Notes: a model not told the origin generated them from the letters alone. 64,000 nucleotides of DNA from Kofleriaceae bacterium (GCA_965215005.1 CBDCCZ010000037.1:37209-101208), one strand, 5' to 3'. Shown: positions 1-64,000, numbered from the stretch's first letter. Program-made: numbers and translations.

Positions 1-199
1 TGCGCATCATCTTTGCCAAACCAGCCAAACAAGCATCCGCTCGCCTGGAGCGACACCAGGATAACGAGACACAACGGAACAATGCGATGCACCAACCCAG
101 TCACGGCGCGGCATTCTACCGCTCACGCGCGGCACCGCAACGCGCCTCTGCGAGTGCCATGCGGCTCTTCGCCGGCGAGGCCGTGGTAGCGTGCCCGCG

Positions 200-1354
200 A
201 TGGCTCCTCGAGTATCCCAGCGTCTTGCAGCCCTGGTTCAGTCCGACATTCGGCGGATGACACGAGAGGCGGAGCGAGTGGGCGCGATCAACCTCGGGCA
301 GGGGCTCTGCGACTTGCCAACGCCGCCGCCCATTGCCGACGCGGCGCGGGCCGCCATTGCTGCGCAGAAGAGCACGTACACCTTCGCCGAGGGACTGCTC
401 GAGTTGCGCGAGGCCATCGCCGCTAAGCTCGCGCGTGACAATGGCATCGATGCGGATGCCATGATCGATATCGTTGTGACGGCGGGCACCAGCGGCGCCT
501 TCACGTGCGCCATTCATGCGCTGCTCAACCCCGGCGACGGCATTCTGCTCATGGAGCCGTATTACGGCTATCATTTGAATACTTCCGTGGTAGCCGGGCT
601 CGAGCCTCACTTCGTAACTCTCGAGCCTCCTGCGTTCGAGCTAACCGAAGAGGCTCTCAGCGCCGCGGTGCGTCCCAATACCAAGGCGATAGTGGTTTGC
701 ACTCCTGCCAATCCAAGCGGCAAGATGGTTTCGCGCGATGAGCTCGAGATGCTGGCTCGTGTAGCTCGCAAACACGACTTGCTCGTCATAACTGACGAGA
801 TTTACGAATACATTCGCTACGAAGGGCGTGCCCATCTCTCGCCAGCGACCGTGGCCGATCTAGCCGACCGCACGGTGACGCTGATGGGGCTATCGAAGAC
901 GTTTAGCATCACCGGTTGGCGGTTAGGCTACGCCGTTGCGCCCGCGGCCATGGCTGCTGCCATTCGCCTCGTCAATGACCTCTTCTATATCTGTGCTCCA
1001 GCGCCGCTCCAGCATGGAGTCGTTGCGGGCTTTGCGTTGCCAACTGAGTACTTCGCAACGCTTGCAAGTGACTATCAGCGCAAGCGCGATATCCTCTGTG
1101 AAGCGCTCGCAGAGGCTGGAATGGCACCTATCGTCCCGCAAGGTGCCTATTATGTTCTTGCCGACTGCTCGCGTCTTGCTCCCAGTGCAGAACAGGCTGC
1201 CATGGAATTGCTGCAACGCGCCGGCGTGGCAGCCATTCCTGGTACTGCCTTCTATCGTGGTGACCTCGGCAACTCTTTGTTGCGCTTCTGCTTTGCCAAA
1301 GACCACGCGGTGCTCGAGCAAGCCTGTCGGCAGATTCGAGCGCTGCGGTCGTAG
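200..1354 (+). CDS. PLP-dependent aminotransferase class I/II (aspartate/methionine aminotransferase-like)
   Basis: INLGQG, TPANPSG, TDEIY and SKTFSITGWRLG motifs; ATG at 200 preferred over GTG at 191. Confidence 0.92.
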   Translation: MAPRVSQRLAALVQSDIRRMTREAERVGAINLGQGLCDLPTPPPIADAARAAIAAQKSTYTFAEGLLELREAIAAKLARDNGIDADAMIDIVVTAGTSGAFTCAIHALLNPGDGILLMEPYYGYHLNTSVVAGLEPHFVTLEPPAFELTEEALSAAVRPNTKAIVVCTPANPSGKMVSRDELEMLARVARKHDLLVITDEIYEYIRYEGRAHLSPATVADLADRTVTLMGLSKTFSITGWRLGYAVAPAAMAAAIRLVNDLFYICAPAPLQHGVVAGFALPTEYFATLASDYQRKRDILCEALAEAGMAPIVPQGAYYVLADCSRLAPSAEQAAMELLQRAGVAAIPGTAFYRGDLGNSLLRFCFAKDHAVLEQACRQIRALRS

Positions 1355-1474
1355 CCGGCGGCGCTCCAGATAGCCCCCGCGCGGGATCTGCGCTTTATAT
1401 ACCTTCGTTTCGTGTTATTGGACGACTCGCGCTCAACGGCGGAGCCGTCCGCTGCACTATGAGAAGGAGTACCC

Positions 1475-2638
1475 GTGAGATTCGTGATAGGTATCGGCGC
1501 CGCTCTCGCGGCCGCATGCAACCTTGGATGTGGCTCCGTTGCTCGCGAGGGTGACTGTAGCGACGATCGTTGCCAGGATGCAGGAGCCGGTGAGGCCGCG
1601 GATGCGATGGAGGCCGATGCCGCTACTGCGCCGCCCACTCCAGAGCCGCAGTCTTGCGGTGGCGTCGCCTTTGAAGGCACGAATGATGGCCAGACTGACA
1701 TCTGGTCGATGGGCCTCGATGGCAGCGAGCTGGTCAATCTGACGCGTCATCCGGCGCAGGATCGCTTGCCGCAGTGGTCGCCGGATGGTGACTGGATTGC
1801 GTTTTTGAGCGACCGTTCTGGAGTTCGCGAGATTTGGGTTATGAACGCAACGGGCGGCAACCCGCGGCAGGTGACGTCGTGGCCGGCTACGCCGGGAGCT
1901 GAGACGGGCATCGACTCGATATCGTGGTCGCCTGATGGCAGCCAGCTCGCGTACGCTCGGACCGACGACACCGGCTTTAGTGACATCTTCGTGATTGGTA
2001 TCGATGGACAGGGGCAGAAGCAGTATACCGATAGCGCTGACGAGCTCGATCTCAAGCCCCAGTGGTCGCCGGATGGCGCATGGCTAGCATGGGTTACGGG
2101 TCGCGGCGCGCTCTGGCGTATGCGCCCCGACGGTACCGCTCAGGAGCGGCTGACTCCAGAGGGAGATCGAGACGGCGATGCGGTGTGGTCGCCGGACGGT
2201 CGTCGCATCGTCATAGCGGCCTATAGCGCAATGTTCGAGGTGAACAATCGCGAGATCGTCATACTGAATGCCGACGGCTCGCAACGGGTACGAGTGAGTA
2301 ACAACCCTGGTGATGATCGATTGCCGGTGTGGTCGCCGGATGGTACTCGCGTCGCGTGGAATTCGGAGCGTGGCCCTATGGGGCAAAAGGTCCGCGATCT
2401 GTTTGTGGCCAACGCCGACGGCTCTGAGGAGCTGCGAGTGACCAATAGCGTCGATCCCGAGTACGGCGTGTTGTGGCCTACCGCCGAGACGCTGCTGTTT
2501 GTGAGAGAGGAGCGCTACGCCAGCGGTGCTACGCAAGATCTCTATTCACAGCGGCCCGACAGCACGGAGCCGCGAAATCTCACTGCGCGGGCTGACATCT
2601 CCGATGGCCACCCAGACGTGTCGGTCTGCGGTCAGTAA
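1475..2638 (+). CDS. TolB-like PD40/WD40 beta-propeller lipoprotein
   Basis: Five WSPDG repeats; lipobox-like LAAAC; AAGGAG RBS upstream of GTG. Confidence 0.85.
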   Translation: MRFVIGIGAALAAACNLGCGSVAREGDCSDDRCQDAGAGEAADAMEADAATAPPTPEPQSCGGVAFEGTNDGQTDIWSMGLDGSELVNLTRHPAQDRLPQWSPDGDWIAFLSDRSGVREIWVMNATGGNPRQVTSWPATPGAETGIDSISWSPDGSQLAYARTDDTGFSDIFVIGIDGQGQKQYTDSADELDLKPQWSPDGAWLAWVTGRGALWRMRPDGTAQERLTPEGDRDGDAVWSPDGRRIVIAAYSAMFEVNNREIVILNADGSQRVRVSNNPGDDRLPVWSPDGTRVAWNSERGPMGQKVRDLFVANADGSEELRVTNSVDPEYGVLWPTAETLLFVREERYASGATQDLYSQRPDSTEPRNLTARADISDGHPDVSVCGQ

Positions 2639-2755
2639 CCGAGTAAACCGAGGTGGGCGGCACACCACTTCACACCCTACTTCACAAACGAGCCTGGGTG
2701 CATTAGGTTCTCATGTGGGACGACGTACGCCCGCAAGCCCAGGGAGACCAGACCA

Positions 2756-3556
2756 TTGAACGCCGTCGACACGCCCTTGACGGGGCCACCACCCGATGAA
2801 GTACCGCTGAGCAGCCCACCGCTGGTGCGGGTCATCGCCCAGGTGCGCTTCCCGCTCATCGCGTCGCTGGCCAAGCGCGAGTTCATCGCTCCGTTTCAGG
2901 AGGCGATTCGCAAGGACTACCCGGTGCTGCGACCCGAGCAGACCCGCGGGGTCGTCTTTGGCCCGCAGGGGGTCACGGAGGCGGGCTCGAACACTGTCTG
3001 GCGCTTTCACGATGCGAGCGCGGCATGGCGCGTCACGCTGGCGCCCGACTTCCTCGCGCTGGAAACCACCAAATACACGAGCCGCGACGACTTCCTCGAA
3101 CGCCTCGAGCGGGTCTTGCAAGCGCTCGAGGACCACGTCGATCCGCGCGTCGTGGACCGCCTCGGCGTCCGCTATATCGATCGCATATTCGGCGAGAACC
3201 TCAGCGTCCTTCGCGAGCTCGTTCGCCCTGAGGTTTTGGGCGTCCTAGGAACCCCAATTTTCAAGCATGCTCGGCACGCCATCTGCGAAAACTCGCTCGT
3301 CCTGCCCGACGATACCGGCCAGGTCACCGCCCGCTGGGGATTGGTCCCGGCATTCGGCACGGTGGACCCCGGGGCGGTCGAAGCCATCGACGAACCGAGC
3401 TGGCTCCTCGATATTGATGTATTCCAGGCCGATACGCACGCGCTCAAGGTGGGCTCAATCATCGCCCAGGCGCGGGGCTTCGCCGAACGCATCTACAGCA
3501 TCTTTCGCTGGGCAGTGACGGACGAGCTTTTGCGCCGGTATGGAGGACGACCATGA
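2756..3556 (+). CDS. TIGR04255-family protein (function unknown)
   Basis: N-terminal PPLVRVIAQVRF, central RLGVRYIDRI and C-terminal LLDIDVF...IFRWAVT match my recollection of the family; TTG start with GGAG upstream. Confidence 0.8.
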   Translation: MNAVDTPLTGPPPDEVPLSSPPLVRVIAQVRFPLIASLAKREFIAPFQEAIRKDYPVLRPEQTRGVVFGPQGVTEAGSNTVWRFHDASAAWRVTLAPDFLALETTKYTSRDDFLERLERVLQALEDHVDPRVVDRLGVRYIDRIFGENLSVLRELVRPEVLGVLGTPIFKHARHAICENSLVLPDDTGQVTARWGLVPAFGTVDPGAVEAIDEPSWLLDIDVFQADTHALKVGSIIAQARGFAERIYSIFRWAVTDELLRRYGGRP

Positions 3557-4266
3557 GCCTGCAGCACCTGCCATCCGAGCCGCCGGTGAGCGACCGCACG
3601 AGTTCTGTCTCCGGCGTCGCAAACCCGCGTGCTCGCACGCCGCTCTCCGTCATCGTGATTAGCGGCGCGCTGTCGCTCTCCGGCACGTCGTCCGCAGAGG
3701 CGACGAGAATTTGGGAGGCTCCGTACGTTCACGAGGCGGATGCCACCACGAGCGGACCGGCTTGGGATCGGGTCGACTGTCAGGTGGCGCGAGAGCCCGA
3801 GGCGACCCGGAAAGCCATCTCCGAGCTGCGCCGCATCTCCGGCCTCACCTGGGAGCAGCTCGGCCAGCTCTTCGAGGTGTCTCGCCGCAGCCTCCACTTC
3901 TGGGCCAGCGGCAAGCCGCTGAGCTGCGCCAATGAAGAACGACTGATGCGTGTTCTTGATATCGTCCGCGAAGCCGATCGCGGTAGCGCTCGGAGCACGC
4001 GAGCCATCCTTTTGGCTGCCAGCGACGGGTTGACGCCGTTTAGCCTGTTGATCGCGCAGCGATTCGAGGAAGCTCGCAACCGTCTTGGGCGCGGCCGATC
4101 GCGACCAGCTCCAGCACTCGCCGACCTCAGCGAGAAGGCCACGGCGGCGCGCAAACCACTTTCGCCTGAGGAGCTCTTCGATGCAAAGAGCGAACGCGTT
4201 CACCACGAGCCCGGTCGTGCGCGGGCCGCTCGCACCGTGAGGAACAAGCGGCGTGGAGACTCTTGA
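3553..4266 (+). CDS. XRE-like HTH DNA-binding protein (possible antitoxin/regulator)
   Basis: ISELRRISGLTWEQLGQLFEVSRRSLHFWASG HTH; ATGA overlap with the upstream stop. Confidence 0.75.
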   Translation: MSLQHLPSEPPVSDRTSSVSGVANPRARTPLSVIVISGALSLSGTSSAEATRIWEAPYVHEADATTSGPAWDRVDCQVAREPEATRKAISELRRISGLTWEQLGQLFEVSRRSLHFWASGKPLSCANEERLMRVLDIVREADRGSARSTRAILLAASDGLTPFSLLIAQRFEEARNRLGRGRSRPAPALADLSEKATAARKPLSPEELFDAKSERVHHEPGRARAARTVRNKRRGDS

Positions 4267-5101
4267 CGATGCAGGCCGCAAGCAGGTCGACGAGAAACTC
4301 CAGACGTGGCGTCAAGACGACTGCGTCGTCGGTGAGCAGTGGTTTCTGTTTCGCACCGACTCCGAACGTCCGCTAACCGCTGACGGCGCGGTGGCGGCCA
4401 CCGATGGAAGCGACAACGCCGAGGCGGAAGTGAGCGGCTTCGCGCTCATTACCCAGACCTGCGATCTCGCCCGACGCTGCGGTGAACGGCCATTTGCGGA
4501 GCTCAGCCCTCTGGTCGAAGTAGAGGATGCGGTCCTGCGCGAGGTTGAGCGGGGTCGACGGCCGAACTACGCCTTCATTCCGGGCGTAGCCGAACAGCAC
4601 CTCGTGGCCGACCTCGATCGCGTGATGACGGTCGAGAAGTCGGTCGTGGCCCGATGGCAGCGGGTCGAGGGGTGCCGGACGGACGCTGAGATCCGTCGCC
4701 TAGCACTGGCACTGACGCGCAAGCGGGCTCGGGCTGCGTTCCCCGACGACCTCGTCGCGTTCGCCTCCCCGCTCGTGCGGCGGATGTCGTCGAAGCACGA
4801 CAAGCACAGCGACGAAGGGCGAGCCCTGCGGTCGCTCCGTGAGATCCGAGTTCGGGCGGCGCCGTCTTGGGACGCCGACGCGGTAGAGCTGATGTTCTGG
4901 TTCATTCGGGACGACGACGCTTCAACCTTCGAGGAGCAAAGCTGGGATTATTACCTCGACGCGTGGCTCGAGCGCGTACCGACGTCCGGCCGCTTCGTCG
5001 CCGTCACTGGCGCCGTGCAAACGCTCGAGGACCTGACCGCCCGCGACTACGTCGATAGCGATCAGCTCGACCTGGACCACCTATCGACGCGAGGAGAATA
5101 G
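4253..5101 (+). CDS. Hypothetical protein with ITQTCDL motif (possible toxin/effector)
   Basis: 282-aa ORF overlapping the upstream gene by 14 nt; coding-like composition. Confidence 0.7.
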   Translation: METLDDAGRKQVDEKLQTWRQDDCVVGEQWFLFRTDSERPLTADGAVAATDGSDNAEAEVSGFALITQTCDLARRCGERPFAELSPLVEVEDAVLREVERGRRPNYAFIPGVAEQHLVADLDRVMTVEKSVVARWQRVEGCRTDAEIRRLALALTRKRARAAFPDDLVAFASPLVRRMSSKHDKHSDEGRALRSLREIRVRAAPSWDADAVELMFWFIRDDDASTFEEQSWDYYLDAWLERVPTSGRFVAVTGAVQTLEDLTARDYVDSDQLDLDHLSTRGE

Positions 5102-5524
5102 GTATCTCGAGCGGCTTTTCGGGCGCCTTCGAGGTGCTCCCATAGAAGTACTCAGCCTCGCCTCATGACGTGAGCTCCGCCGCGACCATGGGCGTATCGA
5201 GCTCGCCTGACGCGAGATTTCGGTCCCGGTTGGGCCTGCGTCAACATGGCCTCGCGTAGGCCAGGTGCGCCGAAGAGACGCGCAGGGCCCGAGTCTTACC
5301 CACTTCGAGGTCGAGCTATGCCGCCCCTCGCCAGAAGATAGGGAGAGCGGGACTCGTCACGGCGTCTTGCCGCTGATGGCCGCCATCGTCGGGTAGATTT
5401 CACCGCTCGCGGAGCTCAGCGAGAAGGGCGTGGCGGCGGCGTTGCTGATCTCGAGGTGTCGGGATCAACGATAGCTCTGCTTGATGACCCCGTGTGTGTG
5501 GTCGGTGCTGATCGCGCCGAGCCG

Positions 5525-6700
5525 TTACTCCACCACGACAGGAGCGCAGGTAGAGACGCCGGCGCCGACGATGTAGGGGACGGCGTCGTTGCCGAAGGTG
5601 TCTTCGGCGACGGTCTCGAATTGGTCGGTGGCGGGGTCGACGCGGATGACACGCGAGGTGTCGCCTAAGAATTCGGGTGTAGTTATGAAGACGTAGAACC
5701 GGCCGCCCCATTGCGCAAAGGCCCAGCCGCGGGGGCTGGGGAACGAGCCCGCGTTCCATTGTTGGCCCGCGGGTTGGCCGGTGGTTTTGTCGAGCTCGGT
5801 GATGTAGCTGCTCGAGCCTGGAAAGTAGCCATAGAGCTTGGCGTCGCCGGTGCCGGTCAGCTCTGGCGGATTCTCGGCACTGCTCAGGTCCTGCAGGTGA
5901 TTGACCGCTAGGGTCGTGGTGTCGATGAAGCCAATCTTGGTGTTGCTGAGCTGGCCGCCAGAGGCAAACTTGCTGCCGGAGACGTAGAGGCGCTCTTCGG
6001 TGGAGCCGGGCGAGTCGCTCACGAATCCCATGCCGAAGACGTCGTAGTCCTGTTGCTGCGGAACGAAAGCGGTCTTGGTGCAGGTGGCGGAGTCGGTGGA
6101 GACGTGGAAGATCTCGCCGCTGGAATAGAGCACCCAGGCGGTCGCGTCGCGATCCACGGACATGGAGAAGGGCGTGGCAGTGCCGCGGTTGGGGTCGAGG
6201 CTTGGGGCTGGGTCGCAGTCGAGGTTTCCGATGCGCTCGAAGCGGTTGGCGTCGTTTGCGGGCTCGAAGCGGTACAGCGTGTTGGCGTTGTCGACGACGT
6301 AGATGAACTGCGAGGCATCGTCGCCGCAGGTATTGCCGGTGCTCGTGCCATCGGTGCAGACGCCGTTCTGGCAGGCATCTGGGCACGATTCGATCACGTC
6401 GCCAGGAGCTCCGTCGGCGTCGCACGCCACGACTTGGGTGCCCACGCAGATGGAGGTGCCGGGCGTGCAGGAGCCATTGCCACCGGTGCAGCCAGTGCTC
6501 GGATCACAACTCTGGCCACCGTCGCAGGTGTCGGTGAGCACCAGCTCTTCGCCGTCGCAGGTGAAAAACTCGTCCCCTTCGCAGCGGGTTTCGCTGCCCG
6601 AGCAGGCGACGGGTTCCTGGTTGCCGCCGCCGGAGTCGGATGCGGGGCCGCAGGCGGTGAGGGCGATGGCGCCCAAGGCGCAGAAGATCCGGTGCATCAT
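5525..6700 (-). CDS. Cys-rich myxobacterial lipoprotein with C-terminal beta-propeller-like domain
   Basis: Lipobox LTAC; Cys-rich N-terminal repeats; C-terminal IVGAGVSTCAP. Confidence 0.75.
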   Translation of the reverse strand: MMHRIFCALGAIALTACGPASDSGGGNQEPVACSGSETRCEGDEFFTCDGEELVLTDTCDGGQSCDPSTGCTGGNGSCTPGTSICVGTQVVACDADGAPGDVIESCPDACQNGVCTDGTSTGNTCGDDASQFIYVVDNANTLYRFEPANDANRFERIGNLDCDPAPSLDPNRGTATPFSMSVDRDATAWVLYSSGEIFHVSTDSATCTKTAFVPQQQDYDVFGMGFVSDSPGSTEERLYVSGSKFASGGQLSNTKIGFIDTTTLAVNHLQDLSSAENPPELTGTGDAKLYGYFPGSSSYITELDKTTGQPAGQQWNAGSFPSPRGWAFAQWGGRFYVFITTPEFLGDTSRVIRVDPATDQFETVAEDTFGNDAVPYIVGAGVSTCAPVVVE

Positions 6701-6855
6701 GGTCGCGAGCCTCCCTGAAGCAGCGAAGCTACTCCGCGAAAGTGGAAACTCGCAATGGCTGCTGATTGCAGCCGCTCACATCGCCGCTTCAGGTGAGGTG
6801 GCAGCGTCTCTGGGTGAAGGGGGCGCTCCTAGTCCTAGTGGTTTGCGGCGTAAGG

Positions 6856-7389
6856 CTAGTCCTGCAGGCGGCCGTCGCTGCTCGGCCAGCAGCTATCGAG
6901 GTTGGGAAACGACAGGATCTGGCGGTCGCCTGGCGATGCGGTTTGATAGGTGAGCTCGAGGGTGCTGGTAGACGAGAGCGTCGAGCCGCCAAACGGCAGC
7001 GCGGTTTTCTCCACGAGCGCGGTGTTGAAGAACGCGGGGGTATCGAGGCAGGCGACGAAGCGGGGATCGGCGGCGGCCGCGGCGCAGGAGGGGAAGCGGC
7101 CAAGCTCGGTGCGCTCGACGGTGAAGTAGTCTTCGTAGGGGTTGTAGACGTTGGCGACGTGCTCGAGCACGAAGCCACCATCGGCCTCGGTGAGCCAGAG
7201 CTGTCGGCGGCTGCGCGGGTCCTGGGCGTCGCGCGGGTCTTCGCAGGTGAGCGCCACGTCGCTGAGGGTCGCACCGGCGAGATCGGCTTTGCCAGCGGAC
7301 GCTTCTATAGAAGGGAGGTCGTCGCCGGCAACGCAGCCCGTGGCGACGACGGCAGTCGCAATGAGAAGGTTTCTTGAAAGGGTGTGCAT
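6856..7389 (-). CDS. Hypothetical lipoprotein
   Basis: Start MHTLSRNLLIATAVVATGC (lipobox); GKAD motif after the signal peptide. Confidence 0.6.
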   Translation of the reverse strand: MHTLSRNLLIATAVVATGCVAGDDLPSIEASAGKADLAGATLSDVALTCEDPRDAQDPRSRRQLWLTEADGGFVLEHVANVYNPYEDYFTVERTELGRFPSCAAAAADPRFVACLDTPAFFNTALVEKTALPFGGSTLSSTSTLELTYQTASPGDRQILSFPNLDSCWPSSDGRLQD

Positions 7390-7611
7390 GACGTGGCCGG
7401 CAGCATTCAAGCATGGTGCCAGGGCAGCTGCGAACTCACGTGGAGGGAGAGGTCGCGAGCAGCGCGGACAAGACCGGAGGTCGCCCGATGGCATCACGCC
7501 TCGATTGCTGGCTAGCGCTTTGGCCACTGGGCGGAAGTGACGCATTCGCTTTCGTGCGCGCATTTAGCGATGCACCGATTGCAGACGGCCAGTGCTAGCG
7601 TGTCGCCCGCT

Positions 7612-9411
7612 ATGACCAACGCCGCTCATTCGCCGCTGCGACGGCTGCTCGGCTACGCGCGCGGGCATCGCCGGGCGATGGCAGTCGCGACGCTGCACTC
7701 AGTCCTCAACAAGCTCTTCGACTTGGCGCCGCCGCTGCTCATTGGCGCAGCGGTCGACATCGTCGTATCGCGGCAAGACTCGTTCTTCGCGGAGCTCGGC
7801 GTCGTTGACGTGCATGCGCAGCTGTGGCTGCTCGCTGCGGTGACGCTGCTGATTTGGGCCGGGGAGTCGGTCTTCGAGTATGCCTACGCGCTGTCGTGGC
7901 GGCGGCTGGCGCAGACGATTCAACACGAGCTGCGAATGGATGCCTACGGCCACGTGCAGCGGCTCGAGATGGCGTATTTTGAGGATCGCAGCACCGGCGG
8001 ATTGATGTCGATCTTGAATGATGACATCAACCAGCTCGAGCGATTTCTAGACAATGGCGCCAACGAGCTGATCCAGCTGATCACTACAATTGTGGTGGTT
8101 GGAGCGATCTTCGTGGTGCTGGTGCCAACGGTTGGTTGGATGACGATTCTGCCGATGCCGATCGTGGTGTGGGGCTCGATTTGGTTTCAGAAGCATCTCG
8201 AGCCGCGCTACGCCGAGGTGCGCGAGCGGGTGGGGCTCCTCAGCGGCAGGCTCGCCAACAACTTGAGCGGCATCGCCACCATTAAGAGCTTCGTCGCCGA
8301 AGAACACGAACTCGAGCAAGTCGGCCGCGATAGTCGCGATTACGCCGATGCCAATCGCAAGACCATCCCGCTGAGCTCGGCGTTCGTGCCGCTGATTCGC
8401 ATGATCATCGTGCTCGGCTTTGCGGCCATCTTGGTGTACGGCGGCCAGCTCGCGCTCGCCGGCGAGCTCAACGTCGGACTCTACAGCGTGCTGGTGTTCA
8501 TGACGCAGCGGTTGCTATGGCCACTAACGCGCCTGGGAACGATGCTCGACCAGTATCAGCGCGCGATGGCTTCGACCAAGCGCGTGCTCGATCTGCTCGA
8601 CACGGTGCCGCGTATCAGCCAAGGCGATACGGCGTTGCAAGCGGCCAAGGTGCGTGGCGAGGTCAGCTTCGAAGACGTCACGTTCGGCTACGGCACAAAT
8701 GAGGCGCCGGCGGTTCTGCGCGAATTATCGGTGCGCATCGAGGCCGGGCAGACGGTGGCGTTCGTGGGCGCGACAGGGGCGGGCAAGAGCACGCTCATCA
8801 AGCTGCTATTGCGGTTCTACGACGTCCAGCGCGGCCGGGTTCTGCTCGATGGCATCGACATCCGGCAGCTGCGGCTGCGCGATTTGCGCAGTGCCATCGG
8901 CTTGGTGAGCCAGGACGTCTTCTTGTTCCACGGCACCGTGCGCGAAAACATCGCCTACGGCACGTTCGCGGCCTCTATGGAGGATATCGTCGCCGCGGCA
9001 ACAATCGCCGAGGCGCATGAGTTCATCGAGTCGCTGCCTAACGGCTACGACACCATCGTCGGCGAGCGTGGGCAAAAGCTCTCCGGTGGTCAACGCCAGC
9101 GGCTCTCGATTGCGCGCGCGGTGCTCAAGGACCCGCCCGTGCTGATCCTCGATGAGGCCACGTCGTCGGTCGATAACGAGACCGAAGCGGCGATTCAGCG
9201 CTCGCTCGAGCGCATCGCGGTGGGACGCACGACCATCGTCATCGCTCATCGGCTATCGACGGTGCGCAACGCCGACCGCACCTTCGTCCTCGAACGCGGG
9301 CAGGTCATCGAAGCGGGGCGCCACGAGGAGCTCGTGCAGGCCCAAGGCGTCTATGCGCTGCTTTGGCGGGTGCAAACCGGCGAGCGCGGGGGCACGGAGG
9401 CGCGTTCCTGA
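7612..9411 (+). CDS. ABC transporter, fused permease/ATP-binding (MdlB/MsbA-like exporter)
   Basis: N-terminal TM region; GATGAGKS Walker A, LSGGQRQR signature, ILDEATS Walker B. Confidence 0.93.
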
Positions 9412-9418
9412 GCGATCG

Positions 9419-9838
9419 CTACCAGTCGCCGGTGTTGTTCATCGATACCCACGGCTCGGCGGGCGGCAGCGCTTCGCCACGCTGCAATAGCTCCACCGAG
9501 ATCCCATCGGGCGACCGCACGAACGCCATGCGGCCATCGCGCGGCGGGCGGTTGATGACGACGCCCGCGTCCATCAGCCGCTGGCAGGTCGCGTAGAGGT
9601 CATCGACCGCGTATGCCAGGTGGCCAAAATTTCGGCCGCTCGAGTACGCCTCGCTCTGGTCCCAGTTGTAGGTCAGCTCGAGCTGTGGAGCGGTTTCGTC
9701 AGTCGCTAAGAACACCAGCGTGAAACGCCCGGTGTCGCTATCGCGGCGGCGGATTTCCTGGAGCCCGAGCTTGGTGCAGAAGAAATCGAGAGCTGCCTCG
9801 AGGTCGCGCACGCGAATCATCGTGTGGAGATACTCCAT
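9419..9838 (-). CDS. gloA: Lactoylglutathione lyase (glyoxalase I, VOC family)
   Basis: [19 protein letters not shown] and [10 protein letters not shown] motifs. Confidence 0.88.
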
Positions 9839-9924
9839 GCGCGAACGATAGCAGGCGAGGGGGAGAGGAAAGGGCGCCGGCAGGCGAGGGGGCACTGCCG
9901 GCGCCAGGGTGTGGCTGGATGAGG

Positions 9925-12240
9925 CTAGTCGTAGAACGCGACGACGCTGAGGCCGGAATACGGCCGATAGCCGTTGACCATCACGTACCAGCGTCCCGCC
10001 GGCGGCGTGCCCGGCACGTAGACGCTTTCGTTATTGCCATCGCGATACGGGCGGAAGTCGTAGCTGGTGCGCGTGGGGATGTCGCCGTAGCGCACGTAGA
10101 GGTCGGCATCGCCCGTGCCGTTGCCGATGCCGAAGCGCAGGTTCGTAGCGCCGGCCGGAACATCGACGTAGTAGATAGATTCGCTGCTCAGCGCACCGGT
10201 CACGTCGTTGAGCTGCACGCCATTCTCGAGCTGAGCGTACGGCTCGTCGGAGTCGCCGGCGTCACCGGCAGCGGTGAAGCTGGCGGTGAGCGAGGCAGCG
10301 CTGTACGCGCGATAGCCACGCACCATGATGTAGTAGGTTCCTTCGCGAGTCGTCGTGGGCGCGACCTCCTCATTGTTGCCTTCGAGGTAAGGGCGGAAGT
10401 CCCACGCCGAGGTCGTGGGCACTTGGCCATAGCGCACGTAGAGATCCGCATCGCCGTCGCCCCCGCTGAGCGCGAATCGCAAGTTGGTGGCGCCCTGCGG
10501 TACCGACAGCTCGAAGAACACTTCTGTTGCCTGCTCGCCGGCGAGGCCCGTCGCGGCGACATCGTTCTCTAGGACGACGACACCCGGGGTTGGGTTGGGC
10601 GTGGGAGTAGGCTCGGGATTGGGCGTCGGCTCTGGGGTCGGCTCAGGCGTGGGATCCGTTGGCGCCTCGCCGACACCGACGGCCGCCCACGCCGCTGCGA
10701 TGGCGTTGACTTCGCTGGCTCCGTAGAGATCTTGAGCCGCCTGCACGGTTGCCTCGCGAGCTGCCGCGAAGTTGGTGGTGGAGCCCATGTACACCGTGAG
10801 CGCGCGATAGAAGATGGCGCCGGCTTTATCCATGCCGATGGCCGGGACTTGCACTGCGGTCTTGTTGCGCGGATGGGCTCCGCCGGTGACCGCCAGCTTG
10901 AACGCAAGATTCGCGATGCCGCTGTTTAGATGCACGCCGCCGTTGTCTTGCCCGCCGGTGTAGCGCTCGGGATAGAAGTCATAGGACTGACCATCGACGG
11001 TGGGGTTGTCCATGTAGCGAAGCGCATCGCCCGGTTGATTGGGCGTATAGATGTCCTCGCCCAGCTTCCAGGTGTCGCCGTTGACGCCGCCGTCGGCAAA
11101 GGCCTCGCAGACCGCGCCGAAGATGTCGCTCATGGCCTCGTTGAGGGCGCCCGGCTCGTTCTGATAGACGAGATTGGCAGTGAACTGCGTGACCCCGTGG
11201 CCGAGCTCGTGCGCGGTGACATCGAGCGAGGTCGCCAGCGGCCCCAGGACCTGACCGTCGCCATCGCCATAGACCATCTGCTGACCGTTCCAGAAGGCGT
11301 TGTTGTAGTTGCGCCCGTAGTGCACGGTGCTGCGCAGCTCGCCGCCGCTGCCGTTGAACGAGTCGCGGCCAAAAATCTGCGAGAAGCAGTCCCAGGTGGT
11401 GCCAGTGTTGTCGTAGGCCGCCGCGATGACTGCATCGCCCACTTGCTGACCGCCCTCGGCGATCGACAGCGAGCCGGGCAGCGAATCGCCGCCGCCGGCG
11501 TCGTAGACGTTGCGGTTCTTGACGGAGTGGATTTGCGGGTGAAGGTCGCGCACCAAGCGCTCGGCCGCGTCTACGAACACCAAATCATGGATCGGCGTGT
11601 CGCCGTCCTGCGCGCGCACGTCGACGCGCCAGCTCAAGTAGATGTTGCCGTCGCGGGACGACTTGACGTACACCAGCTCGGCATCGCCGGCGACCGCGTC
11701 GTGTCCGACCTCGGCAACTGCAAACGTGCGGGCATCGGCTGCCGAGAGCTTGGCAGTGGTGGGCAGCTCGAGCGTCCCTTGACTGGTGCTGTTGGCCGAC
11801 ACGATGGAGCCATCGGTGGCGATGTGCAGGATGGTTTCGGCGCCCACCACCGGCAGACCCTTCTGGGTCTCGGCGTAGGCAACGTGAGTCATGCCGAGCG
11901 AGTCATGGGCGATGCGCGAGGCAACCAGATTGGCCCGCTTTAGCCCGAAGGCCGGAGCGATCTTGCTAAGCGCGGTATCGATCTCGGCGTCCATGCCGAC
12001 GAGATCACGGCCAGCGACGCCGTGACCGAGGTTGCCGCTGATGTACTCGGGGATGCCGCGGTCGCCAACGCGAACGATCTCGACGCGGGGCAATTGATCG
12101 AGCGCCTGCTGAATGTCATCGCTGACTTCATAGGGCTTCTCGGAGCCGACTTGGCAGCCGATGAGCATCATGGCAACCCCGAAGCCGAGTGCGCTTCGGG
12201 CGAAGGGCTGGGTACTGCTTGTCCTCGCGATTCGTTGCAT
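9925..12240 (-). CDS. Secreted M4 (thermolysin-family) metalloprotease with propeptide, Pro/Thr linker and two PPC domains
   Basis: [21 protein letters not shown] and [18 protein letters not shown] linker; two [10 protein letters not shown] domains; GGAG RBS before ATG 12240. Confidence 0.93.
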
Positions 12241-12586
12241 GGTTCTCCCGTGTTTGAGGGTCGGTAGCGGGTCGGGCGTTTTACACAGTCCATGCCACCG
12301 GCCAACGAACGTGCGTCGCCGGTGGCAGATCGTGGCGCCACTGGCCACCGCAGTCGCCCCTGCCGTCATAGGCGTACCTGCACTTACTCTCGACGGAGGA
12401 GGTGAGTCAGAACGACTCGGATCTCACCAACGGCCAGCTGCTCTGCGCGAATCAGATTCGGGGCAAGATTCCACGTTCTGCTGATACGCAAGAGCATCAG
12501 GTGCAGCAATATGAAGGCCCCTCGCTGCAACCGCTGCGGATGCGCGCCGATCGCAGCGCTTGCCGCAAGCCGTTGCCTTCCGCTAT

Positions 12587-12970
12587 GTGAGACCGGTGGT
12601 CATCGACGAACAGCTTGCCGACGACGGCTCGATGCTGCGCACGCACGTGCAGCTCGATGAGGGCCACCTACTGATCGTCGCTGACGATGGCGTGCGCGGC
12701 CGACTCTCCGCCGACAGTCTCGCCCGTCTCATCCAGCGCTACGGCAAGCCGCTCAGTGACGAGGTCGTAGTCGCCGGCGACACTCTCGAGCTAGGCGACG
12801 GCCGACTGCTCACAAGACTCGACTACCGTGCCCCTGTCGACCTCGAGGCCAAGACCTACCTCGTGTGGTCGGAGCCGGGGGCGGCGCCGATTGCGGCGCT
12901 AGCGCCCGGGGTTGCGGCGGCACTGCGGTTTCTAGTGTCGGCGCTGGCAGCCCGCCGCCAATCCCCGTGA
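12587..12970 (+). CDS. Hypothetical protein
   Basis: Coding-like ORF upstream of the MoxR operon; start uncertain. Confidence 0.55.
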   Translation: MRPVVIDEQLADDGSMLRTHVQLDEGHLLIVADDGVRGRLSADSLARLIQRYGKPLSDEVVVAGDTLELGDGRLLTRLDYRAPVDLEAKTYLVWSEPGAAPIAALAPGVAAALRFLVSALAARRQSP

Positions 12971-13084
12971 CGAAATTTGACTTGGCGATAGACGGTCGCT
13001 GAACGTTGCTGTCCTTGCTGCCGTGATCGCAGCGCGCGCTCGCCGCGGCACCCGGGCCGCTCAACGCCATGCTAGCGTGAATCC

Positions 13085-14614
13085 ATGCTCGAGCATGTCG
13101 CTCTCGGCCAAGCGCGATTCATGACGCCGGGGGTGGCGCCGGATCCCCGCGGCGTGATTCTCGGCCGCTACGCGTTACTGGTGTTTCCCACCCTGGAGGG
13201 GGTGGTCTCGTGGTTGCGCTTGTATTCTGCAGAAGCATCGCTCGACGAGTTGCTCACCGGGCTGTCTATCCATCGCGTGGTGACGCCGCTGATGAGCCGC
13301 GGGATGGTCGTCCAAATACCAGCTTCATCAAGCTATACGATCGACCGCGCCGCGCGTTGCGCTCGCCTGATTGGCGGCACCACGTACACCGGCACCAGCA
13401 AGCACTACGTCAAGTACCGCGATGATCGCTCGCCGTATGGCTACGATCTCGTCGAAGTTTCAGCGCTGCCACAAGGCGCCGATTACATGCTCCACGGCCT
13501 GGACTTCACCCAAACCTATGCCCGCGAGGGCGAGCTGTCGTTTGCGCAGCTGCTATTTCGCTTGTCGCTGCGCCGCGTACCCGGCGGCGCGCGATTGGGC
13601 AGCGACGAGAAGAGCGAGGTGCTGCTTACCGTGCAGCGGGGTCTGGGCGAAGGCGTCATACGATATCTGTGGCGCAATCGCGTGGCCGCCGAGGTTGGTC
13701 TGCTCGAGCCGAAAGCAAAAAGCTCGCTCGGCGAGCTCGGCCGCGACCCGAGCTATCTGGTGATGCGCGTGCGCAACATCCCGGAGCGGATTCTGGCGCT
13801 GTTTCTCGCGACCCCGGGAATCGATGTGTTTCGCCCGGCGGGCCCTGGGGTCGCGGTGGAGCTCGGCTTTGCGCACGTCATCGACTTATCCTCGTGCGCA
13901 AGCGTGTTCAGCGACGACAGCTTCTTTCTGTTTTGGGGCCAGCAAGATCGCGTCGATCAGCTGCCGGGACCGCTGGAGCTCGCCAACATCGAGAATCTCA
14001 CCGGCATCGAGATCGAGCTCGAAGAACCCAAGACCCGCAACAGCCTCGATCTCTCCGCGCACGACTCGGTAGGGGTTGGGGTGCGGCTGGCGCCGTCGCT
14101 GCAGTCGCCGCGCAACGTCATCGCGTCGCTGGTGCCATTGGCGCAGGCGGACCTGGTCAAGCGATTGATCTATTTCCTGCCGCCGACCAGCCTGCGCGGT
14201 CATCGCGTCGCCGTTACCGATCGCGGGATCTTGCTGATGGGCAGCGACGACCTCGACGTGGTGCCGCTTGGGCAGTTGCTTTCCGAGCTGGCGCCGGGCC
14301 TGCTGGTGCCGCTGGGGATGGACCTGGTGCCGCGCGTGGCCCCCGAGGTTCTGGGACGAACGCTTGGGCATGGCGCTGGGGTGCTCACTGTATTTCCTCA
14401 CGACGAGGTACCGTTCCAGATCAGCGACGCGGCGCTGCAGCCGCTCGAGCGTCGCGCCCTCGCCAAGATAGAGGTCGCGCGCGCTACCGCTCGAGACACC
14501 AGCGTGGCCGAGGCAGACGCGCCGATGGTGGTGAATGACCCGATTGGGCGGTTCTCGCTCTGGGGCTTTCCGTCCCTGCCCACGACCAAGGCGTTGCCGC
14601 CCAAAGGCGGCTGA
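13085..14614 (+). CDS. Hypothetical protein, first gene of MoxR-vWA operon (possible ternary-system partner domain)
   Basis: 509-aa ORF, co-oriented with and tightly spaced to the MoxR/vWA genes. Confidence 0.75.
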   Translation: MLEHVALGQARFMTPGVAPDPRGVILGRYALLVFPTLEGVVSWLRLYSAEASLDELLTGLSIHRVVTPLMSRGMVVQIPASSSYTIDRAARCARLIGGTTYTGTSKHYVKYRDDRSPYGYDLVEVSALPQGADYMLHGLDFTQTYAREGELSFAQLLFRLSLRRVPGGARLGSDEKSEVLLTVQRGLGEGVIRYLWRNRVAAEVGLLEPKAKSSLGELGRDPSYLVMRVRNIPERILALFLATPGIDVFRPAGPGVAVELGFAHVIDLSSCASVFSDDSFFLFWGQQDRVDQLPGPLELANIENLTGIEIELEEPKTRNSLDLSAHDSVGVGVRLAPSLQSPRNVIASLVPLAQADLVKRLIYFLPPTSLRGHRVAVTDRGILLMGSDDLDVVPLGQLLSELAPGLLVPLGMDLVPRVAPEVLGRTLGHGAGVLTVFPHDEVPFQISDAALQPLERRALAKIEVARATARDTSVAEADAPMVVNDPIGRFSLWGFPSLPTTKALPPKGG

Positions 14615-14628
14615 GCGCAGGGGCTCCC

Positions 14629-15783
14629 ATGGCTCGACGCAGCGTCGCGGAGTTTTTGCAGCACTTCGTGTTGCCGCTCGTACGCGGCGGCCCATTGCGG
14701 GTCGGGCGGCCGCTCGATCCCGACGACTTGCGCGCCTTCGAAGACGACCTGCCGCACGCGAGCGTCGAGCTGGTAGCCGTCGACGAGGCGCGCACTGCCG
14801 TACTCTCTGAGCTGGTGGTGCGCCCGCCCGCCCTCGTCCTCGACGCCGATGAGCTGCGTCTCGCGGCAGCGCTGCACAACGTGCTGTTTCTCGTGCACCC
14901 ACGCGCTGACGAGGTCTGGGTGAGCGCGCGCCAGCTTCGCCGCGTCGCCACCCACGCCCAGGAGCTGGCCTCGCAGCCGTTGCGGCCACACCGCCGGCGA
15001 CTCTTGGCGCGCCACGCGCTGCTGCACAATGTCTTCAACGTGCGTCGGACCGACCTTCGGGTGTCGTGGTGGACTGGCAGCGCGCAGTTCTTCGGCCAGG
15101 AGCCGCCATCGCGACTCACGTCGTGGAAGGCTGTGCGCCGGGTGCAAGAAGAGACCAGTGTGGCGACTTACGGCGATCTTCTGGCCTCGCCGGAGGCCCA
15201 AGCGGTGATGGCAACGCTGCTTCGGCGCAGTCCGATTACGCAGCTGTGCTCGGATCATCCGAGCGCGCCGGCGCTGCATTGGGAAGACGCCACGCCGGTG
15301 TTGCGCGATCTCGAGCTGGCGCGGGCGGTGGCGTACCAGGTGTTGCGGGGCAGCGACCCGGAGGTCATGGCGGCCGCTCCGGCGCGCCTAGCGGCGGCGT
15401 TCGAGCAGCTTCTCGAGCGCCACGCGCCGGAGGAGGAGCTGCGGGTGGTGGTGGCGTTCCTCGTGCACCTCAACGTGCTCCTTGCGGTGGGGGAGCTGCG
15501 CCAACGCAATTGGGCGGCGAGATCGCCTCTGCTCACCCGCATGTTGGCCGCTGAGCGTGCCGGCCAGCGCCCACGGGGCCTAACGACGTTTCTCGCGCTC
15601 CCCAACGCGATGGCTGCTGTCGACGCGCGGGTTGCTTTGCCCCCAGGCCTACTCGATGAGCCGATGCTGCGGCGGCGATGGCAGGCGCATCGCAGGCAAG
15701 TTGCCGAGGAGCTCGGCGAAGCGTTCATCGAGGCGCTCCATGGCCGTCTGCGCCGGCACTTCACGCCGCCGGTGTCTGGGTGA
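14629..15783 (+). CDS. Hypothetical alpha-helical protein in MoxR-vWA operon
   Basis: 384-aa Leu/Ala/Arg-rich ORF starting 14 nt after the previous stop. Confidence 0.7.
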   Translation: MARRSVAEFLQHFVLPLVRGGPLRVGRPLDPDDLRAFEDDLPHASVELVAVDEARTAVLSELVVRPPALVLDADELRLAAALHNVLFLVHPRADEVWVSARQLRRVATHAQELASQPLRPHRRRLLARHALLHNVFNVRRTDLRVSWWTGSAQFFGQEPPSRLTSWKAVRRVQEETSVATYGDLLASPEAQAVMATLLRRSPITQLCSDHPSAPALHWEDATPVLRDLELARAVAYQVLRGSDPEVMAAAPARLAAAFEQLLERHAPEEELRVVVAFLVHLNVLLAVGELRQRNWAARSPLLTRMLAAERAGQRPRGLTTFLALPNAMAAVDARVALPPGLLDEPMLRRRWQAHRRQVAEELGEAFIEALHGRLRRHFTPPVSG

Positions 15784-15890
15784 GGTCGCCGAGCGGTCGA
15801 GCAGTTCGCGGGCCATTCGGTAGCGTCGCTGCCGGCGAACATTTAGACTCGCGCACAAGCTCTGATTTGTAGGGTTTTCTCGAAGCTACC

Positions 15891-17102
15891 ATGTCAAGTC
15901 CTCCGCCCACACCGCCACGACCGACCTCGGCGCTCGACATCGCGCGCGTGAGCTCGCACTTCCAAGACGTCGCCCGCACCTTGGGCAGTCACTTCCTCGA
16001 CAAGCAAGAGATCATCCGCCTGATGCTGATCTCCGCGATTGCGGGCGAGCACATGGTCATCATCGGGCCGCCGGGAACTGCGAAGTCGGCGCTGATCGCG
16101 ATGTTTGCGCGGCTCATCGATGCGACGTACTTCGAGTATTTGCTCACGCGCTTCACCGAGCCCAACGAGCTATTCGGGCCGGTGGACATCAAGGAATTCC
16201 GCGAGGGGCGCTACCGGCGGCGCACCGACAACATGCTCCCCGAGGCTGAGATTGTCTTCTTAGATGAGATCTTCAAGTCCAACTCAGCGATCTTGAACTC
16301 GCTGCTGCATGTCATCAATGAGCGGCGATTCTCCAACGGCCCAACCGTGCAGGAGGTGCCGCTGTTGTCGCTGTTTGCGGCCTCCAACGAGGTTCCCAAC
16401 GATGAGAATTTGTCGGCGATGTTCGACCGATTTCTCCTCCGCGCGTTGTCGGACAACCTCGACAGCTATCACTTTCATGAGCTGATGAACCGCGGCATTG
16501 CGCACGAGGTTCGCAAGATGACGGGACGCTCGGCGGAGCTCCATCCGCTCACCAGCGGCGCGGAGCTGCGTCGTTTGCAGGCCACCTTCGATCGGTTCAT
16601 GGCGTTTCCCGACGACTTCATGGCCAAGTACAAGGGGCTGATTTTTCAGATTCGCTCTGAGGGCATCACGGTGTCCGATCGCCGCGCGGTCAAGCTTCTC
16701 AAGCTGTTTGCCGCGTCGGCGGTCTTCGATGGTCGCACCACCGTCGCCGATGGTGACTTCTTCGTGCTTCGTCACATTTGGAACAATCTCGACCAAGTCG
16801 AGCTGCTCGAAGAAATCGTCAATCCGGTGGTAGATGCTTACTATCGCGACCGCCCGGAGGAACGCCGCTTCATCGGCCCTCAGGCCAGCCTCGAGGACCT
16901 GCTTTCCGAGCTCGGCCTGATTCGCGAGCTCCTCACTTCGAGCGCCGAGCTCTCCGATATCCAGCTGTTTTCGCAGCTCAAGAACCTAAACGAAATCAAG
17001 GCGGCGCTAGCGGTCATCGGCAACGAGACTGCGCAGCGCATGATCCGCGAGGTCGATCAGCTCCTCGAGAGCGTGTTTGCTTCGTCCAAGTTTGGCATGT
17101 AG
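15891..17102 (+). CDS. MoxR/RavA-type AAA+ ATPase
   Basis: GPPGTAKS Walker A, YLLTRFTEPNELFGP, FLDEIFK Walker B, ASNE sensor, FDRF. Confidence 0.93.
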   Translation: MSSPPPTPPRPTSALDIARVSSHFQDVARTLGSHFLDKQEIIRLMLISAIAGEHMVIIGPPGTAKSALIAMFARLIDATYFEYLLTRFTEPNELFGPVDIKEFREGRYRRRTDNMLPEAEIVFLDEIFKSNSAILNSLLHVINERRFSNGPTVQEVPLLSLFAASNEVPNDENLSAMFDRFLLRALSDNLDSYHFHELMNRGIAHEVRKMTGRSAELHPLTSGAELRRLQATFDRFMAFPDDFMAKYKGLIFQIRSEGITVSDRRAVKLLKLFAASAVFDGRTTVADGDFFVLRHIWNNLDQVELLEEIVNPVVDAYYRDRPEERRFIGPQASLEDLLSELGLIRELLTSSAELSDIQLFSQLKNLNEIKAALAVIGNETAQRMIREVDQLLESVFASSKFGM

Positions 17103-17119
17103 CGAAAGGCGCGTGCATC

Positions 17120-17482
17120 GTGCTCAAGGTCTGCATCTTTGACGACGTGGTCGCGGCTCGCGGCGAGACGTTTCACATACCAGGGCTCGAGGTCGAGGTG
17201 CACCGCCACGCAGATGAGGCCGTGAGCCTGTGTGGCCAGCACGGGTTTGACCTCGTGTGCATGGACTTTGCGATGGGGCAGGGGCGCAAGACCGGCGCTG
17301 AAGCGACGCGCGCGCTGCGCGCTGCTGGCTTTGCCGGCCGCATCATCGGCATCTCTAGCGATCCGGCGGCCAATGCTGCCATGCGTGCCGCCGGAGCCGA
17401 CGACTGCCTGGCCTCCAAGGCGCTGTTGCGGTCGTATCTGGTGCACGTGGGCGAGCAGGATGCGCCCGTGGTGCCTCGCTAG
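17120..17482 (+). CDS. Single-domain response regulator (receiver)
   Basis: VCIFDD acidic pocket, VCMDFAM phospho-Asp, IIGISS, GADDCLASK; GTG start. Confidence 0.75.
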   Translation: MLKVCIFDDVVAARGETFHIPGLEVEVHRHADEAVSLCGQHGFDLVCMDFAMGQGRKTGAEATRALRAAGFAGRIIGISSDPAANAAMRAAGADDCLASKALLRSYLVHVGEQDAPVVPR

Positions 17483-17485
17483 ACC

Positions 17486-18967
17486 ATGCCCATTCCCGCG
17501 GAGTTGCGACGTTCGTTTCTCGCGCGCCAGGTGGGCACGCTCGCGCTCTCGCACGTGCAGATCGACAACCCGATGGCGGCGATTCGCGCGGCAGCGTGGT
17601 GCAACTCGATGGCGCGGCTGGGCATTCACCTGCCGCTGTTCGTGGTTCACGACTTTGGGGTCTTGTTCACCACTCCGCGAGGCACCGCGGGATGGCGCAT
17701 CGCCCCGCGGGCAACCGCCTTGGCGCAAATTCGCCCGCCGGCAGCTGTGACGCCGCTGCTCGAGAAGTATGTGCAGCTGTTGCACAATGTTGCGGGCTCG
17801 GAGGTGGTCGAGAAAGTCTCCGGTTGGCGGTTGCGCGATGAGTTGGTGGCGGTGCTGATGACCCGTGCTCTCGGCGATACCTACAATCGCTGGCGCGATC
17901 GCGCCAAGGCCGCTGGTGCCGGCGAGCTTCCCCTCGACTTGAGTGTGTATACCGACGTCGACCCCGCCGAGCATTTCCTCGAGTTCGACTCCAAGCCGCT
18001 GTGGGCATTCCTCGAGCACCTCGCCAGTCAGTCGCTGCACATCTACACCAGCGTCGAGCTCATCGACTTGGACACGGTGCGCCTGTTGGGAATGTTCAAG
18101 GAAGATACGGCTCACGGCTCCGAGGCGCTCGGCAGCGCGGTGGATCTGGTCGATTTGTTTGCTGCGTTGGGATCACCGGAAGCTCACGATGTAGCCAACT
18201 TTTCCCTCGAGCTACTTCCCTCGGTGCTCGAGACCAAGCGAGCCTCAGGGGTGCAGTCGTTTGCTGTCGATGGCTACGCCTCGGTCGAGCGCAGCGGCAA
18301 CATCGACTCGCTCATGCTTTCAGAGCTGGCGTACGACCAAGAGCTCTTCGAGCAGAAAGTGGTCGACCAAGAGCTCCTCTACTATGGCCATGAGCGCGAG
18401 CGCGAGGATGAGAAGCGGCTGCAATACATCTTGGTCGACTCTTCGGCCTCGATGCGCGGCAAACGGCAGGTGTTCGCGCGCGGGCTGGCGCTCACCCTGG
18501 TGAAGAAGCTCTCGCTCGAGGGCGATGAGGTCTGGTTTCGCTTCTTTGATTCGCGGCTCCACGAGCTGGTCAAGGTGCAGCGTTCGGGGCAAGTGCCGGT
18601 GCCGTACCTGTTGTCATTTCGTTCCGAGCGTGGCCGCAACTATGGCAAGGTATTTCGCCAGCTGCTCCTAGAGCTCACGCGGCTCGGACGCGAGCAGCGC
18701 CGGCAGGTCGTGGTGTACATCATCACGCACGGGCAGGCCCATGTTGCCGCCGAGCTGGTCGCGGCGATGGCGCAGCAGGCATTTTTGTACGGCATCATCA
18801 TTCTGCCGTCGCAGGAGGTGTCGCTCGAGTTTCTGCCGCTGCTGCATCGCTCGCAGATCGTCGAGTCGACGACCTTCGTGTCGCGCGCGGGCCGGCGTGA
18901 TCGCGCTCTCGATATCGTCACCGACACTTCGCAGTCGCGACGTCGCGGCCGCGGCGAGGCGCTCTAG
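17486..18967 (+). CDS. vWA-domain protein (MoxR partner, ViaA-like role)
   Basis: ILVDSSASMRG MIDAS motif; C-terminal YIITHG. Confidence 0.85.
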   Translation: MPIPAELRRSFLARQVGTLALSHVQIDNPMAAIRAAAWCNSMARLGIHLPLFVVHDFGVLFTTPRGTAGWRIAPRATALAQIRPPAAVTPLLEKYVQLLHNVAGSEVVEKVSGWRLRDELVAVLMTRALGDTYNRWRDRAKAAGAGELPLDLSVYTDVDPAEHFLEFDSKPLWAFLEHLASQSLHIYTSVELIDLDTVRLLGMFKEDTAHGSEALGSAVDLVDLFAALGSPEAHDVANFSLELLPSVLETKRASGVQSFAVDGYASVERSGNIDSLMLSELAYDQELFEQKVVDQELLYYGHEREREDEKRLQYILVDSSASMRGKRQVFARGLALTLVKKLSLEGDEVWFRFFDSRLHELVKVQRSGQVPVPYLLSFRSERGRNYGKVFRQLLLELTRLGREQRRQVVVYIITHGQAHVAAELVAAMAQQAFLYGIIILPSQEVSLEFLPLLHRSQIVESTTFVSRAGRRDRALDIVTDTSQSRRRGRGEAL

Positions 18968-18969
18968 CC

Positions 18970-20778
18970 GTGGCTCGCGATACCTACGCCTCCATTGAAA
19001 GCACGGCAGACCAGGCAGAGAGTCTGGTGGCGCAGGGGCGATTTGCCGATGCCGAGCGGTTCTACCGCGAGCTCATCGCGCAGACGCACGTCATCGACTA
19101 CGAATACGACGATTGGCTTCGCCGGCTGGCTGAGCTCTATCGGCAGCTCGGCCGTCGCCGCGAAGCAGGCTACATCTTTCTCTACCTGCACTACTTCGAC
19201 ACCGCTCGGGAGAGCTTCTCCGGCGACGATGGTCGCGCCGAGCGGGCCCGTATACTCGAGGTCGAAAAGCGCTGGCAAGAGGCGGCTGAGCTCTATCAAG
19301 AGGCTGACCGGCCCGTGCATGCGGCCGTCTGCTTGGAAAAGGCCAAGCGTTTTGCGCAGGCAGCGGGGCTTTGGGAATCGCTCCTCAAGTATCCTGGACT
19401 GCGCGATCGCGATTATGAAATGGCGCTAGTTCATTTCAACTATGGCATGGCGATGTCGCGGCTCGATGGGGAGGACGCCGCCGCTCATCGGGCGTTGGTC
19501 GATAGCCAGCGGCGCCTCGAGCAAGTCGCGGACGATTTCGAGACCCGCGGCGAGCGCGAGCGCGCGTTCGACTGCTATCAAATCCTCCTGAAGCTCGGCA
19601 AAGAGTCGGGTCAGTTCGAGAATCTCGCCGAGGGCTATTTGAGCTGCATCCGGGTGCTCAAGGAAGACAACCTCAAGTTCTACGTTCTGCAGTACTACGA
19701 AGACTTCGTGAAGCTCGCGCTCGAGCGCGGTGAGCTGCACGCGGCAGCGACGCTGCTCCAGGAAGCAGCCGAGTACTCGGTGCGGGCCGGCTTGCCTTAC
19801 GATCGCCGCTACACCGCACAAGCGGCCGAGACCTGGGTGCGATGTGCAGATAAACACCTGAGCGAGGGCCTTCCCGTAGAGATGGTCGAGAACGCGCTCC
19901 TGGCGGCAATCAGCTGCTACTCGGCGGTGGGCCACTACGTCGAAGTGCGGGGGCTATTCGAGCAGCTCGCCGAGCTCGAGCTCGCCGAGAAGACCCGCGA
20001 GCGCTACTCCAGCATCGCCCATCGCTACGCGGAGGCGAGCCCGCAAAGCGGCGATGCTCCCGCGTTTCCCGACTATCTAAAACAGCAGCACGCCTACGCC
20101 GATATTTGGTTCGTGGATCTCCTCGAGTGGGAGCTCGGTGGTGACCCGCAGCGGGTGGCCTCGTCCATCATCGGCGATCTTCGCTATCCCAATGGCATCC
20201 GGCGGCGCGCGCTGGTGGTGGTCTTGAGCTTGGCCGACGCCGCGCTCAGAGGCGAAGAGACAGCGCCGGAGACGCTCGTTCGGGTCGCGGATCTGCTTGG
20301 AGAGCTGCAGTCCTACGCCGCGCTGAACCCGCTGGAGCGCCTGTATGAGCACGCCGACCCACGGGTGCGGCGGGCGGCGGTGCGAGCGCTGAGGTTCTTG
20401 TTCTTCAAGCGCGCGTTCATCATCGTGCGTCGCGCCCTCGGCGACCGCGACGCCGCGGTGCGTGAAGCTGCCCTCGAGGCGCTTGGCGGGCTGCATTTCC
20501 CGCACGCGTTCAATCCTCTCGCGGGCATCTATCGCGACTCCGAAGATCCGCGGGTCATGGCCGCTGCGCTGGAATCCATCGGCAAGATACAGAGCATCGA
20601 GGCCGGAGAGCTTCTCGTGAGCGTGCTGCGGCAAGAAGAGGGAGGGCTGCGGGAGGTCGCGAAGCGCTCGTTAGCCCAGCTCGACAACGCCGACGTGTTC
20701 CCAATCTTGCGGCAGAACTTCGAGATTGAGACCAATCCCGAGGTCAGGGAGCTGCTCGGCGAGCTGCTGCGTCGATGA
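18970..20778 (+). CDS. TPR-like helical repeat plus HEAT repeat protein
   Basis: AAELY/AAVCLEKA helical repeats; C-terminal DPRVRRAAVRAL, DAAVREAALEAL and DPRVMAAALESI HEAT repeats. Confidence 0.8.
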   Translation: MARDTYASIESTADQAESLVAQGRFADAERFYRELIAQTHVIDYEYDDWLRRLAELYRQLGRRREAGYIFLYLHYFDTARESFSGDDGRAERARILEVEKRWQEAAELYQEADRPVHAAVCLEKAKRFAQAAGLWESLLKYPGLRDRDYEMALVHFNYGMAMSRLDGEDAAAHRALVDSQRRLEQVADDFETRGERERAFDCYQILLKLGKESGQFENLAEGYLSCIRVLKEDNLKFYVLQYYEDFVKLALERGELHAAATLLQEAAEYSVRAGLPYDRRYTAQAAETWVRCADKHLSEGLPVEMVENALLAAISCYSAVGHYVEVRGLFEQLAELELAEKTRERYSSIAHRYAEASPQSGDAPAFPDYLKQQHAYADIWFVDLLEWELGGDPQRVASSIIGDLRYPNGIRRRALVVVLSLADAALRGEETAPETLVRVADLLGELQSYAALNPLERLYEHADPRVRRAAVRALRFLFFKRAFIIVRRALGDRDAAVREAALEALGGLHFPHAFNPLAGIYRDSEDPRVMAAALESIGKIQSIEAGELLVSVLRQEEGGLREVAKRSLAQLDNADVFPILRQNFEIETNPEVRELLGELLRR

Positions 20779-20815
20779 TGATAGAGACACCGAGATGAGC
20801 CGACGGCTCGGCTGC

Positions 20816-21823
20816 TCAGTCCTCGCCGCGTTCGACGTCGTCCCAGCACCAACCGTGGGTTCCTAGGCTGGCGCACAGCAGCGCCGACTCGCTCGGCTCG
20901 AGAAGGCACGGCGCGGCTTGCCAGCTCGCCTCATCGACGCACGGGATGCCGCGCGCGCGAAGTGGCTCGAGTGAGGGCTTTGGCGCGGTCTCATCGCCCG
21001 GTTTCACGCCGGCGTCCTCGAGCACGAATAGATAATCCTTGAGTCCTTCCATGAGCGGCATGAGCTCGTAGGGGTGGGGACGCAAGTCCTCTCGAACACC
21101 GTAGCGCAGCATCTGGGCCATGCAGTAGAGGCGCGCGGCCGCGAGATCGAGCGATTCGCCGTGATTGCTGCCGACGAAGAATCGCAGTACCGGATACGCT
21201 GAATGCTTCGGCTCGAGACTAGCGAAGGCAGATTCTAGCGATTGCAGGCGCTTCACCAGCGGCGAAAAGCCCTGGCCATCGAAGCTTTGGACGAGTGCAT
21301 CCGTCGGGCAGCTGCCGAGCATCGCCACCCGCTTGGCCATGCCACGCTCATCGGACGCCGCGGAAACGACGGGGACGAGGTAGCTGATGGAGAGGGTGAA
21401 GATCGCAAAGCCATAGCCGCCGGCGACCCCGACGAGGAGCTGATAGATCCATGAGCTGGCGGTGAAGTCGCCGATGCCCAGCGTCGACATGGTGTAGCCG
21501 GTGAAGTACATCCGATCCATGAGATCGGCGCCCACCTTGGTGGTGGAATTGACGATGGCGCTCGGCTCGGCACTAAAGATCAGCAGCCAGCCGAGCCATC
21601 CCAAGAACAGCCACGACAGAAACACCGTCGCCAACAAGATGGCGCCCACTCCAGGACGCAGCCGTTTGCTGCGAAACGCCCACGGCACCAAGACCAGGTG
21701 GGCGAGTCGATTGATGAAGTTGGTGAGCGGCCCGCCGCGGCTCAGAGTGAGCGTGGTGGCGAGGATGTCGACAGCGACGAGAAGGAGCAGCAGCACGCCC
21801 GCTGCGGATACGACGTAGACCAT
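20816..21823 (-). CDS. Potassium channel family protein (Ion_trans_2)
   Basis: TM helices and YFTGYTMSTLGIGDF pore motif. Confidence 0.8.
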   Translation of the reverse strand: MVYVVSAAGVLLLLLVAVDILATTLTLSRGGPLTNFINRLAHLVLVPWAFRSKRLRPGVGAILLATVFLSWLFLGWLGWLLIFSAEPSAIVNSTTKVGADLMDRMYFTGYTMSTLGIGDFTASSWIYQLLVGVAGGYGFAIFTLSISYLVPVVSAASDERGMAKRVAMLGSCPTDALVQSFDGQGFSPLVKRLQSLESAFASLEPKHSAYPVLRFFVGSNHGESLDLAAARLYCMAQMLRYGVREDLRPHPYELMPLMEGLKDYLFVLEDAGVKPGDETAPKPSLEPLRARGIPCVDEASWQAAPCLLEPSESALLCASLGTHGWCWDDVERGED

Positions 21824-21904
21824 GCTGGCAGTGTCATGCGCTGATTCGCTTGGCTATGCAATCGAGCCCGCCGAACGCGGCTCTGCCGTGCTCCCTGCGC
21901 CGCG

Positions 21905-22813
21905 TTAGCCCCACACGGGGCTGAGCCAGTCTTCTCGGCGTCGCACGCGACCATGCACGACGTCTTGAAAGTAAGCCCCTAGCTTCTTGGTCATTGGACC
22001 GATATCGCCGCCACCGACGGTGCGCCGGTCCACGGAACGCACCGGCGTGACCTGGGCGCCGGTGCCGCAAAGGAACATCTCGTCGGCAAAGTAGAGCTCG
22101 CTGCGGCCAATGGCGCGCTCCTCGAACGCCATGCCGAGATCTTCGGTGGCCATGGTGATGAGGCTCTTGCGCGTGATGCCATCGAGGTTGTCCTCGGTCG
22201 AGGGCGGGCTGATGAGCACGTTGTCGCGCACTAGAAAGACGTGCTCGGCGCTGCCCTCGCTGACCTTGCCGTTCTCGGTGATGAAGATTGCCTCATCAAA
22301 GCCGTTGTCGAGCGCTTCGCGGCGGGCGAGCGCGCTGTTTAGGTAGCCGCCGGTGGGCTTGAAGCGGGCGGGAATCGCGTTATCGGGAATGCGCCGCCAC
22401 GAGCTGATGCATACGTCGATGGCGTCTTTGTCGATATACCGCTTCAGCGGCATGCAAAAGGCGATGAACGACGATGTCTCCTCATCGAGCACGGGCGCCA
22501 GTTGCGTGGAGTTGTGAATCAGCAGCGGTCGGATGTAGACGTCGTGGTGGACCTCGTTCTTGCGCAATAGCTCGAGCAAGAGTTGGCCGGTCTCGCGCTC
22601 GCTGCCTGGCATGCGCAGATAGAGCCCCTTGGCGGCCAAGGCCAGGCGGCGGATATGAGCGTCGAGACGAAACACGAACACCTCGCGACCGTCGTCGCTG
22701 AGGTAGCCGCGGATACCGCCGAAGCAGCCAAGCCCGTAGTTGAGCGCGCGCGAACGAACGCTAACAGTCGCGTCGTCGTCGGCGACCCACTTGCCGTCGA
22801 TGTACGTGGTCAT
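21905..22813 (-). CDS. ilvE: Branched-chain amino acid aminotransferase
   Basis: LNYGLGCFGGIR, catalytic K in RFKPTGGY, SEGS, LDGITR, GTGAQVTP. Confidence 0.88.
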   Translation of the reverse strand: MTTYIDGKWVADDDATVSVRSRALNYGLGCFGGIRGYLSDDGREVFVFRLDAHIRRLALAAKGLYLRMPGSERETGQLLLELLRKNEVHHDVYIRPLLIHNSTQLAPVLDEETSSFIAFCMPLKRYIDKDAIDVCISSWRRIPDNAIPARFKPTGGYLNSALARREALDNGFDEAIFITENGKVSEGSAEHVFLVRDNVLISPPSTEDNLDGITRKSLITMATEDLGMAFEERAIGRSELYFADEMFLCGTGAQVTPVRSVDRRTVGGGDIGPMTKKLGAYFQDVVHGRVRRREDWLSPVWG

Positions 22814-22908
22814 CAGACCGGCAGCATGCCAGAAATTCTCCAGCTTTCGCCGCGCAAACCGCGGCTCGTGTCCGCGCAGCGCAAAAAATGCCGTGATATC
22901 GTTGCTGC

Positions 22909-23886
22909 ATGTATGTGCTCGTGACCGGCGCGAGCGGCTTCATCGGCCGGCGTTTGGTGCGCCGCCTGATCGCTGACGGCCACCGCGTTCGCGCTCTGCA
23001 GATGCCTGCCGACGTCGCTGCGCCGCTCGCAGGCACAGAGCCATTTCGCGCTGATCTCACCGATGTCGACGCGATGCGGCGCGCCTGCGAGGGCATCGAT
23101 TGGATCTTCCACCTCGCCGCGAGAGTTGGCGACTGGGGCACGGAGGAAGAGTTCGTGAGCGTCAACGTCGAGGGCACGCGCAATCTCCTCGAGGGCGCGT
23201 GGGCAGCGCGATGTTCACGCGTGGTGATGGTCTCGAGCATCGTTGTCTATGGATGGCGCTTGCACGATGGCCAGTGTGACGAAGACGCGCCGCGCGAGTA
23301 TGGCGTTGGCCCGTATGGCCGCACCAAGCGCGCTTCTGAAGAATTGGCCCTCGACTACCACGCTTTCGGGCGCGTGCCGGTCACCGTTGTGCGGCCGGGC
23401 AACGTATTCGGACCGGGGAGCGGCCTGTGGGTCGATGAGCTCGCGCGGGTGATTCGCGCCGGCCAAGGCCTTTTGATCGACGGTGGCGCAGGCGATGCGA
23501 CCTTGGCGTATGTCGACAATGTGGTCGAGGTCATCGCTGCTGCCACCGCGGTTGCCGCCGAAGGTCGCATCTACAATGTCAACGACGGCAGCGGCGTGAC
23601 GTGGCGACAGTATTTCGCCGATCTCGCCGGGCTGCTGGGCTGCCCGCCGCCAACTCGCAGCGTTCCTAGTGGCGTGGCGATGGCGACTGCGGCGGCGCTG
23701 GAGCGCGTATGGCGCGCCTTGCGCCGCAGCGATCGGCCGCTCGTCACGCGTGAAGCGGTGACGCTACTTGCCTCACGGCACGCGGTGCCGATCGAACGCG
23801 CTCGCCGCGAGCTGAATTTTCGGCCCGTACCCTACGAGCATGCGATGGCCGCGGTGGCCGACTACGTACGCGGAGAGCTCTCATGA
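22909..23886 (+). CDS. NAD-dependent epimerase/dehydratase (3-beta-HSD-like SDR)
   Basis: VTGASGFIG, HLAA, YGRTK (YxxxK). Confidence 0.9.
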   Translation: MYVLVTGASGFIGRRLVRRLIADGHRVRALQMPADVAAPLAGTEPFRADLTDVDAMRRACEGIDWIFHLAARVGDWGTEEEFVSVNVEGTRNLLEGAWAARCSRVVMVSSIVVYGWRLHDGQCDEDAPREYGVGPYGRTKRASEELALDYHAFGRVPVTVVRPGNVFGPGSGLWVDELARVIRAGQGLLIDGGAGDATLAYVDNVVEVIAAATAVAAEGRIYNVNDGSGVTWRQYFADLAGLLGCPPPTRSVPSGVAMATAAALERVWRALRRSDRPLVTREAVTLLASRHAVPIERARRELNFRPVPYEHAMAAVADYVRGELS

Positions 23887-24785
23887 ACGCGCGCTGGGCC
23901 ATCGCATTGTTGGCGCTGCTGGCTTGTGACCCCAGTGCGAGCACTACTGACGTGGAGGCGGCGCTCGCCGGTCCCCATGCGCAGGCGTGGGAGAGCTGCG
24001 TCACCTCGGGCGACTGCACCGACGGACTTCGCTGTTTCGCGACCATGTGTCGGCCGCCCGAGGTATCGACGCTGGGCGACTACTACTGGGTAGCCGCGAG
24101 CCGTGCTCTCGACGAGGGCCGCCTGAACGCCGCGATCGAGCATTACGGCAAAGCCGGCAGCCAGTACGAGGCCGAAACACTGGACGTGCCGCTGGCGCTG
24201 CGGTGCGAGCGCGGCCATGCCTTGGTGCTCGGTCGAGACCGCGCCGATCGAGCTGAGGAGGGTGCGCGGGTGCTCCACGCTTGCTTGCTCGCGGCGCCTC
24301 CCGCGTCGCCGCTGCGAGTGCAAGCGCTACGCGACCTAGCGGTCCTTGCCGACCAGGGCCTCGACCCGCTGCTACTAGCCCGCGCCGAGCTTGCACCTAA
24401 GTACTTGGTCAAGGTATCGCGCAGGCCGAGCGAGGGCGTCGAGGTCGTGGTGACGAGCGACGCCAAGACCTCGGCGCGCTCGCATCGCACCGTCCTCGAG
24501 GCGCTGCGTTCGGCAACGCTCGAGTCCGAGCTGATGGCGTGCTGGCAAGCGCAGTGGGAGGAAGCGGAGGGCGCGGCGCTGACCACGGAGGTGCCTTTGG
24601 TGCATCGCTTCGTGCAGGGAACCTATGAGGAGGACGATCGCTGGCGCGTGCAGGTGGATGGGCCGCCTCCGGCCGCCGCCTCGCCCAACGGTTGCATTTG
24701 GGGCGTGGTCGAGAAGCTGACGTCGACGCTGCGCTCGACGGGCGGTGGCCCCTGGAGCGGCACGGTAACCATCTCGATCAAGTAG
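23883..24785 (+). CDS. Hypothetical lipoprotein
   Basis: LLAC lipobox; small Cys-rich motif; ATGA overlap with the upstream gene. Confidence 0.65.
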   Translation: MNARWAIALLALLACDPSASTTDVEAALAGPHAQAWESCVTSGDCTDGLRCFATMCRPPEVSTLGDYYWVAASRALDEGRLNAAIEHYGKAGSQYEAETLDVPLALRCERGHALVLGRDRADRAEEGARVLHACLLAAPPASPLRVQALRDLAVLADQGLDPLLLARAELAPKYLVKVSRRPSEGVEVVVTSDAKTSARSHRTVLEALRSATLESELMACWQAQWEEAEGAALTTEVPLVHRFVQGTYEEDDRWRVQVDGPPPAAASPNGCIWGVVEKLTSTLRSTGGGPWSGTVTISIK

Positions 24786-24885
24786 GCGGGCTCCTAATCG
24801 CGAGCTGACGCGCGCGCCGGCTCGTCTGCGGCGGCGCTCTACGACAGTGCTTGCCGGCCAATAGCGTCCATGGTAGCTACCGGCG

Positions 24886-25956
24886 GTGCCGAGCCCCGTC
24901 GACGTGCGTGCTCTCGATCTCGCCGAGACCCAAGCCTTCGTGACCAGCGAGCTCGGTGAGCCGCGGTTCCGGGGCGAGCAGCTGTTTCGCTGGGTGCATC
25001 AGCACGGCGCCACGTCGTTCGCGGCGATGACCAACCTCTCTGCGGCCTTGCGCGAAAAGCTCGCGATCCGCGCCACGCTCGGAACGCTTGCGGTGGACGA
25101 GGTGCAGACGAGCCGCGACGGCACGCGCAAGCTGCGGCTTCTCACCCGCGAAGGTCGCGCTATCGAGAGCGTGTTGATTCCCGATGGCGACAAGCTCACC
25201 CAATGCATTAGCTCGCAGGTGGGCTGCGCGCTCGACTGTCAATTTTGCGCCACGGCGCGGCTCGGTCTCAGCCGTCATCTCGATGCCGGCGAGATCGTCG
25301 ACCAGGTGTACCGTGCCCGCGCGTTGCTCGAGACCGTCGAGCCGGCTCGTCGCATCACCAACATCGTCTACATGGGAATGGGCGAGCCGCTGCACAATTA
25401 CGATAACGTGCTGCGCTCGCTGCGCATCCTCACCGCCGAGCTTGGCGCCAACCTCTCGCAGCGGCGCATCACGGTGTCGACGGTGGGCTTGGTGCCGCGC
25501 ATTCGTGCGCTCGGCGGCGAAGCGATCCGGCCCAATCTCGCGGTGTCCCTCAATGCCTCGACCGATGCCGTACGCGACCAGATCATGCCGGTCAATCGCA
25601 AGTGGAACATCGCGGCGCTGCTCGGGGCGCTGCGCGAGTTTCCGCTCGAGAAGCGGCGGCGCATCACGTTCGAGTACGTGCTACTCGAAGGCGTCAACGA
25701 CTCCATCGCTGACGCTGCACGCGTGGCCTCGCTGCTCCGCGGTATCCCTTCCAAGCTCAACATCATCCCGTGGAATCCGCATCCAGGCGCGCCGTATCGA
25801 CGGCCGACCGCAGACGCCATCGACGCGTTTCAGCATGAAGCCAAGCGGCGCGGGGTCGCGACGTATCTGCGCACGCCGCGCGGCGACGACATCGCGGCGG
25901 CGTGTGGCCAGCTCGCAAACCGCGCCGGTGATGGCCTGGTAGCGCTTCGTCGCTAG
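24886..25956 (+). CDS. rlmN: Dual-specificity rRNA/tRNA m2A methyltransferase RlmN
   Basis: CISSQVGCALDCQFC radical SAM motif, MGMGEPL, DIAAACGQL. Confidence 0.96.
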   Translation: MPSPVDVRALDLAETQAFVTSELGEPRFRGEQLFRWVHQHGATSFAAMTNLSAALREKLAIRATLGTLAVDEVQTSRDGTRKLRLLTREGRAIESVLIPDGDKLTQCISSQVGCALDCQFCATARLGLSRHLDAGEIVDQVYRARALLETVEPARRITNIVYMGMGEPLHNYDNVLRSLRILTAELGANLSQRRITVSTVGLVPRIRALGGEAIRPNLAVSLNASTDAVRDQIMPVNRKWNIAALLGALREFPLEKRRRITFEYVLLEGVNDSIADAARVASLLRGIPSKLNIIPWNPHPGAPYRRPTADAIDAFQHEAKRRGVATYLRTPRGDDIAAACGQLANRAGDGLVALRR

Positions 25957-25986
25957 GGCGACCCCGCCAGTAACGCCTGTAGCGAC

Positions 25987-26002
25987 AGGCACCCTGGTTG
26001 CA
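25987..26002 (+). promoter_or_regulatory. sigma54 -24/-12 promoter
   Basis: AGGCACCCTGGTTGCA (GG-N10-GC) upstream of ORF 26066. Confidence 0.65.
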
Positions 26003-26065
26003 GGTGCTGTCGTCGTCGCAAGCCCTGTTCTCCACTCTGGGCGGCAGCGGCGAGGAGTTGTTGAT

Positions 26066-26908
26066 ATGGGAGTGAACCAGTCCCTCCAGCCAACGGTCGG
26101 CAGCCGAGCTGCTGTTGCGCAGCCGATCAGCGAGCTCACGTACATTGGCCACGTGTTCGTGCATCCGTCCAACGTGATCCTGTTGACGGCAATCATGTTG
26201 GTCGGGCTGGTGAGCAAGAGCCTGTGGGCTCTGCCCCTGGCGCTGTTTGCGCAGCTTTTCATGGTGGCGGTGGTTCGCCAGTGGTCGGTATTTCGCGGCA
26301 GCGTGGAGCGGATTCTAAAGGAGCGCGAGGAGTTGGCTCGCATCCAAGCCCGGGAGCGGCTGTTTGCGCGTATGCGCGATGATCATCGCCAGCAGCTCGA
26401 GCGTCTCGAATTGCTGGTGCAGCGCATCGAGGACGAAGAGCGCGGCGTCGAAGGGGCGCTGGCGCGTCGGCTCGACGTGCGCGGCTTGCTCGTGACATAC
26501 ACCGACGCGGCGATTGAGATTCGCCGCGCGCAAGAAGCTTTGATCGCCAGCGATCGCGGTGGGCTGCACCAACAGATCCAGCTGCTCGAGAGTGGTCTCA
26601 TCAGGGGACGTCACTGCCCGATGGCGAAGGTGCGCTCGCAACGCATCGAGGTCCTAAAAAAGCGGGCTGCGCGTCTCGAACGCAGTCGACAGCGGCTGTC
26701 GATCCTCGAGGAGCAGCTCCGCACCATCGCTGATTTGATTCGGCTGGTATACGAGCAGGCCACCGAACCCACGGGGCCATCGCTCTGCGGCGACGCCATC
26801 GAGAGCGTTTGGGCGGACCTGCAGGCGAGCGAAGGCGTCGCAACCGAGGTGGCGCGCGGCGTCCGCCGCGACGACCGGCAGGTGGTGACACTCGAAGTGA
26901 TGCGTTAG
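26066..26908 (+). CDS. Hypothetical membrane-anchored coiled-coil protein
   Basis: Two N-terminal hydrophobic helices followed by a long heptad-rich region; GAGGAG RBS. Confidence 0.7.
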   Translation: MGVNQSLQPTVGSRAAVAQPISELTYIGHVFVHPSNVILLTAIMLVGLVSKSLWALPLALFAQLFMVAVVRQWSVFRGSVERILKEREELARIQARERLFARMRDDHRQQLERLELLVQRIEDEERGVEGALARRLDVRGLLVTYTDAAIEIRRAQEALIASDRGGLHQQIQLLESGLIRGRHCPMAKVRSQRIEVLKKRAARLERSRQRLSILEEQLRTIADLIRLVYEQATEPTGPSLCGDAIESVWADLQASEGVATEVARGVRRDDRQVVTLEVMR

Positions 26909-27768
26909 GACGATTGCTGCGGCGGCTCTTGGAGCGCTGAGGGAGAGAACGGCGCTGGGCTCGCGTGGTCGGTACCGATAGCCTGGGCGACGGCGTCACG
27001 AACCCAGCGGCTCGGATGCCCGGTGATGCGGCGCAGCGCAGCGGCTGCGGCGACTGGTGCGCCCGCGCGAAGGCGACGCAGCACGACGACTGCATTCTCG
27101 ACCAACGCGACGTCATGCGCGGCGATTGCCTGCGCTAGCAGCTCTTCATAGGCGATGGTCACCTCATTGGGCGCAGTGATCGCCGCGGCGTCGATGACCG
27201 CGCGCGCTGCACTCGCGACGCGCACCTCAGAGCTCTCGGCGCATGAGGCCAACGTCGGCAGCGCCGTGGTGAAGTAGCCGAGCTCGCTAGCCTTGCGCAG
27301 CCCAGCGATCGCCACGAGGCGAATCGAGACGTCCGAGTCCACCGCGGCTGCCCGCAACACGGCCACGCAGCGCTGCGATGCTTCCTCCAGATGACAGGCC
27401 GCGGACTCTACGGCAGCGCGTCGCACCTCGCAAACCTCATCCTTGGCCAAGTGCTCGACGGCGGAGAGCGCCGCGACCGCGTCGAGGCAACACAGCGCGC
27501 GAGCGATGGCCGCCCGTCTCTGCCACGAGCTCGAAACCGCCCATTCGGCGATAACGGAGGTGCGGGCAAGCCCGTCGGCACGGCGCAGTACTTTGGCCAA
27601 TGCCGCTGCCGCTGCAGCGCGAACCAAGACCGAAGAGTCATCGGCGGCGCCAGCGATGAGCTCCTTGAGCCGGTAGAGCGGCAGCGGCGCGTCAGCGAGT
27701 AGCTCCGTCGCTCGCACGCGCACCTCGCAATGTTCATCTGCTAGCGCTGCCTCGATCCTCGCTGCCAT
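26905..27768 (-). CDS. HEAT repeat protein
   Basis: Repeats such as EVRVRATELL, LVRAAAAAAL and EVRRAAVESA; GGAGGG RBS before ATG 27768. Confidence 0.65.
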   Translation of the reverse strand: MAARIEAALADEHCEVRVRATELLADAPLPLYRLKELIAGAADDSSVLVRAAAAAALAKVLRRADGLARTSVIAEWAVSSSWQRRAAIARALCCLDAVAALSAVEHLAKDEVCEVRRAAVESAACHLEEASQRCVAVLRAAAVDSDVSIRLVAIAGLRKASELGYFTTALPTLASCAESSEVRVASAARAVIDAAAITAPNEVTIAYEELLAQAIAAHDVALVENAVVVLRRLRAGAPVAAAAALRRITGHPSRWVRDAVAQAIGTDHASPAPFSPSALQEPPQQSS

Positions 27769-27792
27769 AAGCCCTCCCGTAGAGCTTCGTGG

Positions 27793-27808
27793 TGCGGAGG
27801 TCGTGCCA
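27793..27808 (-). promoter_or_regulatory. sigma54 -24/-12 promoter
   Basis: TGGCACGACCTCCGCA on the minus strand upstream of the HEAT gene. Confidence 0.55.
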
Positions 27809-27841
27809 ACCGGGTCGCAGTGGCAGGACACGTTGCGAAAC

Positions 27842-27899
27842 GTTTTGGCATGCGCGGAGCACGCGCGGAGGTTTTGGCATGCGCGGAGCACGCGCGGAG
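27842..27899 (+). repeat. Perfect 29-bp tandem direct repeat (2 copies)
   Basis: GTTTTGGCATGCGCGGAGCACGCGCGGAG at 27842-27870 and 27871-27899. Confidence 0.9.
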
Positions 27900-28071
27900 A
27901 CAGCAGCGCCGGTTGAGCTGCCGGGATTGCGCCGCGCACGCCGCGCCGCGTCGTGGTGGGCAACGCTGTGGGCTCCAAGTGGCACGGTGAGGCGAGCTAG
28001 CACGTGGCACGGCGCGCAGCCGCCGCGATGGGACACATGGTTTTGCACGGCGCGTGCATTGAGATGCCTCC

Positions 28072-30849
28072 ATGGTCGCGCCCCATCCTGATGCACCCAG
28101 GGATTCTCCACCCGAGCGGGTCGAGCTCGACGCGAGCGAAAGGCGCGAGGACACGCGCGACCACACCTCGAGCCAGAAATCCGGCCGAGCGAGCAACGGC
28201 GATGCGGGGGCGTTGCGCCCAAACGCCGCTGAAGTGACCGAGTGGACAGAAGCGCTCGATGATGTCATGCGTCGCTACGGCGCGAGCGGCGTGCAGCACG
28301 TGGTCGAGGCGGTGCAGTCGCATGCGATGCGGGCGGGCGTGCCGGCGCGATTTCAGCGCTGCACTCCGTACGTCAACACCATTCCAAAGGCGCTAGAACC
28401 GCGTTATCCGGGCGATCTGGCGATCGAGCGCCGCATCAAGAGCTTGATTCGCTGGAACGCGATGGCGATGGTGGTGCGCGCCAATCGCGAGTCGGATGGC
28501 GTCGGTGGCCACATATCCACGTATGCGTCGGCCGCGACGCTGTACGAGGTCGCCCTGCAGCACTTCCTCCGCGGCGCCAGCGAGGAGCACCCGGGCGACT
28601 TGGTGTTCATCCAAGGGCATGCATCGCCGGGTATCTATGCGCGGGCGTATCTCGAAGGGCGGTTGGACGAGGACACGCTGCGGCATTTCCGCCGCGAGGT
28701 CGGCGGCGGCGGGCTGTCGTCGTATCCGCACCCGCACTTGATGCCCGATTTCTGGCAGTTCCCTACCGTCTCCATGGGGCTCGGGCCGCTCATGGCCATT
28801 TATCAGGCGCGTTTTCTCCACTACCTGCGCGACCGCGGGGTCGTCGATCCGGGCGATCGCAAGGTCTGGTGCTTCATAGGCGACGGTGAGACGGATGAGC
28901 CTGAAACCCTCGGTTCGCTGTCGCTCGCGGCCCGAGAAGGGCTCGACAATCTCATCTTCGTCGTGAACTGCAACCTGCAGCGGCTCGACGGCCCTGTGCG
29001 CGGCAACGGCAAGATCATCCAGGAGCTCGAGGGCGTGTTCCACGGCGCGGGATGGAACGTCATCAAAGTCATTTGGGGGAGCGACTGGGATCCGCTTCTC
29101 GCCGCGGATCGCAGCGGCGCGCTCATCGAACGCATGAATGAAGCGGTGGATGGTGAGTTCCAAGCGTACAGCGTCGAGTCGGGTAGCTACATCCGCGAGG
29201 AATTCTTCGGCTCGGAGGAGCTGGCGCGACTGGTCGATCATCTATCCGACGAGGAGCTTCGGAGGCTAAAGCGCGGCGGCCACGACCCTCGCAAGGTATA
29301 CGCGGCGTATCGCGCAGCCATGGAGCATCGCGGCGGTCCAACGGTGATTCTCGCCAAGACCATCAAGGGCTACGGGCTTGGTGAGGCGGGCGAGGGTCGC
29401 AACGTCACCCATCAGCAGAAGAAGCTCAACGAAGAGGAGCTGCGAGAGTTCCGCGCTCGCTTCGGAATTCCGCTCGGCGATGACGAAGTGCGCGACGTCG
29501 CTTTCTATAAACCTGCTGCCGATAGCCCCGAGATGCGTTACTTGCGCGAGCGGCGGGAGGCTTTGGGTGGTCACGTGCCGACGCGACAGGTTGCCGTCGA
29601 GCCGCTGGAGCCGCCAGCAGCAGTGGTCTTCGAGGAGTTTCATCGCGGCAGCGGCGATCGACCTGCGGCTACCACGGCGGCGTTCGTGCGGCTCTTGCAT
29701 CGACTGCTCAGCGATGAGGCGGTGGGTGAGCGTGTCGTTCCCATCGTGCCCGATGAAGCGCGCACGTTCGGAATGGACGGCTTGTTTCGCAAGCACGGTA
29801 TCTACGCGCACGGAGGTCAGCTGTACGAGCCGGTCGACAAGAAGAACCTGCTCTACTACCGCGAGGCCAAAGACGGTGCGATTCTCGAAGAGGGCATCAC
29901 CGAGGCCGGATCGATGTCATCGTTCATCGCGGCTGGCACCGCCTACGCCAACCTCGGCGTCGAGATGCTGCCGTTTTTTACGTTTTACTCGATGTTCGGC
30001 TTTCAACGGGTGGGAGACCTCATTTGGGCGGCCGGGGACGCGCAGGCCAAGGGCTTCTTGCTCGGAGGTACTGCTGGCCGCACCACGCTCAACGGCGAAG
30101 GATTGCAGCATCAAGACGGTCACAGCCATGTGCTCGCTGCGACCGTGCCCAATGTGAAAGCCTTCGATCCGGCGTACGCCTATGAATTGGCAGTAATTAT
30201 AGAAGATGGCATCCAGAGGATGCTCGATGGCCAGGTTTGGCTGTACTACTTGACGCTCTATAACGAGCCCTATGCGATGCCCGCCATGCCCGACGACGCA
30301 CGAGAAGGGATCTTGCGCGGCATGTACCGGTTGCGCGAACGCTCGGCGGAGGGGCCGGTGGTGACGCTCTGGGCTTCGGGACCGCTGGTTCCGGAAGCGA
30401 TAGTGGCGCAAGACCGGCTGGCCGAGGAGCTAGGTATCGCCTCCGAGCTCTGGAGCGTGACTTCGTATAAGGAGCTGCGCGCCGACGCTCTCGAGGTCGA
30501 GCGTTACAATCGACTGCATCCAGACGAGCCGCAGCGGCAGAGCTACCTCGAGACCATGCTCGACACGATGAACGGGCCGATCGTCGCGGTGAGCGATTGG
30601 ATGCGGCTGGTGGTCGAGCAGGTGGCGCGATGGGTAGCGGGACCGATGGTGGTGCTTGGCACCGATGGGTACGGGCGCAGCGATACGCGGGCTGCCCTGC
30701 GGCGTCACTTCGAGGTCGATGCGGCGCATATTGCGTACGCGGCGGCGTCGGCGCTCGCTGATGACGGACTGCTCGATGAGAGCGCGTTGCGTCGAGCACG
30801 AGAGGCGATGGCCATCGATCCAGACGCGATCGATCCACTCCAGGCATAG
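28072..30849 (+). CDS. aceE: Pyruvate dehydrogenase E1, homodimeric type
   Basis: GGHISTYAS, QGHASPG, FPTVSMGLG, GDGETDEPE, NGEGLQHQD. Confidence 0.96.
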   Translation: MVAPHPDAPRDSPPERVELDASERREDTRDHTSSQKSGRASNGDAGALRPNAAEVTEWTEALDDVMRRYGASGVQHVVEAVQSHAMRAGVPARFQRCTPYVNTIPKALEPRYPGDLAIERRIKSLIRWNAMAMVVRANRESDGVGGHISTYASAATLYEVALQHFLRGASEEHPGDLVFIQGHASPGIYARAYLEGRLDEDTLRHFRREVGGGGLSSYPHPHLMPDFWQFPTVSMGLGPLMAIYQARFLHYLRDRGVVDPGDRKVWCFIGDGETDEPETLGSLSLAAREGLDNLIFVVNCNLQRLDGPVRGNGKIIQELEGVFHGAGWNVIKVIWGSDWDPLLAADRSGALIERMNEAVDGEFQAYSVESGSYIREEFFGSEELARLVDHLSDEELRRLKRGGHDPRKVYAAYRAAMEHRGGPTVILAKTIKGYGLGEAGEGRNVTHQQKKLNEEELREFRARFGIPLGDDEVRDVAFYKPAADSPEMRYLRERREALGGHVPTRQVAVEPLEPPAAVVFEEFHRGSGDRPAATTAAFVRLLHRLLSDEAVGERVVPIVPDEARTFGMDGLFRKHGIYAHGGQLYEPVDKKNLLYYREAKDGAILEEGITEAGSMSSFIAAGTAYANLGVEMLPFFTFYSMFGFQRVGDLIWAAGDAQAKGFLLGGTAGRTTLNGEGLQHQDGHSHVLAATVPNVKAFDPAYAYELAVIIEDGIQRMLDGQVWLYYLTLYNEPYAMPAMPDDAREGILRGMYRLRERSAEGPVVTLWASGPLVPEAIVAQDRLAEELGIASELWSVTSYKELRADALEVERYNRLHPDEPQRQSYLETMLDTMNGPIVAVSDWMRLVVEQVARWVAGPMVVLGTDGYGRSDTRAALRRHFEVDAAHIAYAAASALADDGLLDESALRRAREAMAIDPDAIDPLQA

Positions 30850-30858
30850 GAGACAGCG

Positions 30859-32622
30859 ATGGAAGTCAAGGTACCGGAGTTAGGCGAGTCGGTGGAGACC
30901 GCCGAGGTGTTGCGCGTCCTGGTTTCTGAGGGTGATCGCGTCGAGCGGGATCAGGTCGTGCTCGAGCTCGAGACCGACAAGGCTTCGGTGGAGGTGCCGT
31001 GTCCCGAAGAGGGCACGGTGACGAAAATCCACGTCTCCGAGGGCGATGAGATCTCGGTCGGCGATTTGATGCTCACGCTCGGAGAGGCCTCGGAGGCAGA
31101 GGCGGACGCCGGCGAGAAGAAAGCCAAACGAGCGCCCGATGCCGAAGCGGCAAAGGACACGCAGAAGGCCCGGGGTAACGGCAAAGACGGCGCCGACGAG
31201 GACGTCGCGAGCGACGTAGACGGCGAAGACGAGACCGGCGAAGACGAAGACGGGGAAGGAGACGAGGAGGATCGCCGCTCGCAGGCGCGTAGTGACGACG
31301 ACGAAGACGACGATGAGAGACGCAGCAGCGAAACGCGCGACCGCGGCGACGAGCAGCGCCGCGGCGAAGGGCAAGCGAAGTCCGAAGAGGCCGCCGAGCA
31401 AGACCGGGACGAGCAAGACCGGGACGAGCAAGACCGGGACGAGCAAGGCGACGAGGACGAGCAAGACCAGGCAGAAAAGGCGAAGTCAGCTCGGGACGAG
31501 GAAGACGAGCGAGGGAGCAGCGAGGAGAGCGAGACCGGAGGCGATAAGCCGCGTCGCGGCGACAAACAAGCTGCAGGCAGCGCTTCCAACGACACAGCGA
31601 AGGAAGGAGCGGGCGGCCAATCCGCGAAAGGTCGTCACGAGAAATCCGCCGATCGCGCCGCCGCCAATGGCAACGGCGCGCAGCGGCCGTCGCCGGCGCA
31701 GCGGCGCAACGCGCGGGAACGCTCGCCCGCCGCTTATGCGGGACCGGCGACCCGGCGACTGGCGCGTGAGCTCGATGTCGATCTCAAAGAGGTGCAGCCC
31801 GGTGGCGATGGCCGCATTACGCGTGAGGACCTCAAGGCGTATGTCCGCGGCGGCCGCGAGCTGCACAGCCCGTCCTCGACCACGACTGGCTCCCAATCCG
31901 CTGCGCAAGAGCTTCCCGACTTCGAGCAATGGGGCGAGGTCGAGCGTCAGGCACTCACTCGCTTCGAACGCTCTGCCGCCGAGCGTCTCACCCGCGCGTG
32001 GCGCGAAATCCCCCACGTCACCCATCACGATGCCGCCGATGTGACCGAGCTAGAAGGAGCTCGCGCGCGTATGGCCGAGGCCGGCGACCGCATCACCCTC
32101 ACGGCGTTTCTACTCAAAGCGGCGGGGGTGGCTCTGCAGCAGTTCCCGCGCTTCAACAGCAGTCTCGATGTTCGCGCCGGCGAGCTGGTCCGCAAGCGCT
32201 ACATACACCTAGCCGTCGCGATCGACACCGAGCATGGGCTGGTCGCGCCGGTGATTCGCGACTGCGAGCAGAAGTCCGCTCGTGTGCTGGGCGAGGAGCT
32301 CGTGGAGCTGGCCGAGCGCGCCAAAGAGCGCAAGCTCCGCCGAGAGCAGCTCGAGGGCGCCACGTTCACCATCAGCAACGTCGGTCCTATGGGAGGCACC
32401 GGCTTTACGCCGATCATCATCCCGCCGCAGGTCGCGATTCTCGGCGTGGCTCGCACGCAGATCGAGCCGCGCTGGCACCAGGAGGAATTTGTGCCGCGCC
32501 ACATGCTGCCGCTATCCCTGTCGTACGACCATCGCGTCATCAACGGTGCTGATGCGGCTCGCTTCACCACCTTTCTCGCCGAGCTGCTCGCCGAACCGCT
32601 GCGCCTAGTCGCGGAGCTTTAA
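30859..32622 (+). CDS. aceF: Dihydrolipoamide acyltransferase E2 with long acidic linker
   Basis: Lipoyl domain ETDKA; E1/E3-binding motif AGPATRRLARE; catalytic SYDHRVING. Confidence 0.9.
   Translation: MEVKVPELGESVETAEVLRVLVSEGDRVERDQVVLELETDKASVEVPCPEEGTVTKIHVSEGDEISVGDLMLTLGEASEAEADAGEKKAKRAPDAEAAKDTQKARGNGKDGADEDVASDVDGEDETGEDEDGEGDEEDRRSQARSDDDEDDDERRSSETRDRGDEQRRGEGQAKSEEAAEQDRDEQDRDEQDRDEQGDEDEQDQAEKAKSARDEEDERGSSEESETGGDKPRRGDKQAAGSASNDTAKEGAGGQSAKGRHEKSADRAAANGNGAQRPSPAQRRNARERSPAAYAGPATRRLARELDVDLKEVQPGGDGRITREDLKAYVRGGRELHSPSSTTTGSQSAAQELPDFEQWGEVERQALTRFERSAAERLTRAWREIPHVTHHDAADVTELEGARARMAEAGDRITLTAFLLKAAGVALQQFPRFNSSLDVRAGELVRKRYIHLAVAIDTEHGLVAPVIRDCEQKSARVLGEELVELAERAKERKLRREQLEGATFTISNVGPMGGTGFTPIIIPPQVAILGVARTQIEPRWHQEEFVPRHMLPLSLSYDHRVINGADAARFTTFLAELLAEPLRLVAEL
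31396..31447 (+). repeat. 15-bp tandem repeat (GAGCAAGACCGGGAC, about 3.5 copies) encoding EQDRD
   Basis: Read directly in the aceF linker. Confidence 0.9.
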
Positions 32623-32684
32623 GGCGATTCGCCATGGCCAGGGCCTCTCACTGGGAGACCCTGGTCATCGCGCGGTGAAGGGTG

Positions 32685-34034
32685 TCATGCGGCTTTCCGC
32701 TGACCGCTCTTGGTCGCCGTGCTCGGTCTCGGCTGAACCAGTCCGAACTGACGCTCGCCGGCGACGATGCGAGCGCCGCGGCGATTGGTGAGATACGCGT
32801 AGGCCCAGTTGAAGAGCACCACCAGACGATTGCGAAAGCCCACCAAGAAATAAACGTGGATGAACAGCCACGCCATCCACGCCATGAATCCCGACCAATG
32901 CCAGCGCGTGCCCACGCGACCAACCGCGGCGCCGCGACCGATCACGGCGAACATCCCTTTATCGAAGTACCTGAAGTGCTCGCGCGCTCGTTCCTCGAGC
33001 TCGTCGTGAATGGTCTTGGCTGCGTGCTTGCCCATCTGCATGGCTGCCGGCGCTAAGCCCGGAACTTCGTCGCCATCTTGCTGGACGTGCGCGAGATCGC
33101 CGACCACGAATATCTCAGGATGACCAGGCACGGAAAGATCTGGGCAGACTTTCACTCGGCCCTGCTTATCCAATTCGACCTCGAGTGAACGCGCGATCCC
33201 GCTGGCTTGCACGCCAGCGGCCCAGAGCGTAGTGCGCGCGGCAATCGCTTCACCATCTTTATTACGAACGCCACGCTCATCGAGTGCGGCCACCATGAAG
33301 TTGGTGCGCACCTCCACACCCAACTCCTCGAGCTGCGTCTGCGCCTTGCCGCGCAGATCTTCTGGGTAGCCGGGTAGCACGGAGGGCAGCGCGTCTACGA
33401 GCACCACACGAGAGCTGCTTGGGTCGATATGACGGAAGTCCTTGCGCAGCGTGTGTCGCGTGATTTCAGCGAGAGCGCCGGCGAGCTCGACCCCCGTGGG
33501 GCCAGCGCCGATGATCACGAAGGTAAGCCACTCGCTGGCGCGTGATGGGTCGCCTTCTCGCTCCGCCGCCTCGAAGGCGCGGAAGATGCGCTCTCGCATC
33601 TCGCGCGCGTCCTCTATCGACTTGAGCCCTGGCGCGTGCGGCGCCCAATCGTCGTGACCGAAGTAAGAGAACCCGGTGCCGGTAGCTACGACCAGGTAGT
33701 CGTAATCGATCGCGCCTTCGTCGAGGATGACTCGTCTATGCTCCGGCTCGATGCGCTCGGCGGATGCCATGAGGACCTCGACATTTTTCTGCCGCCGCAA
33801 CATCGTTCGGAGAGGCGCGGCGATCTCGGCATCGCTTAGGGCGCCTGTGGCCACTTGGTAAAGGAGCGGCTGGAACACGTGATGGTTGTGGCGGTCGATC
33901 AGTGTCACGTGCACGCGCGACCGCGACAGGTTGCGCGCCGCTTGCAGTCCGCCGAAGCCGCCGCCGAGGATGACGACGCGCGGTCGAGCATCCGTCGCTG
34001 CCAATCTCACGTCGTTCAGTTGCAGTCCACTCAT
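32685..34034 (-). CDS. ndh: Type II NADH dehydrogenase (NDH-2)
   Basis: GGGFGG, FQPLLYQVATG, GAGPTGVELAG, WAAGV. Confidence 0.9.
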   Translation of the reverse strand: MSGLQLNDVRLAATDARPRVVILGGGFGGLQAARNLSRSRVHVTLIDRHNHHVFQPLLYQVATGALSDAEIAAPLRTMLRRQKNVEVLMASAERIEPEHRRVILDEGAIDYDYLVVATGTGFSYFGHDDWAPHAPGLKSIEDAREMRERIFRAFEAAEREGDPSRASEWLTFVIIGAGPTGVELAGALAEITRHTLRKDFRHIDPSSSRVVLVDALPSVLPGYPEDLRGKAQTQLEELGVEVRTNFMVAALDERGVRNKDGEAIAARTTLWAAGVQASGIARSLEVELDKQGRVKVCPDLSVPGHPEIFVVGDLAHVQQDGDEVPGLAPAAMQMGKHAAKTIHDELEERAREHFRYFDKGMFAVIGRGAAVGRVGTRWHWSGFMAWMAWLFIHVYFLVGFRNRLVVLFNWAYAYLTNRRGARIVAGERQFGLVQPRPSTATKSGQRKAA

Positions 34035-34054
34035 GGCTGCCTCTTCTGTGCACG

Positions 34055-34070
34055 TGGCGTGCCTGTTGCT
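34055..34070 (+). promoter_or_regulatory. sigma54 -24/-12 promoter
   Basis: TGGCGTGCCTGTTGCT upstream of the aeRF1-like gene. Confidence 0.7.
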
Positions 34071-34146
34071 GCGGTGCGTCGAAGCTCCGGCACTGAGCGG
34101 AACGAAAACTGCAAAACCCGGCCCACACAACCAACAGGAGGTGTGG

Positions 34147-35313
34147 ATGACAACGGCCGAAAGCCTTCGCGAGCTCATCTCCCGCGCAGACAGTTACACG
34201 CAGCCACTGCTGTCGATGTACCTCGATGTCAATCCCGCGCATGCGGGAAACCACTCGAAAGCTATCGAAACGCGGGCGAAGACGACAATGAATGAATTGG
34301 GGGTGCCGAGTGAGATTTCAGAACGCTTGCTCGCGCGCCTGGCTCAGACGCATCCTTCGGGACGATCGCTTGTAGTGTTTGCCGATGCCGACAACATCGA
34401 CTTCTTCTCGCTAGATGTCGATCTACCAGTCACCGATCCAGCGACGGGACATGGTGAAGCGCGCTGGGGCAAGCCCTACGTCGCGCCACTGTTCTACGCC
34501 AATAGCCATTATCCGCGCTGCGGCGTGATGTACTTCGACCGCGAGATCTGGCGATTCTTCCTCGTCAAGCTCGGCACGATTCGCGAGCTCGAGCACGACA
34601 TACGGCCGGGCGCCTCCGGCGAGGACGCCGACCGGCTCGAGGCCTCGAAGAACGTTCATCCTGCGCATATTGCCGATCGCGGCAGCGCTGCGCTGGACAA
34701 TCTCAACGCTCATGTCGATGATGTAGTGCACCGCTTCTACCGCGATGCAGCGCGCCACGTGGAGGCAATGGTCGCTGAGCATGAGATCGACGTGCTCATC
34801 ACGATGACGCCCAACAACGTCTCGCACGAATTCGACGCGCTCCTTCCTGAGCCCGTGCTCGCGAAGCTCGAGTGTCGACTCAGCGCGCCAAGCCGTCCCG
34901 ACGCGCCGCCAGGAGAAATTCTCGAGCGAGTCCGCGGGGCGCTCGATGAGATCGCGGCCAAGCGGCACGCAGCGCTACTCGATCGGATCGCAGAAGAGGG
35001 CACGCGCGGCGTCGATCAGTGCCTAGAGGAAATCCAAGCGGGGCGGCTGTCGACGGTGGCGGTGCCGTGGACGCCTCAAGGGCAGGTGTACCGCGCGCAG
35101 AGCACTGGTTATGTAGCGCTCACTGCAGATGCGGCACTAGCTAAGAGTACCGACGGCGGCGATGCCGAGCCTATGCAGCTGTGCGACGCTCTCAGCGAGC
35201 TTGCTGCAAACTTTGGCGTTGAGCTCGAGTTCATGGCTGGCGCCTGCAAAGACCGGCTCGAGCGCGAGCTCGATGGGATGGGCGGGGTACGGCGCTGGCC
35301 TCGCCGCGCTTGA
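34147..35313 (+). CDS. Bacterial aeRF1/Pelota-like protein (baeRF family), no GGQ motif
   Basis: LSMYLDVNP N-terminus, RWGKPYVAPL, C-terminal GMGGVRRW; AGGAGG RBS before ATG 34147. Confidence 0.7.
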   Translation: MTTAESLRELISRADSYTQPLLSMYLDVNPAHAGNHSKAIETRAKTTMNELGVPSEISERLLARLAQTHPSGRSLVVFADADNIDFFSLDVDLPVTDPATGHGEARWGKPYVAPLFYANSHYPRCGVMYFDREIWRFFLVKLGTIRELEHDIRPGASGEDADRLEASKNVHPAHIADRGSAALDNLNAHVDDVVHRFYRDAARHVEAMVAEHEIDVLITMTPNNVSHEFDALLPEPVLAKLECRLSAPSRPDAPPGEILERVRGALDEIAAKRHAALLDRIAEEGTRGVDQCLEEIQAGRLSTVAVPWTPQGQVYRAQSTGYVALTADAALAKSTDGGDAEPMQLCDALSELAANFGVELEFMAGACKDRLERELDGMGGVRRWPRRA

Positions 35314-35358
35314 CTTAGAAGCCGCAGGTAGCCGCGGGCCCGCGGCCAGGGGCCCGGG

Positions 35359-36429
35359 CTACCAAGGCAGCACGGTGGAGGCGGTGAGCCAAACCACCAG
35401 CGCCAGGAAGAGCGCGTAGAAGCCGAACAGCACGACGGCGTGCATGCGCCCAAGGCCGCTGCGGCCGCTGAGGAAGATCGGCACCCACACCGCGGTGCCG
35501 ACGAGGAAGACGCCGCTGATGATCATCTCGCGCGACACCGCGTAGCCGCCGACGATCAGCGCTGGCAAGCCAATGCCGACGAGAATATCGAAGGTGTTGG
35601 AGCCGAGGGCGTTGGACACGGCAAGCGCGCCTTCGCCCCGCCTTGCGGCCGCCAGCGAGGTGAGCGCGTCGGGGATCGAGGTGGCGCCGGCAACGACGAT
35701 GAGCGACAGAAAACCGCTGGTGGCGGTGGCACCGATACCGAGAGTGCTGGCGCCGAGCTCGGCGAGGCCGCGGGTCGATTCGACGAGAAAATGCGCCGCC
35801 ACCGCGATCATGAGAACCGCGCCACACAGGCGCAGCACGGGATGGGAAACGTTGGGACCGTCATCCGGCTCGCCTTCGTTCACCTCCGCCTCGACCGCGC
35901 GCTCTGGCTCTGCCACCGGCCCGATTCGCGCCCGCTCTGCGCGTGCATCGCGCACCAGCCAGAAGACATACCCGAGATACGCGGCTAGCAGAAACAGGCC
36001 CTCCAGCCGTGATAGCGCCGCGTCGCCGATGCCGATGAACGCCATCGCAGCCACCGCCAGGCACGTAGCGGCCGCATAGACGCTGCCGTCGCGAGTCATG
36101 ACCGAGCGGGTGAGCGCCGTGGTGCCAACCAGCGCCACGAGCCCGACCACCACGGTTAGATTGAATACAGCCGAGCCGAGAATCGAGCCTACGCCTATGC
36201 TGGCTACAGCGGCTGCTTGGGCGTCGCCCCGGGCGCTGGCAACTGCTGCGAGATTGGTGGCCAGCTCCGGAGCAGAGGTTGCTGCAGCGGCGACGCTCGC
36301 GCCCACCACCGAGCGCGGTAAGCGATAGCGCCGGGACAACGTGAGCACGGAGTCGACGATGACGTCGGCTAGCTTGACCAGCACCGCCAGTGCCACCACG
36401 AGGAGAATGAGATCCCAAGCGAGCTCCAT
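35359..36429 (-). CDS. Ca2+/cation antiporter (CaCA, YrbG-like)
   Basis: Alpha-repeat motifs ATSAPE...GSAVFN and ATSIPD...GSNTFD. Confidence 0.88.
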   Translation of the reverse strand: MELAWDLILLVVALAVLVKLADVIVDSVLTLSRRYRLPRSVVGASVAAAATSAPELATNLAAVASARGDAQAAAVASIGVGSILGSAVFNLTVVVGLVALVGTTALTRSVMTRDGSVYAAATCLAVAAMAFIGIGDAALSRLEGLFLLAAYLGYVFWLVRDARAERARIGPVAEPERAVEAEVNEGEPDDGPNVSHPVLRLCGAVLMIAVAAHFLVESTRGLAELGASTLGIGATATSGFLSLIVVAGATSIPDALTSLAAARRGEGALAVSNALGSNTFDILVGIGLPALIVGGYAVSREMIISGVFLVGTAVWVPIFLSGRSGLGRMHAVVLFGFYALFLALVVWLTASTVLPW

Positions 36430-36444
36430 AGATCCGGCCGGTCA

Positions 36445-36460
36445 TGCAGATTTGCTGCCG
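36445..36460 (-). promoter_or_regulatory. sigma54 -24/-12 promoter
   Basis: CGGCAGCAAATCTGCA on the minus strand just upstream of the antiporter ATG. Confidence 0.5.
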
Positions 36461-36629
36461 TGAGGCATCTTTGCACTCGCGGCAGACGTCGTTCACCTGC
36501 GGGCGCACGCTGCTAGCGCCGCCGCCGGTTTGCCTCACGTCTCAGTACCGACAGTGATTCATGGCCAACCGCATGCGCCGCACTTGCATCGTCGCTGGGT
36601 CTACGCGGCCAGGAGGCTCGTCCTCTCAC

Positions 36630-36645
36630 AGGCATGCAGCGTGCA
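36630..36645 (+). promoter_or_regulatory. sigma54 -24/-12 promoter
   Basis: AGGCATGCAGCGTGCA upstream of the sigma70 gene. Confidence 0.5.
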
Positions 36646-36724
36646 TCGTTGCCGGATGCGCGCGATGCCGTGCGTTTTCCTCACCCGCTCTTAGACGCGC
36701 ACCGCAACGTCAAGGGGGACGCCA

Positions 36725-37948
36725 GTGGTCGACCATGTAGAGAAGCTCGTTAGGCACGAAGTAATGAAACCCGACCAAGAGCTCGCTCTCGCAGCGCAGC
36801 TGTTTGAGCACAAGCTGGCCCTCTGGCGGGCTCTCTTGTCGTACGAGCCCCTGGCTGAAGGGGTGGCGGAGTTGATCGAGAGCGCTACGGAGCCCGAGTC
36901 GGAATGCCGCGCGCTCCTCGCATCGTGGCGAGCTCGCGCTAAAGAGCTGCGCGCACGGCGGAATCGGTCGGGTTCTGATGAGTTTGCCGCCGCCGCTAAC
37001 GAGATGGCCGAGCCGCTGGCGATGGCCTGCCCCGACGGTGAACTGTTGGACGATGTATTCCGGGACATCGAGGCGATTTGCCGCGGTGAGAAGGAGTTGC
37101 GCGCGCTGCGTCCGCGAAGGTTGCCGCCGCGAAGCAGCCAGCGGTTTCTCGACTTCGTCGAGCGTGTACGCGCTGCGCGGACCGCGTTCTACACGGTCAG
37201 AAATGACTTTGCGAGTCGCAACATGCGCCTCGTTGCCAAGACCGCACAGCGGTTCCGCGGGCAGCTGCCGTTTGCCGACCTGATGCAGGAGGGCAATACG
37301 GGACTGATCAAAGCCGTCAATCGGTTCGATCATCGCAAGGGGTTTCGCTTCGCGACCTACGCGGTCTGGTGGATTCGACACGCCATCTCCCGCGCTATCG
37401 AGACCAAAGCGCGGACGGTTCGGCTGCCGTCTTACGCACTGCGCACCCATCACCAGCTCAACGCTGCGCGTCGCAAGCTCGAAGGCGACCTAGGACGTGA
37501 AGCCTACCGTCACGAGATCGCCTTCGAAGCCAACGTCGACACCGATAAGATCGAGCGCCTAGAGCTAGCGACGACGTCTCCTTTGAGTCTCGATACCTCT
37601 TCTGCCATGGGCGAGGAGGATCGCCCGCTGGGCGATACCCTTGTGGATCCGGCATCGCTGATGGCATTCGATCGCGTCGTGGGGGAGCAGGTGACGTGCA
37701 AGCTCATGGAGGCGCTGGAGTCGCTAAAGCCGATCGAGTGCGACATCGTTCGCAAGCGCTACGGCCTCGAAGGCGATGGCTCCGTCATTACGCTCGGTGA
37801 GCTCGGCAAGCGCTACAACATTAGTCGTGAGCGAGTTCGCCAGCTGCAGCTGCGAGCGCTGCGCAAGATGCGTTTCGCGCTCCAGCGAAGCGGCGTGCAG
37901 GACCCAGTGTTGGCGCTGGTGAGCGACAGCATCGCAGCGGCCGCGTAA
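36725..37948 (+). CDS. RNA polymerase sigma70 factor (RpoD/RpoS-like alternative, no region 1.1)
   Basis: NMRLV, DLMQEGNTGLIKAVNRFD, FATYAVWWIR, TLGELG...ISRERVRQ. Confidence 0.92.
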   Translation: MVDHVEKLVRHEVMKPDQELALAAQLFEHKLALWRALLSYEPLAEGVAELIESATEPESECRALLASWRARAKELRARRNRSGSDEFAAAANEMAEPLAMACPDGELLDDVFRDIEAICRGEKELRALRPRRLPPRSSQRFLDFVERVRAARTAFYTVRNDFASRNMRLVAKTAQRFRGQLPFADLMQEGNTGLIKAVNRFDHRKGFRFATYAVWWIRHAISRAIETKARTVRLPSYALRTHHQLNAARRKLEGDLGREAYRHEIAFEANVDTDKIERLELATTSPLSLDTSSAMGEEDRPLGDTLVDPASLMAFDRVVGEQVTCKLMEALESLKPIECDIVRKRYGLEGDGSVITLGELGKRYNISRERVRQLQLRALRKMRFALQRSGVQDPVLALVSDSIAAAA

Positions 37949-38179
37949 CTGTTGCTCGCGCGGCGGGTCTTCGCGCGCCGCCGCGCCCCAGATACTGCGT
38001 TTCCGATAGCGCAAGGACCCGTCATCGCTGTTTGCGATGGCGGTGTCCCGGTTGTCCCAGCCGTGGTCGCGCGCGTACCCTTCCGACTCTTACGTCTTCG
38101 TCGCAACGCCGCAGCTAAGGAGCAGGAGCGCCTCGCCGATGGCAAAGGCGCTCCACCAGCCAGCGATGGCGTCGCCGCC

Positions 38180-39547
38180 TCAGCTGCCTTCGTTGAGATC
38201 CAGGCGGTCGAGGCGTCGATAGAGCGTTCGTCGGTCCATCCCGAGGATGCGCGCGGTTTGGGTTTTATTGCCCCCGGCGGCTTTCAACACCCGGCGGATG
38301 TAGCGACGTTCGACCTCTTCCAAGGTTGGGAATTCTTCCGGGTCGTTTCCGCCGATGACGATCTGCGTGCTCTGGTAGTCGCGGATCTTCTCAGGCAGAT
38401 CTTCCACAGTGATTTCTTCGAAGCGAGTGAGCGCGACAGCGCGCTCGATGCTGTTCTCGAGCTCGCGCACGTTGCCCGGCCAGTCGTACTCGAGCAGCTT
38501 GCGGGCAGCTCCTGCGGAGATGCCGCGTACGTGCTTGCCGGTGCGGGTGCGCAGCCGATCCACGAAATGCTGCGCGAGCAGCAGCACGTCGTTGCCGCGC
38601 GATCGCAGCGGCGGCACTTTTATGCGCACGACGTTGATGCGGTAGAACAAGTCTTCGCGGAAGCGACCAGAGTCGACCTCTTCCTCGAGGTCCCGGTTGG
38701 TCGCGCTGATGATGCGGGTGTTGAAGCTGACCTCGTTCGTGCCGCCGATGGGACGAACCTTGCGCTCCTGAATCGCTCGCAACAACTTCGGCTGCATCTC
38801 GAGTGGCAGCTCGCCGATCTCGTCGAGGAACAACGTACCGCTGTCGGCTTGGATGAAGAGGCCTTGGCGCGATGACTTGGCGTCGGTGAAGGCGCCGCGC
38901 GTATGGCCAAACAGCTCGCTCTCGAGAAGATTCATCGGCATCGCCGCGCAGTTGATGGCGACGAATGGGCCCTCGGCGTGACTCGATTGCTTGTGCAACG
39001 CCCGCGCTACCAGCTCTTTGCCGGTTCCGCTCTCGCCGGTGATGAGCACGCTGGCATCACTGGTGCCAACCTGCTGAATCATGTCGTAGGTCTCGCGCAT
39101 CGACGGGCTGTTGCCGATCAGCTCGACGACGCGCCGCCCCGCCTGAACCTCTTCCTTGAGGCGTTTGACCTCTTCACGCAGCTCTTTGTGCTGCACCGCG
39201 CGCCCCACGGTGAGCGCGAGCGTGTCCATTTCCACGGGCTTGGTGATGAAGTCGTAAGCGCCCGCGCGTATCGCCGCGATGGCGGTCTCCATGCTGCCAA
39301 AGGCGGTGATCACCACGACAGGAACATCGGGTCGGTTGATGGCGATGCGTTCGCAGAGCTCGAGGCCGCTGATGTCATCGAGGTTCACGTCGGAGATGAC
39401 GACATCGAAGACGCCTTTGGTCGCCATGCTCGCGGCTTCTTCGCCGCTGGTCGTGAACTCGACCTCGTAGCCGCGCTTTTTGAGAGCGTCGCGAAGCAGC
39501 TCGCACAAGCTCTGGTCGTCGTCGACGATAAGTAGTTTCTGACTCAT
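38180..39547 (-). CDS. NtrC/AtoC-family sigma54-dependent response regulator
   Basis: Receiver [36 protein letters not shown]-terminal Fis-type HTH. Confidence 0.95.
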
Positions 39548-39832
39548 GATGCTGTTCCTAGGGAGATGCCGACCCGGCGATGAGACGCTGAGGGTTGCGC
39601 ACCGGCGAGTAGTCTGAGAGGCAGCGTTCGCAACGGAGGGTGTGTCGGCACGTTCGTCACATTCGGCCAGGGTGACCGGCGGTTGCGCTCTCTGCACGGC
39701 TCGAGCCACCTTGCCACACATGGAAAATCCGGCACCTGGGCGCTTTGCGTTGCCCCCTGTGGTGCGAACTGCCAATGCGTAAATGACGCAGCGTGCGCTA
39801 GCGCTCAAGGGGCGCAGATCCGCCACAGCTGC

Positions 39833-40546
39833 TCAAGCTGCAGCGCGCTCGACCAACGTGTGGAATAGCCGTCGCTGCGTAGCCAGCTGCGGGATCAGCT
39901 CGGGATGCCACTGAACGCCAATCCAGAAGGGCTTCTGGCGATGCTCGATCGCCTGCACCCCGCCCCCAGCGACATAGCGAGCGCCGATGCGGAGGTTTTC
40001 ACCCACCTTCGCTACGGCGTAGTCATGAAGGCTGTTGACCAGGCAGGTGTCGGTTCGCAGCACGTCGTGGAGGACGGTCTCGGGCTCGATGCAGACCGAG
40101 CGGCGAGGCCATACGGAGCGCGAGTTGGCTCGTACGATGACTCGCTTGCGCAGGGTTCCGCCGGCGTAGACGTTCATCAGCTGAGCGCCTCGGCAGATGC
40201 CGAGCACGGGAAGTGAAGCGTGATCGGCATGACTCAGCACCTCGAGCTCGAAGCGGTCGCGCCGGGGGTCTAGGCGCGCGGCGCGGGCTGGCGCGGGCTC
40301 GCCTCCGTACAGCGCCGGGGCAACATCGGCGCCGCCGCCAATGATCACCGCGTCGAGCTCCTCGAGCGTGCCGCGGGTCGGCGTGAGGCGGCGCGGACAT
40401 CCGCCCGCAGCCCGGATGAGCCAGCGAGCAAATCGCCACATGTAGGCGCCGCCAGAGCTGGCCCCGGTAATGCCGACGACCGGACGACGGCGCCGGGAGA
40501 GGGCAGGGCGCTCGACTGGCGCCTCCGGATCTTGGAAATCGTCCAC
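39833..40546 (-). CDS. Class I glutamine amidotransferase / peptidase C26 (PuuD-like)
   Basis: IIGGGADV, LGICRGAQLMN, VNSLH, VQWHPE; start uncertain. Confidence 0.85.
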   Translation of the reverse strand: MDDFQDPEAPVERPALSRRRRPVVGITGASSGGAYMWRFARWLIRAAGGCPRRLTPTRGTLEELDAVIIGGGADVAPALYGGEPAPARAARLDPRRDRFELEVLSHADHASLPVLGICRGAQLMNVYAGGTLRKRVIVRANSRSVWPRRSVCIEPETVLHDVLRTDTCLVNSLHDYAVAKVGENLRIGARYVAGGGVQAIEHRQKPFWIGVQWHPELIPQLATQRRLFHTLVERAAA

Positions 40547-40560
40547 GCGCCGATTCCGCC

Positions 40561-40576
40561 AGCACGAATCGTGCCC
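40561..40576 (-). promoter_or_regulatory. sigma54 -24/-12 promoter
   Basis: GGGCACGATTCGTGCT on the minus strand upstream of the C26 gene. Confidence 0.55.
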
Positions 40577-40605
40577 TGCGGGCGCGGGAGGGGCACCCGA
40601 AGGCG

Positions 40606-40621
40606 TGGCACAGGCGGTGCA
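40606..40621 (+). promoter_or_regulatory. sigma54 -24/-12 promoter
   Basis: TGGCACAGGCGGTGCA upstream of ORF 40671. Confidence 0.65.
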
Positions 40622-40670
40622 CAACGCGAATATCTCAGACGTATTCGCGAATGCTTGAAAGGAGCGGCTC

Positions 40671-40904
40671 ATGTACGCCTTGCAGCTGTTGGTTTATCTC
40701 GCGGCACTCATCATTCTCATGTTTGCCGGCACCGTGAGCACGGTCACCGGCATTCTGGTGTTCTCCGGCGTCATGCTGGTCTTGCTTACTGCCGTCACGG
40801 CGGCGAGCAGCATGGCGCGGATGCCTCCAGTCGAAGAACAGCCAGTCCCAGAAGATCAAGCCGCGTACGCAGAGCATTCTGCGTATCAGAACCGGCACGC
40901 ATGA
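40671..40904 (+). CDS. Small two-TM membrane protein
   Basis: AAGGAG RBS, two hydrophobic helices, own sigma54 motif. Confidence 0.65.
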   Translation: MYALQLLVYLAALIILMFAGTVSTVTGILVFSGVMLVLLTAVTAASSMARMPPVEEQPVPEDQAAYAEHSAYQNRHA

Positions 40905-41031
40905 GCGCTCGCTCGCCAGCCGTGTCATGAGCGCTCGCTGTGCCTATCTCCGGCACGGTGAGAGAATGCTCGCCGGCCCCTAGTTCGCCGCTGCAGTGAG
41001 GTGGCGTCAGGGAGAGCCTCTCAGCCAACGG

Positions 41032-41047
41032 TGGCATGGTCGCTGCT
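41032..41047 (+). promoter_or_regulatory. sigma54 -24/-12 promoter
   Basis: TGGCATGGTCGCTGCT upstream of ORF 41060. Confidence 0.65.
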
Positions 41048-41059
41048 TAGTTACGGCGG

Positions 41060-41599
41060 GTGACCATGATCAGCGGCATTATCTCCGAGCTATTGCCCGA
41101 GACGCGCGATGCGGCCCTCGACAACGGACTCTTCGTTGCGATGCGTGCCGCTCATCAGCGTCTGGTGGCACAGCTGGAGGAGCTGTCGGCGCCGCCTAAG
41201 CTGCGCCAACAGCCTGCGGAGTGCACGCAGCAGACTCTTCTCGCGGCGGTCAACGCGTGCGTGGAAGGCGCTTCGTTGACACTTCTCCAGGCAGCAGGCC
41301 CGAGCAAAGCGGCTGGTCTGGCCCGCGACATTCTCGCCGCAGGCGCGCGTGCGCGCGATGCAGCGACGGAGCTGCGAGCGTGGCGACTCGACAGTCGGCC
41401 GTGGCGAAGCACGCTCTCGCATGCTGGGCGCGCGATCACTTCGTGGATTGCACTGCTGGAGGACGAGGCGTTCGCATTCGCTCGTTTGCGACTGACGCAT
41501 GACGAGCTCGCCTGGCTTGGGCACGAATATGAGCTGCTGGTGCATCTCCACCGGGATGTCGCGAGCGAGGCAACGCACGGCACTGCGCTTCCCTGCTGA
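41060..41599 (+). CDS. Hypothetical helical protein
   Basis: ORF directly downstream of a sigma54 motif; start is 41060 or 41066. Confidence 0.5.
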   Translation: MTMISGIISELLPETRDAALDNGLFVAMRAAHQRLVAQLEELSAPPKLRQQPAECTQQTLLAAVNACVEGASLTLLQAAGPSKAAGLARDILAAGARARDAATELRAWRLDSRPWRSTLSHAGRAITSWIALLEDEAFAFARLRLTHDELAWLGHEYELLVHLHRDVASEATHGTALPC

Positions 41600-41645
41600 T
41601 GCCGTTCAACAATCAATCTATCAACTACGAAGGTACGAAGGAGTA

Positions 41646-41867
41646 ATGAGGATGAAGATGGCTACCGAGCAGCACCTGAAGCGGCGTATCGAGCAGCGTG
41701 AGACGTGCCTTCGAGCACGTGTGGCCGAGCTTCGCGAGTGTCACAAGCCACGCGCCCACGCCGAGCGCTCCTATCTGCGAAAGCGTCTCCGCGAGCTCGA
41801 CGAGGTCCTGGAGAATGGCTGGGAGTCGGTGAACCCCCCGCGGCTGGAAAGCTGGCTCCGACATTGA
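41646..41867 (+). CDS. Small hypothetical coiled-coil protein
   Basis: GAAGGAG RBS before ATG 41646; C-terminal GWESV...LESWL. Confidence 0.55.
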   Translation: MRMKMATEQHLKRRIEQRETCLRARVAELRECHKPRAHAERSYLRKRLRELDEVLENGWESVNPPRLESWLRH

Positions 41868-41922
41868 GAGCAGCGAACGGTTGGAGCGGCAACGTCATGG
41901 CCCGCTCCAACCGCCGTGCCCG

Positions 41923-42846
41923 CTAGCGCGGGGCGGTGGGGACGAATAAGATCGGCACTCGTAGCTCTCCGAGTAGCCGCGCAGGCACAGCGCCTGCGAC
42001 TTCGTCGGCGATGCTTCGGTCGCGGTGCATGGGCACGACGACCAGATCGCAGTTGTGCTCGCGAGCCAGGGCGGGTACTCGAACGGCCGGCTCGCCGGTA
42101 TCGAGAATCGCATCCCGCCGAGTCTGCGGTAGCTCCACGGTCGAGGCGAGCTCGCGCAGCTCGCGGGTCAGCGCCGCCCGCGTCTGCTCCAGGCCTTCGA
42201 CGAAGTGACTTTGTGGGTGTCCCATCACGCCGCGCTCGACGGCGTGCAGCGGGGGCTGCGGCCAGACGTGCACGAACGTGAGCTGACCGTCTTGATGGGT
42301 GAGGCTCGAAGCAGCGCGGGCCACGGTCTCGGCGTCACCGGTAGGTTCCACGTAGATGAGCGTATGACGGCCCTGCAGGACGTGGGGCGGGCGAGAGACG
42401 TCCGGCGGCACTTCCGGAATGACCAGCACGGGGCAGGGCGCTTCGTCGACGATGTCGCCGAGATTCCCGCCCGTAAACGGCACGTCGCCGCGGGAGCCCA
42501 AGATGATCAGGCTCGCGCCATTTGCTGCCGCATAGTCCGCGATTCCTTCCGCGAGCGCGGCGTGGAGGTAGTCGTGGCGGAGCTCGATCCCCACGGGACA
42601 TAGCTCTTTCTCCAACGCCTGAAGCCGTTGTTCGACCGACGCGGCATGATGCGTCTCCAGGCGCGTCCAAGCGCTTCGCGGTGCGTAGACCGGCTCGGAA
42701 GCAATAGTCATCATGTCGGGCAGCTCATCGACGTGCACCAGGAGGAGCGTGGCGCCCCAACGCTCGGCGAGCCTGCAAGCGGCCACCGCGGCCTGTCGGG
42801 CGGCATCGCTGAAATCAACCGGGGTGACGATGCATTGGATGCTCAT
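41923..42846 (-). CDS. Universal stress protein (tandem USP domains)
   Basis: IVTPVDFSDAA, LIILGSRG, APCPVLVI; second domain CDLVVV...VPILFVP. Confidence 0.88.
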   Translation of the reverse strand: MSIQCIVTPVDFSDAARQAAVAACRLAERWGATLLLVHVDELPDMMTIASEPVYAPRSAWTRLETHHAASVEQRLQALEKELCPVGIELRHDYLHAALAEGIADYAAANGASLIILGSRGDVPFTGGNLGDIVDEAPCPVLVIPEVPPDVSRPPHVLQGRHTLIYVEPTGDAETVARAASSLTHQDGQLTFVHVWPQPPLHAVERGVMGHPQSHFVEGLEQTRAALTRELRELASTVELPQTRRDAILDTGEPAVRVPALAREHNCDLVVVPMHRDRSIADEVAGAVPARLLGELRVPILFVPTAPR

Positions 42847-43022
42847 CGCGATCTTTCCTTGTTGTCGCTGCGGGTTCGGTGCTTCGACGCTGCGCCGCGT
42901 CGCTCGTCGCAGTGGAAGCGCACGGTACCGCAACCTAGCTGCGGTTTGCTCGACAGTGGGAGGCGTTCTTGCGGGGCAGCGACAGTCGAGAACCTGGCGC
43001 CGGAAGATGAGCAGCGAACGGT

Positions 43023-43307
43023 CTAACGCGCCGAGCCCGGTTGCACGATCCAGCGGCCCGGAACCGCATTGCGCACCGTCGGATCCGCGTCGTAGGTGAG
43101 GTACCCGCCCGCTTCGAGTTGGTCGACAACGGCTTCTGCTCGCGCCGCCGAGCAGTTGAGAAATCCCATCACAGCTTCTCGAAAGACGGTCTTGCCGGGG
43201 ACGTAGTCGAGGATGGGCCCAGGTACAGCCTCAGCGAGATGCGCGGCGATGCGCGGCAGCTCCCGCTCATCGGCCACGCGCATGCCAGCAGAATCGTCCA
43301 GGGTCAT
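43023..43307 (-). CDS. Small hypothetical protein (winged-helix-like) coupled to dps
   Basis: ATGA overlap with the dps stop; CSAARAEAVVDQLEAGGYL. Confidence 0.6.
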   Translation of the reverse strand: MTLDDSAGMRVADERELPRIAAHLAEAVPGPILDYVPGKTVFREAVMGFLNCSAARAEAVVDQLEAGGYLTYDADPTVRNAVPGRWIVQPGSAR

Positions 43308-43789
43308 ACGTTGATGTGGCTTTCTAAAAACCACATGTCGAGCTCTGAGCCGCGCAGGATCTCGATCAACAGATCTTCGGTTGCCGGGTCCTCGAGCTTC
43401 CGTGCAGTCTCGATCCCGGTGCGCACGGTCGCTGTGAACGTATCGTAGCGTTCCACCAGCGCCCGGATGTGCGTGCGCCCTTCGATTGCCTTCAGGTCGT
43501 ACTCGGGCAGCGCCGATTTCTCCGCCGCCAGGCGAACCGTGCCCTCTGCGTATCCTCCCAGGGTGCTGGCGCGCTCCGCCAGGTCGTCGGTGAAGTTGCG
43601 CAGGCGCGTGGCGAGCTTGTCGAACAACTCATGACGCGCGAAGAACTGCGGCCCCTTGATGTTCCAATGGGCTTGCTTCACTTGATAGGTAAGATCGAGC
43701 GTCGTGCAGGTGAGGACGTTGAGAAGGTCCACCAGCTGCTCGCGGTGCTCGGCTTTGAGGGTCACGTGGGAATTGAATCGTTTGGTCAT
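43304..43789 (-). CDS. dps: DNA starvation/stationary phase protection protein Dps
   Basis: KQAHWNIKGPQFFARHELFD, DDLAER, MWFLESH. Confidence 0.93.
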   Translation of the reverse strand: MTKRFNSHVTLKAEHREQLVDLLNVLTCTTLDLTYQVKQAHWNIKGPQFFARHELFDKLATRLRNFTDDLAERASTLGGYAEGTVRLAAEKSALPEYDLKAIEGRTHIRALVERYDTFTATVRTGIETARKLEDPATEDLLIEILRGSELDMWFLESHINV

Positions 43790-43848
43790 GGGAGGTCCTT
43801 GTGCGTCCGCGCCGCTGGACATCTGCGCCGCTCCACTGTCGCCAACGG

Positions 43849-43864
43849 TGCAGGGAGTGAGCCA
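43849..43864 (-). promoter_or_regulatory. sigma54 -24/-12 promoter
   Basis: TGGCTCACTCCCTGCA on the minus strand upstream of dps. Confidence 0.6.
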
Positions 43865-44017
43865 GTCGGCGTCTAGCCTCTACACGCAACGATTTCGTCA
43901 TCTTCTGCTCACATCCGCAGCTTGCGCGCCGTAAAGCCCACCCTAGGCGGCACCGTCGCATCTGCGGCACGTCGCCTCGGTGGGCGCGCCCGCACGCATT
44001 GGCCGAATCAAACGCGT

Positions 44018-44033
44018 TGGTACGCACTTCGCA
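44018..44033 (+). promoter_or_regulatory. sigma54 -24/-12 promoter (variant)
   Basis: TGGTACGCACTTCGCA, 12 nt before GTG 44046. Confidence 0.45.
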
Positions 44034-44045
44034 GCGAGCAGCCGC

Positions 44046-44933
44046 GTGGACGCTTTAAATCGCGAGTCTGTCGAGCGCCATCTGTTGCGGTTGCTGGAGG
44101 GCAGTGAGCTCACGCCGCGATTGGTGGCCGGTATCTCTGGTGACTTTGCCCTCTCACCCGCTGAGCAGGCGGCGGTCGATCGCCTGCGGGAGAGCCGACC
44201 GCACACGTTCTACGCCGACCTACTATTCATGATGACGCATGAGCTGTTCGCGCCCGAAGAAGCCGAGTGGCTGTGGCATTCGATCGTTCAGCACAAGGAA
44301 AAGCTCACTGCGACTCTGGGCCGCAACGTAGGCATGGCGGTGGCCACGCTCGATTATCTGACCAACGTGCGCCATATGCTCGGTTCACCGTCGGTGATTC
44401 GCTCGCGCACCATGTCCACGGTGGCCGAGGTCGCGCTCAAGGATGGGCTCACTGGCCTGTTCGTTCACTCGACATTCGTGACCAAGCTCGAGGGCGAGCT
44501 GGTGCGATGCGCTCGCTACGAAGACCGTCTCGCCGTGGCGCTCATCGACATCGACAACTTCAAACAGATCAACGACACGCTTGGGCATGCCCGCGGCGAC
44601 TGGGTGCTCGCGCAAGTGGCGGCCGTGATGCGGCTGTCCACCCGCGAGACAGACGTCGGCGGGCGCTACGGCGGCGACGAGTTCGCACTGGTGATGCCAC
44701 GTACGGGGCGGCCAGAGGCGGTGGCGATATGCGAGCGTATCCGCCGGGAAGTTCGCGGGCTCGGCGAAGGCGTGAGCGTCAGCGTTGGCCTCGCTGTCTT
44801 CCCCGCGGACAGCACCACGGCAGAAGGGCTGCTCCGCCGCGCGGACGATGCTCTGTATGAATCGAAGCGCGGTGGTAAAGATCGCGTTGCGGTCGCCGAG
44901 GCGCCGGGCGCGGGTCTCTCCGAGGCACGCTGA
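44046..44933 (+). CDS. Diguanylate cyclase (GGDEF)
   Basis: DGLTGL, DIDNFKQINDTLGH, RETD I-site, RYGGDEF; start uncertain. Confidence 0.9.
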   Translation: MDALNRESVERHLLRLLEGSELTPRLVAGISGDFALSPAEQAAVDRLRESRPHTFYADLLFMMTHELFAPEEAEWLWHSIVQHKEKLTATLGRNVGMAVATLDYLTNVRHMLGSPSVIRSRTMSTVAEVALKDGLTGLFVHSTFVTKLEGELVRCARYEDRLAVALIDIDNFKQINDTLGHARGDWVLAQVAAVMRLSTRETDVGGRYGGDEFALVMPRTGRPEAVAICERIRREVRGLGEGVSVSVGLAVFPADSTTAEGLLRRADDALYESKRGGKDRVAVAEAPGAGLSEAR

Positions 44934-44965
44934 CACGGGGCGCATCACCGCCACAGCCAAGCTGG

Positions 44966-44981
44966 TGGCATACCCGGTGCA
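44966..44981 (+). promoter_or_regulatory. sigma54 -24/-12 promoter
   Basis: TGGCATACCCGGTGCA, 16 nt before ATG 44998. Confidence 0.65.
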
Positions 44982-44997
44982 GACCCAGACGCCCACC

Positions 44998-46338
44998 ATG
45001 TCTGATCCGTCGCCACACCGCGGTAGAGCGATCGTCACCTACGCCCGAGGTGTTCATGCTCTCACCACCATCCGCAGTCTCGGGCGCAAGGGCATCGAGG
45101 TCATTGCCGCAGACGCCTATGCTCCGACACCAGGTGCCATGTCGCGCTATGCGACGGACAGCTTTCGGTATCCCGATCCACTAGAAGACCACGAGGCCTT
45201 CATCGATGCGCTGGCAGCGGCGGTGGAGGAATACGCTCCTGCCAGCGATGTGCCCTACGCCCTCATTCCGGTTCATCGAGAGGGGTACTGGGTCGCTCAT
45301 GCTCGGCAGCGGTTTGCGGGCCGCATTGGTCTGGCGCTGGCTGAAGCGCCGGCGATCGCTCTCGCTCGACACAAGCGCCAGCTCACGCGGTTTGCTCGTG
45401 AACATGACATCGCGGTGCCGCGCTCGTGGATGCCGTCGAGTCAACCAGAGCTCGACGCGATGATCACTGAGATAGAGTTTCCCGCATTCGTAAAGGTGCC
45501 GTCGAGCGTGGGTGGTCTCGGTGTCCGCAAAGTCGCCAATGAGGCAGAGCTGCGGAGCTCGGTGCGTGAGCTGGTTGCCGAGCTCGCACTCGAGGGCGAC
45601 GAGTGGCCCATGGTGCAAGCAGCCGCTCCAGGCCACGACTACTGCGTTGCAGCGCTGTTCGACCGAGGCCGGCCGGTGGTGCTGACGTCGTACGAAAATC
45701 TCGCCACCTTCCCGCGCGATGGCGGCCCCGGCGCCATTCGGCAGTCACTTGCCGCGCCGCAGCTCGAAGATGTCGCGCGTCGGCTACTCGAGGCGCTCGA
45801 CTGGCACGGCGTAGCGCAGGTCGATCTGCGGTGGACGGGCAACGAGGAGGACGAGCCGCTCCTCATCGAGATCAATCCACGCTTCTTTACCGGCTTGTTG
45901 CAGACCATCGAGGCGGGGGTGGATCTGCCGTGGTTGACGTTTCAGCTCGCGACTGGCCAACCCCTCGATGCAAACATCGAGATGCGGTTTGACAAGCGCA
46001 CCGAGGTGCCGCTACTCGGAATGCTTGCGTCGATTCGAGAGGCCGCAGCAAGCGATAGTACGGTCGAGCGACTGGGTCGCGCCTGGCAAGATTGGCGAAG
46101 CGCGATCGGCGCGGGCTCGCCGCTTGCCGGCACCAAAGCGCTCATTGCTACGCTGCGGGACACCATCGACATTGGTGAGCGACTGGATGCGGTCAAACAA
46201 GCGCTTGAAGCAAACCGCGACAATGTGATGGTGCTCTGGGACGAGGATGATCCGTTGCCGGTTCTCGGCATGCTGTATCCGCTCACCATGTTCCTGCGCC
46301 ACGGCAAGGTCGACAAGCGAGTGCTGTCTGGCCTATGA
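44998..46338 (+). CDS. ATP-grasp domain protein (carboxylate-amine ligase-like)
   Basis: IRSLGRKGIEV, FPAFVK...GGLGV, IEINPRF. Confidence 0.85.
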   Translation: MSDPSPHRGRAIVTYARGVHALTTIRSLGRKGIEVIAADAYAPTPGAMSRYATDSFRYPDPLEDHEAFIDALAAAVEEYAPASDVPYALIPVHREGYWVAHARQRFAGRIGLALAEAPAIALARHKRQLTRFAREHDIAVPRSWMPSSQPELDAMITEIEFPAFVKVPSSVGGLGVRKVANEAELRSSVRELVAELALEGDEWPMVQAAAPGHDYCVAALFDRGRPVVLTSYENLATFPRDGGPGAIRQSLAAPQLEDVARRLLEALDWHGVAQVDLRWTGNEEDEPLLIEINPRFFTGLLQTIEAGVDLPWLTFQLATGQPLDANIEMRFDKRTEVPLLGMLASIREAAASDSTVERLGRAWQDWRSAIGAGSPLAGTKALIATLRDTIDIGERLDAVKQALEANRDNVMVLWDEDDPLPVLGMLYPLTMFLRHGKVDKRVLSGL

Positions 46339-46403
46339 CTGCGGATGCGTCATCGCACAATCGTGAGCGGTGGTGCTTTCGCAGCGCGAAAAAGGAGACT
46401 GAC

Positions 46404-46946
46404 ATGGGTAATGGAGCATTCGTTTCGGATATCGAAGCAATCAAGAAGCGGGCCCGCGAAAATATGATGCAGGGGCCGGTGACCAGCGCATACGGCGCAG
46501 ACGTCAAGCAGGTGGTAACAGTGCTTAACGACGTGCTAGCCACGGAAATCGTCTGCACGCTGCGCTATTGGAGCCACTACTTCTTGGCGTCGGGCATGAA
46601 CGCCGAGGCGGTGAAGGCCGAATTCGCTGAGCACGCCCGCGAAGAGCAAGAACATGCGTCTCGGGTTGCCGAGCGCATCACCCAGCTCGGCGGCACGCCA
46701 AACCTCGACCCTGCGACGCTGAGCAGTCGGTCGCACGCCGACTTCAAGGAGACCACGGACCTCGTCGAGATGGTCAAGGAGGATCTCATCGCGGAACGCG
46801 TGGCGATCGAGACCTATCTCGAGATCGCTCGCTGGCTCGGCGACCGCGACCCAACCACGCGGCGTCTGATCGAAAGCGTGCTCGAGCAGGAAGAAGAGCA
46901 CGCGGACGACATGCAGTCGCTACTCGAGAAGCTCGGCCCACGGTAA
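46404..46946 (+). CDS. Bacterioferritin-like / ferritin-domain protein
   Basis: LATEIVC, EEQEH, AERITQLGG, EDLIAER, EEEHAD di-iron ligands; AAGGAG RBS. Confidence 0.88.
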   Translation: MGNGAFVSDIEAIKKRARENMMQGPVTSAYGADVKQVVTVLNDVLATEIVCTLRYWSHYFLASGMNAEAVKAEFAEHAREEQEHASRVAERITQLGGTPNLDPATLSSRSHADFKETTDLVEMVKEDLIAERVAIETYLEIARWLGDRDPTTRRLIESVLEQEEEHADDMQSLLEKLGPR

Positions 46947-47198
46947 CCGCCGCGATTGCACATGGCATCCGTGTCCCGGTCCAGGGTCGGGCTGGGAGGC
47001 GTGAATCCGTGTGCATCATCGTTTCCTGTCTGCGCTCGAGCCCCTTGGAGGTTGCCAAACTCGCCGCGCGGAGTTCCTATCAACAGCGTGTTGCTGGCAT
47101 CAGAATGGGGCGCCGCTTGCTATCTTTCTCTGGTCTGCGGGCCCGTTGCGTCCCCGTGCCGCGCTGGTGGCAATGACTGAGCGGATTGAGCGGCGTCC

Positions 47199-49931
47199 AT
47201 GAGCGGCGATAGAAAAATCTGGATGGGCTTCGTCACCCTTGGAGCGGTGATGGCAGCCCATCAGTTGCTGGAGACTGCGCGCGACGCGCTGTTTCTAGCG
47301 TCGCTGCCGGCCTTCGATCTGCCATGGGTGTACTTGGCGATCGCGGTTCTGGGGCTGGTGGTTTCACGTACCCGCGTCGCACGATTCTCTGGGCGATACG
47401 CGCTGGCGGCATGGTTGGTGGTGGCATCCGCCATCAGCCTGGCGTTCTGGGTGCTGCTTGCGTCACCCGAGCCGTGGATGCTCTATGCGCTGTACGCTTG
47501 GTCCGGGCTCTACATCACGCTGGCGGTGACCCAGTTTTGGGTGGCGCTTGGCGCGTACTATACCGTCACCGAAGCCAAGCACGCCTTCGGTACTGTTGGC
47601 ACCGGCGCCATCCTTGGCGCAATCGCCGGTGCGGTGACGGCCCGGGGTCTCACCTCAGTAGTGCTCACGCGGCACCTAGTGTTGGCTGCGGCGTTGGCAG
47701 CGATGGCCGCGGCAATTGCCTCGGTGCTACTCGAGCGCGTGCTCGATCGCGAGCGCGAGCCGAGCCGCAGTGGCGTCGCTGATCTGCCACCGGTGGATGA
47801 ATCGCTCAAGCGAGTCGTGAGCCACCCATATACCCTGCGAGTCGCATGGCTGGTGGTCGCTTCGACGCTGGCGTTCACCGTTCTCGACTATGTCTTCAAG
47901 AGCGTGGTCGCCGCCGAGGTCCCGGCGCCAGAGCTGGCTTCGTTCTTCGCCACACTGCACGTGGTGTTAAACGTTGGCTCCTTGCTCGCGCAGGTGGTGT
48001 TGGTGCGGGCGCTCGTGCGTCACACCTCACTCAGCTACACTTTATCGCTGCTGCCGCTGCTCCTCGTCGGTGGCGCGATTGCGGTGGCTGCCGGCGGCGG
48101 GTTGCTGGCCGCGCTGCTGCTCAAAGGCGCTGATGGCAGCTTGCGCCATTCGGTGCATCGCGTGGGGACTGAGCTGCTGTTCGTGCCGATGTCTGACGAG
48201 ACTCGTACGGGTGCCAAGCTGTTCATCGACATCGTCGGTCAACGCGGATCGCAAGCGGTCGCGTCGCTGGCGATTCTCGGGGTGGTCTCGCTTTTCGGGC
48301 CGGCGGTTCCTGCGCTCGCGGCGGTGGTCGCGGTGCTGGCGGTGCTGTGGATCGCCATCGCCTTCGGCATGCGCGAGCACTATCTGGACCTGTTTCGCAA
48401 AACCTTGGCGGAGACGACCGCACGCGGCACCCGTGAGCTTCCCTCTTTGGATGGTCGAGCCCTCGAGGATGTCGTCATGCGGCTCAACTCGCGCGACGAC
48501 CTCGAGGTCATCGCCGCTATCGATCTACTCGCAGGGAACGGCAAAGCGCGTTTGATCCCCGACCTCATCTTGTATCACCCGTCGCCACGGGTGGTGCTGC
48601 ACGCGCTCGATGTGTTCGCTACCGAGCGTCGCTCTTCGTTCTGGCCCATCGCCGAGCGTTTGCTCAACCACGAGAACCCCCGGATTCGCGCCTCGGTATT
48701 AGCAGCAAGGACCGCGGTGATTAGCGACAGCAGTGGCGATGCCGAGGTGCTGCACGCGGCGATGAACGACGAGCAGCCGATCGTGCGTGCGACGGCGCTG
48801 ATCGGTTTGATCGAAGCGGCGGCAACGGTCGATGAGCGCTACCGCGAGCCGTTCTATGCGATTCGCGCCGCTGGCGGCACTGAGGCTGACCTGGCGCTGG
48901 CGCGGGCGATTCGCCGGCGTCCGCTGCCGGCGTTTAGCGAGTTTCTCATCGAGCTTGCGCGCAGCGAGGAGGTCGAGGTGCAGTCGGAGGTGGCCGCGGC
49001 GATGGGCGATCTCCGGGACGTGCGCTTCGTGAGCTCGCTCATCCCGATGCTCGGCGCACGCTCCAGTCGCGAGGCCGCGCGCCGGGCGCTGGTGGCAATC
49101 GGTCCCGCTGCGTTGTCGGTGCTCGACGGAGCGCTCGCCGACGAGGCCCTGCCGGCGCGGGTACGGCACCACCTGCCGCGCACCATGAGCCGGTTTCGCG
49201 CCGATCAGGCAGCACCGCTCATGGTCGAGCACCTGGTGCGTGAGCGCGACGAGGTGGTGCGCGACAAGTTGTTGCGTGGGCTCGGCAGTTTGGCCGCCAA
49301 TCACGCGCGGCTAGAGTTCAGCCGCGAGCAGCTCTTGGCGGTGCAGCATGCGGAGCTCGAAGCAACGGTACGGCTCGCGCATTGGCGTGGGGTGCTCGAA
49401 GAGGCCGAAGCCGAGCTCAGCGGCGACCCACGCGACCAGTTCGACCTCATCGTGACGTTGCTTGCCGACAAGGAAGCCGAGGCCCTGGAGCGGGTGTTTC
49501 GGGTGCTTGGGCTCCTATATCGCAACGAAGATTTCGAGGGCATCTATCGCGGGCTGGCGGCGGAGCGCCGGGTTCGGGATTCGAGTCGTGAGTTGCTCGG
49601 CGATACGCTCGAGGAGCCGACGCGCAGCGCGGTGTTGGCGCTGCTAGGTGACGGCCGGCGACTCGGTTTGCTCGAGGCAGTCGCCCCGGTGTATCAATCG
49701 CCACCGCTCGGTTACATCGAGGTGCTCGAAGCGATGCTGCGTTCCACCGACGAGACGCTGCAATGTGCGGCGGCACATCATGCGCGTCGGCGTGGACTGT
49801 CTCGGCTCGCGCCGGTGCTGGCCAATGTCGATGCGTCGCGCTCGCAGTTCGTTCGCCGCGCGACCGAGCGTGCCTCGGCGCAGTTTGCCTCCGTGCGCCC
49901 GATTTCGGAAGAGGACGCTGGTGCCCAGTAG
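47199..49931 (+). CDS. Npt1/TLC-like nucleotide transporter (MFS) fused to HEAT repeats
   Basis: LETARDALFL N-terminus, about 12 TM helices, ELLFVPM...K.FID, followed by HEAT repeats. Confidence 0.8.
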   Translation: MSGDRKIWMGFVTLGAVMAAHQLLETARDALFLASLPAFDLPWVYLAIAVLGLVVSRTRVARFSGRYALAAWLVVASAISLAFWVLLASPEPWMLYALYAWSGLYITLAVTQFWVALGAYYTVTEAKHAFGTVGTGAILGAIAGAVTARGLTSVVLTRHLVLAAALAAMAAAIASVLLERVLDREREPSRSGVADLPPVDESLKRVVSHPYTLRVAWLVVASTLAFTVLDYVFKSVVAAEVPAPELASFFATLHVVLNVGSLLAQVVLVRALVRHTSLSYTLSLLPLLLVGGAIAVAAGGGLLAALLLKGADGSLRHSVHRVGTELLFVPMSDETRTGAKLFIDIVGQRGSQAVASLAILGVVSLFGPAVPALAAVVAVLAVLWIAIAFGMREHYLDLFRKTLAETTARGTRELPSLDGRALEDVVMRLNSRDDLEVIAAIDLLAGNGKARLIPDLILYHPSPRVVLHALDVFATERRSSFWPIAERLLNHENPRIRASVLAARTAVISDSSGDAEVLHAAMNDEQPIVRATALIGLIEAAATVDERYREPFYAIRAAGGTEADLALARAIRRRPLPAFSEFLIELARSEEVEVQSEVAAAMGDLRDVRFVSSLIPMLGARSSREAARRALVAIGPAALSVLDGALADEALPARVRHHLPRTMSRFRADQAAPLMVEHLVRERDEVVRDKLLRGLGSLAANHARLEFSREQLLAVQHAELEATVRLAHWRGVLEEAEAELSGDPRDQFDLIVTLLADKEAEALERVFRVLGLLYRNEDFEGIYRGLAAERRVRDSSRELLGDTLEEPTRSAVLALLGDGRRLGLLEAVAPVYQSPPLGYIEVLEAMLRSTDETLQCAAAHHARRRGLSRLAPVLANVDASRSQFVRRATERASAQFASVRPISEEDAGAQ

Positions 49932-50889
49932 CGTCCGGTTCGTGAGCCCGGCGCAACGGGTGATTTATCTGCGTACGCTGCCCATCTTTGGTGGCATCGA
50001 CAACGAGGACCTGGCGCTTCTCGCGCAGGCCGCGGTCGAGCAGCGATTCCGCCGCGGTCACGTGCTGCTTCGCGAAGGCGAGCCAACGCCTGCGGTGCAC
50101 TTGCTCGTCGATGGTGAGGTCGAGGAACGGCGAGCGGGACACCCTTTGCGCGTGTTTCGGCGCCGCGATTCGGTAGGAGTAATGGGGCTGTTGGCCCGTG
50201 CCGACGAAGGAGTCACGGCCACTGCATTGACGGCCGGTATGAGCTTGCGGTTGGCCGGTGCCGAGCTGTTTCGCATTCTCGAAGATCGCTTCTCGATCCT
50301 CTTGCACGTAATTCGTGGGGTAGCGCGCGTGGTCGAGGCGGAAACCCGCGCGCTCGGTTTTGCTGAGCCGCTGGTTCACCTGCGCGGTGCGCAGGAGCGA
50401 ATCGCAGCCCGCATCGAGAGCGGCTCCGCAGAGCTCGACCTGGTCGACCGCATCGAGCTGTTGCGTTTGGCACCCACTCTGAGCAACGCTAGTCTGGTGG
50501 CGCTGTCGCAGCTGGCAGGACGGGCGCGAGAGCTGCGACCCAGCAGTGGTCATGAGCTTTGGAGCGCCAATGCGCGCGCTGATTGCGCTTATGTCGTGTG
50601 TCGGGGCGAGCTCATGAGCGAGACTCGGGGCCAGGAAACCAGCCTCGGGCCTGGCTCGGCGGCGGGATTTGTCTCGCTACTGGCCGAGCATGAGCACGCC
50701 AGCAGCCTGCGATGCATTCGCGACGCGGTGGTCATCGAGGTCGACCGAGAAGCGCTGCTCGACGTCTTCGAAGAGCACTTCGGTATGGCGCTCGATACCG
50801 TGGCGACGCTAGCACGGCAGGTGCTGCGCTTATTCGCTCAGCGGGCGCTGCTCAGCGATTCAGTGCCCGCCGGTCTCGCCGCGGATTAA
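49921..50889 (+). CDS. Tandem cyclic-nucleotide-binding domain protein
   Basis: Two cNMP-like domains (LLREGE...LLVDGEV; YVVCRGEL...LGPGSAAG); overlaps the transporter stop. Confidence 0.75.
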   Translation: MPSSVRFVSPAQRVIYLRTLPIFGGIDNEDLALLAQAAVEQRFRRGHVLLREGEPTPAVHLLVDGEVEERRAGHPLRVFRRRDSVGVMGLLARADEGVTATALTAGMSLRLAGAELFRILEDRFSILLHVIRGVARVVEAETRALGFAEPLVHLRGAQERIAARIESGSAELDLVDRIELLRLAPTLSNASLVALSQLAGRARELRPSSGHELWSANARADCAYVVCRGELMSETRGQETSLGPGSAAGFVSLLAEHEHASSLRCIRDAVVIEVDREALLDVFEEHFGMALDTVATLARQVLRLFAQRALLSDSVPAGLAAD

Positions 50890-50916
50890 TTGACGCTCGG
50901 TTCCCAGCGCCGGCAC

Positions 50917-52488
50917 TTACGCGGCGCTGGATATCTCGCGCGGTGCGCGCTCTAACCGGACGTGCCTGCCCAGTACGCGGGCGAGGGGGCCAGTTTTTCG
51001 GCGCGCGGCCCACACCTCGAGCGCGAGGTCGTCACGGCCATCGACGGTGATAGTGACTTCGTCGTCGGCGATGGTCGCCGAGACGGCCCCTACCTGCTGA
51101 TCATGGCCGCGGTCGAACGCGACGGCGATGCGCAAGAGACTCGCCAGCGCGATAACGTCGTTTCGCTGGTGACGCGTCAGTTTACGCAGCGACTTGGCGC
51201 GCGGGCGTGGCTCCTTCTTGCGCTGGTAGCGCACGATGTGCGCCAGAAGCTGAATCTCGTCTGCTTCGAAACCGCGTAGCGCGGCGTGCTTGATGATGTA
51301 GCGGCCGTGTTTGTGATGACGGCGAAACGAGACGTATTGCCCGATGTCGTGGAGGAGTGAGGCGTACTCGAGCAGCTCGCGGTGGCGCTCATCGAGCTCG
51401 TGAGCGGCGCGAAGCTCATCAAACAAGGTGAGTGCGATTGTGGCGACGTGCTCGGCGCGAAGGCCGCCATCGGGCTGATAGCCGCGACGTAAGTGATCGA
51501 TGCCGCGCCGGCGGATGCTCGTCGCTTGCGCAGCGGGCGACTGCGGATGATAGCGGTCGAGATAGTCGAGCAAGATGCCCTCGCGCAGAGATGCGTCGCA
51601 GACTCGCAGCTCGCTGGCCCCCAATAGCTCCATCAGCTCGGCCAACACCAGCGCTCCGAAGTGGATGCTATCGGCGCGCCGCTCATCGATGCCGCCGAGC
51701 TTGGCGCGCTGCTCGGGATCCTTGGAGCAGAGCTCATCGGCCAGCTTCTCGACCTGTTTGCGCGTGAGCACCTCGACCTCGGCGAGCCTCGCAAGCGCGC
51801 GGATGCTGCCCGAGGTGCCGATGATCGTGCTGGGGGCGAAGCTCGAAGCCCGCTCGATTGCACCACTAGCCACGCCTCGGATGCGGGCGCGCAACTTCGC
51901 TTGAGCTTTGTCGGTCAATTTACCGGCATCGCCGTGCTCGCCGAGAAGCCGTTGCACTCCGAGCCGCAGACTCTCGCTTTGGAAGACCTCTGCTCCGGAG
52001 CCAACGACCAGCTCGACGCTGCCGCCGCCGATGTCGATGATCGCCCGCGAGCCGTCGCCCAGGTCGAGGTCATTGTGCACCGCGCGGTAAATCAGGCGTC
52101 CTTCCTCCGAGCCGGAGACCAGGCGGGTCGATACGCCGGTTCGTCGGCGTATCGCGTTGAGAAACTCGCCCGCGTTCTTGGCTTCACGAGTGGCGCTCGT
52201 CGCGACGGCCAAAATCGCTTCGGCGCCATGGCCGTCGGCGATCTCGCAAAACCGAGAGACCGCGTCGACACCACGCTCGAGCGCATCCTCGGATAAGCAG
52301 TGGCTTTGAAACGTCCCGGCGCCGAGCTTGATCATATCTTTGAGACGATCCACCACCGACAGCGAACGGTCTCTACCGACGTCGGCGACCAACAGATGGA
52401 CCGAGTTCGAGCCGATGTCCACCGCGGCTAACCGAATGCTGTCAGTCGCCGTTACGGCGCCAGAGGGGGTTGTCATAGTCGAGGTCAC
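50917..52488 (-). CDS. ppx: Ppx/GppA exopolyphosphatase family with HD domain
   Basis: DIGSNSVH, ATSATREA, DIGGGSVE, LREG, LLHDIG. Confidence 0.9.
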   Translation of the reverse strand: MTSTMTTPSGAVTATDSIRLAAVDIGSNSVHLLVADVGRDRSLSVVDRLKDMIKLGAGTFQSHCLSEDALERGVDAVSRFCEIADGHGAEAILAVATSATREAKNAGEFLNAIRRRTGVSTRLVSGSEEGRLIYRAVHNDLDLGDGSRAIIDIGGGSVELVVGSGAEVFQSESLRLGVQRLLGEHGDAGKLTDKAQAKLRARIRGVASGAIERASSFAPSTIIGTSGSIRALARLAEVEVLTRKQVEKLADELCSKDPEQRAKLGGIDERRADSIHFGALVLAELMELLGASELRVCDASLREGILLDYLDRYHPQSPAAQATSIRRRGIDHLRRGYQPDGGLRAEHVATIALTLFDELRAAHELDERHRELLEYASLLHDIGQYVSFRRHHKHGRYIIKHAALRGFEADEIQLLAHIVRYQRKKEPRPRAKSLRKLTRHQRNDVIALASLLRIAVAFDRGHDQQVGAVSATIADDEVTITVDGRDDLALEVWAARRKTGPLARVLGRHVRLERAPREISSAA

Positions 52489-52886
52489 GGATTGCCCGTG
52501 CGGACCGGCGCCGTAGGCGCTCGCGGAGCTGGCGGCGTTTCCTTGGGCGTGTCGAGAGGCACTAGCTCGATCGCCACCACCTGGTTTTCGTTGGGCCGCA
52601 CCGGCACCTCGCTTACTCGGTAGCCTTCCTTCTTCAGCTGAAACAGCACCGCCACCTCGCCGCGACGAACCGGGACTGCGATGGGTGTCACCCCGAGAAG
52701 CTTGCGGTCGTTTGCGGAAATGATGGCAGCTCCCGCCGGCGTGCTGCGGAACGTGATCTCAACCGTGGGACTGCCATCCACGGGGGGCGGCTCGGCGCGG
52801 GCGGCGCGATGCATCCATCCCGCTGCGACAAAGAGCGCTGCGGCGAAAACGATGGCCGCTTTCAGCAGTGGCTGTGCCCGTCTCAT
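52485..52886 (-). CDS. PEGA domain protein
   Basis: Signal peptide; STPAGAAI...LGVTP...KKEGY. Confidence 0.75.
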   Translation of the reverse strand: MRRAQPLLKAAIVFAAALFVAAGWMHRAARAEPPPVDGSPTVEITFRSTPAGAAIISANDRKLLGVTPIAVPVRRGEVAVLFQLKKEGYRVSEVPVRPNENQVVAIELVPLDTPKETPPAPRAPTAPVRTGNP

Positions 52887-53368
52887 AGCGGCACGTTCCC
52901 GTGATCCTCGAGCGCCCGCGGATCGACCGAATCTCCCCGAAGCGCCGCCTTCGCAGCTTCGAACACGTACCGAACGCCGTGCGTCGCGTGGCGGTCCCAG
53001 TATTCAGCTTCGACTGCGCTGAACTGGATCAACACGCAGAATGGATCGTCGGCGCTGGTATCAAACCAGCGGCTCCACTCATCTTTCCAAAGTGCGTTGA
53101 TCATCTCGTGGTCATCGATGACGTGAGCGGTTCCGCTGATGGCCAGATAGCGGTCATCGCCTTGCATGATGGCGGCCGCCTCGGAGCCCGCGCGCAACGC
53201 ATCGACTTCGCTACTGGCAAGCGAGGTGACGAACCATAAATCGCCGTGGCGGTTGGAGTCGGCAATGGCGAGCGGCTTCGCGACGAACCGCCGATTGCGC
53301 TGGGAGACCAGCACTGCGGTGTCAAAGCGTCCGAGCAGCTCGGCCAACTTTTTGCGTTCGTGATTCAT
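52883..53368 (-). CDS. General stress protein 26 / pyridoxamine 5'-phosphate oxidase-like
   Basis: GDLWFVT, YLAISG, LW...W..WF, AEYWD; GGAGGG RBS. Confidence 0.85.
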   Translation of the reverse strand: MNHERKKLAELLGRFDTAVLVSQRNRRFVAKPLAIADSNRHGDLWFVTSLASSEVDALRAGSEAAAIMQGDDRYLAISGTAHVIDDHEMINALWKDEWSRWFDTSADDPFCVLIQFSAVEAEYWDRHATHGVRYVFEAAKAALRGDSVDPRALEDHGNVPL

Positions 53369-53393
53369 AGACCCTCCCTCAGACCCTCCGTTG

Positions 53394-53409
53394 AGCAAGC
53401 GCCGTTCCG
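53394..53409 (-). promoter_or_regulatory. sigma54 -24/-12 promoter
   Basis: CGGAACGGCGCTTGCT on the minus strand upstream of GSP26. Confidence 0.55.
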
Positions 53410-53527
53410 GACCCACCGTGTGGCCCTGGGTTCCCCCTGTGTCACTAGCGCTCAGCTTCCATCCACCCGTGGCAGCCCGGTAGCAGGATCGCGGAACAGT
53501 GCCGGTGCTGAGGAGCGCCGCTGGCAA

Positions 53528-54038
53528 GTCCAGCCTAGTGCATGCAGCTTATTCATGAGCATGCTCACGATCAATTCGTCGGCATCAAGCCATTCGGTGT
53601 GCTGGGCTCGGTCGAGCAGGCGGCCGGCGGCGCTGCCGCTGCCGCCGCGCTCGGCGTCGGCAGCGACGCCGTCGGCGCGCGTGGCACGACATGCAGTGCC
53701 GGCCGGCGCCTCTTCGAAGCTGCCGTCGATGAAGCGGCGCGGGGGCAGCTCGGCGCCGTGCGTCGTGCGTATCGAAGCGTCGCCGCGTCCCACCGACGGA
53801 ACGCCGCTGTCGGCGCGGACCAAGCGATAGCCCTCGGGGATGGCGTTGGCGTCGGGGCCGTAGCGAAACTCGGCTTCGAGCGCGGTGCTCCAGCCGTTTG
53901 GCAGCGGCTCGAGGCGATGCGCTGCGTGGCCGCGCTGCGCCAGCAGCTGCTGGCGAACGGCTTTACGCTAGCGGCGATGCCGCGGGCGAGATGGTCTTAG
54001 ACGCAGCGATAGTGTCAAGTTCGCGAAACGCGTGAGCA
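53528..54038 (-). pseudogene. Orphan copy A: toxin pre-tip segment fused in frame to an immunity C-terminal fragment
   Basis: 53602-53952 aligns to toxin 56214-56558; 53528-53601 aligns to immunity 54824-54897; in-frame TAG upstream and no start codon. Confidence 0.8.
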
Positions 54039-54096
54039 TTAACGCGTGGGCGGGCGACGACTATGACTGCCGCAGGTTAGCCGAGCGAGATCGCGC

Positions 54097-54479
54097 TCGG
54101 CGTAGGCGGCGACGGCGTCGGCGCGGGTGGCGCGCGCGTCACTGCCGGCAGGCGCTTCTTCGAAGCTGCCATCGACGAAGCGGCGCGGCGGCAACTCGGC
54201 GCCGTGCGCATCGAAGGGGCGCGCGCGCCCCACGGAGGGGACGCCGTCTTGATCGAGGACCCAGCGATAGCCCTCCGGGATGGCGTTGGCGTCGGGGCCG
54301 TAGCGAAACTCGGCTTCGAGCGCGGCGGTCCAGCCGCTTGGCAGCGGCTCGAGGCGATGCGCTGCGTGGCCGCGCTGCGCCAGCAGCTGCTGATGGCTAG
54401 CGAGTTTACGCTAGCGGCGATGCCGCGGGCGAGATTGTCTTAGACGCAGCGCAAGTGCGAGATCGCGAAAGGCGTGAGC
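54097..54479 (-). pseudogene. Orphan copy B: toxin pre-tip segment with shared 5' flank
   Basis: 54097-54397 aligns ungapped to toxin 56263-56563; flank 54405-54479 matches 53962-54037. Confidence 0.8.
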
Positions 54480-54798
54480 GTAGCCGTGGTTGCGGCTGTA
54501 CCGTCTCTAGCGTCGAGCGCGCGCTACCACGTCGGCATCGGGCGCGCGCCGCGCGCCGACCGTGCATGGCTCGTCGGGGCTCGATTCTCGGCCTGGGATG
54601 GCATGCACTCGCCGAGCCTCGCATCACACCGTCGAGCCGCGCAGGTGTCGGTTACGCGATGAGACCTTGCGGGAATCGAAGCGCGCGCTCGACGTTCACG
54701 CGCAAGCGTAGCTCGCCCGCGGTGTCATGGCGTGACGCGGTTTTTTGGAAGCAAGCGATCTCAACGAAGACGCGGCTTGCGCAGGCGTGGCGGCCGAT

Positions 54799-55497
54799 TT
54801 AGCGGTACGGGGATTGCTTGAAGGTCCAGCCGAGTGCACGCAGCTCGTTCATAAGCATGTCGACGATCACCTTGTTGACGTTGAGCCACTCAGTGTGCGT
54901 GGCACCCGAGGGCGTGATCACGTCGACCATAGGCGGCTCAATCACCTCTCCGAACAGCGTAGGGCCGAGTCCCAGCGTGAGCCTACTGCCGCGGTCGAGG
55001 TTGGTGCCACAGACGATCTGACACCCGAGGCCGTCGTTGTTCACGACGAGCCACCACGTCTGAGCCCCGTCGAGTTCCGGTGCCGGCTCGAGATGGTAGG
55101 CGGGGCTAATGGCACCGTCCTCATTCATGACGATCAGCTCCTTCGTGCGCGCGCTCGGCGGCAGGATGATGCGGACGCGGTCGGTGCCGGCACCACAACG
55201 AATTCCGGTAAACTCCCATAATCCTTCTGCGCGCCGAACCGCCTGTTCAACCGCCAGGACCAGTTGTGGCATCAGCGGAAGCTCGGTCTTCACGTTGATG
55301 CTGAACGGCGCCTCACTCCCGAGGTCGAGCCCCCAATCTTCGATACTCATCAGGTACCCGACAAAATGCGAGGGACGCCGCCAGGACCAAGCCGCGGCGA
55401 GAGTCGCGCACAACAAGCCGGGACCCTTATCGGCGTTAGCCGCCGTGAGCATGCGTGCGGGAGCTCGAATCCGAATGTCGTAGGCGTCAGCGGTCAC
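54799..55497 (-). CDS. Putative immunity protein
   Basis: GTGA overlap with the toxin stop, GGAG RBS, visibly less GC-biased codons, no recognised family. Confidence 0.65.
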   Translation of the reverse strand: MTADAYDIRIRAPARMLTAANADKGPGLLCATLAAAWSWRRPSHFVGYLMSIEDWGLDLGSEAPFSINVKTELPLMPQLVLAVEQAVRRAEGLWEFTGIRCGAGTDRVRIILPPSARTKELIVMNEDGAISPAYHLEPAPELDGAQTWWLVVNNDGLGCQIVCGTNLDRGSRLTLGLGPTLFGEVIEPPMVDVITPSGATHTEWLNVNKVIVDMLMNELRALGWTFKQSPYR

Positions 55498-58400
55498 GGG
55501 TTCACTACTCTCCATTCGTTGCTGGCGTCGCGCCGAAACGTTCGACTGATTCCACCATCCATGCGGATGATGACCTCGAATACTCGTCGGGCCCCTGGCG
55601 GCTTGTATGTGTGTGTCATGTTTCGCAGGTCGCGCAGCGATCGATCGAACCAGTCACGTCTCGGCCCTACCTCCCGCCAGCCGCCCTCGCCATCGCGACG
55701 CTCCACACGTAAGTTGCCGGCATCATCGACTCGGTTTCTGGAGTCGCCACCACCAGGCAGCCCCTGCGCCGACCGTAGCTCGGCGTCAAAGATGCCATAC
55801 ACTACTACCCGATAGTCGCCGTCGGGGCTGCTGTCGAACTTCTTGAGACCTTCACTTATTTGTGAGCTGAGATCAGCGGAGCTTCTGACCGGCGCCCGCA
55901 CGCTCTTTACCTCGGTCATCTGCCCGGATCCCGTCCGCAGATCGGCTTCACGTCTACCGGTACCGGTCCGATGCTCGCCAAGGATTAGTGTGTCGTTGTC
56001 GGCTAGGGCTGCGAGTTGGTGGCGGGCTTCGACGAGCTCGTTGAGCAGGTCGGCGCGCTGGTGGGCGGCGTCTGTGGTGTCGGCTGTGATGCCGTTGATT
56101 TCGGCGAGGACGGCGTCGATGTCGCGGACGCGTGGATCGCTGGCGAGCTGGTGCAGTAGCGTCGGCAGCTCGGCGGCGTCGATGCCGCGGGTGGCGAGGA
56201 TGGCGACGTCTTGTTGGGCGCGATCGAGGAGGCGGCCGGCGTCGCTGCCGCTTCCGCCGCGTTCGGCGTAGGCGGCGACGGCGTCGGCGCGGGTGGCGCG
56301 CGCGTCACTGCCGGCAGGGGCTTCTTCGAATCTGCCGTCGACGAAGCGGCGCGGCGGCAGCTCGGCGCCGTGCGCATCGAAGCGTCGCGCGCGTCCCACC
56401 GAGGGGACGCCGCTGTCGTCCAGGACCCAGCGATAGCCTTCGGGGATGTCGTAGGCGTCGGGGCCGTAGCGAAACTCCGCTTCGAGCGCAGCGGTCCAGC
56501 CGCTGGGAACCGGGTCGAGGCGATGCGCTGCGTGGCCGCGCTGCGCCAGCAGCTGCTGATGGCGAGGCGAGGCGGCGCGCTCGGGTGCAATCGGTACGGG
56601 GGAGTCGACCGCGGGCGCCTCGCGGGGGTGCTCCCCGGGTCGCGAGCCCATCTGCGCCTGAGCGCCGTGCACGGTGCCGTCGTCATCGGCGCGCGCGGCG
56701 ACGAAGCCAAGGCCCGGCGCGAGGTCGTCGAGGTGCGAGGCGTGCTCGCGGATTTGCGCCTCGAGGCTGGCAATCTGCAGCTCGATCGATTCGCGCGTGG
56801 TGTCGTCCAGGCCGTGCTGGCTGAGGCGCTCGCGAAACTCCGCGACCATCTGCGGCAGCTTTTGCAGCTCGAAGTGGGCTTCGAACGCGCGGCTCCCAGG
56901 CGGAATACGGCCGCCGCCGCGCTTGTACGCCTGCACGCGCTCGAGCAGGTTGCGCAGCGAGCCGGTGAGGCCTTCGTAGCGACGCATCGAGCGCAGCGTG
57001 GTCTCGTGCATCGCCACCCACTCGAGCGACGCGCTTCGGCCGACCTCGAGCCGCACGTTGGTGATGCCGCCGAGCGCGCCCACGTCGTAGGCGATGCGCA
57101 CGTCGCCGCCGTCGATCCGCACCACCTCCACGGCGAGCGCGCGGGCCACCATGTCGACGTCGGCGTCGGCCATGGCGCGCGCGCCGCGCTGCGACACGGC
57201 ATCCTTGAACGCAGCCCGATTCTCAGCCTGGCGATGCGCGTGAATCTCGCCGATATGCCCCATCGCGCGCATGGAGCCGCGCATCAGGCCCTGCTGCGCC
57301 AAGATGTTGCCGTAGGCGCTCGCCCACGCGTTGGCGGCCTCCTCTTGCACGCGCGCAAGCTCGGCCCGCAGACCCGGCAGTCGCGGGTCGGATTGGTTGT
57401 CGTGCTCGAGCACTTCGACCTGCGCCGCAAGCTCGGCCGCCTGCCGAACCGCGCCAAACCGCACCGTCTGGATCTCTTCCATGGCCTGCTGATTGAGCAG
57501 CACCACGTCGCCGGCCAGCTCTAGCCCCTCCATCACGTAATACAGCCGTGTTCCCAGCTTTACGGTCCGCGTTGCCTGACCGACGTAGGGAAGGATGTCG
57601 ATGGCCAGCTGACCGATTCCCATCCACACCCGTTCGGTGGTGAGGGTGTCGCGCTCGTAATACGCCACCATCTGCGAGACGGTTTCGATGCCGTTGTAGG
57701 CAACCAGTGCCGGAACCACGACCGGCGCCGTGTAGGGCGCAAAAATCACCACCACCGCGCCGGCGATGTTGACCACCACTTGCACCGACGGGTCCCATAC
57801 GGTGCTGCGAACAACCTCCCAGGTGCTGTTGCAGTCGAGGGTGAAGCCAAGAAATCGGCCCGTCGAAATTCCGGCCTCATCGAGGGTTTCGACGCGCACG
57901 CTCATCTGCCCCGATGGATACGATTTACTGAGCTCGACGAAGGTGGCTTCGAGAGCGTCGCGAAACGTTGGACGCACCTCCGAGTAGCGACTGTTGTCGT
58001 TGTCGAAGGCCTGCGTGGTGTCGTGGATGCTCACGCGCCACGCTTGTCCCTGCCGCTGCGCCGTTGCCACCAGCGATAGCTCTTGTGAGGTCGCGTTGCT
58101 GGCGCGCGCCAGGTACGCGCCCTGAATATGCAAAAGCTGCGCTCCCGCGTCCTGCTCTTGTCGGATCCGTTGCTCTGCTTCATCCAGCGAGCGCAGATAC
58201 TCAGCGGCCCACTGCAGCGCTCGCGGATCGGCGCGCCCCGAGTCGACGTATCGCTGAATGCGCTCGCGCTGACCGCGAAGGCGGTCGAGGTGCTGCGGCG
58301 GCAGCATGCCAGGCCCGCATTCGATCGGCAGCGCGCCTTCGACCACCGTGCCGGTCGAACGCGCCGTCGAGTCGGTCCAGCTGCTATCGGCAAATTCGTA

Positions 58401-60701
58401 GCTCGCGTCGGTGACCTGCGCCTGGCCGAACATGCCGCCATCAAAGACGCGGCTCTCGAGCTCAGTTAACCGCTCGGACTCGGTCTTGACCTCGACGTAG
58501 ATCGAAAACGCGTTGGGAAGATAAAAATGATGATCGACGAGCGCGTTGATCTCGTAGATGCCCGGCCGCTCAAACGCGATCTCGTAGCGGTCAGGGGCTT
58601 CGCTTGCATAATCGCGGTGGCTGGTGTGTCCGCGATCGACGATGGGCGCGCTCTGGTTAGGGCCCGAGGCCTCGGTCACCACCCACGTCACGTCCACCCA
58701 CGGGATCGCGAAGGCATCATCCTGGCTGCTCGTGCGAAAGCTGAACGCGGCCTTCTTGCCAGTGAACAGCAGATCGCCGTGATTGACGATGGCTCCCTCG
58801 ACCGGAAACGAGAACGGACGTGCTCGCGCTTGGCCCGCGGCCTCGATGCCCAAGCGCGCGTGCACCTCGCCGAGCTCGATGGCGTGCATGGCGTTTCGGA
58901 ACCGCTGCGTCGTCGACATCGGCTGTGTCGGCTCGCCGCCGCTGGTGCGCAGCGCCTCGAGAATGCGCTGCTTGTTCGGGTGCGCGTCGATCTCGCGCCA
59001 CACTGCCAGCAGCGACGGCCCCACGTACAGCGGCGTGCCTTCCGGCCGCGCGTCGCCGCCGAGCTCGCGGAGGAATCGCTCGGCGAAGGCTTTGTCGGCC
59101 TCGCCCAGCGATTCATCGAGGGTAGCGCCCGTGGAGCCTCCCGCTGCGCCGCCGCCCTCGGCCGCCCGAACCTCGAACTCGCGCCAGGCCTCGGCGCCAA
59201 ATAATTGAGTGAGCGAGAGCCGATCGTAATAGACGGCGGCGCCTTGCGCGTGCCGCTGCGCCGGCACGCCGAAGTGCCCCTCCGCCAGAAGCCGGTTTTT
59301 CAGCCCCACGTCCATCGCCAGCGCGGTCTGCCGTTCGAGCGCCGCGAACACCTCCGCGAGCAGCGTTGCCGACGCCTCGCGCCCGCTGCCATCGGGCATC
59401 AGCACCGAGCTTCGCAGGTACACCACGGCCATGCGATCGCTGCTCGCTCCTGCCAGCGCCCGCGGCACCAGCGGAAACTCCCACACCACATCGGTCCCCG
59501 GCGGCAGCCCGATATGCAGGTAGATGCTCTTGCGGATGGCCACGCGAGCCTCGGTCTCGTCGGCGCGAAACACCGCGTTGACTGCAATGGCTGCCGCCGC
59601 CTGCGCCCGCTCCTGCGCCGACAGCTGCGAAATCCACGGCATCGGCCCCGCCGCGAGCGCCGCCAGAATTTGCTCGGTCGCGGCCGCGTTCCGTGGCCCC
59701 TCGGCGTAATGCGCCTCGTACCACGGGCGCTCGACCACGAGCGTGGCGCCATTGTCCTCGATGCGGAACCCATCGCCCTCGTCATCGCCAAACCCAGCGC
59801 TGCCCTGCGGCGCCAGAGGGACCGCCGCGCGCGCCCACGACTGCCCCGCCGCCAGGGACCGCGCCAGCACGCGCGCCTCTCGCTCCGCCGCAACGCGCTG
59901 GCTGCGACCCGCAAGCCGCATTTGCGCCACGTGAACCAGCTCGTGCGCCATCACCTCACGGCCGCGCATGCTCGAAGCCGCGCCGGCATCGAGCTCGATC
60001 CCCGCTGCCGTCGCGACCCCGCCGCCGCGCGCCGCCGCCGCGCCCCCGCGCGTGTACTCGATCTCAACCCGGGGCGGCAGCCCCAGCGCCGAGGCTAGCT
60101 CCGCCGCCTGCCGCGTCCCCGCCGCTGCCAGCGCCGGGTCATCGCCGCGAACCCGCGGTGCTTCCGGCGCCGGCCGCGCCTCGCCACCCTTTTCGCCACC
60201 CGCCGTCTCATCGACCCTCTCTTGCGCCCCGCGCGTCGCCCAACGCGGATCGTCGGGAGGGATCGTTGACTCCGAAGGCGGAAACAGCGGCCCCATGATC
60301 TCCTCGACCACCGACTGTCCCGGGAACCGTTCCCCCGCCTGCCGCTGCTGCCAATGTTTCTCAGCCTCGATGCGCTCGGAAGCCTCCTGCGTACGAGTCC
60401 GCTTGCCCGGCACCCCGCGCTCCCACGGCCGGCGCCATGCCCCGCGCTCCCCTTGCGGCGGACCCATCGCGCGGGTGCGTTTGCCGGGAATCGGGCGCGA
60501 GCGCTCGATGATTTGTCGCAGGCAATCGGCCTCGGAACGATGCCATTGCCGGGCCAGCCTAAAGGCCTCCGCCAACATTCCGTCGGCGTACTTCGCCGGC
60601 ACCCGAAGTTGGCGCATCAGCTCACGCAGCTCTTCTTCGAGCTGCTTCCGCTCATGCGCCGCGCGATCGAAGCGCCGGTATCGATCATCGAAGTATTTCA
60701 T
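55494..60701 (-). CDS. Polymorphic toxin: N-terminal DUF4157/eCIS-core-like HExxH domain, C-terminal PD-(D/E)xK-like nuclease
   Basis: GREVMAHELVHVAQ...AEREA; central hydrophobic segment; C-terminal READL...TEVKSV...SQISEG. Confidence 0.75.
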   Translation of the reverse strand: MKYFDDRYRRFDRAAHERKQLEEELRELMRQLRVPAKYADGMLAEAFRLARQWHRSEADCLRQIIERSRPIPGKRTRAMGPPQGERGAWRRPWERGVPGKRTRTQEASERIEAEKHWQQRQAGERFPGQSVVEEIMGPLFPPSESTIPPDDPRWATRGAQERVDETAGGEKGGEARPAPEAPRVRGDDPALAAAGTRQAAELASALGLPPRVEIEYTRGGAAAARGGGVATAAGIELDAGAASSMRGREVMAHELVHVAQMRLAGRSQRVAAEREARVLARSLAAGQSWARAAVPLAPQGSAGFGDDEGDGFRIEDNGATLVVERPWYEAHYAEGPRNAAATEQILAALAAGPMPWISQLSAQERAQAAAAIAVNAVFRADETEARVAIRKSIYLHIGLPPGTDVVWEFPLVPRALAGASSDRMAVVYLRSSVLMPDGSGREASATLLAEVFAALERQTALAMDVGLKNRLLAEGHFGVPAQRHAQGAAVYYDRLSLTQLFGAEAWREFEVRAAEGGGAAGGSTGATLDESLGEADKAFAERFLRELGGDARPEGTPLYVGPSLLAVWREIDAHPNKQRILEALRTSGGEPTQPMSTTQRFRNAMHAIELGEVHARLGIEAAGQARARPFSFPVEGAIVNHGDLLFTGKKAAFSFRTSSQDDAFAIPWVDVTWVVTEASGPNQSAPIVDRGHTSHRDYASEAPDRYEIAFERPGIYEINALVDHHFYLPNAFSIYVEVKTESERLTELESRVFDGGMFGQAQVTDASYEFADSSWTDSTARSTGTVVEGALPIECGPGMLPPQHLDRLRGQRERIQRYVDSGRADPRALQWAAEYLRSLDEAEQRIRQEQDAGAQLLHIQGAYLARASNATSQELSLVATAQRQGQAWRVSIHDTTQAFDNDNSRYSEVRPTFRDALEATFVELSKSYPSGQMSVRVETLDEAGISTGRFLGFTLDCNSTWEVVRSTVWDPSVQVVVNIAGAVVVIFAPYTAPVVVPALVAYNGIETVSQMVAYYERDTLTTERVWMGIGQLAIDILPYVGQATRTVKLGTRLYYVMEGLELAGDVVLLNQQAMEEIQTVRFGAVRQAAELAAQVEVLEHDNQSDPRLPGLRAELARVQEEAANAWASAYGNILAQQGLMRGSMRAMGHIGEIHAHRQAENRAAFKDAVSQRGARAMADADVDMVARALAVEVVRIDGGDVRIAYDVGALGGITNVRLEVGRSASLEWVAMHETTLRSMRRYEGLTGSLRNLLERVQAYKRGGGRIPPGSRAFEAHFELQKLPQMVAEFRERLSQHGLDDTTRESIELQIASLEAQIREHASHLDDLAPGLGFVAARADDDGTVHGAQAQMGSRPGEHPREAPAVDSPVPIAPERAASPRHQQLLAQRGHAAHRLDPVPSGWTAALEAEFRYGPDAYDIPEGYRWVLDDSGVPSVGRARRFDAHGAELPPRRFVDGRFEEAPAGSDARATRADAVAAYAERGGSGSDAGRLLDRAQQDVAILATRGIDAAELPTLLHQLASDPRVRDIDAVLAEINGITADTTDAAHQRADLLNELVEARHQLAALADNDTLILGEHRTGTGRREADLRTGSGQMTEVKSVRAPVRSSADLSSQISEGLKKFDSSPDGDYRVVVYGIFDAELRSAQGLPGGGDSRNRVDDAGNLRVERRDGEGGWREVGPRRDWFDRSLRDLRNMTHTYKPPGARRVFEVIIRMDGGISRTFRRDASNEWRVVNP

Positions 60702-60925
60702 GTCCGCCGCGTTTTCCCGTGCCCGCCGTCAACACACCTCGAGCCGAACAAGTGTATCGAACCCACAGACGCAGAGTTGCGTCCTCGTCGCGCCAGCGCG
60801 ATCGCGGCGGCTGGAACCGGCGCAAAGGCCTACCACGGGTGCGCAAAGCAACCGATGACGCGAGCTGCTGGGGCGGGAGTGTTGCGATCACTCAACGCAT
60901 TGGGTGTCGCCGCCGAAACGGCGAA

Positions 60926-60955
60926 CGGGGCGTCCGCTGGTGGCGGAACGCCCCG
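60926..60955 (-). terminator. GC-rich hairpin downstream of ndk
   Basis: CGGGGCGTCCGC-TGGTG-GCGGAACGCCCCG; weak U-tract. Confidence 0.5.
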
Positions 60956-60973
60956 CTAGCTACGCAACAATGA

Positions 60974-61405
60974 TTAGCGCGTTAGGGCGGCGAGCTCGGC
61001 GCCCGAGAAGAAGAAGGCGATTTCTTGCTTAGCAGTCTCGGGCGCGTCGGAGCCGTGGACGGCGTTGCGCTCGATGTTCTCGGCGAACTCTTTGCGGATG
61101 GTGCCGGCTGCAGCTTGCTCTGGGTTGGTTGCGCCCATGATCTCGCGATTCTTCGCGATGGCGTTCTCGCCCTCGAGCACCTGCACGACGACGGGGCCCT
61201 CGGTCATGAACTTGACGAGATCGCCGTAGAAGGGGCGCTCGCGATGGACCGCGTAGAACTCGCGGGCTTGCGCGTCGGTGAGCCGCACCATCCGGGAGGC
61301 GACGACGCGGAGGCCACCGTCCTCGAGCTTGGCGGTGATGGGGCCAATGATGCCTTTCTTTACGGCATCCGGCTTGATGATTGAAAACGTCCGTTCCATA
61401 GCCAT
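60974..61405 (-). CDS. ndk: Nucleoside diphosphate kinase
   Basis: [19 protein letters not shown]. Confidence 0.97.
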
Positions 61406-61415
61406 GAGGCTCTCC

Positions 61416-63468
<2,053 letters not shown>

Positions 63469-63470
63469 CG

Positions 63471-64000
63471 CTATCCCAGTTTGAGCGCCTCGACCAGCTC
63501 TTTGACCGCGTTGGCCGAGTGATCGAGCAGCTTTTTTTCGTGGTCGTCGAGCTTCATCTCGATGATCTTTTCGACGCCGCCCTTGCCAAGCACCACGGGC
63601 ACGCCGATGAACAGGCCCTTGTAGCCATACTCGCCAGCGGTGAGAGCCGCGCACGGAAGCACGCGCTTCTTGTCGCGCAAGATCGACTCGACCATGGAAA
63701 CCACCGCGGCCGACGGCGCAAAGAACGCCGAGCCGGTCTTCAATAGACCGACGATCTCGGCGCCACCTTTGGCGGTGCGATCGACGATGGCATCGATGCG
63801 TTCCTTGGACAGCAGCTCGGTGAGCGGAATGCCGCCAATCGAGGTGTGGCGGGGCAGGGGGACCATCGTGTCGCCGTGACCGCCGAGCACCATGCCGTGG
63901 ACGTCTTCGACCGATACGCCGAGCTCCATCGCGACGAAGCTCTTGTAGCGAGCGGTGTCGAGGATGCCGGCCATGCCGATGATGCGCTCGCGCGGAAACC
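63471..64000 (-). CDS. mdh: Malate dehydrogenase (LDH-like), 5' end truncated by the window edge
   Basis: [33 protein letters not shown]. Confidence 0.93.

Follow-up and report, generated by a model that had tools for sequence, protein, structure and literature searches.

A conserved TIGR04255 gene cassette with an upstream direct repeat, a candidate phage-triggered toxin-antitoxin module in a Kofleriaceae bacterium

We identified a three-gene cassette in a 64,000-nucleotide stretch of DNA (hereafter the window) from a Kofleriaceae bacterium. The three genes are coupled and inherited as a unit, together with a conserved upstream direct repeat, and the module is real, mobile and probably self-repressing. 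Structural models suggest that the first gene product (ORF1, a member of the TIGR04255 family) is likely a gatekeeper or sensor and the third (ORF3) likely a toxin, and sequence comparison suggests that the second (ORF2) is likely an antitoxin and autorepressor. By analogy with toxin-antitoxin-chaperone (TAC) systems, the cassette is best read as an anti-phage module of TAC-like type in which the layout is inverted and the gatekeeper shows no detectable sequence kinship to SecB.

All three genes are on the plus strand: ORF1 at 2756-3556 (266 aa, with a TTG start), ORF2 at 3553-4266 (237 aa) and ORF3 at 4253-5101 (282 aa). The original prediction described same-strand genes joined by an ATGA and by a 14-nt overlap, and both junctions are present in the sequence, at 3553-3556 and 4253-4266 respectively. 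It also placed the cassette between lipoprotein genes, and lipobox-like signals indeed start both flanking genes, at 1475-2638 (+), a PD40 propeller according to Pfam, and at 5525-6700 (-). The GC content of the cassette does not differ from that of its flanks, no att-like or terminal repeats were found around it, and neither a canonical promoter nor a convincing terminator was found, the promoter scan returning 0 sites. The remainder of the window consists mostly of housekeeping genes. Two parts of the locus had been missed earlier, namely the upstream direct repeat and the second domain of ORF3.

The arrangement is widely conserved. Of 8000 candidates scored, 1854 proved to be relatives of ORF3, and 1522 clusters were obtained at 50% identity. 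A scan of GTDB confirmed 199 loci, and we analysed the best 80 of these. All three genes occur together in 78 of the 80, in intact ORF1-ORF2-ORF3 order with ORF1 and ORF2 immediately 5' of ORF3. The 4-nt overlap is kept in 65 of the 78 loci, and an overlap of 11-17 nt is likewise found in 65 of 78. Because order is preserved in 78 of 80 loci with the overlaps retained, the gene arrangement goes beyond chance. These best 80 of 199 loci derive from Planctomycetota, Gemmatimonadota, Acidobacteriota, Gammaproteobacteria, myxobacteria, Cyanobacteria, Actinomycetota, Chloroflexota and Deinococcota. One exception (L059) is cut by a contig edge, and ORF1-ORF2 is found at the end of another contig of the same genome. 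In the other (L084), an intact ORF3 stands behind a transposase-like ORF in place of ORF1-ORF2, and no ORF2 was found in this genome, which is incomplete. ORF3 matches were also present in 6 plasmids; TIGR04255 lies two genes 5' in all five plasmid regions read, ORF2 homology was detected in four of the five, and the plasmid copies adjoin integrases, relaxases and transposases. The trio is rare in viruses, with 1 IMG/VR contig carrying it, and ORF3 was not found in phages.

The direct repeat, TTCACA-N6-TTCACA, is located at 2669-2686 (+). It is likely the operator of ORF2, and its second TTCACA falls where the -35 element of a likely promoter would be. A candidate -10 hexamer, TAGGTT, can be read at 2704-2709 (+), 17 nt past the second TTCACA; it scores under the threshold of the promoter scan, and 45 of 78 upstream regions contain a match to a looser promoter pattern. 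The repeat has no other match in the window and no other exact copy in the 6.2-Mb genome. It is found exactly 5' of 69 of the 75 loci with 250 nt of upstream sequence (72 of 75 if one mismatch is allowed) and 0 times in the remaining 2.44 million strand-bases of the same 75 loci. A second clade of HTH proteins has a different recognition helix, and in three of its loci (L142, L146 and L154) a TGTAAA repeat with the same 12-nt period is present instead; two of these three carry the helix motif RPTIYAW. The other loci of this clade have no shared upstream repeat. By itself the operator motif has no diagnostic value in viral contigs, as TIGR04255 adjoins only 1 of 121 matches (80 with flanks fetched), and no RNA carrier was among the matches listed. 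Autorepression of the operon by ORF2 would be consistent with this arrangement.

The XRE-like HTH originally proposed for ORF2 is weak in single-sequence searches (HTH_3 at E 0.17, under the cut-off; Xre_ParS at E 0.017) and is backed by the family profile, which matches MbcA over the HTH region at E 0.0094. Against NF049845, ORF2 scores 15.2 bits where the family cut-off is 90. An alignment of 68 sequences shows a conserved core formed by the HTH (approximately residues 88-135), followed by a small helical domain and a conserved basic tail in which P202 is invariant and R200, P205, L208, R224 and R230 are at least 90% conserved. The tail had been described as basic and probably disordered. 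It is basic, but it is partly conserved, and the probably disordered segment is instead the N-terminal 80 residues. This N-terminal arm is variable except for T45 and T65, each of which is 91% conserved.

The assignment of ORF1 to TIGR04255 is firm: the NCBIfam model matches at E 2e-48 over positions 2-250 of 252, with 165.4 bits against a curated cut-off of 30. The structure predicted from 103 sequences (pLDDT 94.6) is a beta-sheet that is curved and bears a conserved polar pocket, which includes Q29, G137, R139, D219 and D221. All 62 of the close relatives have Q29, R135, G137, R139, D219 and D221 unchanged, and across the TIGR04255 family only P22, Y107, R139, Y140, D219 and F250 are near-invariant. 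Fold searches returned middling matches, none standing out. The spermine synthase N-domain aligned at Z 8.5 over 96 residues; the longest matches were guanido kinases and McsB (Z 7-8, rmsd ~4.2, 170-190 of 266 residues, identity 7-12%), with AdoMetDC and TBP below them. A search of viral folds yielded TBP-like matches and one unnamed protein, A0A515MGR4 (E 1.5e-8), and the ESM Atlas yielded only unnamed or TIGR04255 clusters. ORF1 and ORF3 were left unnamed by Pfam, PADLOC and PDB sequence searches, ORF3 also had no match in NCBIfam, and PADLOC 2.0 holds no model for ORF1, ORF2 or ORF3.

The view that ORF1 is a non-SecB component is upheld at the sequence level. Pfam contains no family matching it at E up to 1, and hhalign of either half against a SecB alignment gave a probability of at most 0.3%, with a SecB profile that is shallow. 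SecB is also absent from the top fold matches listed, in which unlisted families may be missing. Alignment of one half of ORF1 to the other with hhalign was not significant, nor was its alignment to one bacterial guanido kinase, a weak test based on a single sequence. The NEED motif is absent from ORF1.

Co-folding points to a contact between ORF1 and the N-terminal arm of ORF2. Two copies of ORF1 with ORF2 residues 1-85 scored 0.68 (runs 0.68, 0.71 and 0.65), and the best of three controls scored 0.00. Of 157 solved complexes, 116 attain the mark used for such scores, as do 2 of 215 mismatched pairs; these counts are only roughly valid for the ORF1-ORF2 job. The runs share at least 73% of contacts. 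The fold of the ORF2 partner itself is uncertain, with a pLDDT of 46-53 that falls below 50 in two runs, and the co-fold model had access to alignments. The two ORF1 copies are predicted to seat T45 (copy 1) and T65 (copy 2) in the same conserved pocket, formed by residues 27, 29, 137, 139, 221 and 223. The conservation of T45 and T65 had been noted ahead of the co-fold, and the best contacts pair them with residues that are invariant in 62 of 62 relatives. The pocket is charged and enzyme-like, an appearance that is also consistent with a catalytic role. Among distant middle genes, a Thr motif chosen post hoc, after the sequences were viewed, is found in 20 of 62 (shuffle mean 8.5, maximum 17), mostly at MazF-linked loci; because it is present in only 20 of 62, the ORF1 grip is not necessarily family-wide. 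ORF1 proteins with Q29 are paired with the middle-gene Thr motif in 23 of 30 cases versus 7 of 41, numbers in which kin are not independent and the motif is again post hoc.

The model of ORF3, built from 136 sequences, has a pLDDT of 95.1 and consists of two domains. The N-terminal domain (residues 15-162) has a MazF/PemK/CcdB fold with WxQGD and QTCD motifs, in agreement with the PemK/MazF-like barrel suspected from its N-terminal sequence. The best fold match is 8zws (Z 10.1, rmsd 2.9, 102 aligned residues), MazF, CcdB or Kid types fill the nine top rows, CcdB is matched at Z 8.3, and Foldseek matched MazF at E 5e-4. The C-terminal domain (residues 163-278) is minimal-nucleotidyltransferase-like. 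Modelled within full-length ORF3, it matches minimal nucleotidyltransferases and an immunity protein in the middling range of Z 5-7 (8hhj Z 6.9, 8xeh_E Z 6.3, 2rff Z 6.2), and residues 159-278 match several minimal nucleotidyltransferases at Z 5.2-6.3. GS and DxD are the catalytic motifs of these enzymes; both are absent from the domain across the 136 sequences, where the strands read EIRVxAxPxW and VxLxFxFI. Conserved residues of ORF3 comprise WxQGD, G62, QTCD, R74, D120, T126, K129, R156 and R160, and in 81 non-redundant relatives C70 is conserved in 100% and D71 in 96%. The MazF of K. pneumoniae requires Arg28 and Thr51 (PMC8086154). The corresponding columns of ORF3, mapped by motif position rather than superposition, are variable (61) and hydrophobic (88). 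Because the MazF Arg/Thr pair is without a clear counterpart, it is the fold alone that suggests RNase activity.

Relatives of ORF1 are also found with other partners. Of 301 genomes from the phylum of our organism, 46 contain TIGR04255, as do 49 of 401 from the class of genome G301, the latter tally including one unpublished genome; in both sampled groups this is about one in eight. We surveyed 78 TIGR04255 loci (29 + 20 + 29), excluding our own locus and the unpublished one and using heuristic gene calls. The usual order is TIGR04255, a middle gene after a short overlap or gap, and then a third gene. By iterated HMM search, 36 third genes are MazF-like; others are PIN (4), HNH (2, matching Septu PtuB models), RES (1), YhaV (1) and DUF7689 (1), one is of no recognizable type, and six are uncalled or miscalled. 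By eye only, 18 carry an R..S..H pattern that we take to be ART-like and 8 an H..C pattern that we take to be papain-like; these two labels are motif-based only, because no solved relative or Pfam family was found for either class. PDC-M32A was considered and rejected, since its matches are confined to the middle gene at some ART-like loci and no full-length copy is present in 151 genomes. Some middle genes gave the impression, by eye, of possible signal peptides.

Middle genes cluster with their own third genes. Those of the HTH type pair with two-domain MazF-like proteins whose C-terminal domains are related (hhalign 95.7%), and short middle genes pair with proteins of ~180-215 aa without this domain. 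In a quick ORF1 tree, the partner class changes at least 23 times, where 5 changes would be the minimum and shuffling gives a mean of 38; the classes are therefore clustered yet repeatedly exchanged. Across the family, sequence comparison thus indicates that ORF1 is the constant component and the putative antitoxin-toxin pair the exchanged one.

The original prediction listed proximity to defence islands as a check. Related loci are enriched beside restriction-type genes, but the present copy lies in a housekeeping context outside any defence island, and none of the 40 further called genes scanned in the window is of restriction type. From the 80 loci we picked 33 that have long flanking sequence and are well spread, and scanned 17 against Pfam and 16 against PADLOC. 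Restriction-type methylase, specificity or restriction genes are located within 4.5 kb in 10 of the 33 (L012, L024, L036, L040, L054, L066, L070, L072, L074 and L082). On a background of ~42 restriction-type loci in 26.8 Mb from five genomes, tallied by hand, ~2% would be expected per locus, an excess of ~14-fold, although 23 of the 33 loci have no such gene. Five loci are set among RM, DISARM-type or BREX-type genes: the cassette lies between hsdR and hsdSM in L070 and L074, between the DrmA and DrmMI genes in L082, amid BREX-type genes in L054 and amid DISARM-like genes in L012. Other defence-type neighbours are an AAA and S8 protease pair in L021 and AbiEi in L071. At least eight TIGR04255 proteins are among the predicted novel defence genes in DefensePredictor Table S4 (PMC13092281). 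The main text of that paper contained no match for TIGR04255-system terms. Among the openly accessible papers searched, none names TIGR04255, and those listed gave no account of a system of this type.

The cassette shares several features with TAC systems such as HigBAC, CmdTAC (PD-T4-9) and MqsRAC as presented in 10.1101/2024.02.24.581848 and PMC11618068. These systems also consist of three coupled genes, with an invariable third component whose binding sites are short motifs repeated along a disordered arm of the antitoxin (a contact that is predicted for the cassette), exchangeable toxin-antitoxin pairs, and an anti-phage role that has been demonstrated for TACs and would be expected here by analogy. 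However, a TAC has its toxin-antitoxin pair followed by the chaperone gene and an arm that is a C-terminal aromatic ChAD (10.1101/2024.02.24.581848), whereas the cassette order is third protein, antitoxin, toxin, and its arm is N-terminal and Thr-centred. ORF1, at 266 aa, has no Pfam or profile match to SecB, and the putative toxin is a MazF-fold fusion. The tripartite layout first suggested for the locus is thus retained in the three coupled genes and the predicted ORF1-ORF2 binding, but not in the gene order or in a C-terminal aromatic ChAD. The cassette is TAC-like in layout and predicted contacts, yet it has neither detectable SecB sequence kinship nor a ChAD.

Other known systems resemble parts of the cassette. 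Residues 1-162 of ORF3 share the barrel of MazEF, PemIK and CcdAB, but ORF3 has no Pfam match, a QTCD motif with an invariant Cys, an extra nucleotidyltransferase-like domain and a third gene alongside. MazE-type antitoxins are AbrB/RHH proteins, whereas the partner of ORF3 is an HTH protein. ORF2 is like the Xre/MbcA/ParS antitoxins (MbcTA, RES-Xre, ParST) in its HTH region and in the position of its gene 5' of the toxin gene; it differs in having an 80-residue N-terminal arm and a conserved C-terminal tail, in scores under the cut-offs, and in a partner with a MazF fold rather than RES. Guanido kinases and the McsB catalytic domain have the sheet topology seen over most of ORF1, at an rmsd of ~4 Å and without sequence support. 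DS-42 (PRO1), a validated three-gene system of E. coli, encodes unknown proteins of 238 aa and 190 aa and an MBL nuclease-type effector, and its first two genes also overlap by 4 nt (PMC13092281); the likeness seen is one of layout. Its first gene (WP_249925928.1) is annotated hypothetical rather than TIGR04255, and its effector differs. Type II Gabija GajC also has a MazF-like domain in a validated anti-phage system, but with a helicase partner, a split MazF domain and no TIGR04255 reported (PMC13069673).

We give about an even chance to the reading that the operon is a toxin-antitoxin module that represses itself and is triggered by phage; ORF1 would grip the arm of ORF2, and ORF2 would hold the MazF-fold ORF3 in check until infection. 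The HTH of ORF2 would bind the repeat over the -35 element and repress the operon, and two ORF1 molecules would each take one Thr motif, T45 or T65, into the same pocket. By analogy with TAC systems, this grip may keep ORF2 in solution or shield it from proteases, and by competing for the pocket a phage protein could free ORF2 for destruction. Otherwise ORF2 would bind ORF3, possibly through the extra domain of ORF3, a domain found only alongside HTH-type middle genes. Freed ORF3 might then attack RNA or translation and abort the infection. Several observations count against this best reading: the present copy lies outside a defence island, the MazF Arg/Thr pair is not evident, L084 carries an intact orphan ORF3, the three genes have no PADLOC model, and the cassette is rare in viruses.

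Three alternatives assign different roles to these proteins. We regard it as unlikely that ORF1 is an enzyme, a divergent guanido-kinase/McsB-like protein or another catalyst that modifies or cleaves the Thr/Ser motifs of ORF2 and so marks the fate of the antitoxin. Guanido kinases and McsB are its longest fold matches, and the pocket in which Thr is predicted to sit contains invariant Arg, Asp, Asp and Gln; however, Z values under 8 are common without kinship, identity is as low as 7-12%, neither a Pfam kinase match nor the weak single-sequence hhalign test gave support, and the six residues near-invariant across the family are few for an ATP site. We think it quite improbable that the module is defensive or regulatory as in the main reading but that ORF3 is other than an RNase, with a barrel that binds a protein target, as CcdB binds gyrase, or a cysteine that performs other chemistry, perhaps harmlessly in the absence of a phage cue. 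The CcdB match, the conservation of C70 and D71, the variable or hydrophobic MazF Arg/Thr positions and the orphan ORF3 of L084 would all suit such a protein. Against it, the top fold matches are MazF ribonucleases, the conserved basic residues R74, K129, R156 and R160 could bind RNA, other nucleases occupy sister cassettes, and the catalytic positions were mapped by motif rather than superposition.

A further proposal, in our estimate similarly improbable, takes the operon for a selfish module on mobile DNA that serves addiction or stress, has no role in phage defence and is only stabilised by ORF1. The patchy occurrence of TIGR04255 (46 of 301 and 49 of 401 genomes), the integrases, relaxases and transposases beside plasmid copies, the housekeeping context of the present locus and the 23 of 33 flank sets lacking a restriction-type gene are what such a module might be expected to show. 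The ~14-fold excess beside restriction-type genes, the cassettes inside defence operons, the repeated exchange of effectors, including the HNH proteins that match PtuB, and the model-predicted defence scores of TIGR04255 proteins (PMC13092281) argue instead for a defensive function.

Because relatives of ORF1 precede several unrelated toxin types, the family probably represents an undescribed class of phage-triggered toxin switches. More tentatively, and somewhat short of an even chance, TIGR04255 may be a second, SecB-independent platform for phage sensing, which grips (and possibly modifies) peptides and arms many unrelated toxin-antitoxin pairs through short motifs in the N-terminal arms of antitoxins. 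The pairs would comprise MazF-like, PIN, HNH, RES, RelE-type, ART-like, papain-like and probably MBL effectors, the last as in DS-42. A common protein family whose function is unknown would thereby gain a testable job, and the results point to anti-phage switches of a modular class that is absent from PADLOC 2.0. The predictions are specific: they name the interface residues in each partner, the operator sequence and a deletion expected to free the toxin-antitoxin pair from ORF1. The MazF-fold domain with its invariant cysteine may show new chemistry. If the platform reading is true, chaperone-type phage sensing would have evolved twice, with mirror-image layouts.

Three related loci (L067, L093 and L096) have open ORF1 and ORF2 genes accompanied by a broken or truncated third gene, a pattern of disruption that is expected if the third gene, which in our cassette encodes the MazF-fold protein and likely toxin (ORF3), is the costly member of the cassette. 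In locus L084 (29–2078) a 385-amino-acid transposase-like ORF is followed directly by an intact ORF3, and a search for ORF2 in this incomplete genome did not find it.

The direct repeat TTCACA-N6-TTCACA, a likely operator preceding ORF1, is absent upstream in three of the 75 loci compared (L016, L019 and L023). The start of ORF2 is also altered in L016.

Among TIGR04255 cassettes whose third genes are ART-like by motif, the middle genes of L109, L133, L150, L159 and L165 match the C-terminal third of the PADLOC candidate PDC-M32A, which ties these cassettes to another, still putative, candidate. A His-before-Cys (GxTCxTF) pattern is common to the third genes of L113, L114, L117–L119, L130, L135 and L141, and searches of Pfam and the PDB with these genes gave no match. 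Judging from the pattern, they possibly represent an unnamed effector family that is papain-like, and perhaps permuted. Distant relatives of ORF1 are present in ten phage-collection records (H7–H16), which are assigned to Acinetobacter and Burkholderia, with one unassigned.

Elsewhere in the window, a run of seven genes on one strand (13085–20775) includes a HEAT-repeat protein and a MoxR ATPase (15948–17099; PF20030, E = 1e-74) of the kind that belongs to MoxR-vWA-beta-propeller ternary systems. The run is probably one of these ternary systems, which are conflict-related. A 1735-amino-acid ORF on the minus strand (55497–60701) matches no Pfam family at E 1e-12. The approximately 420 nucleotides separating ORF3 from the downstream lipoprotein gene (5101–5525) wholly contain no ORF of 80 amino acids, and may be a gene remnant.

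In locus L069, a single 463-amino-acid frame (2098–3486) spans ORF1 and ORF2, reflecting either a fusion of the two genes or a lost stop codon. If truly a fusion, it would support direct contact between the ORF1 and ORF2 proteins.
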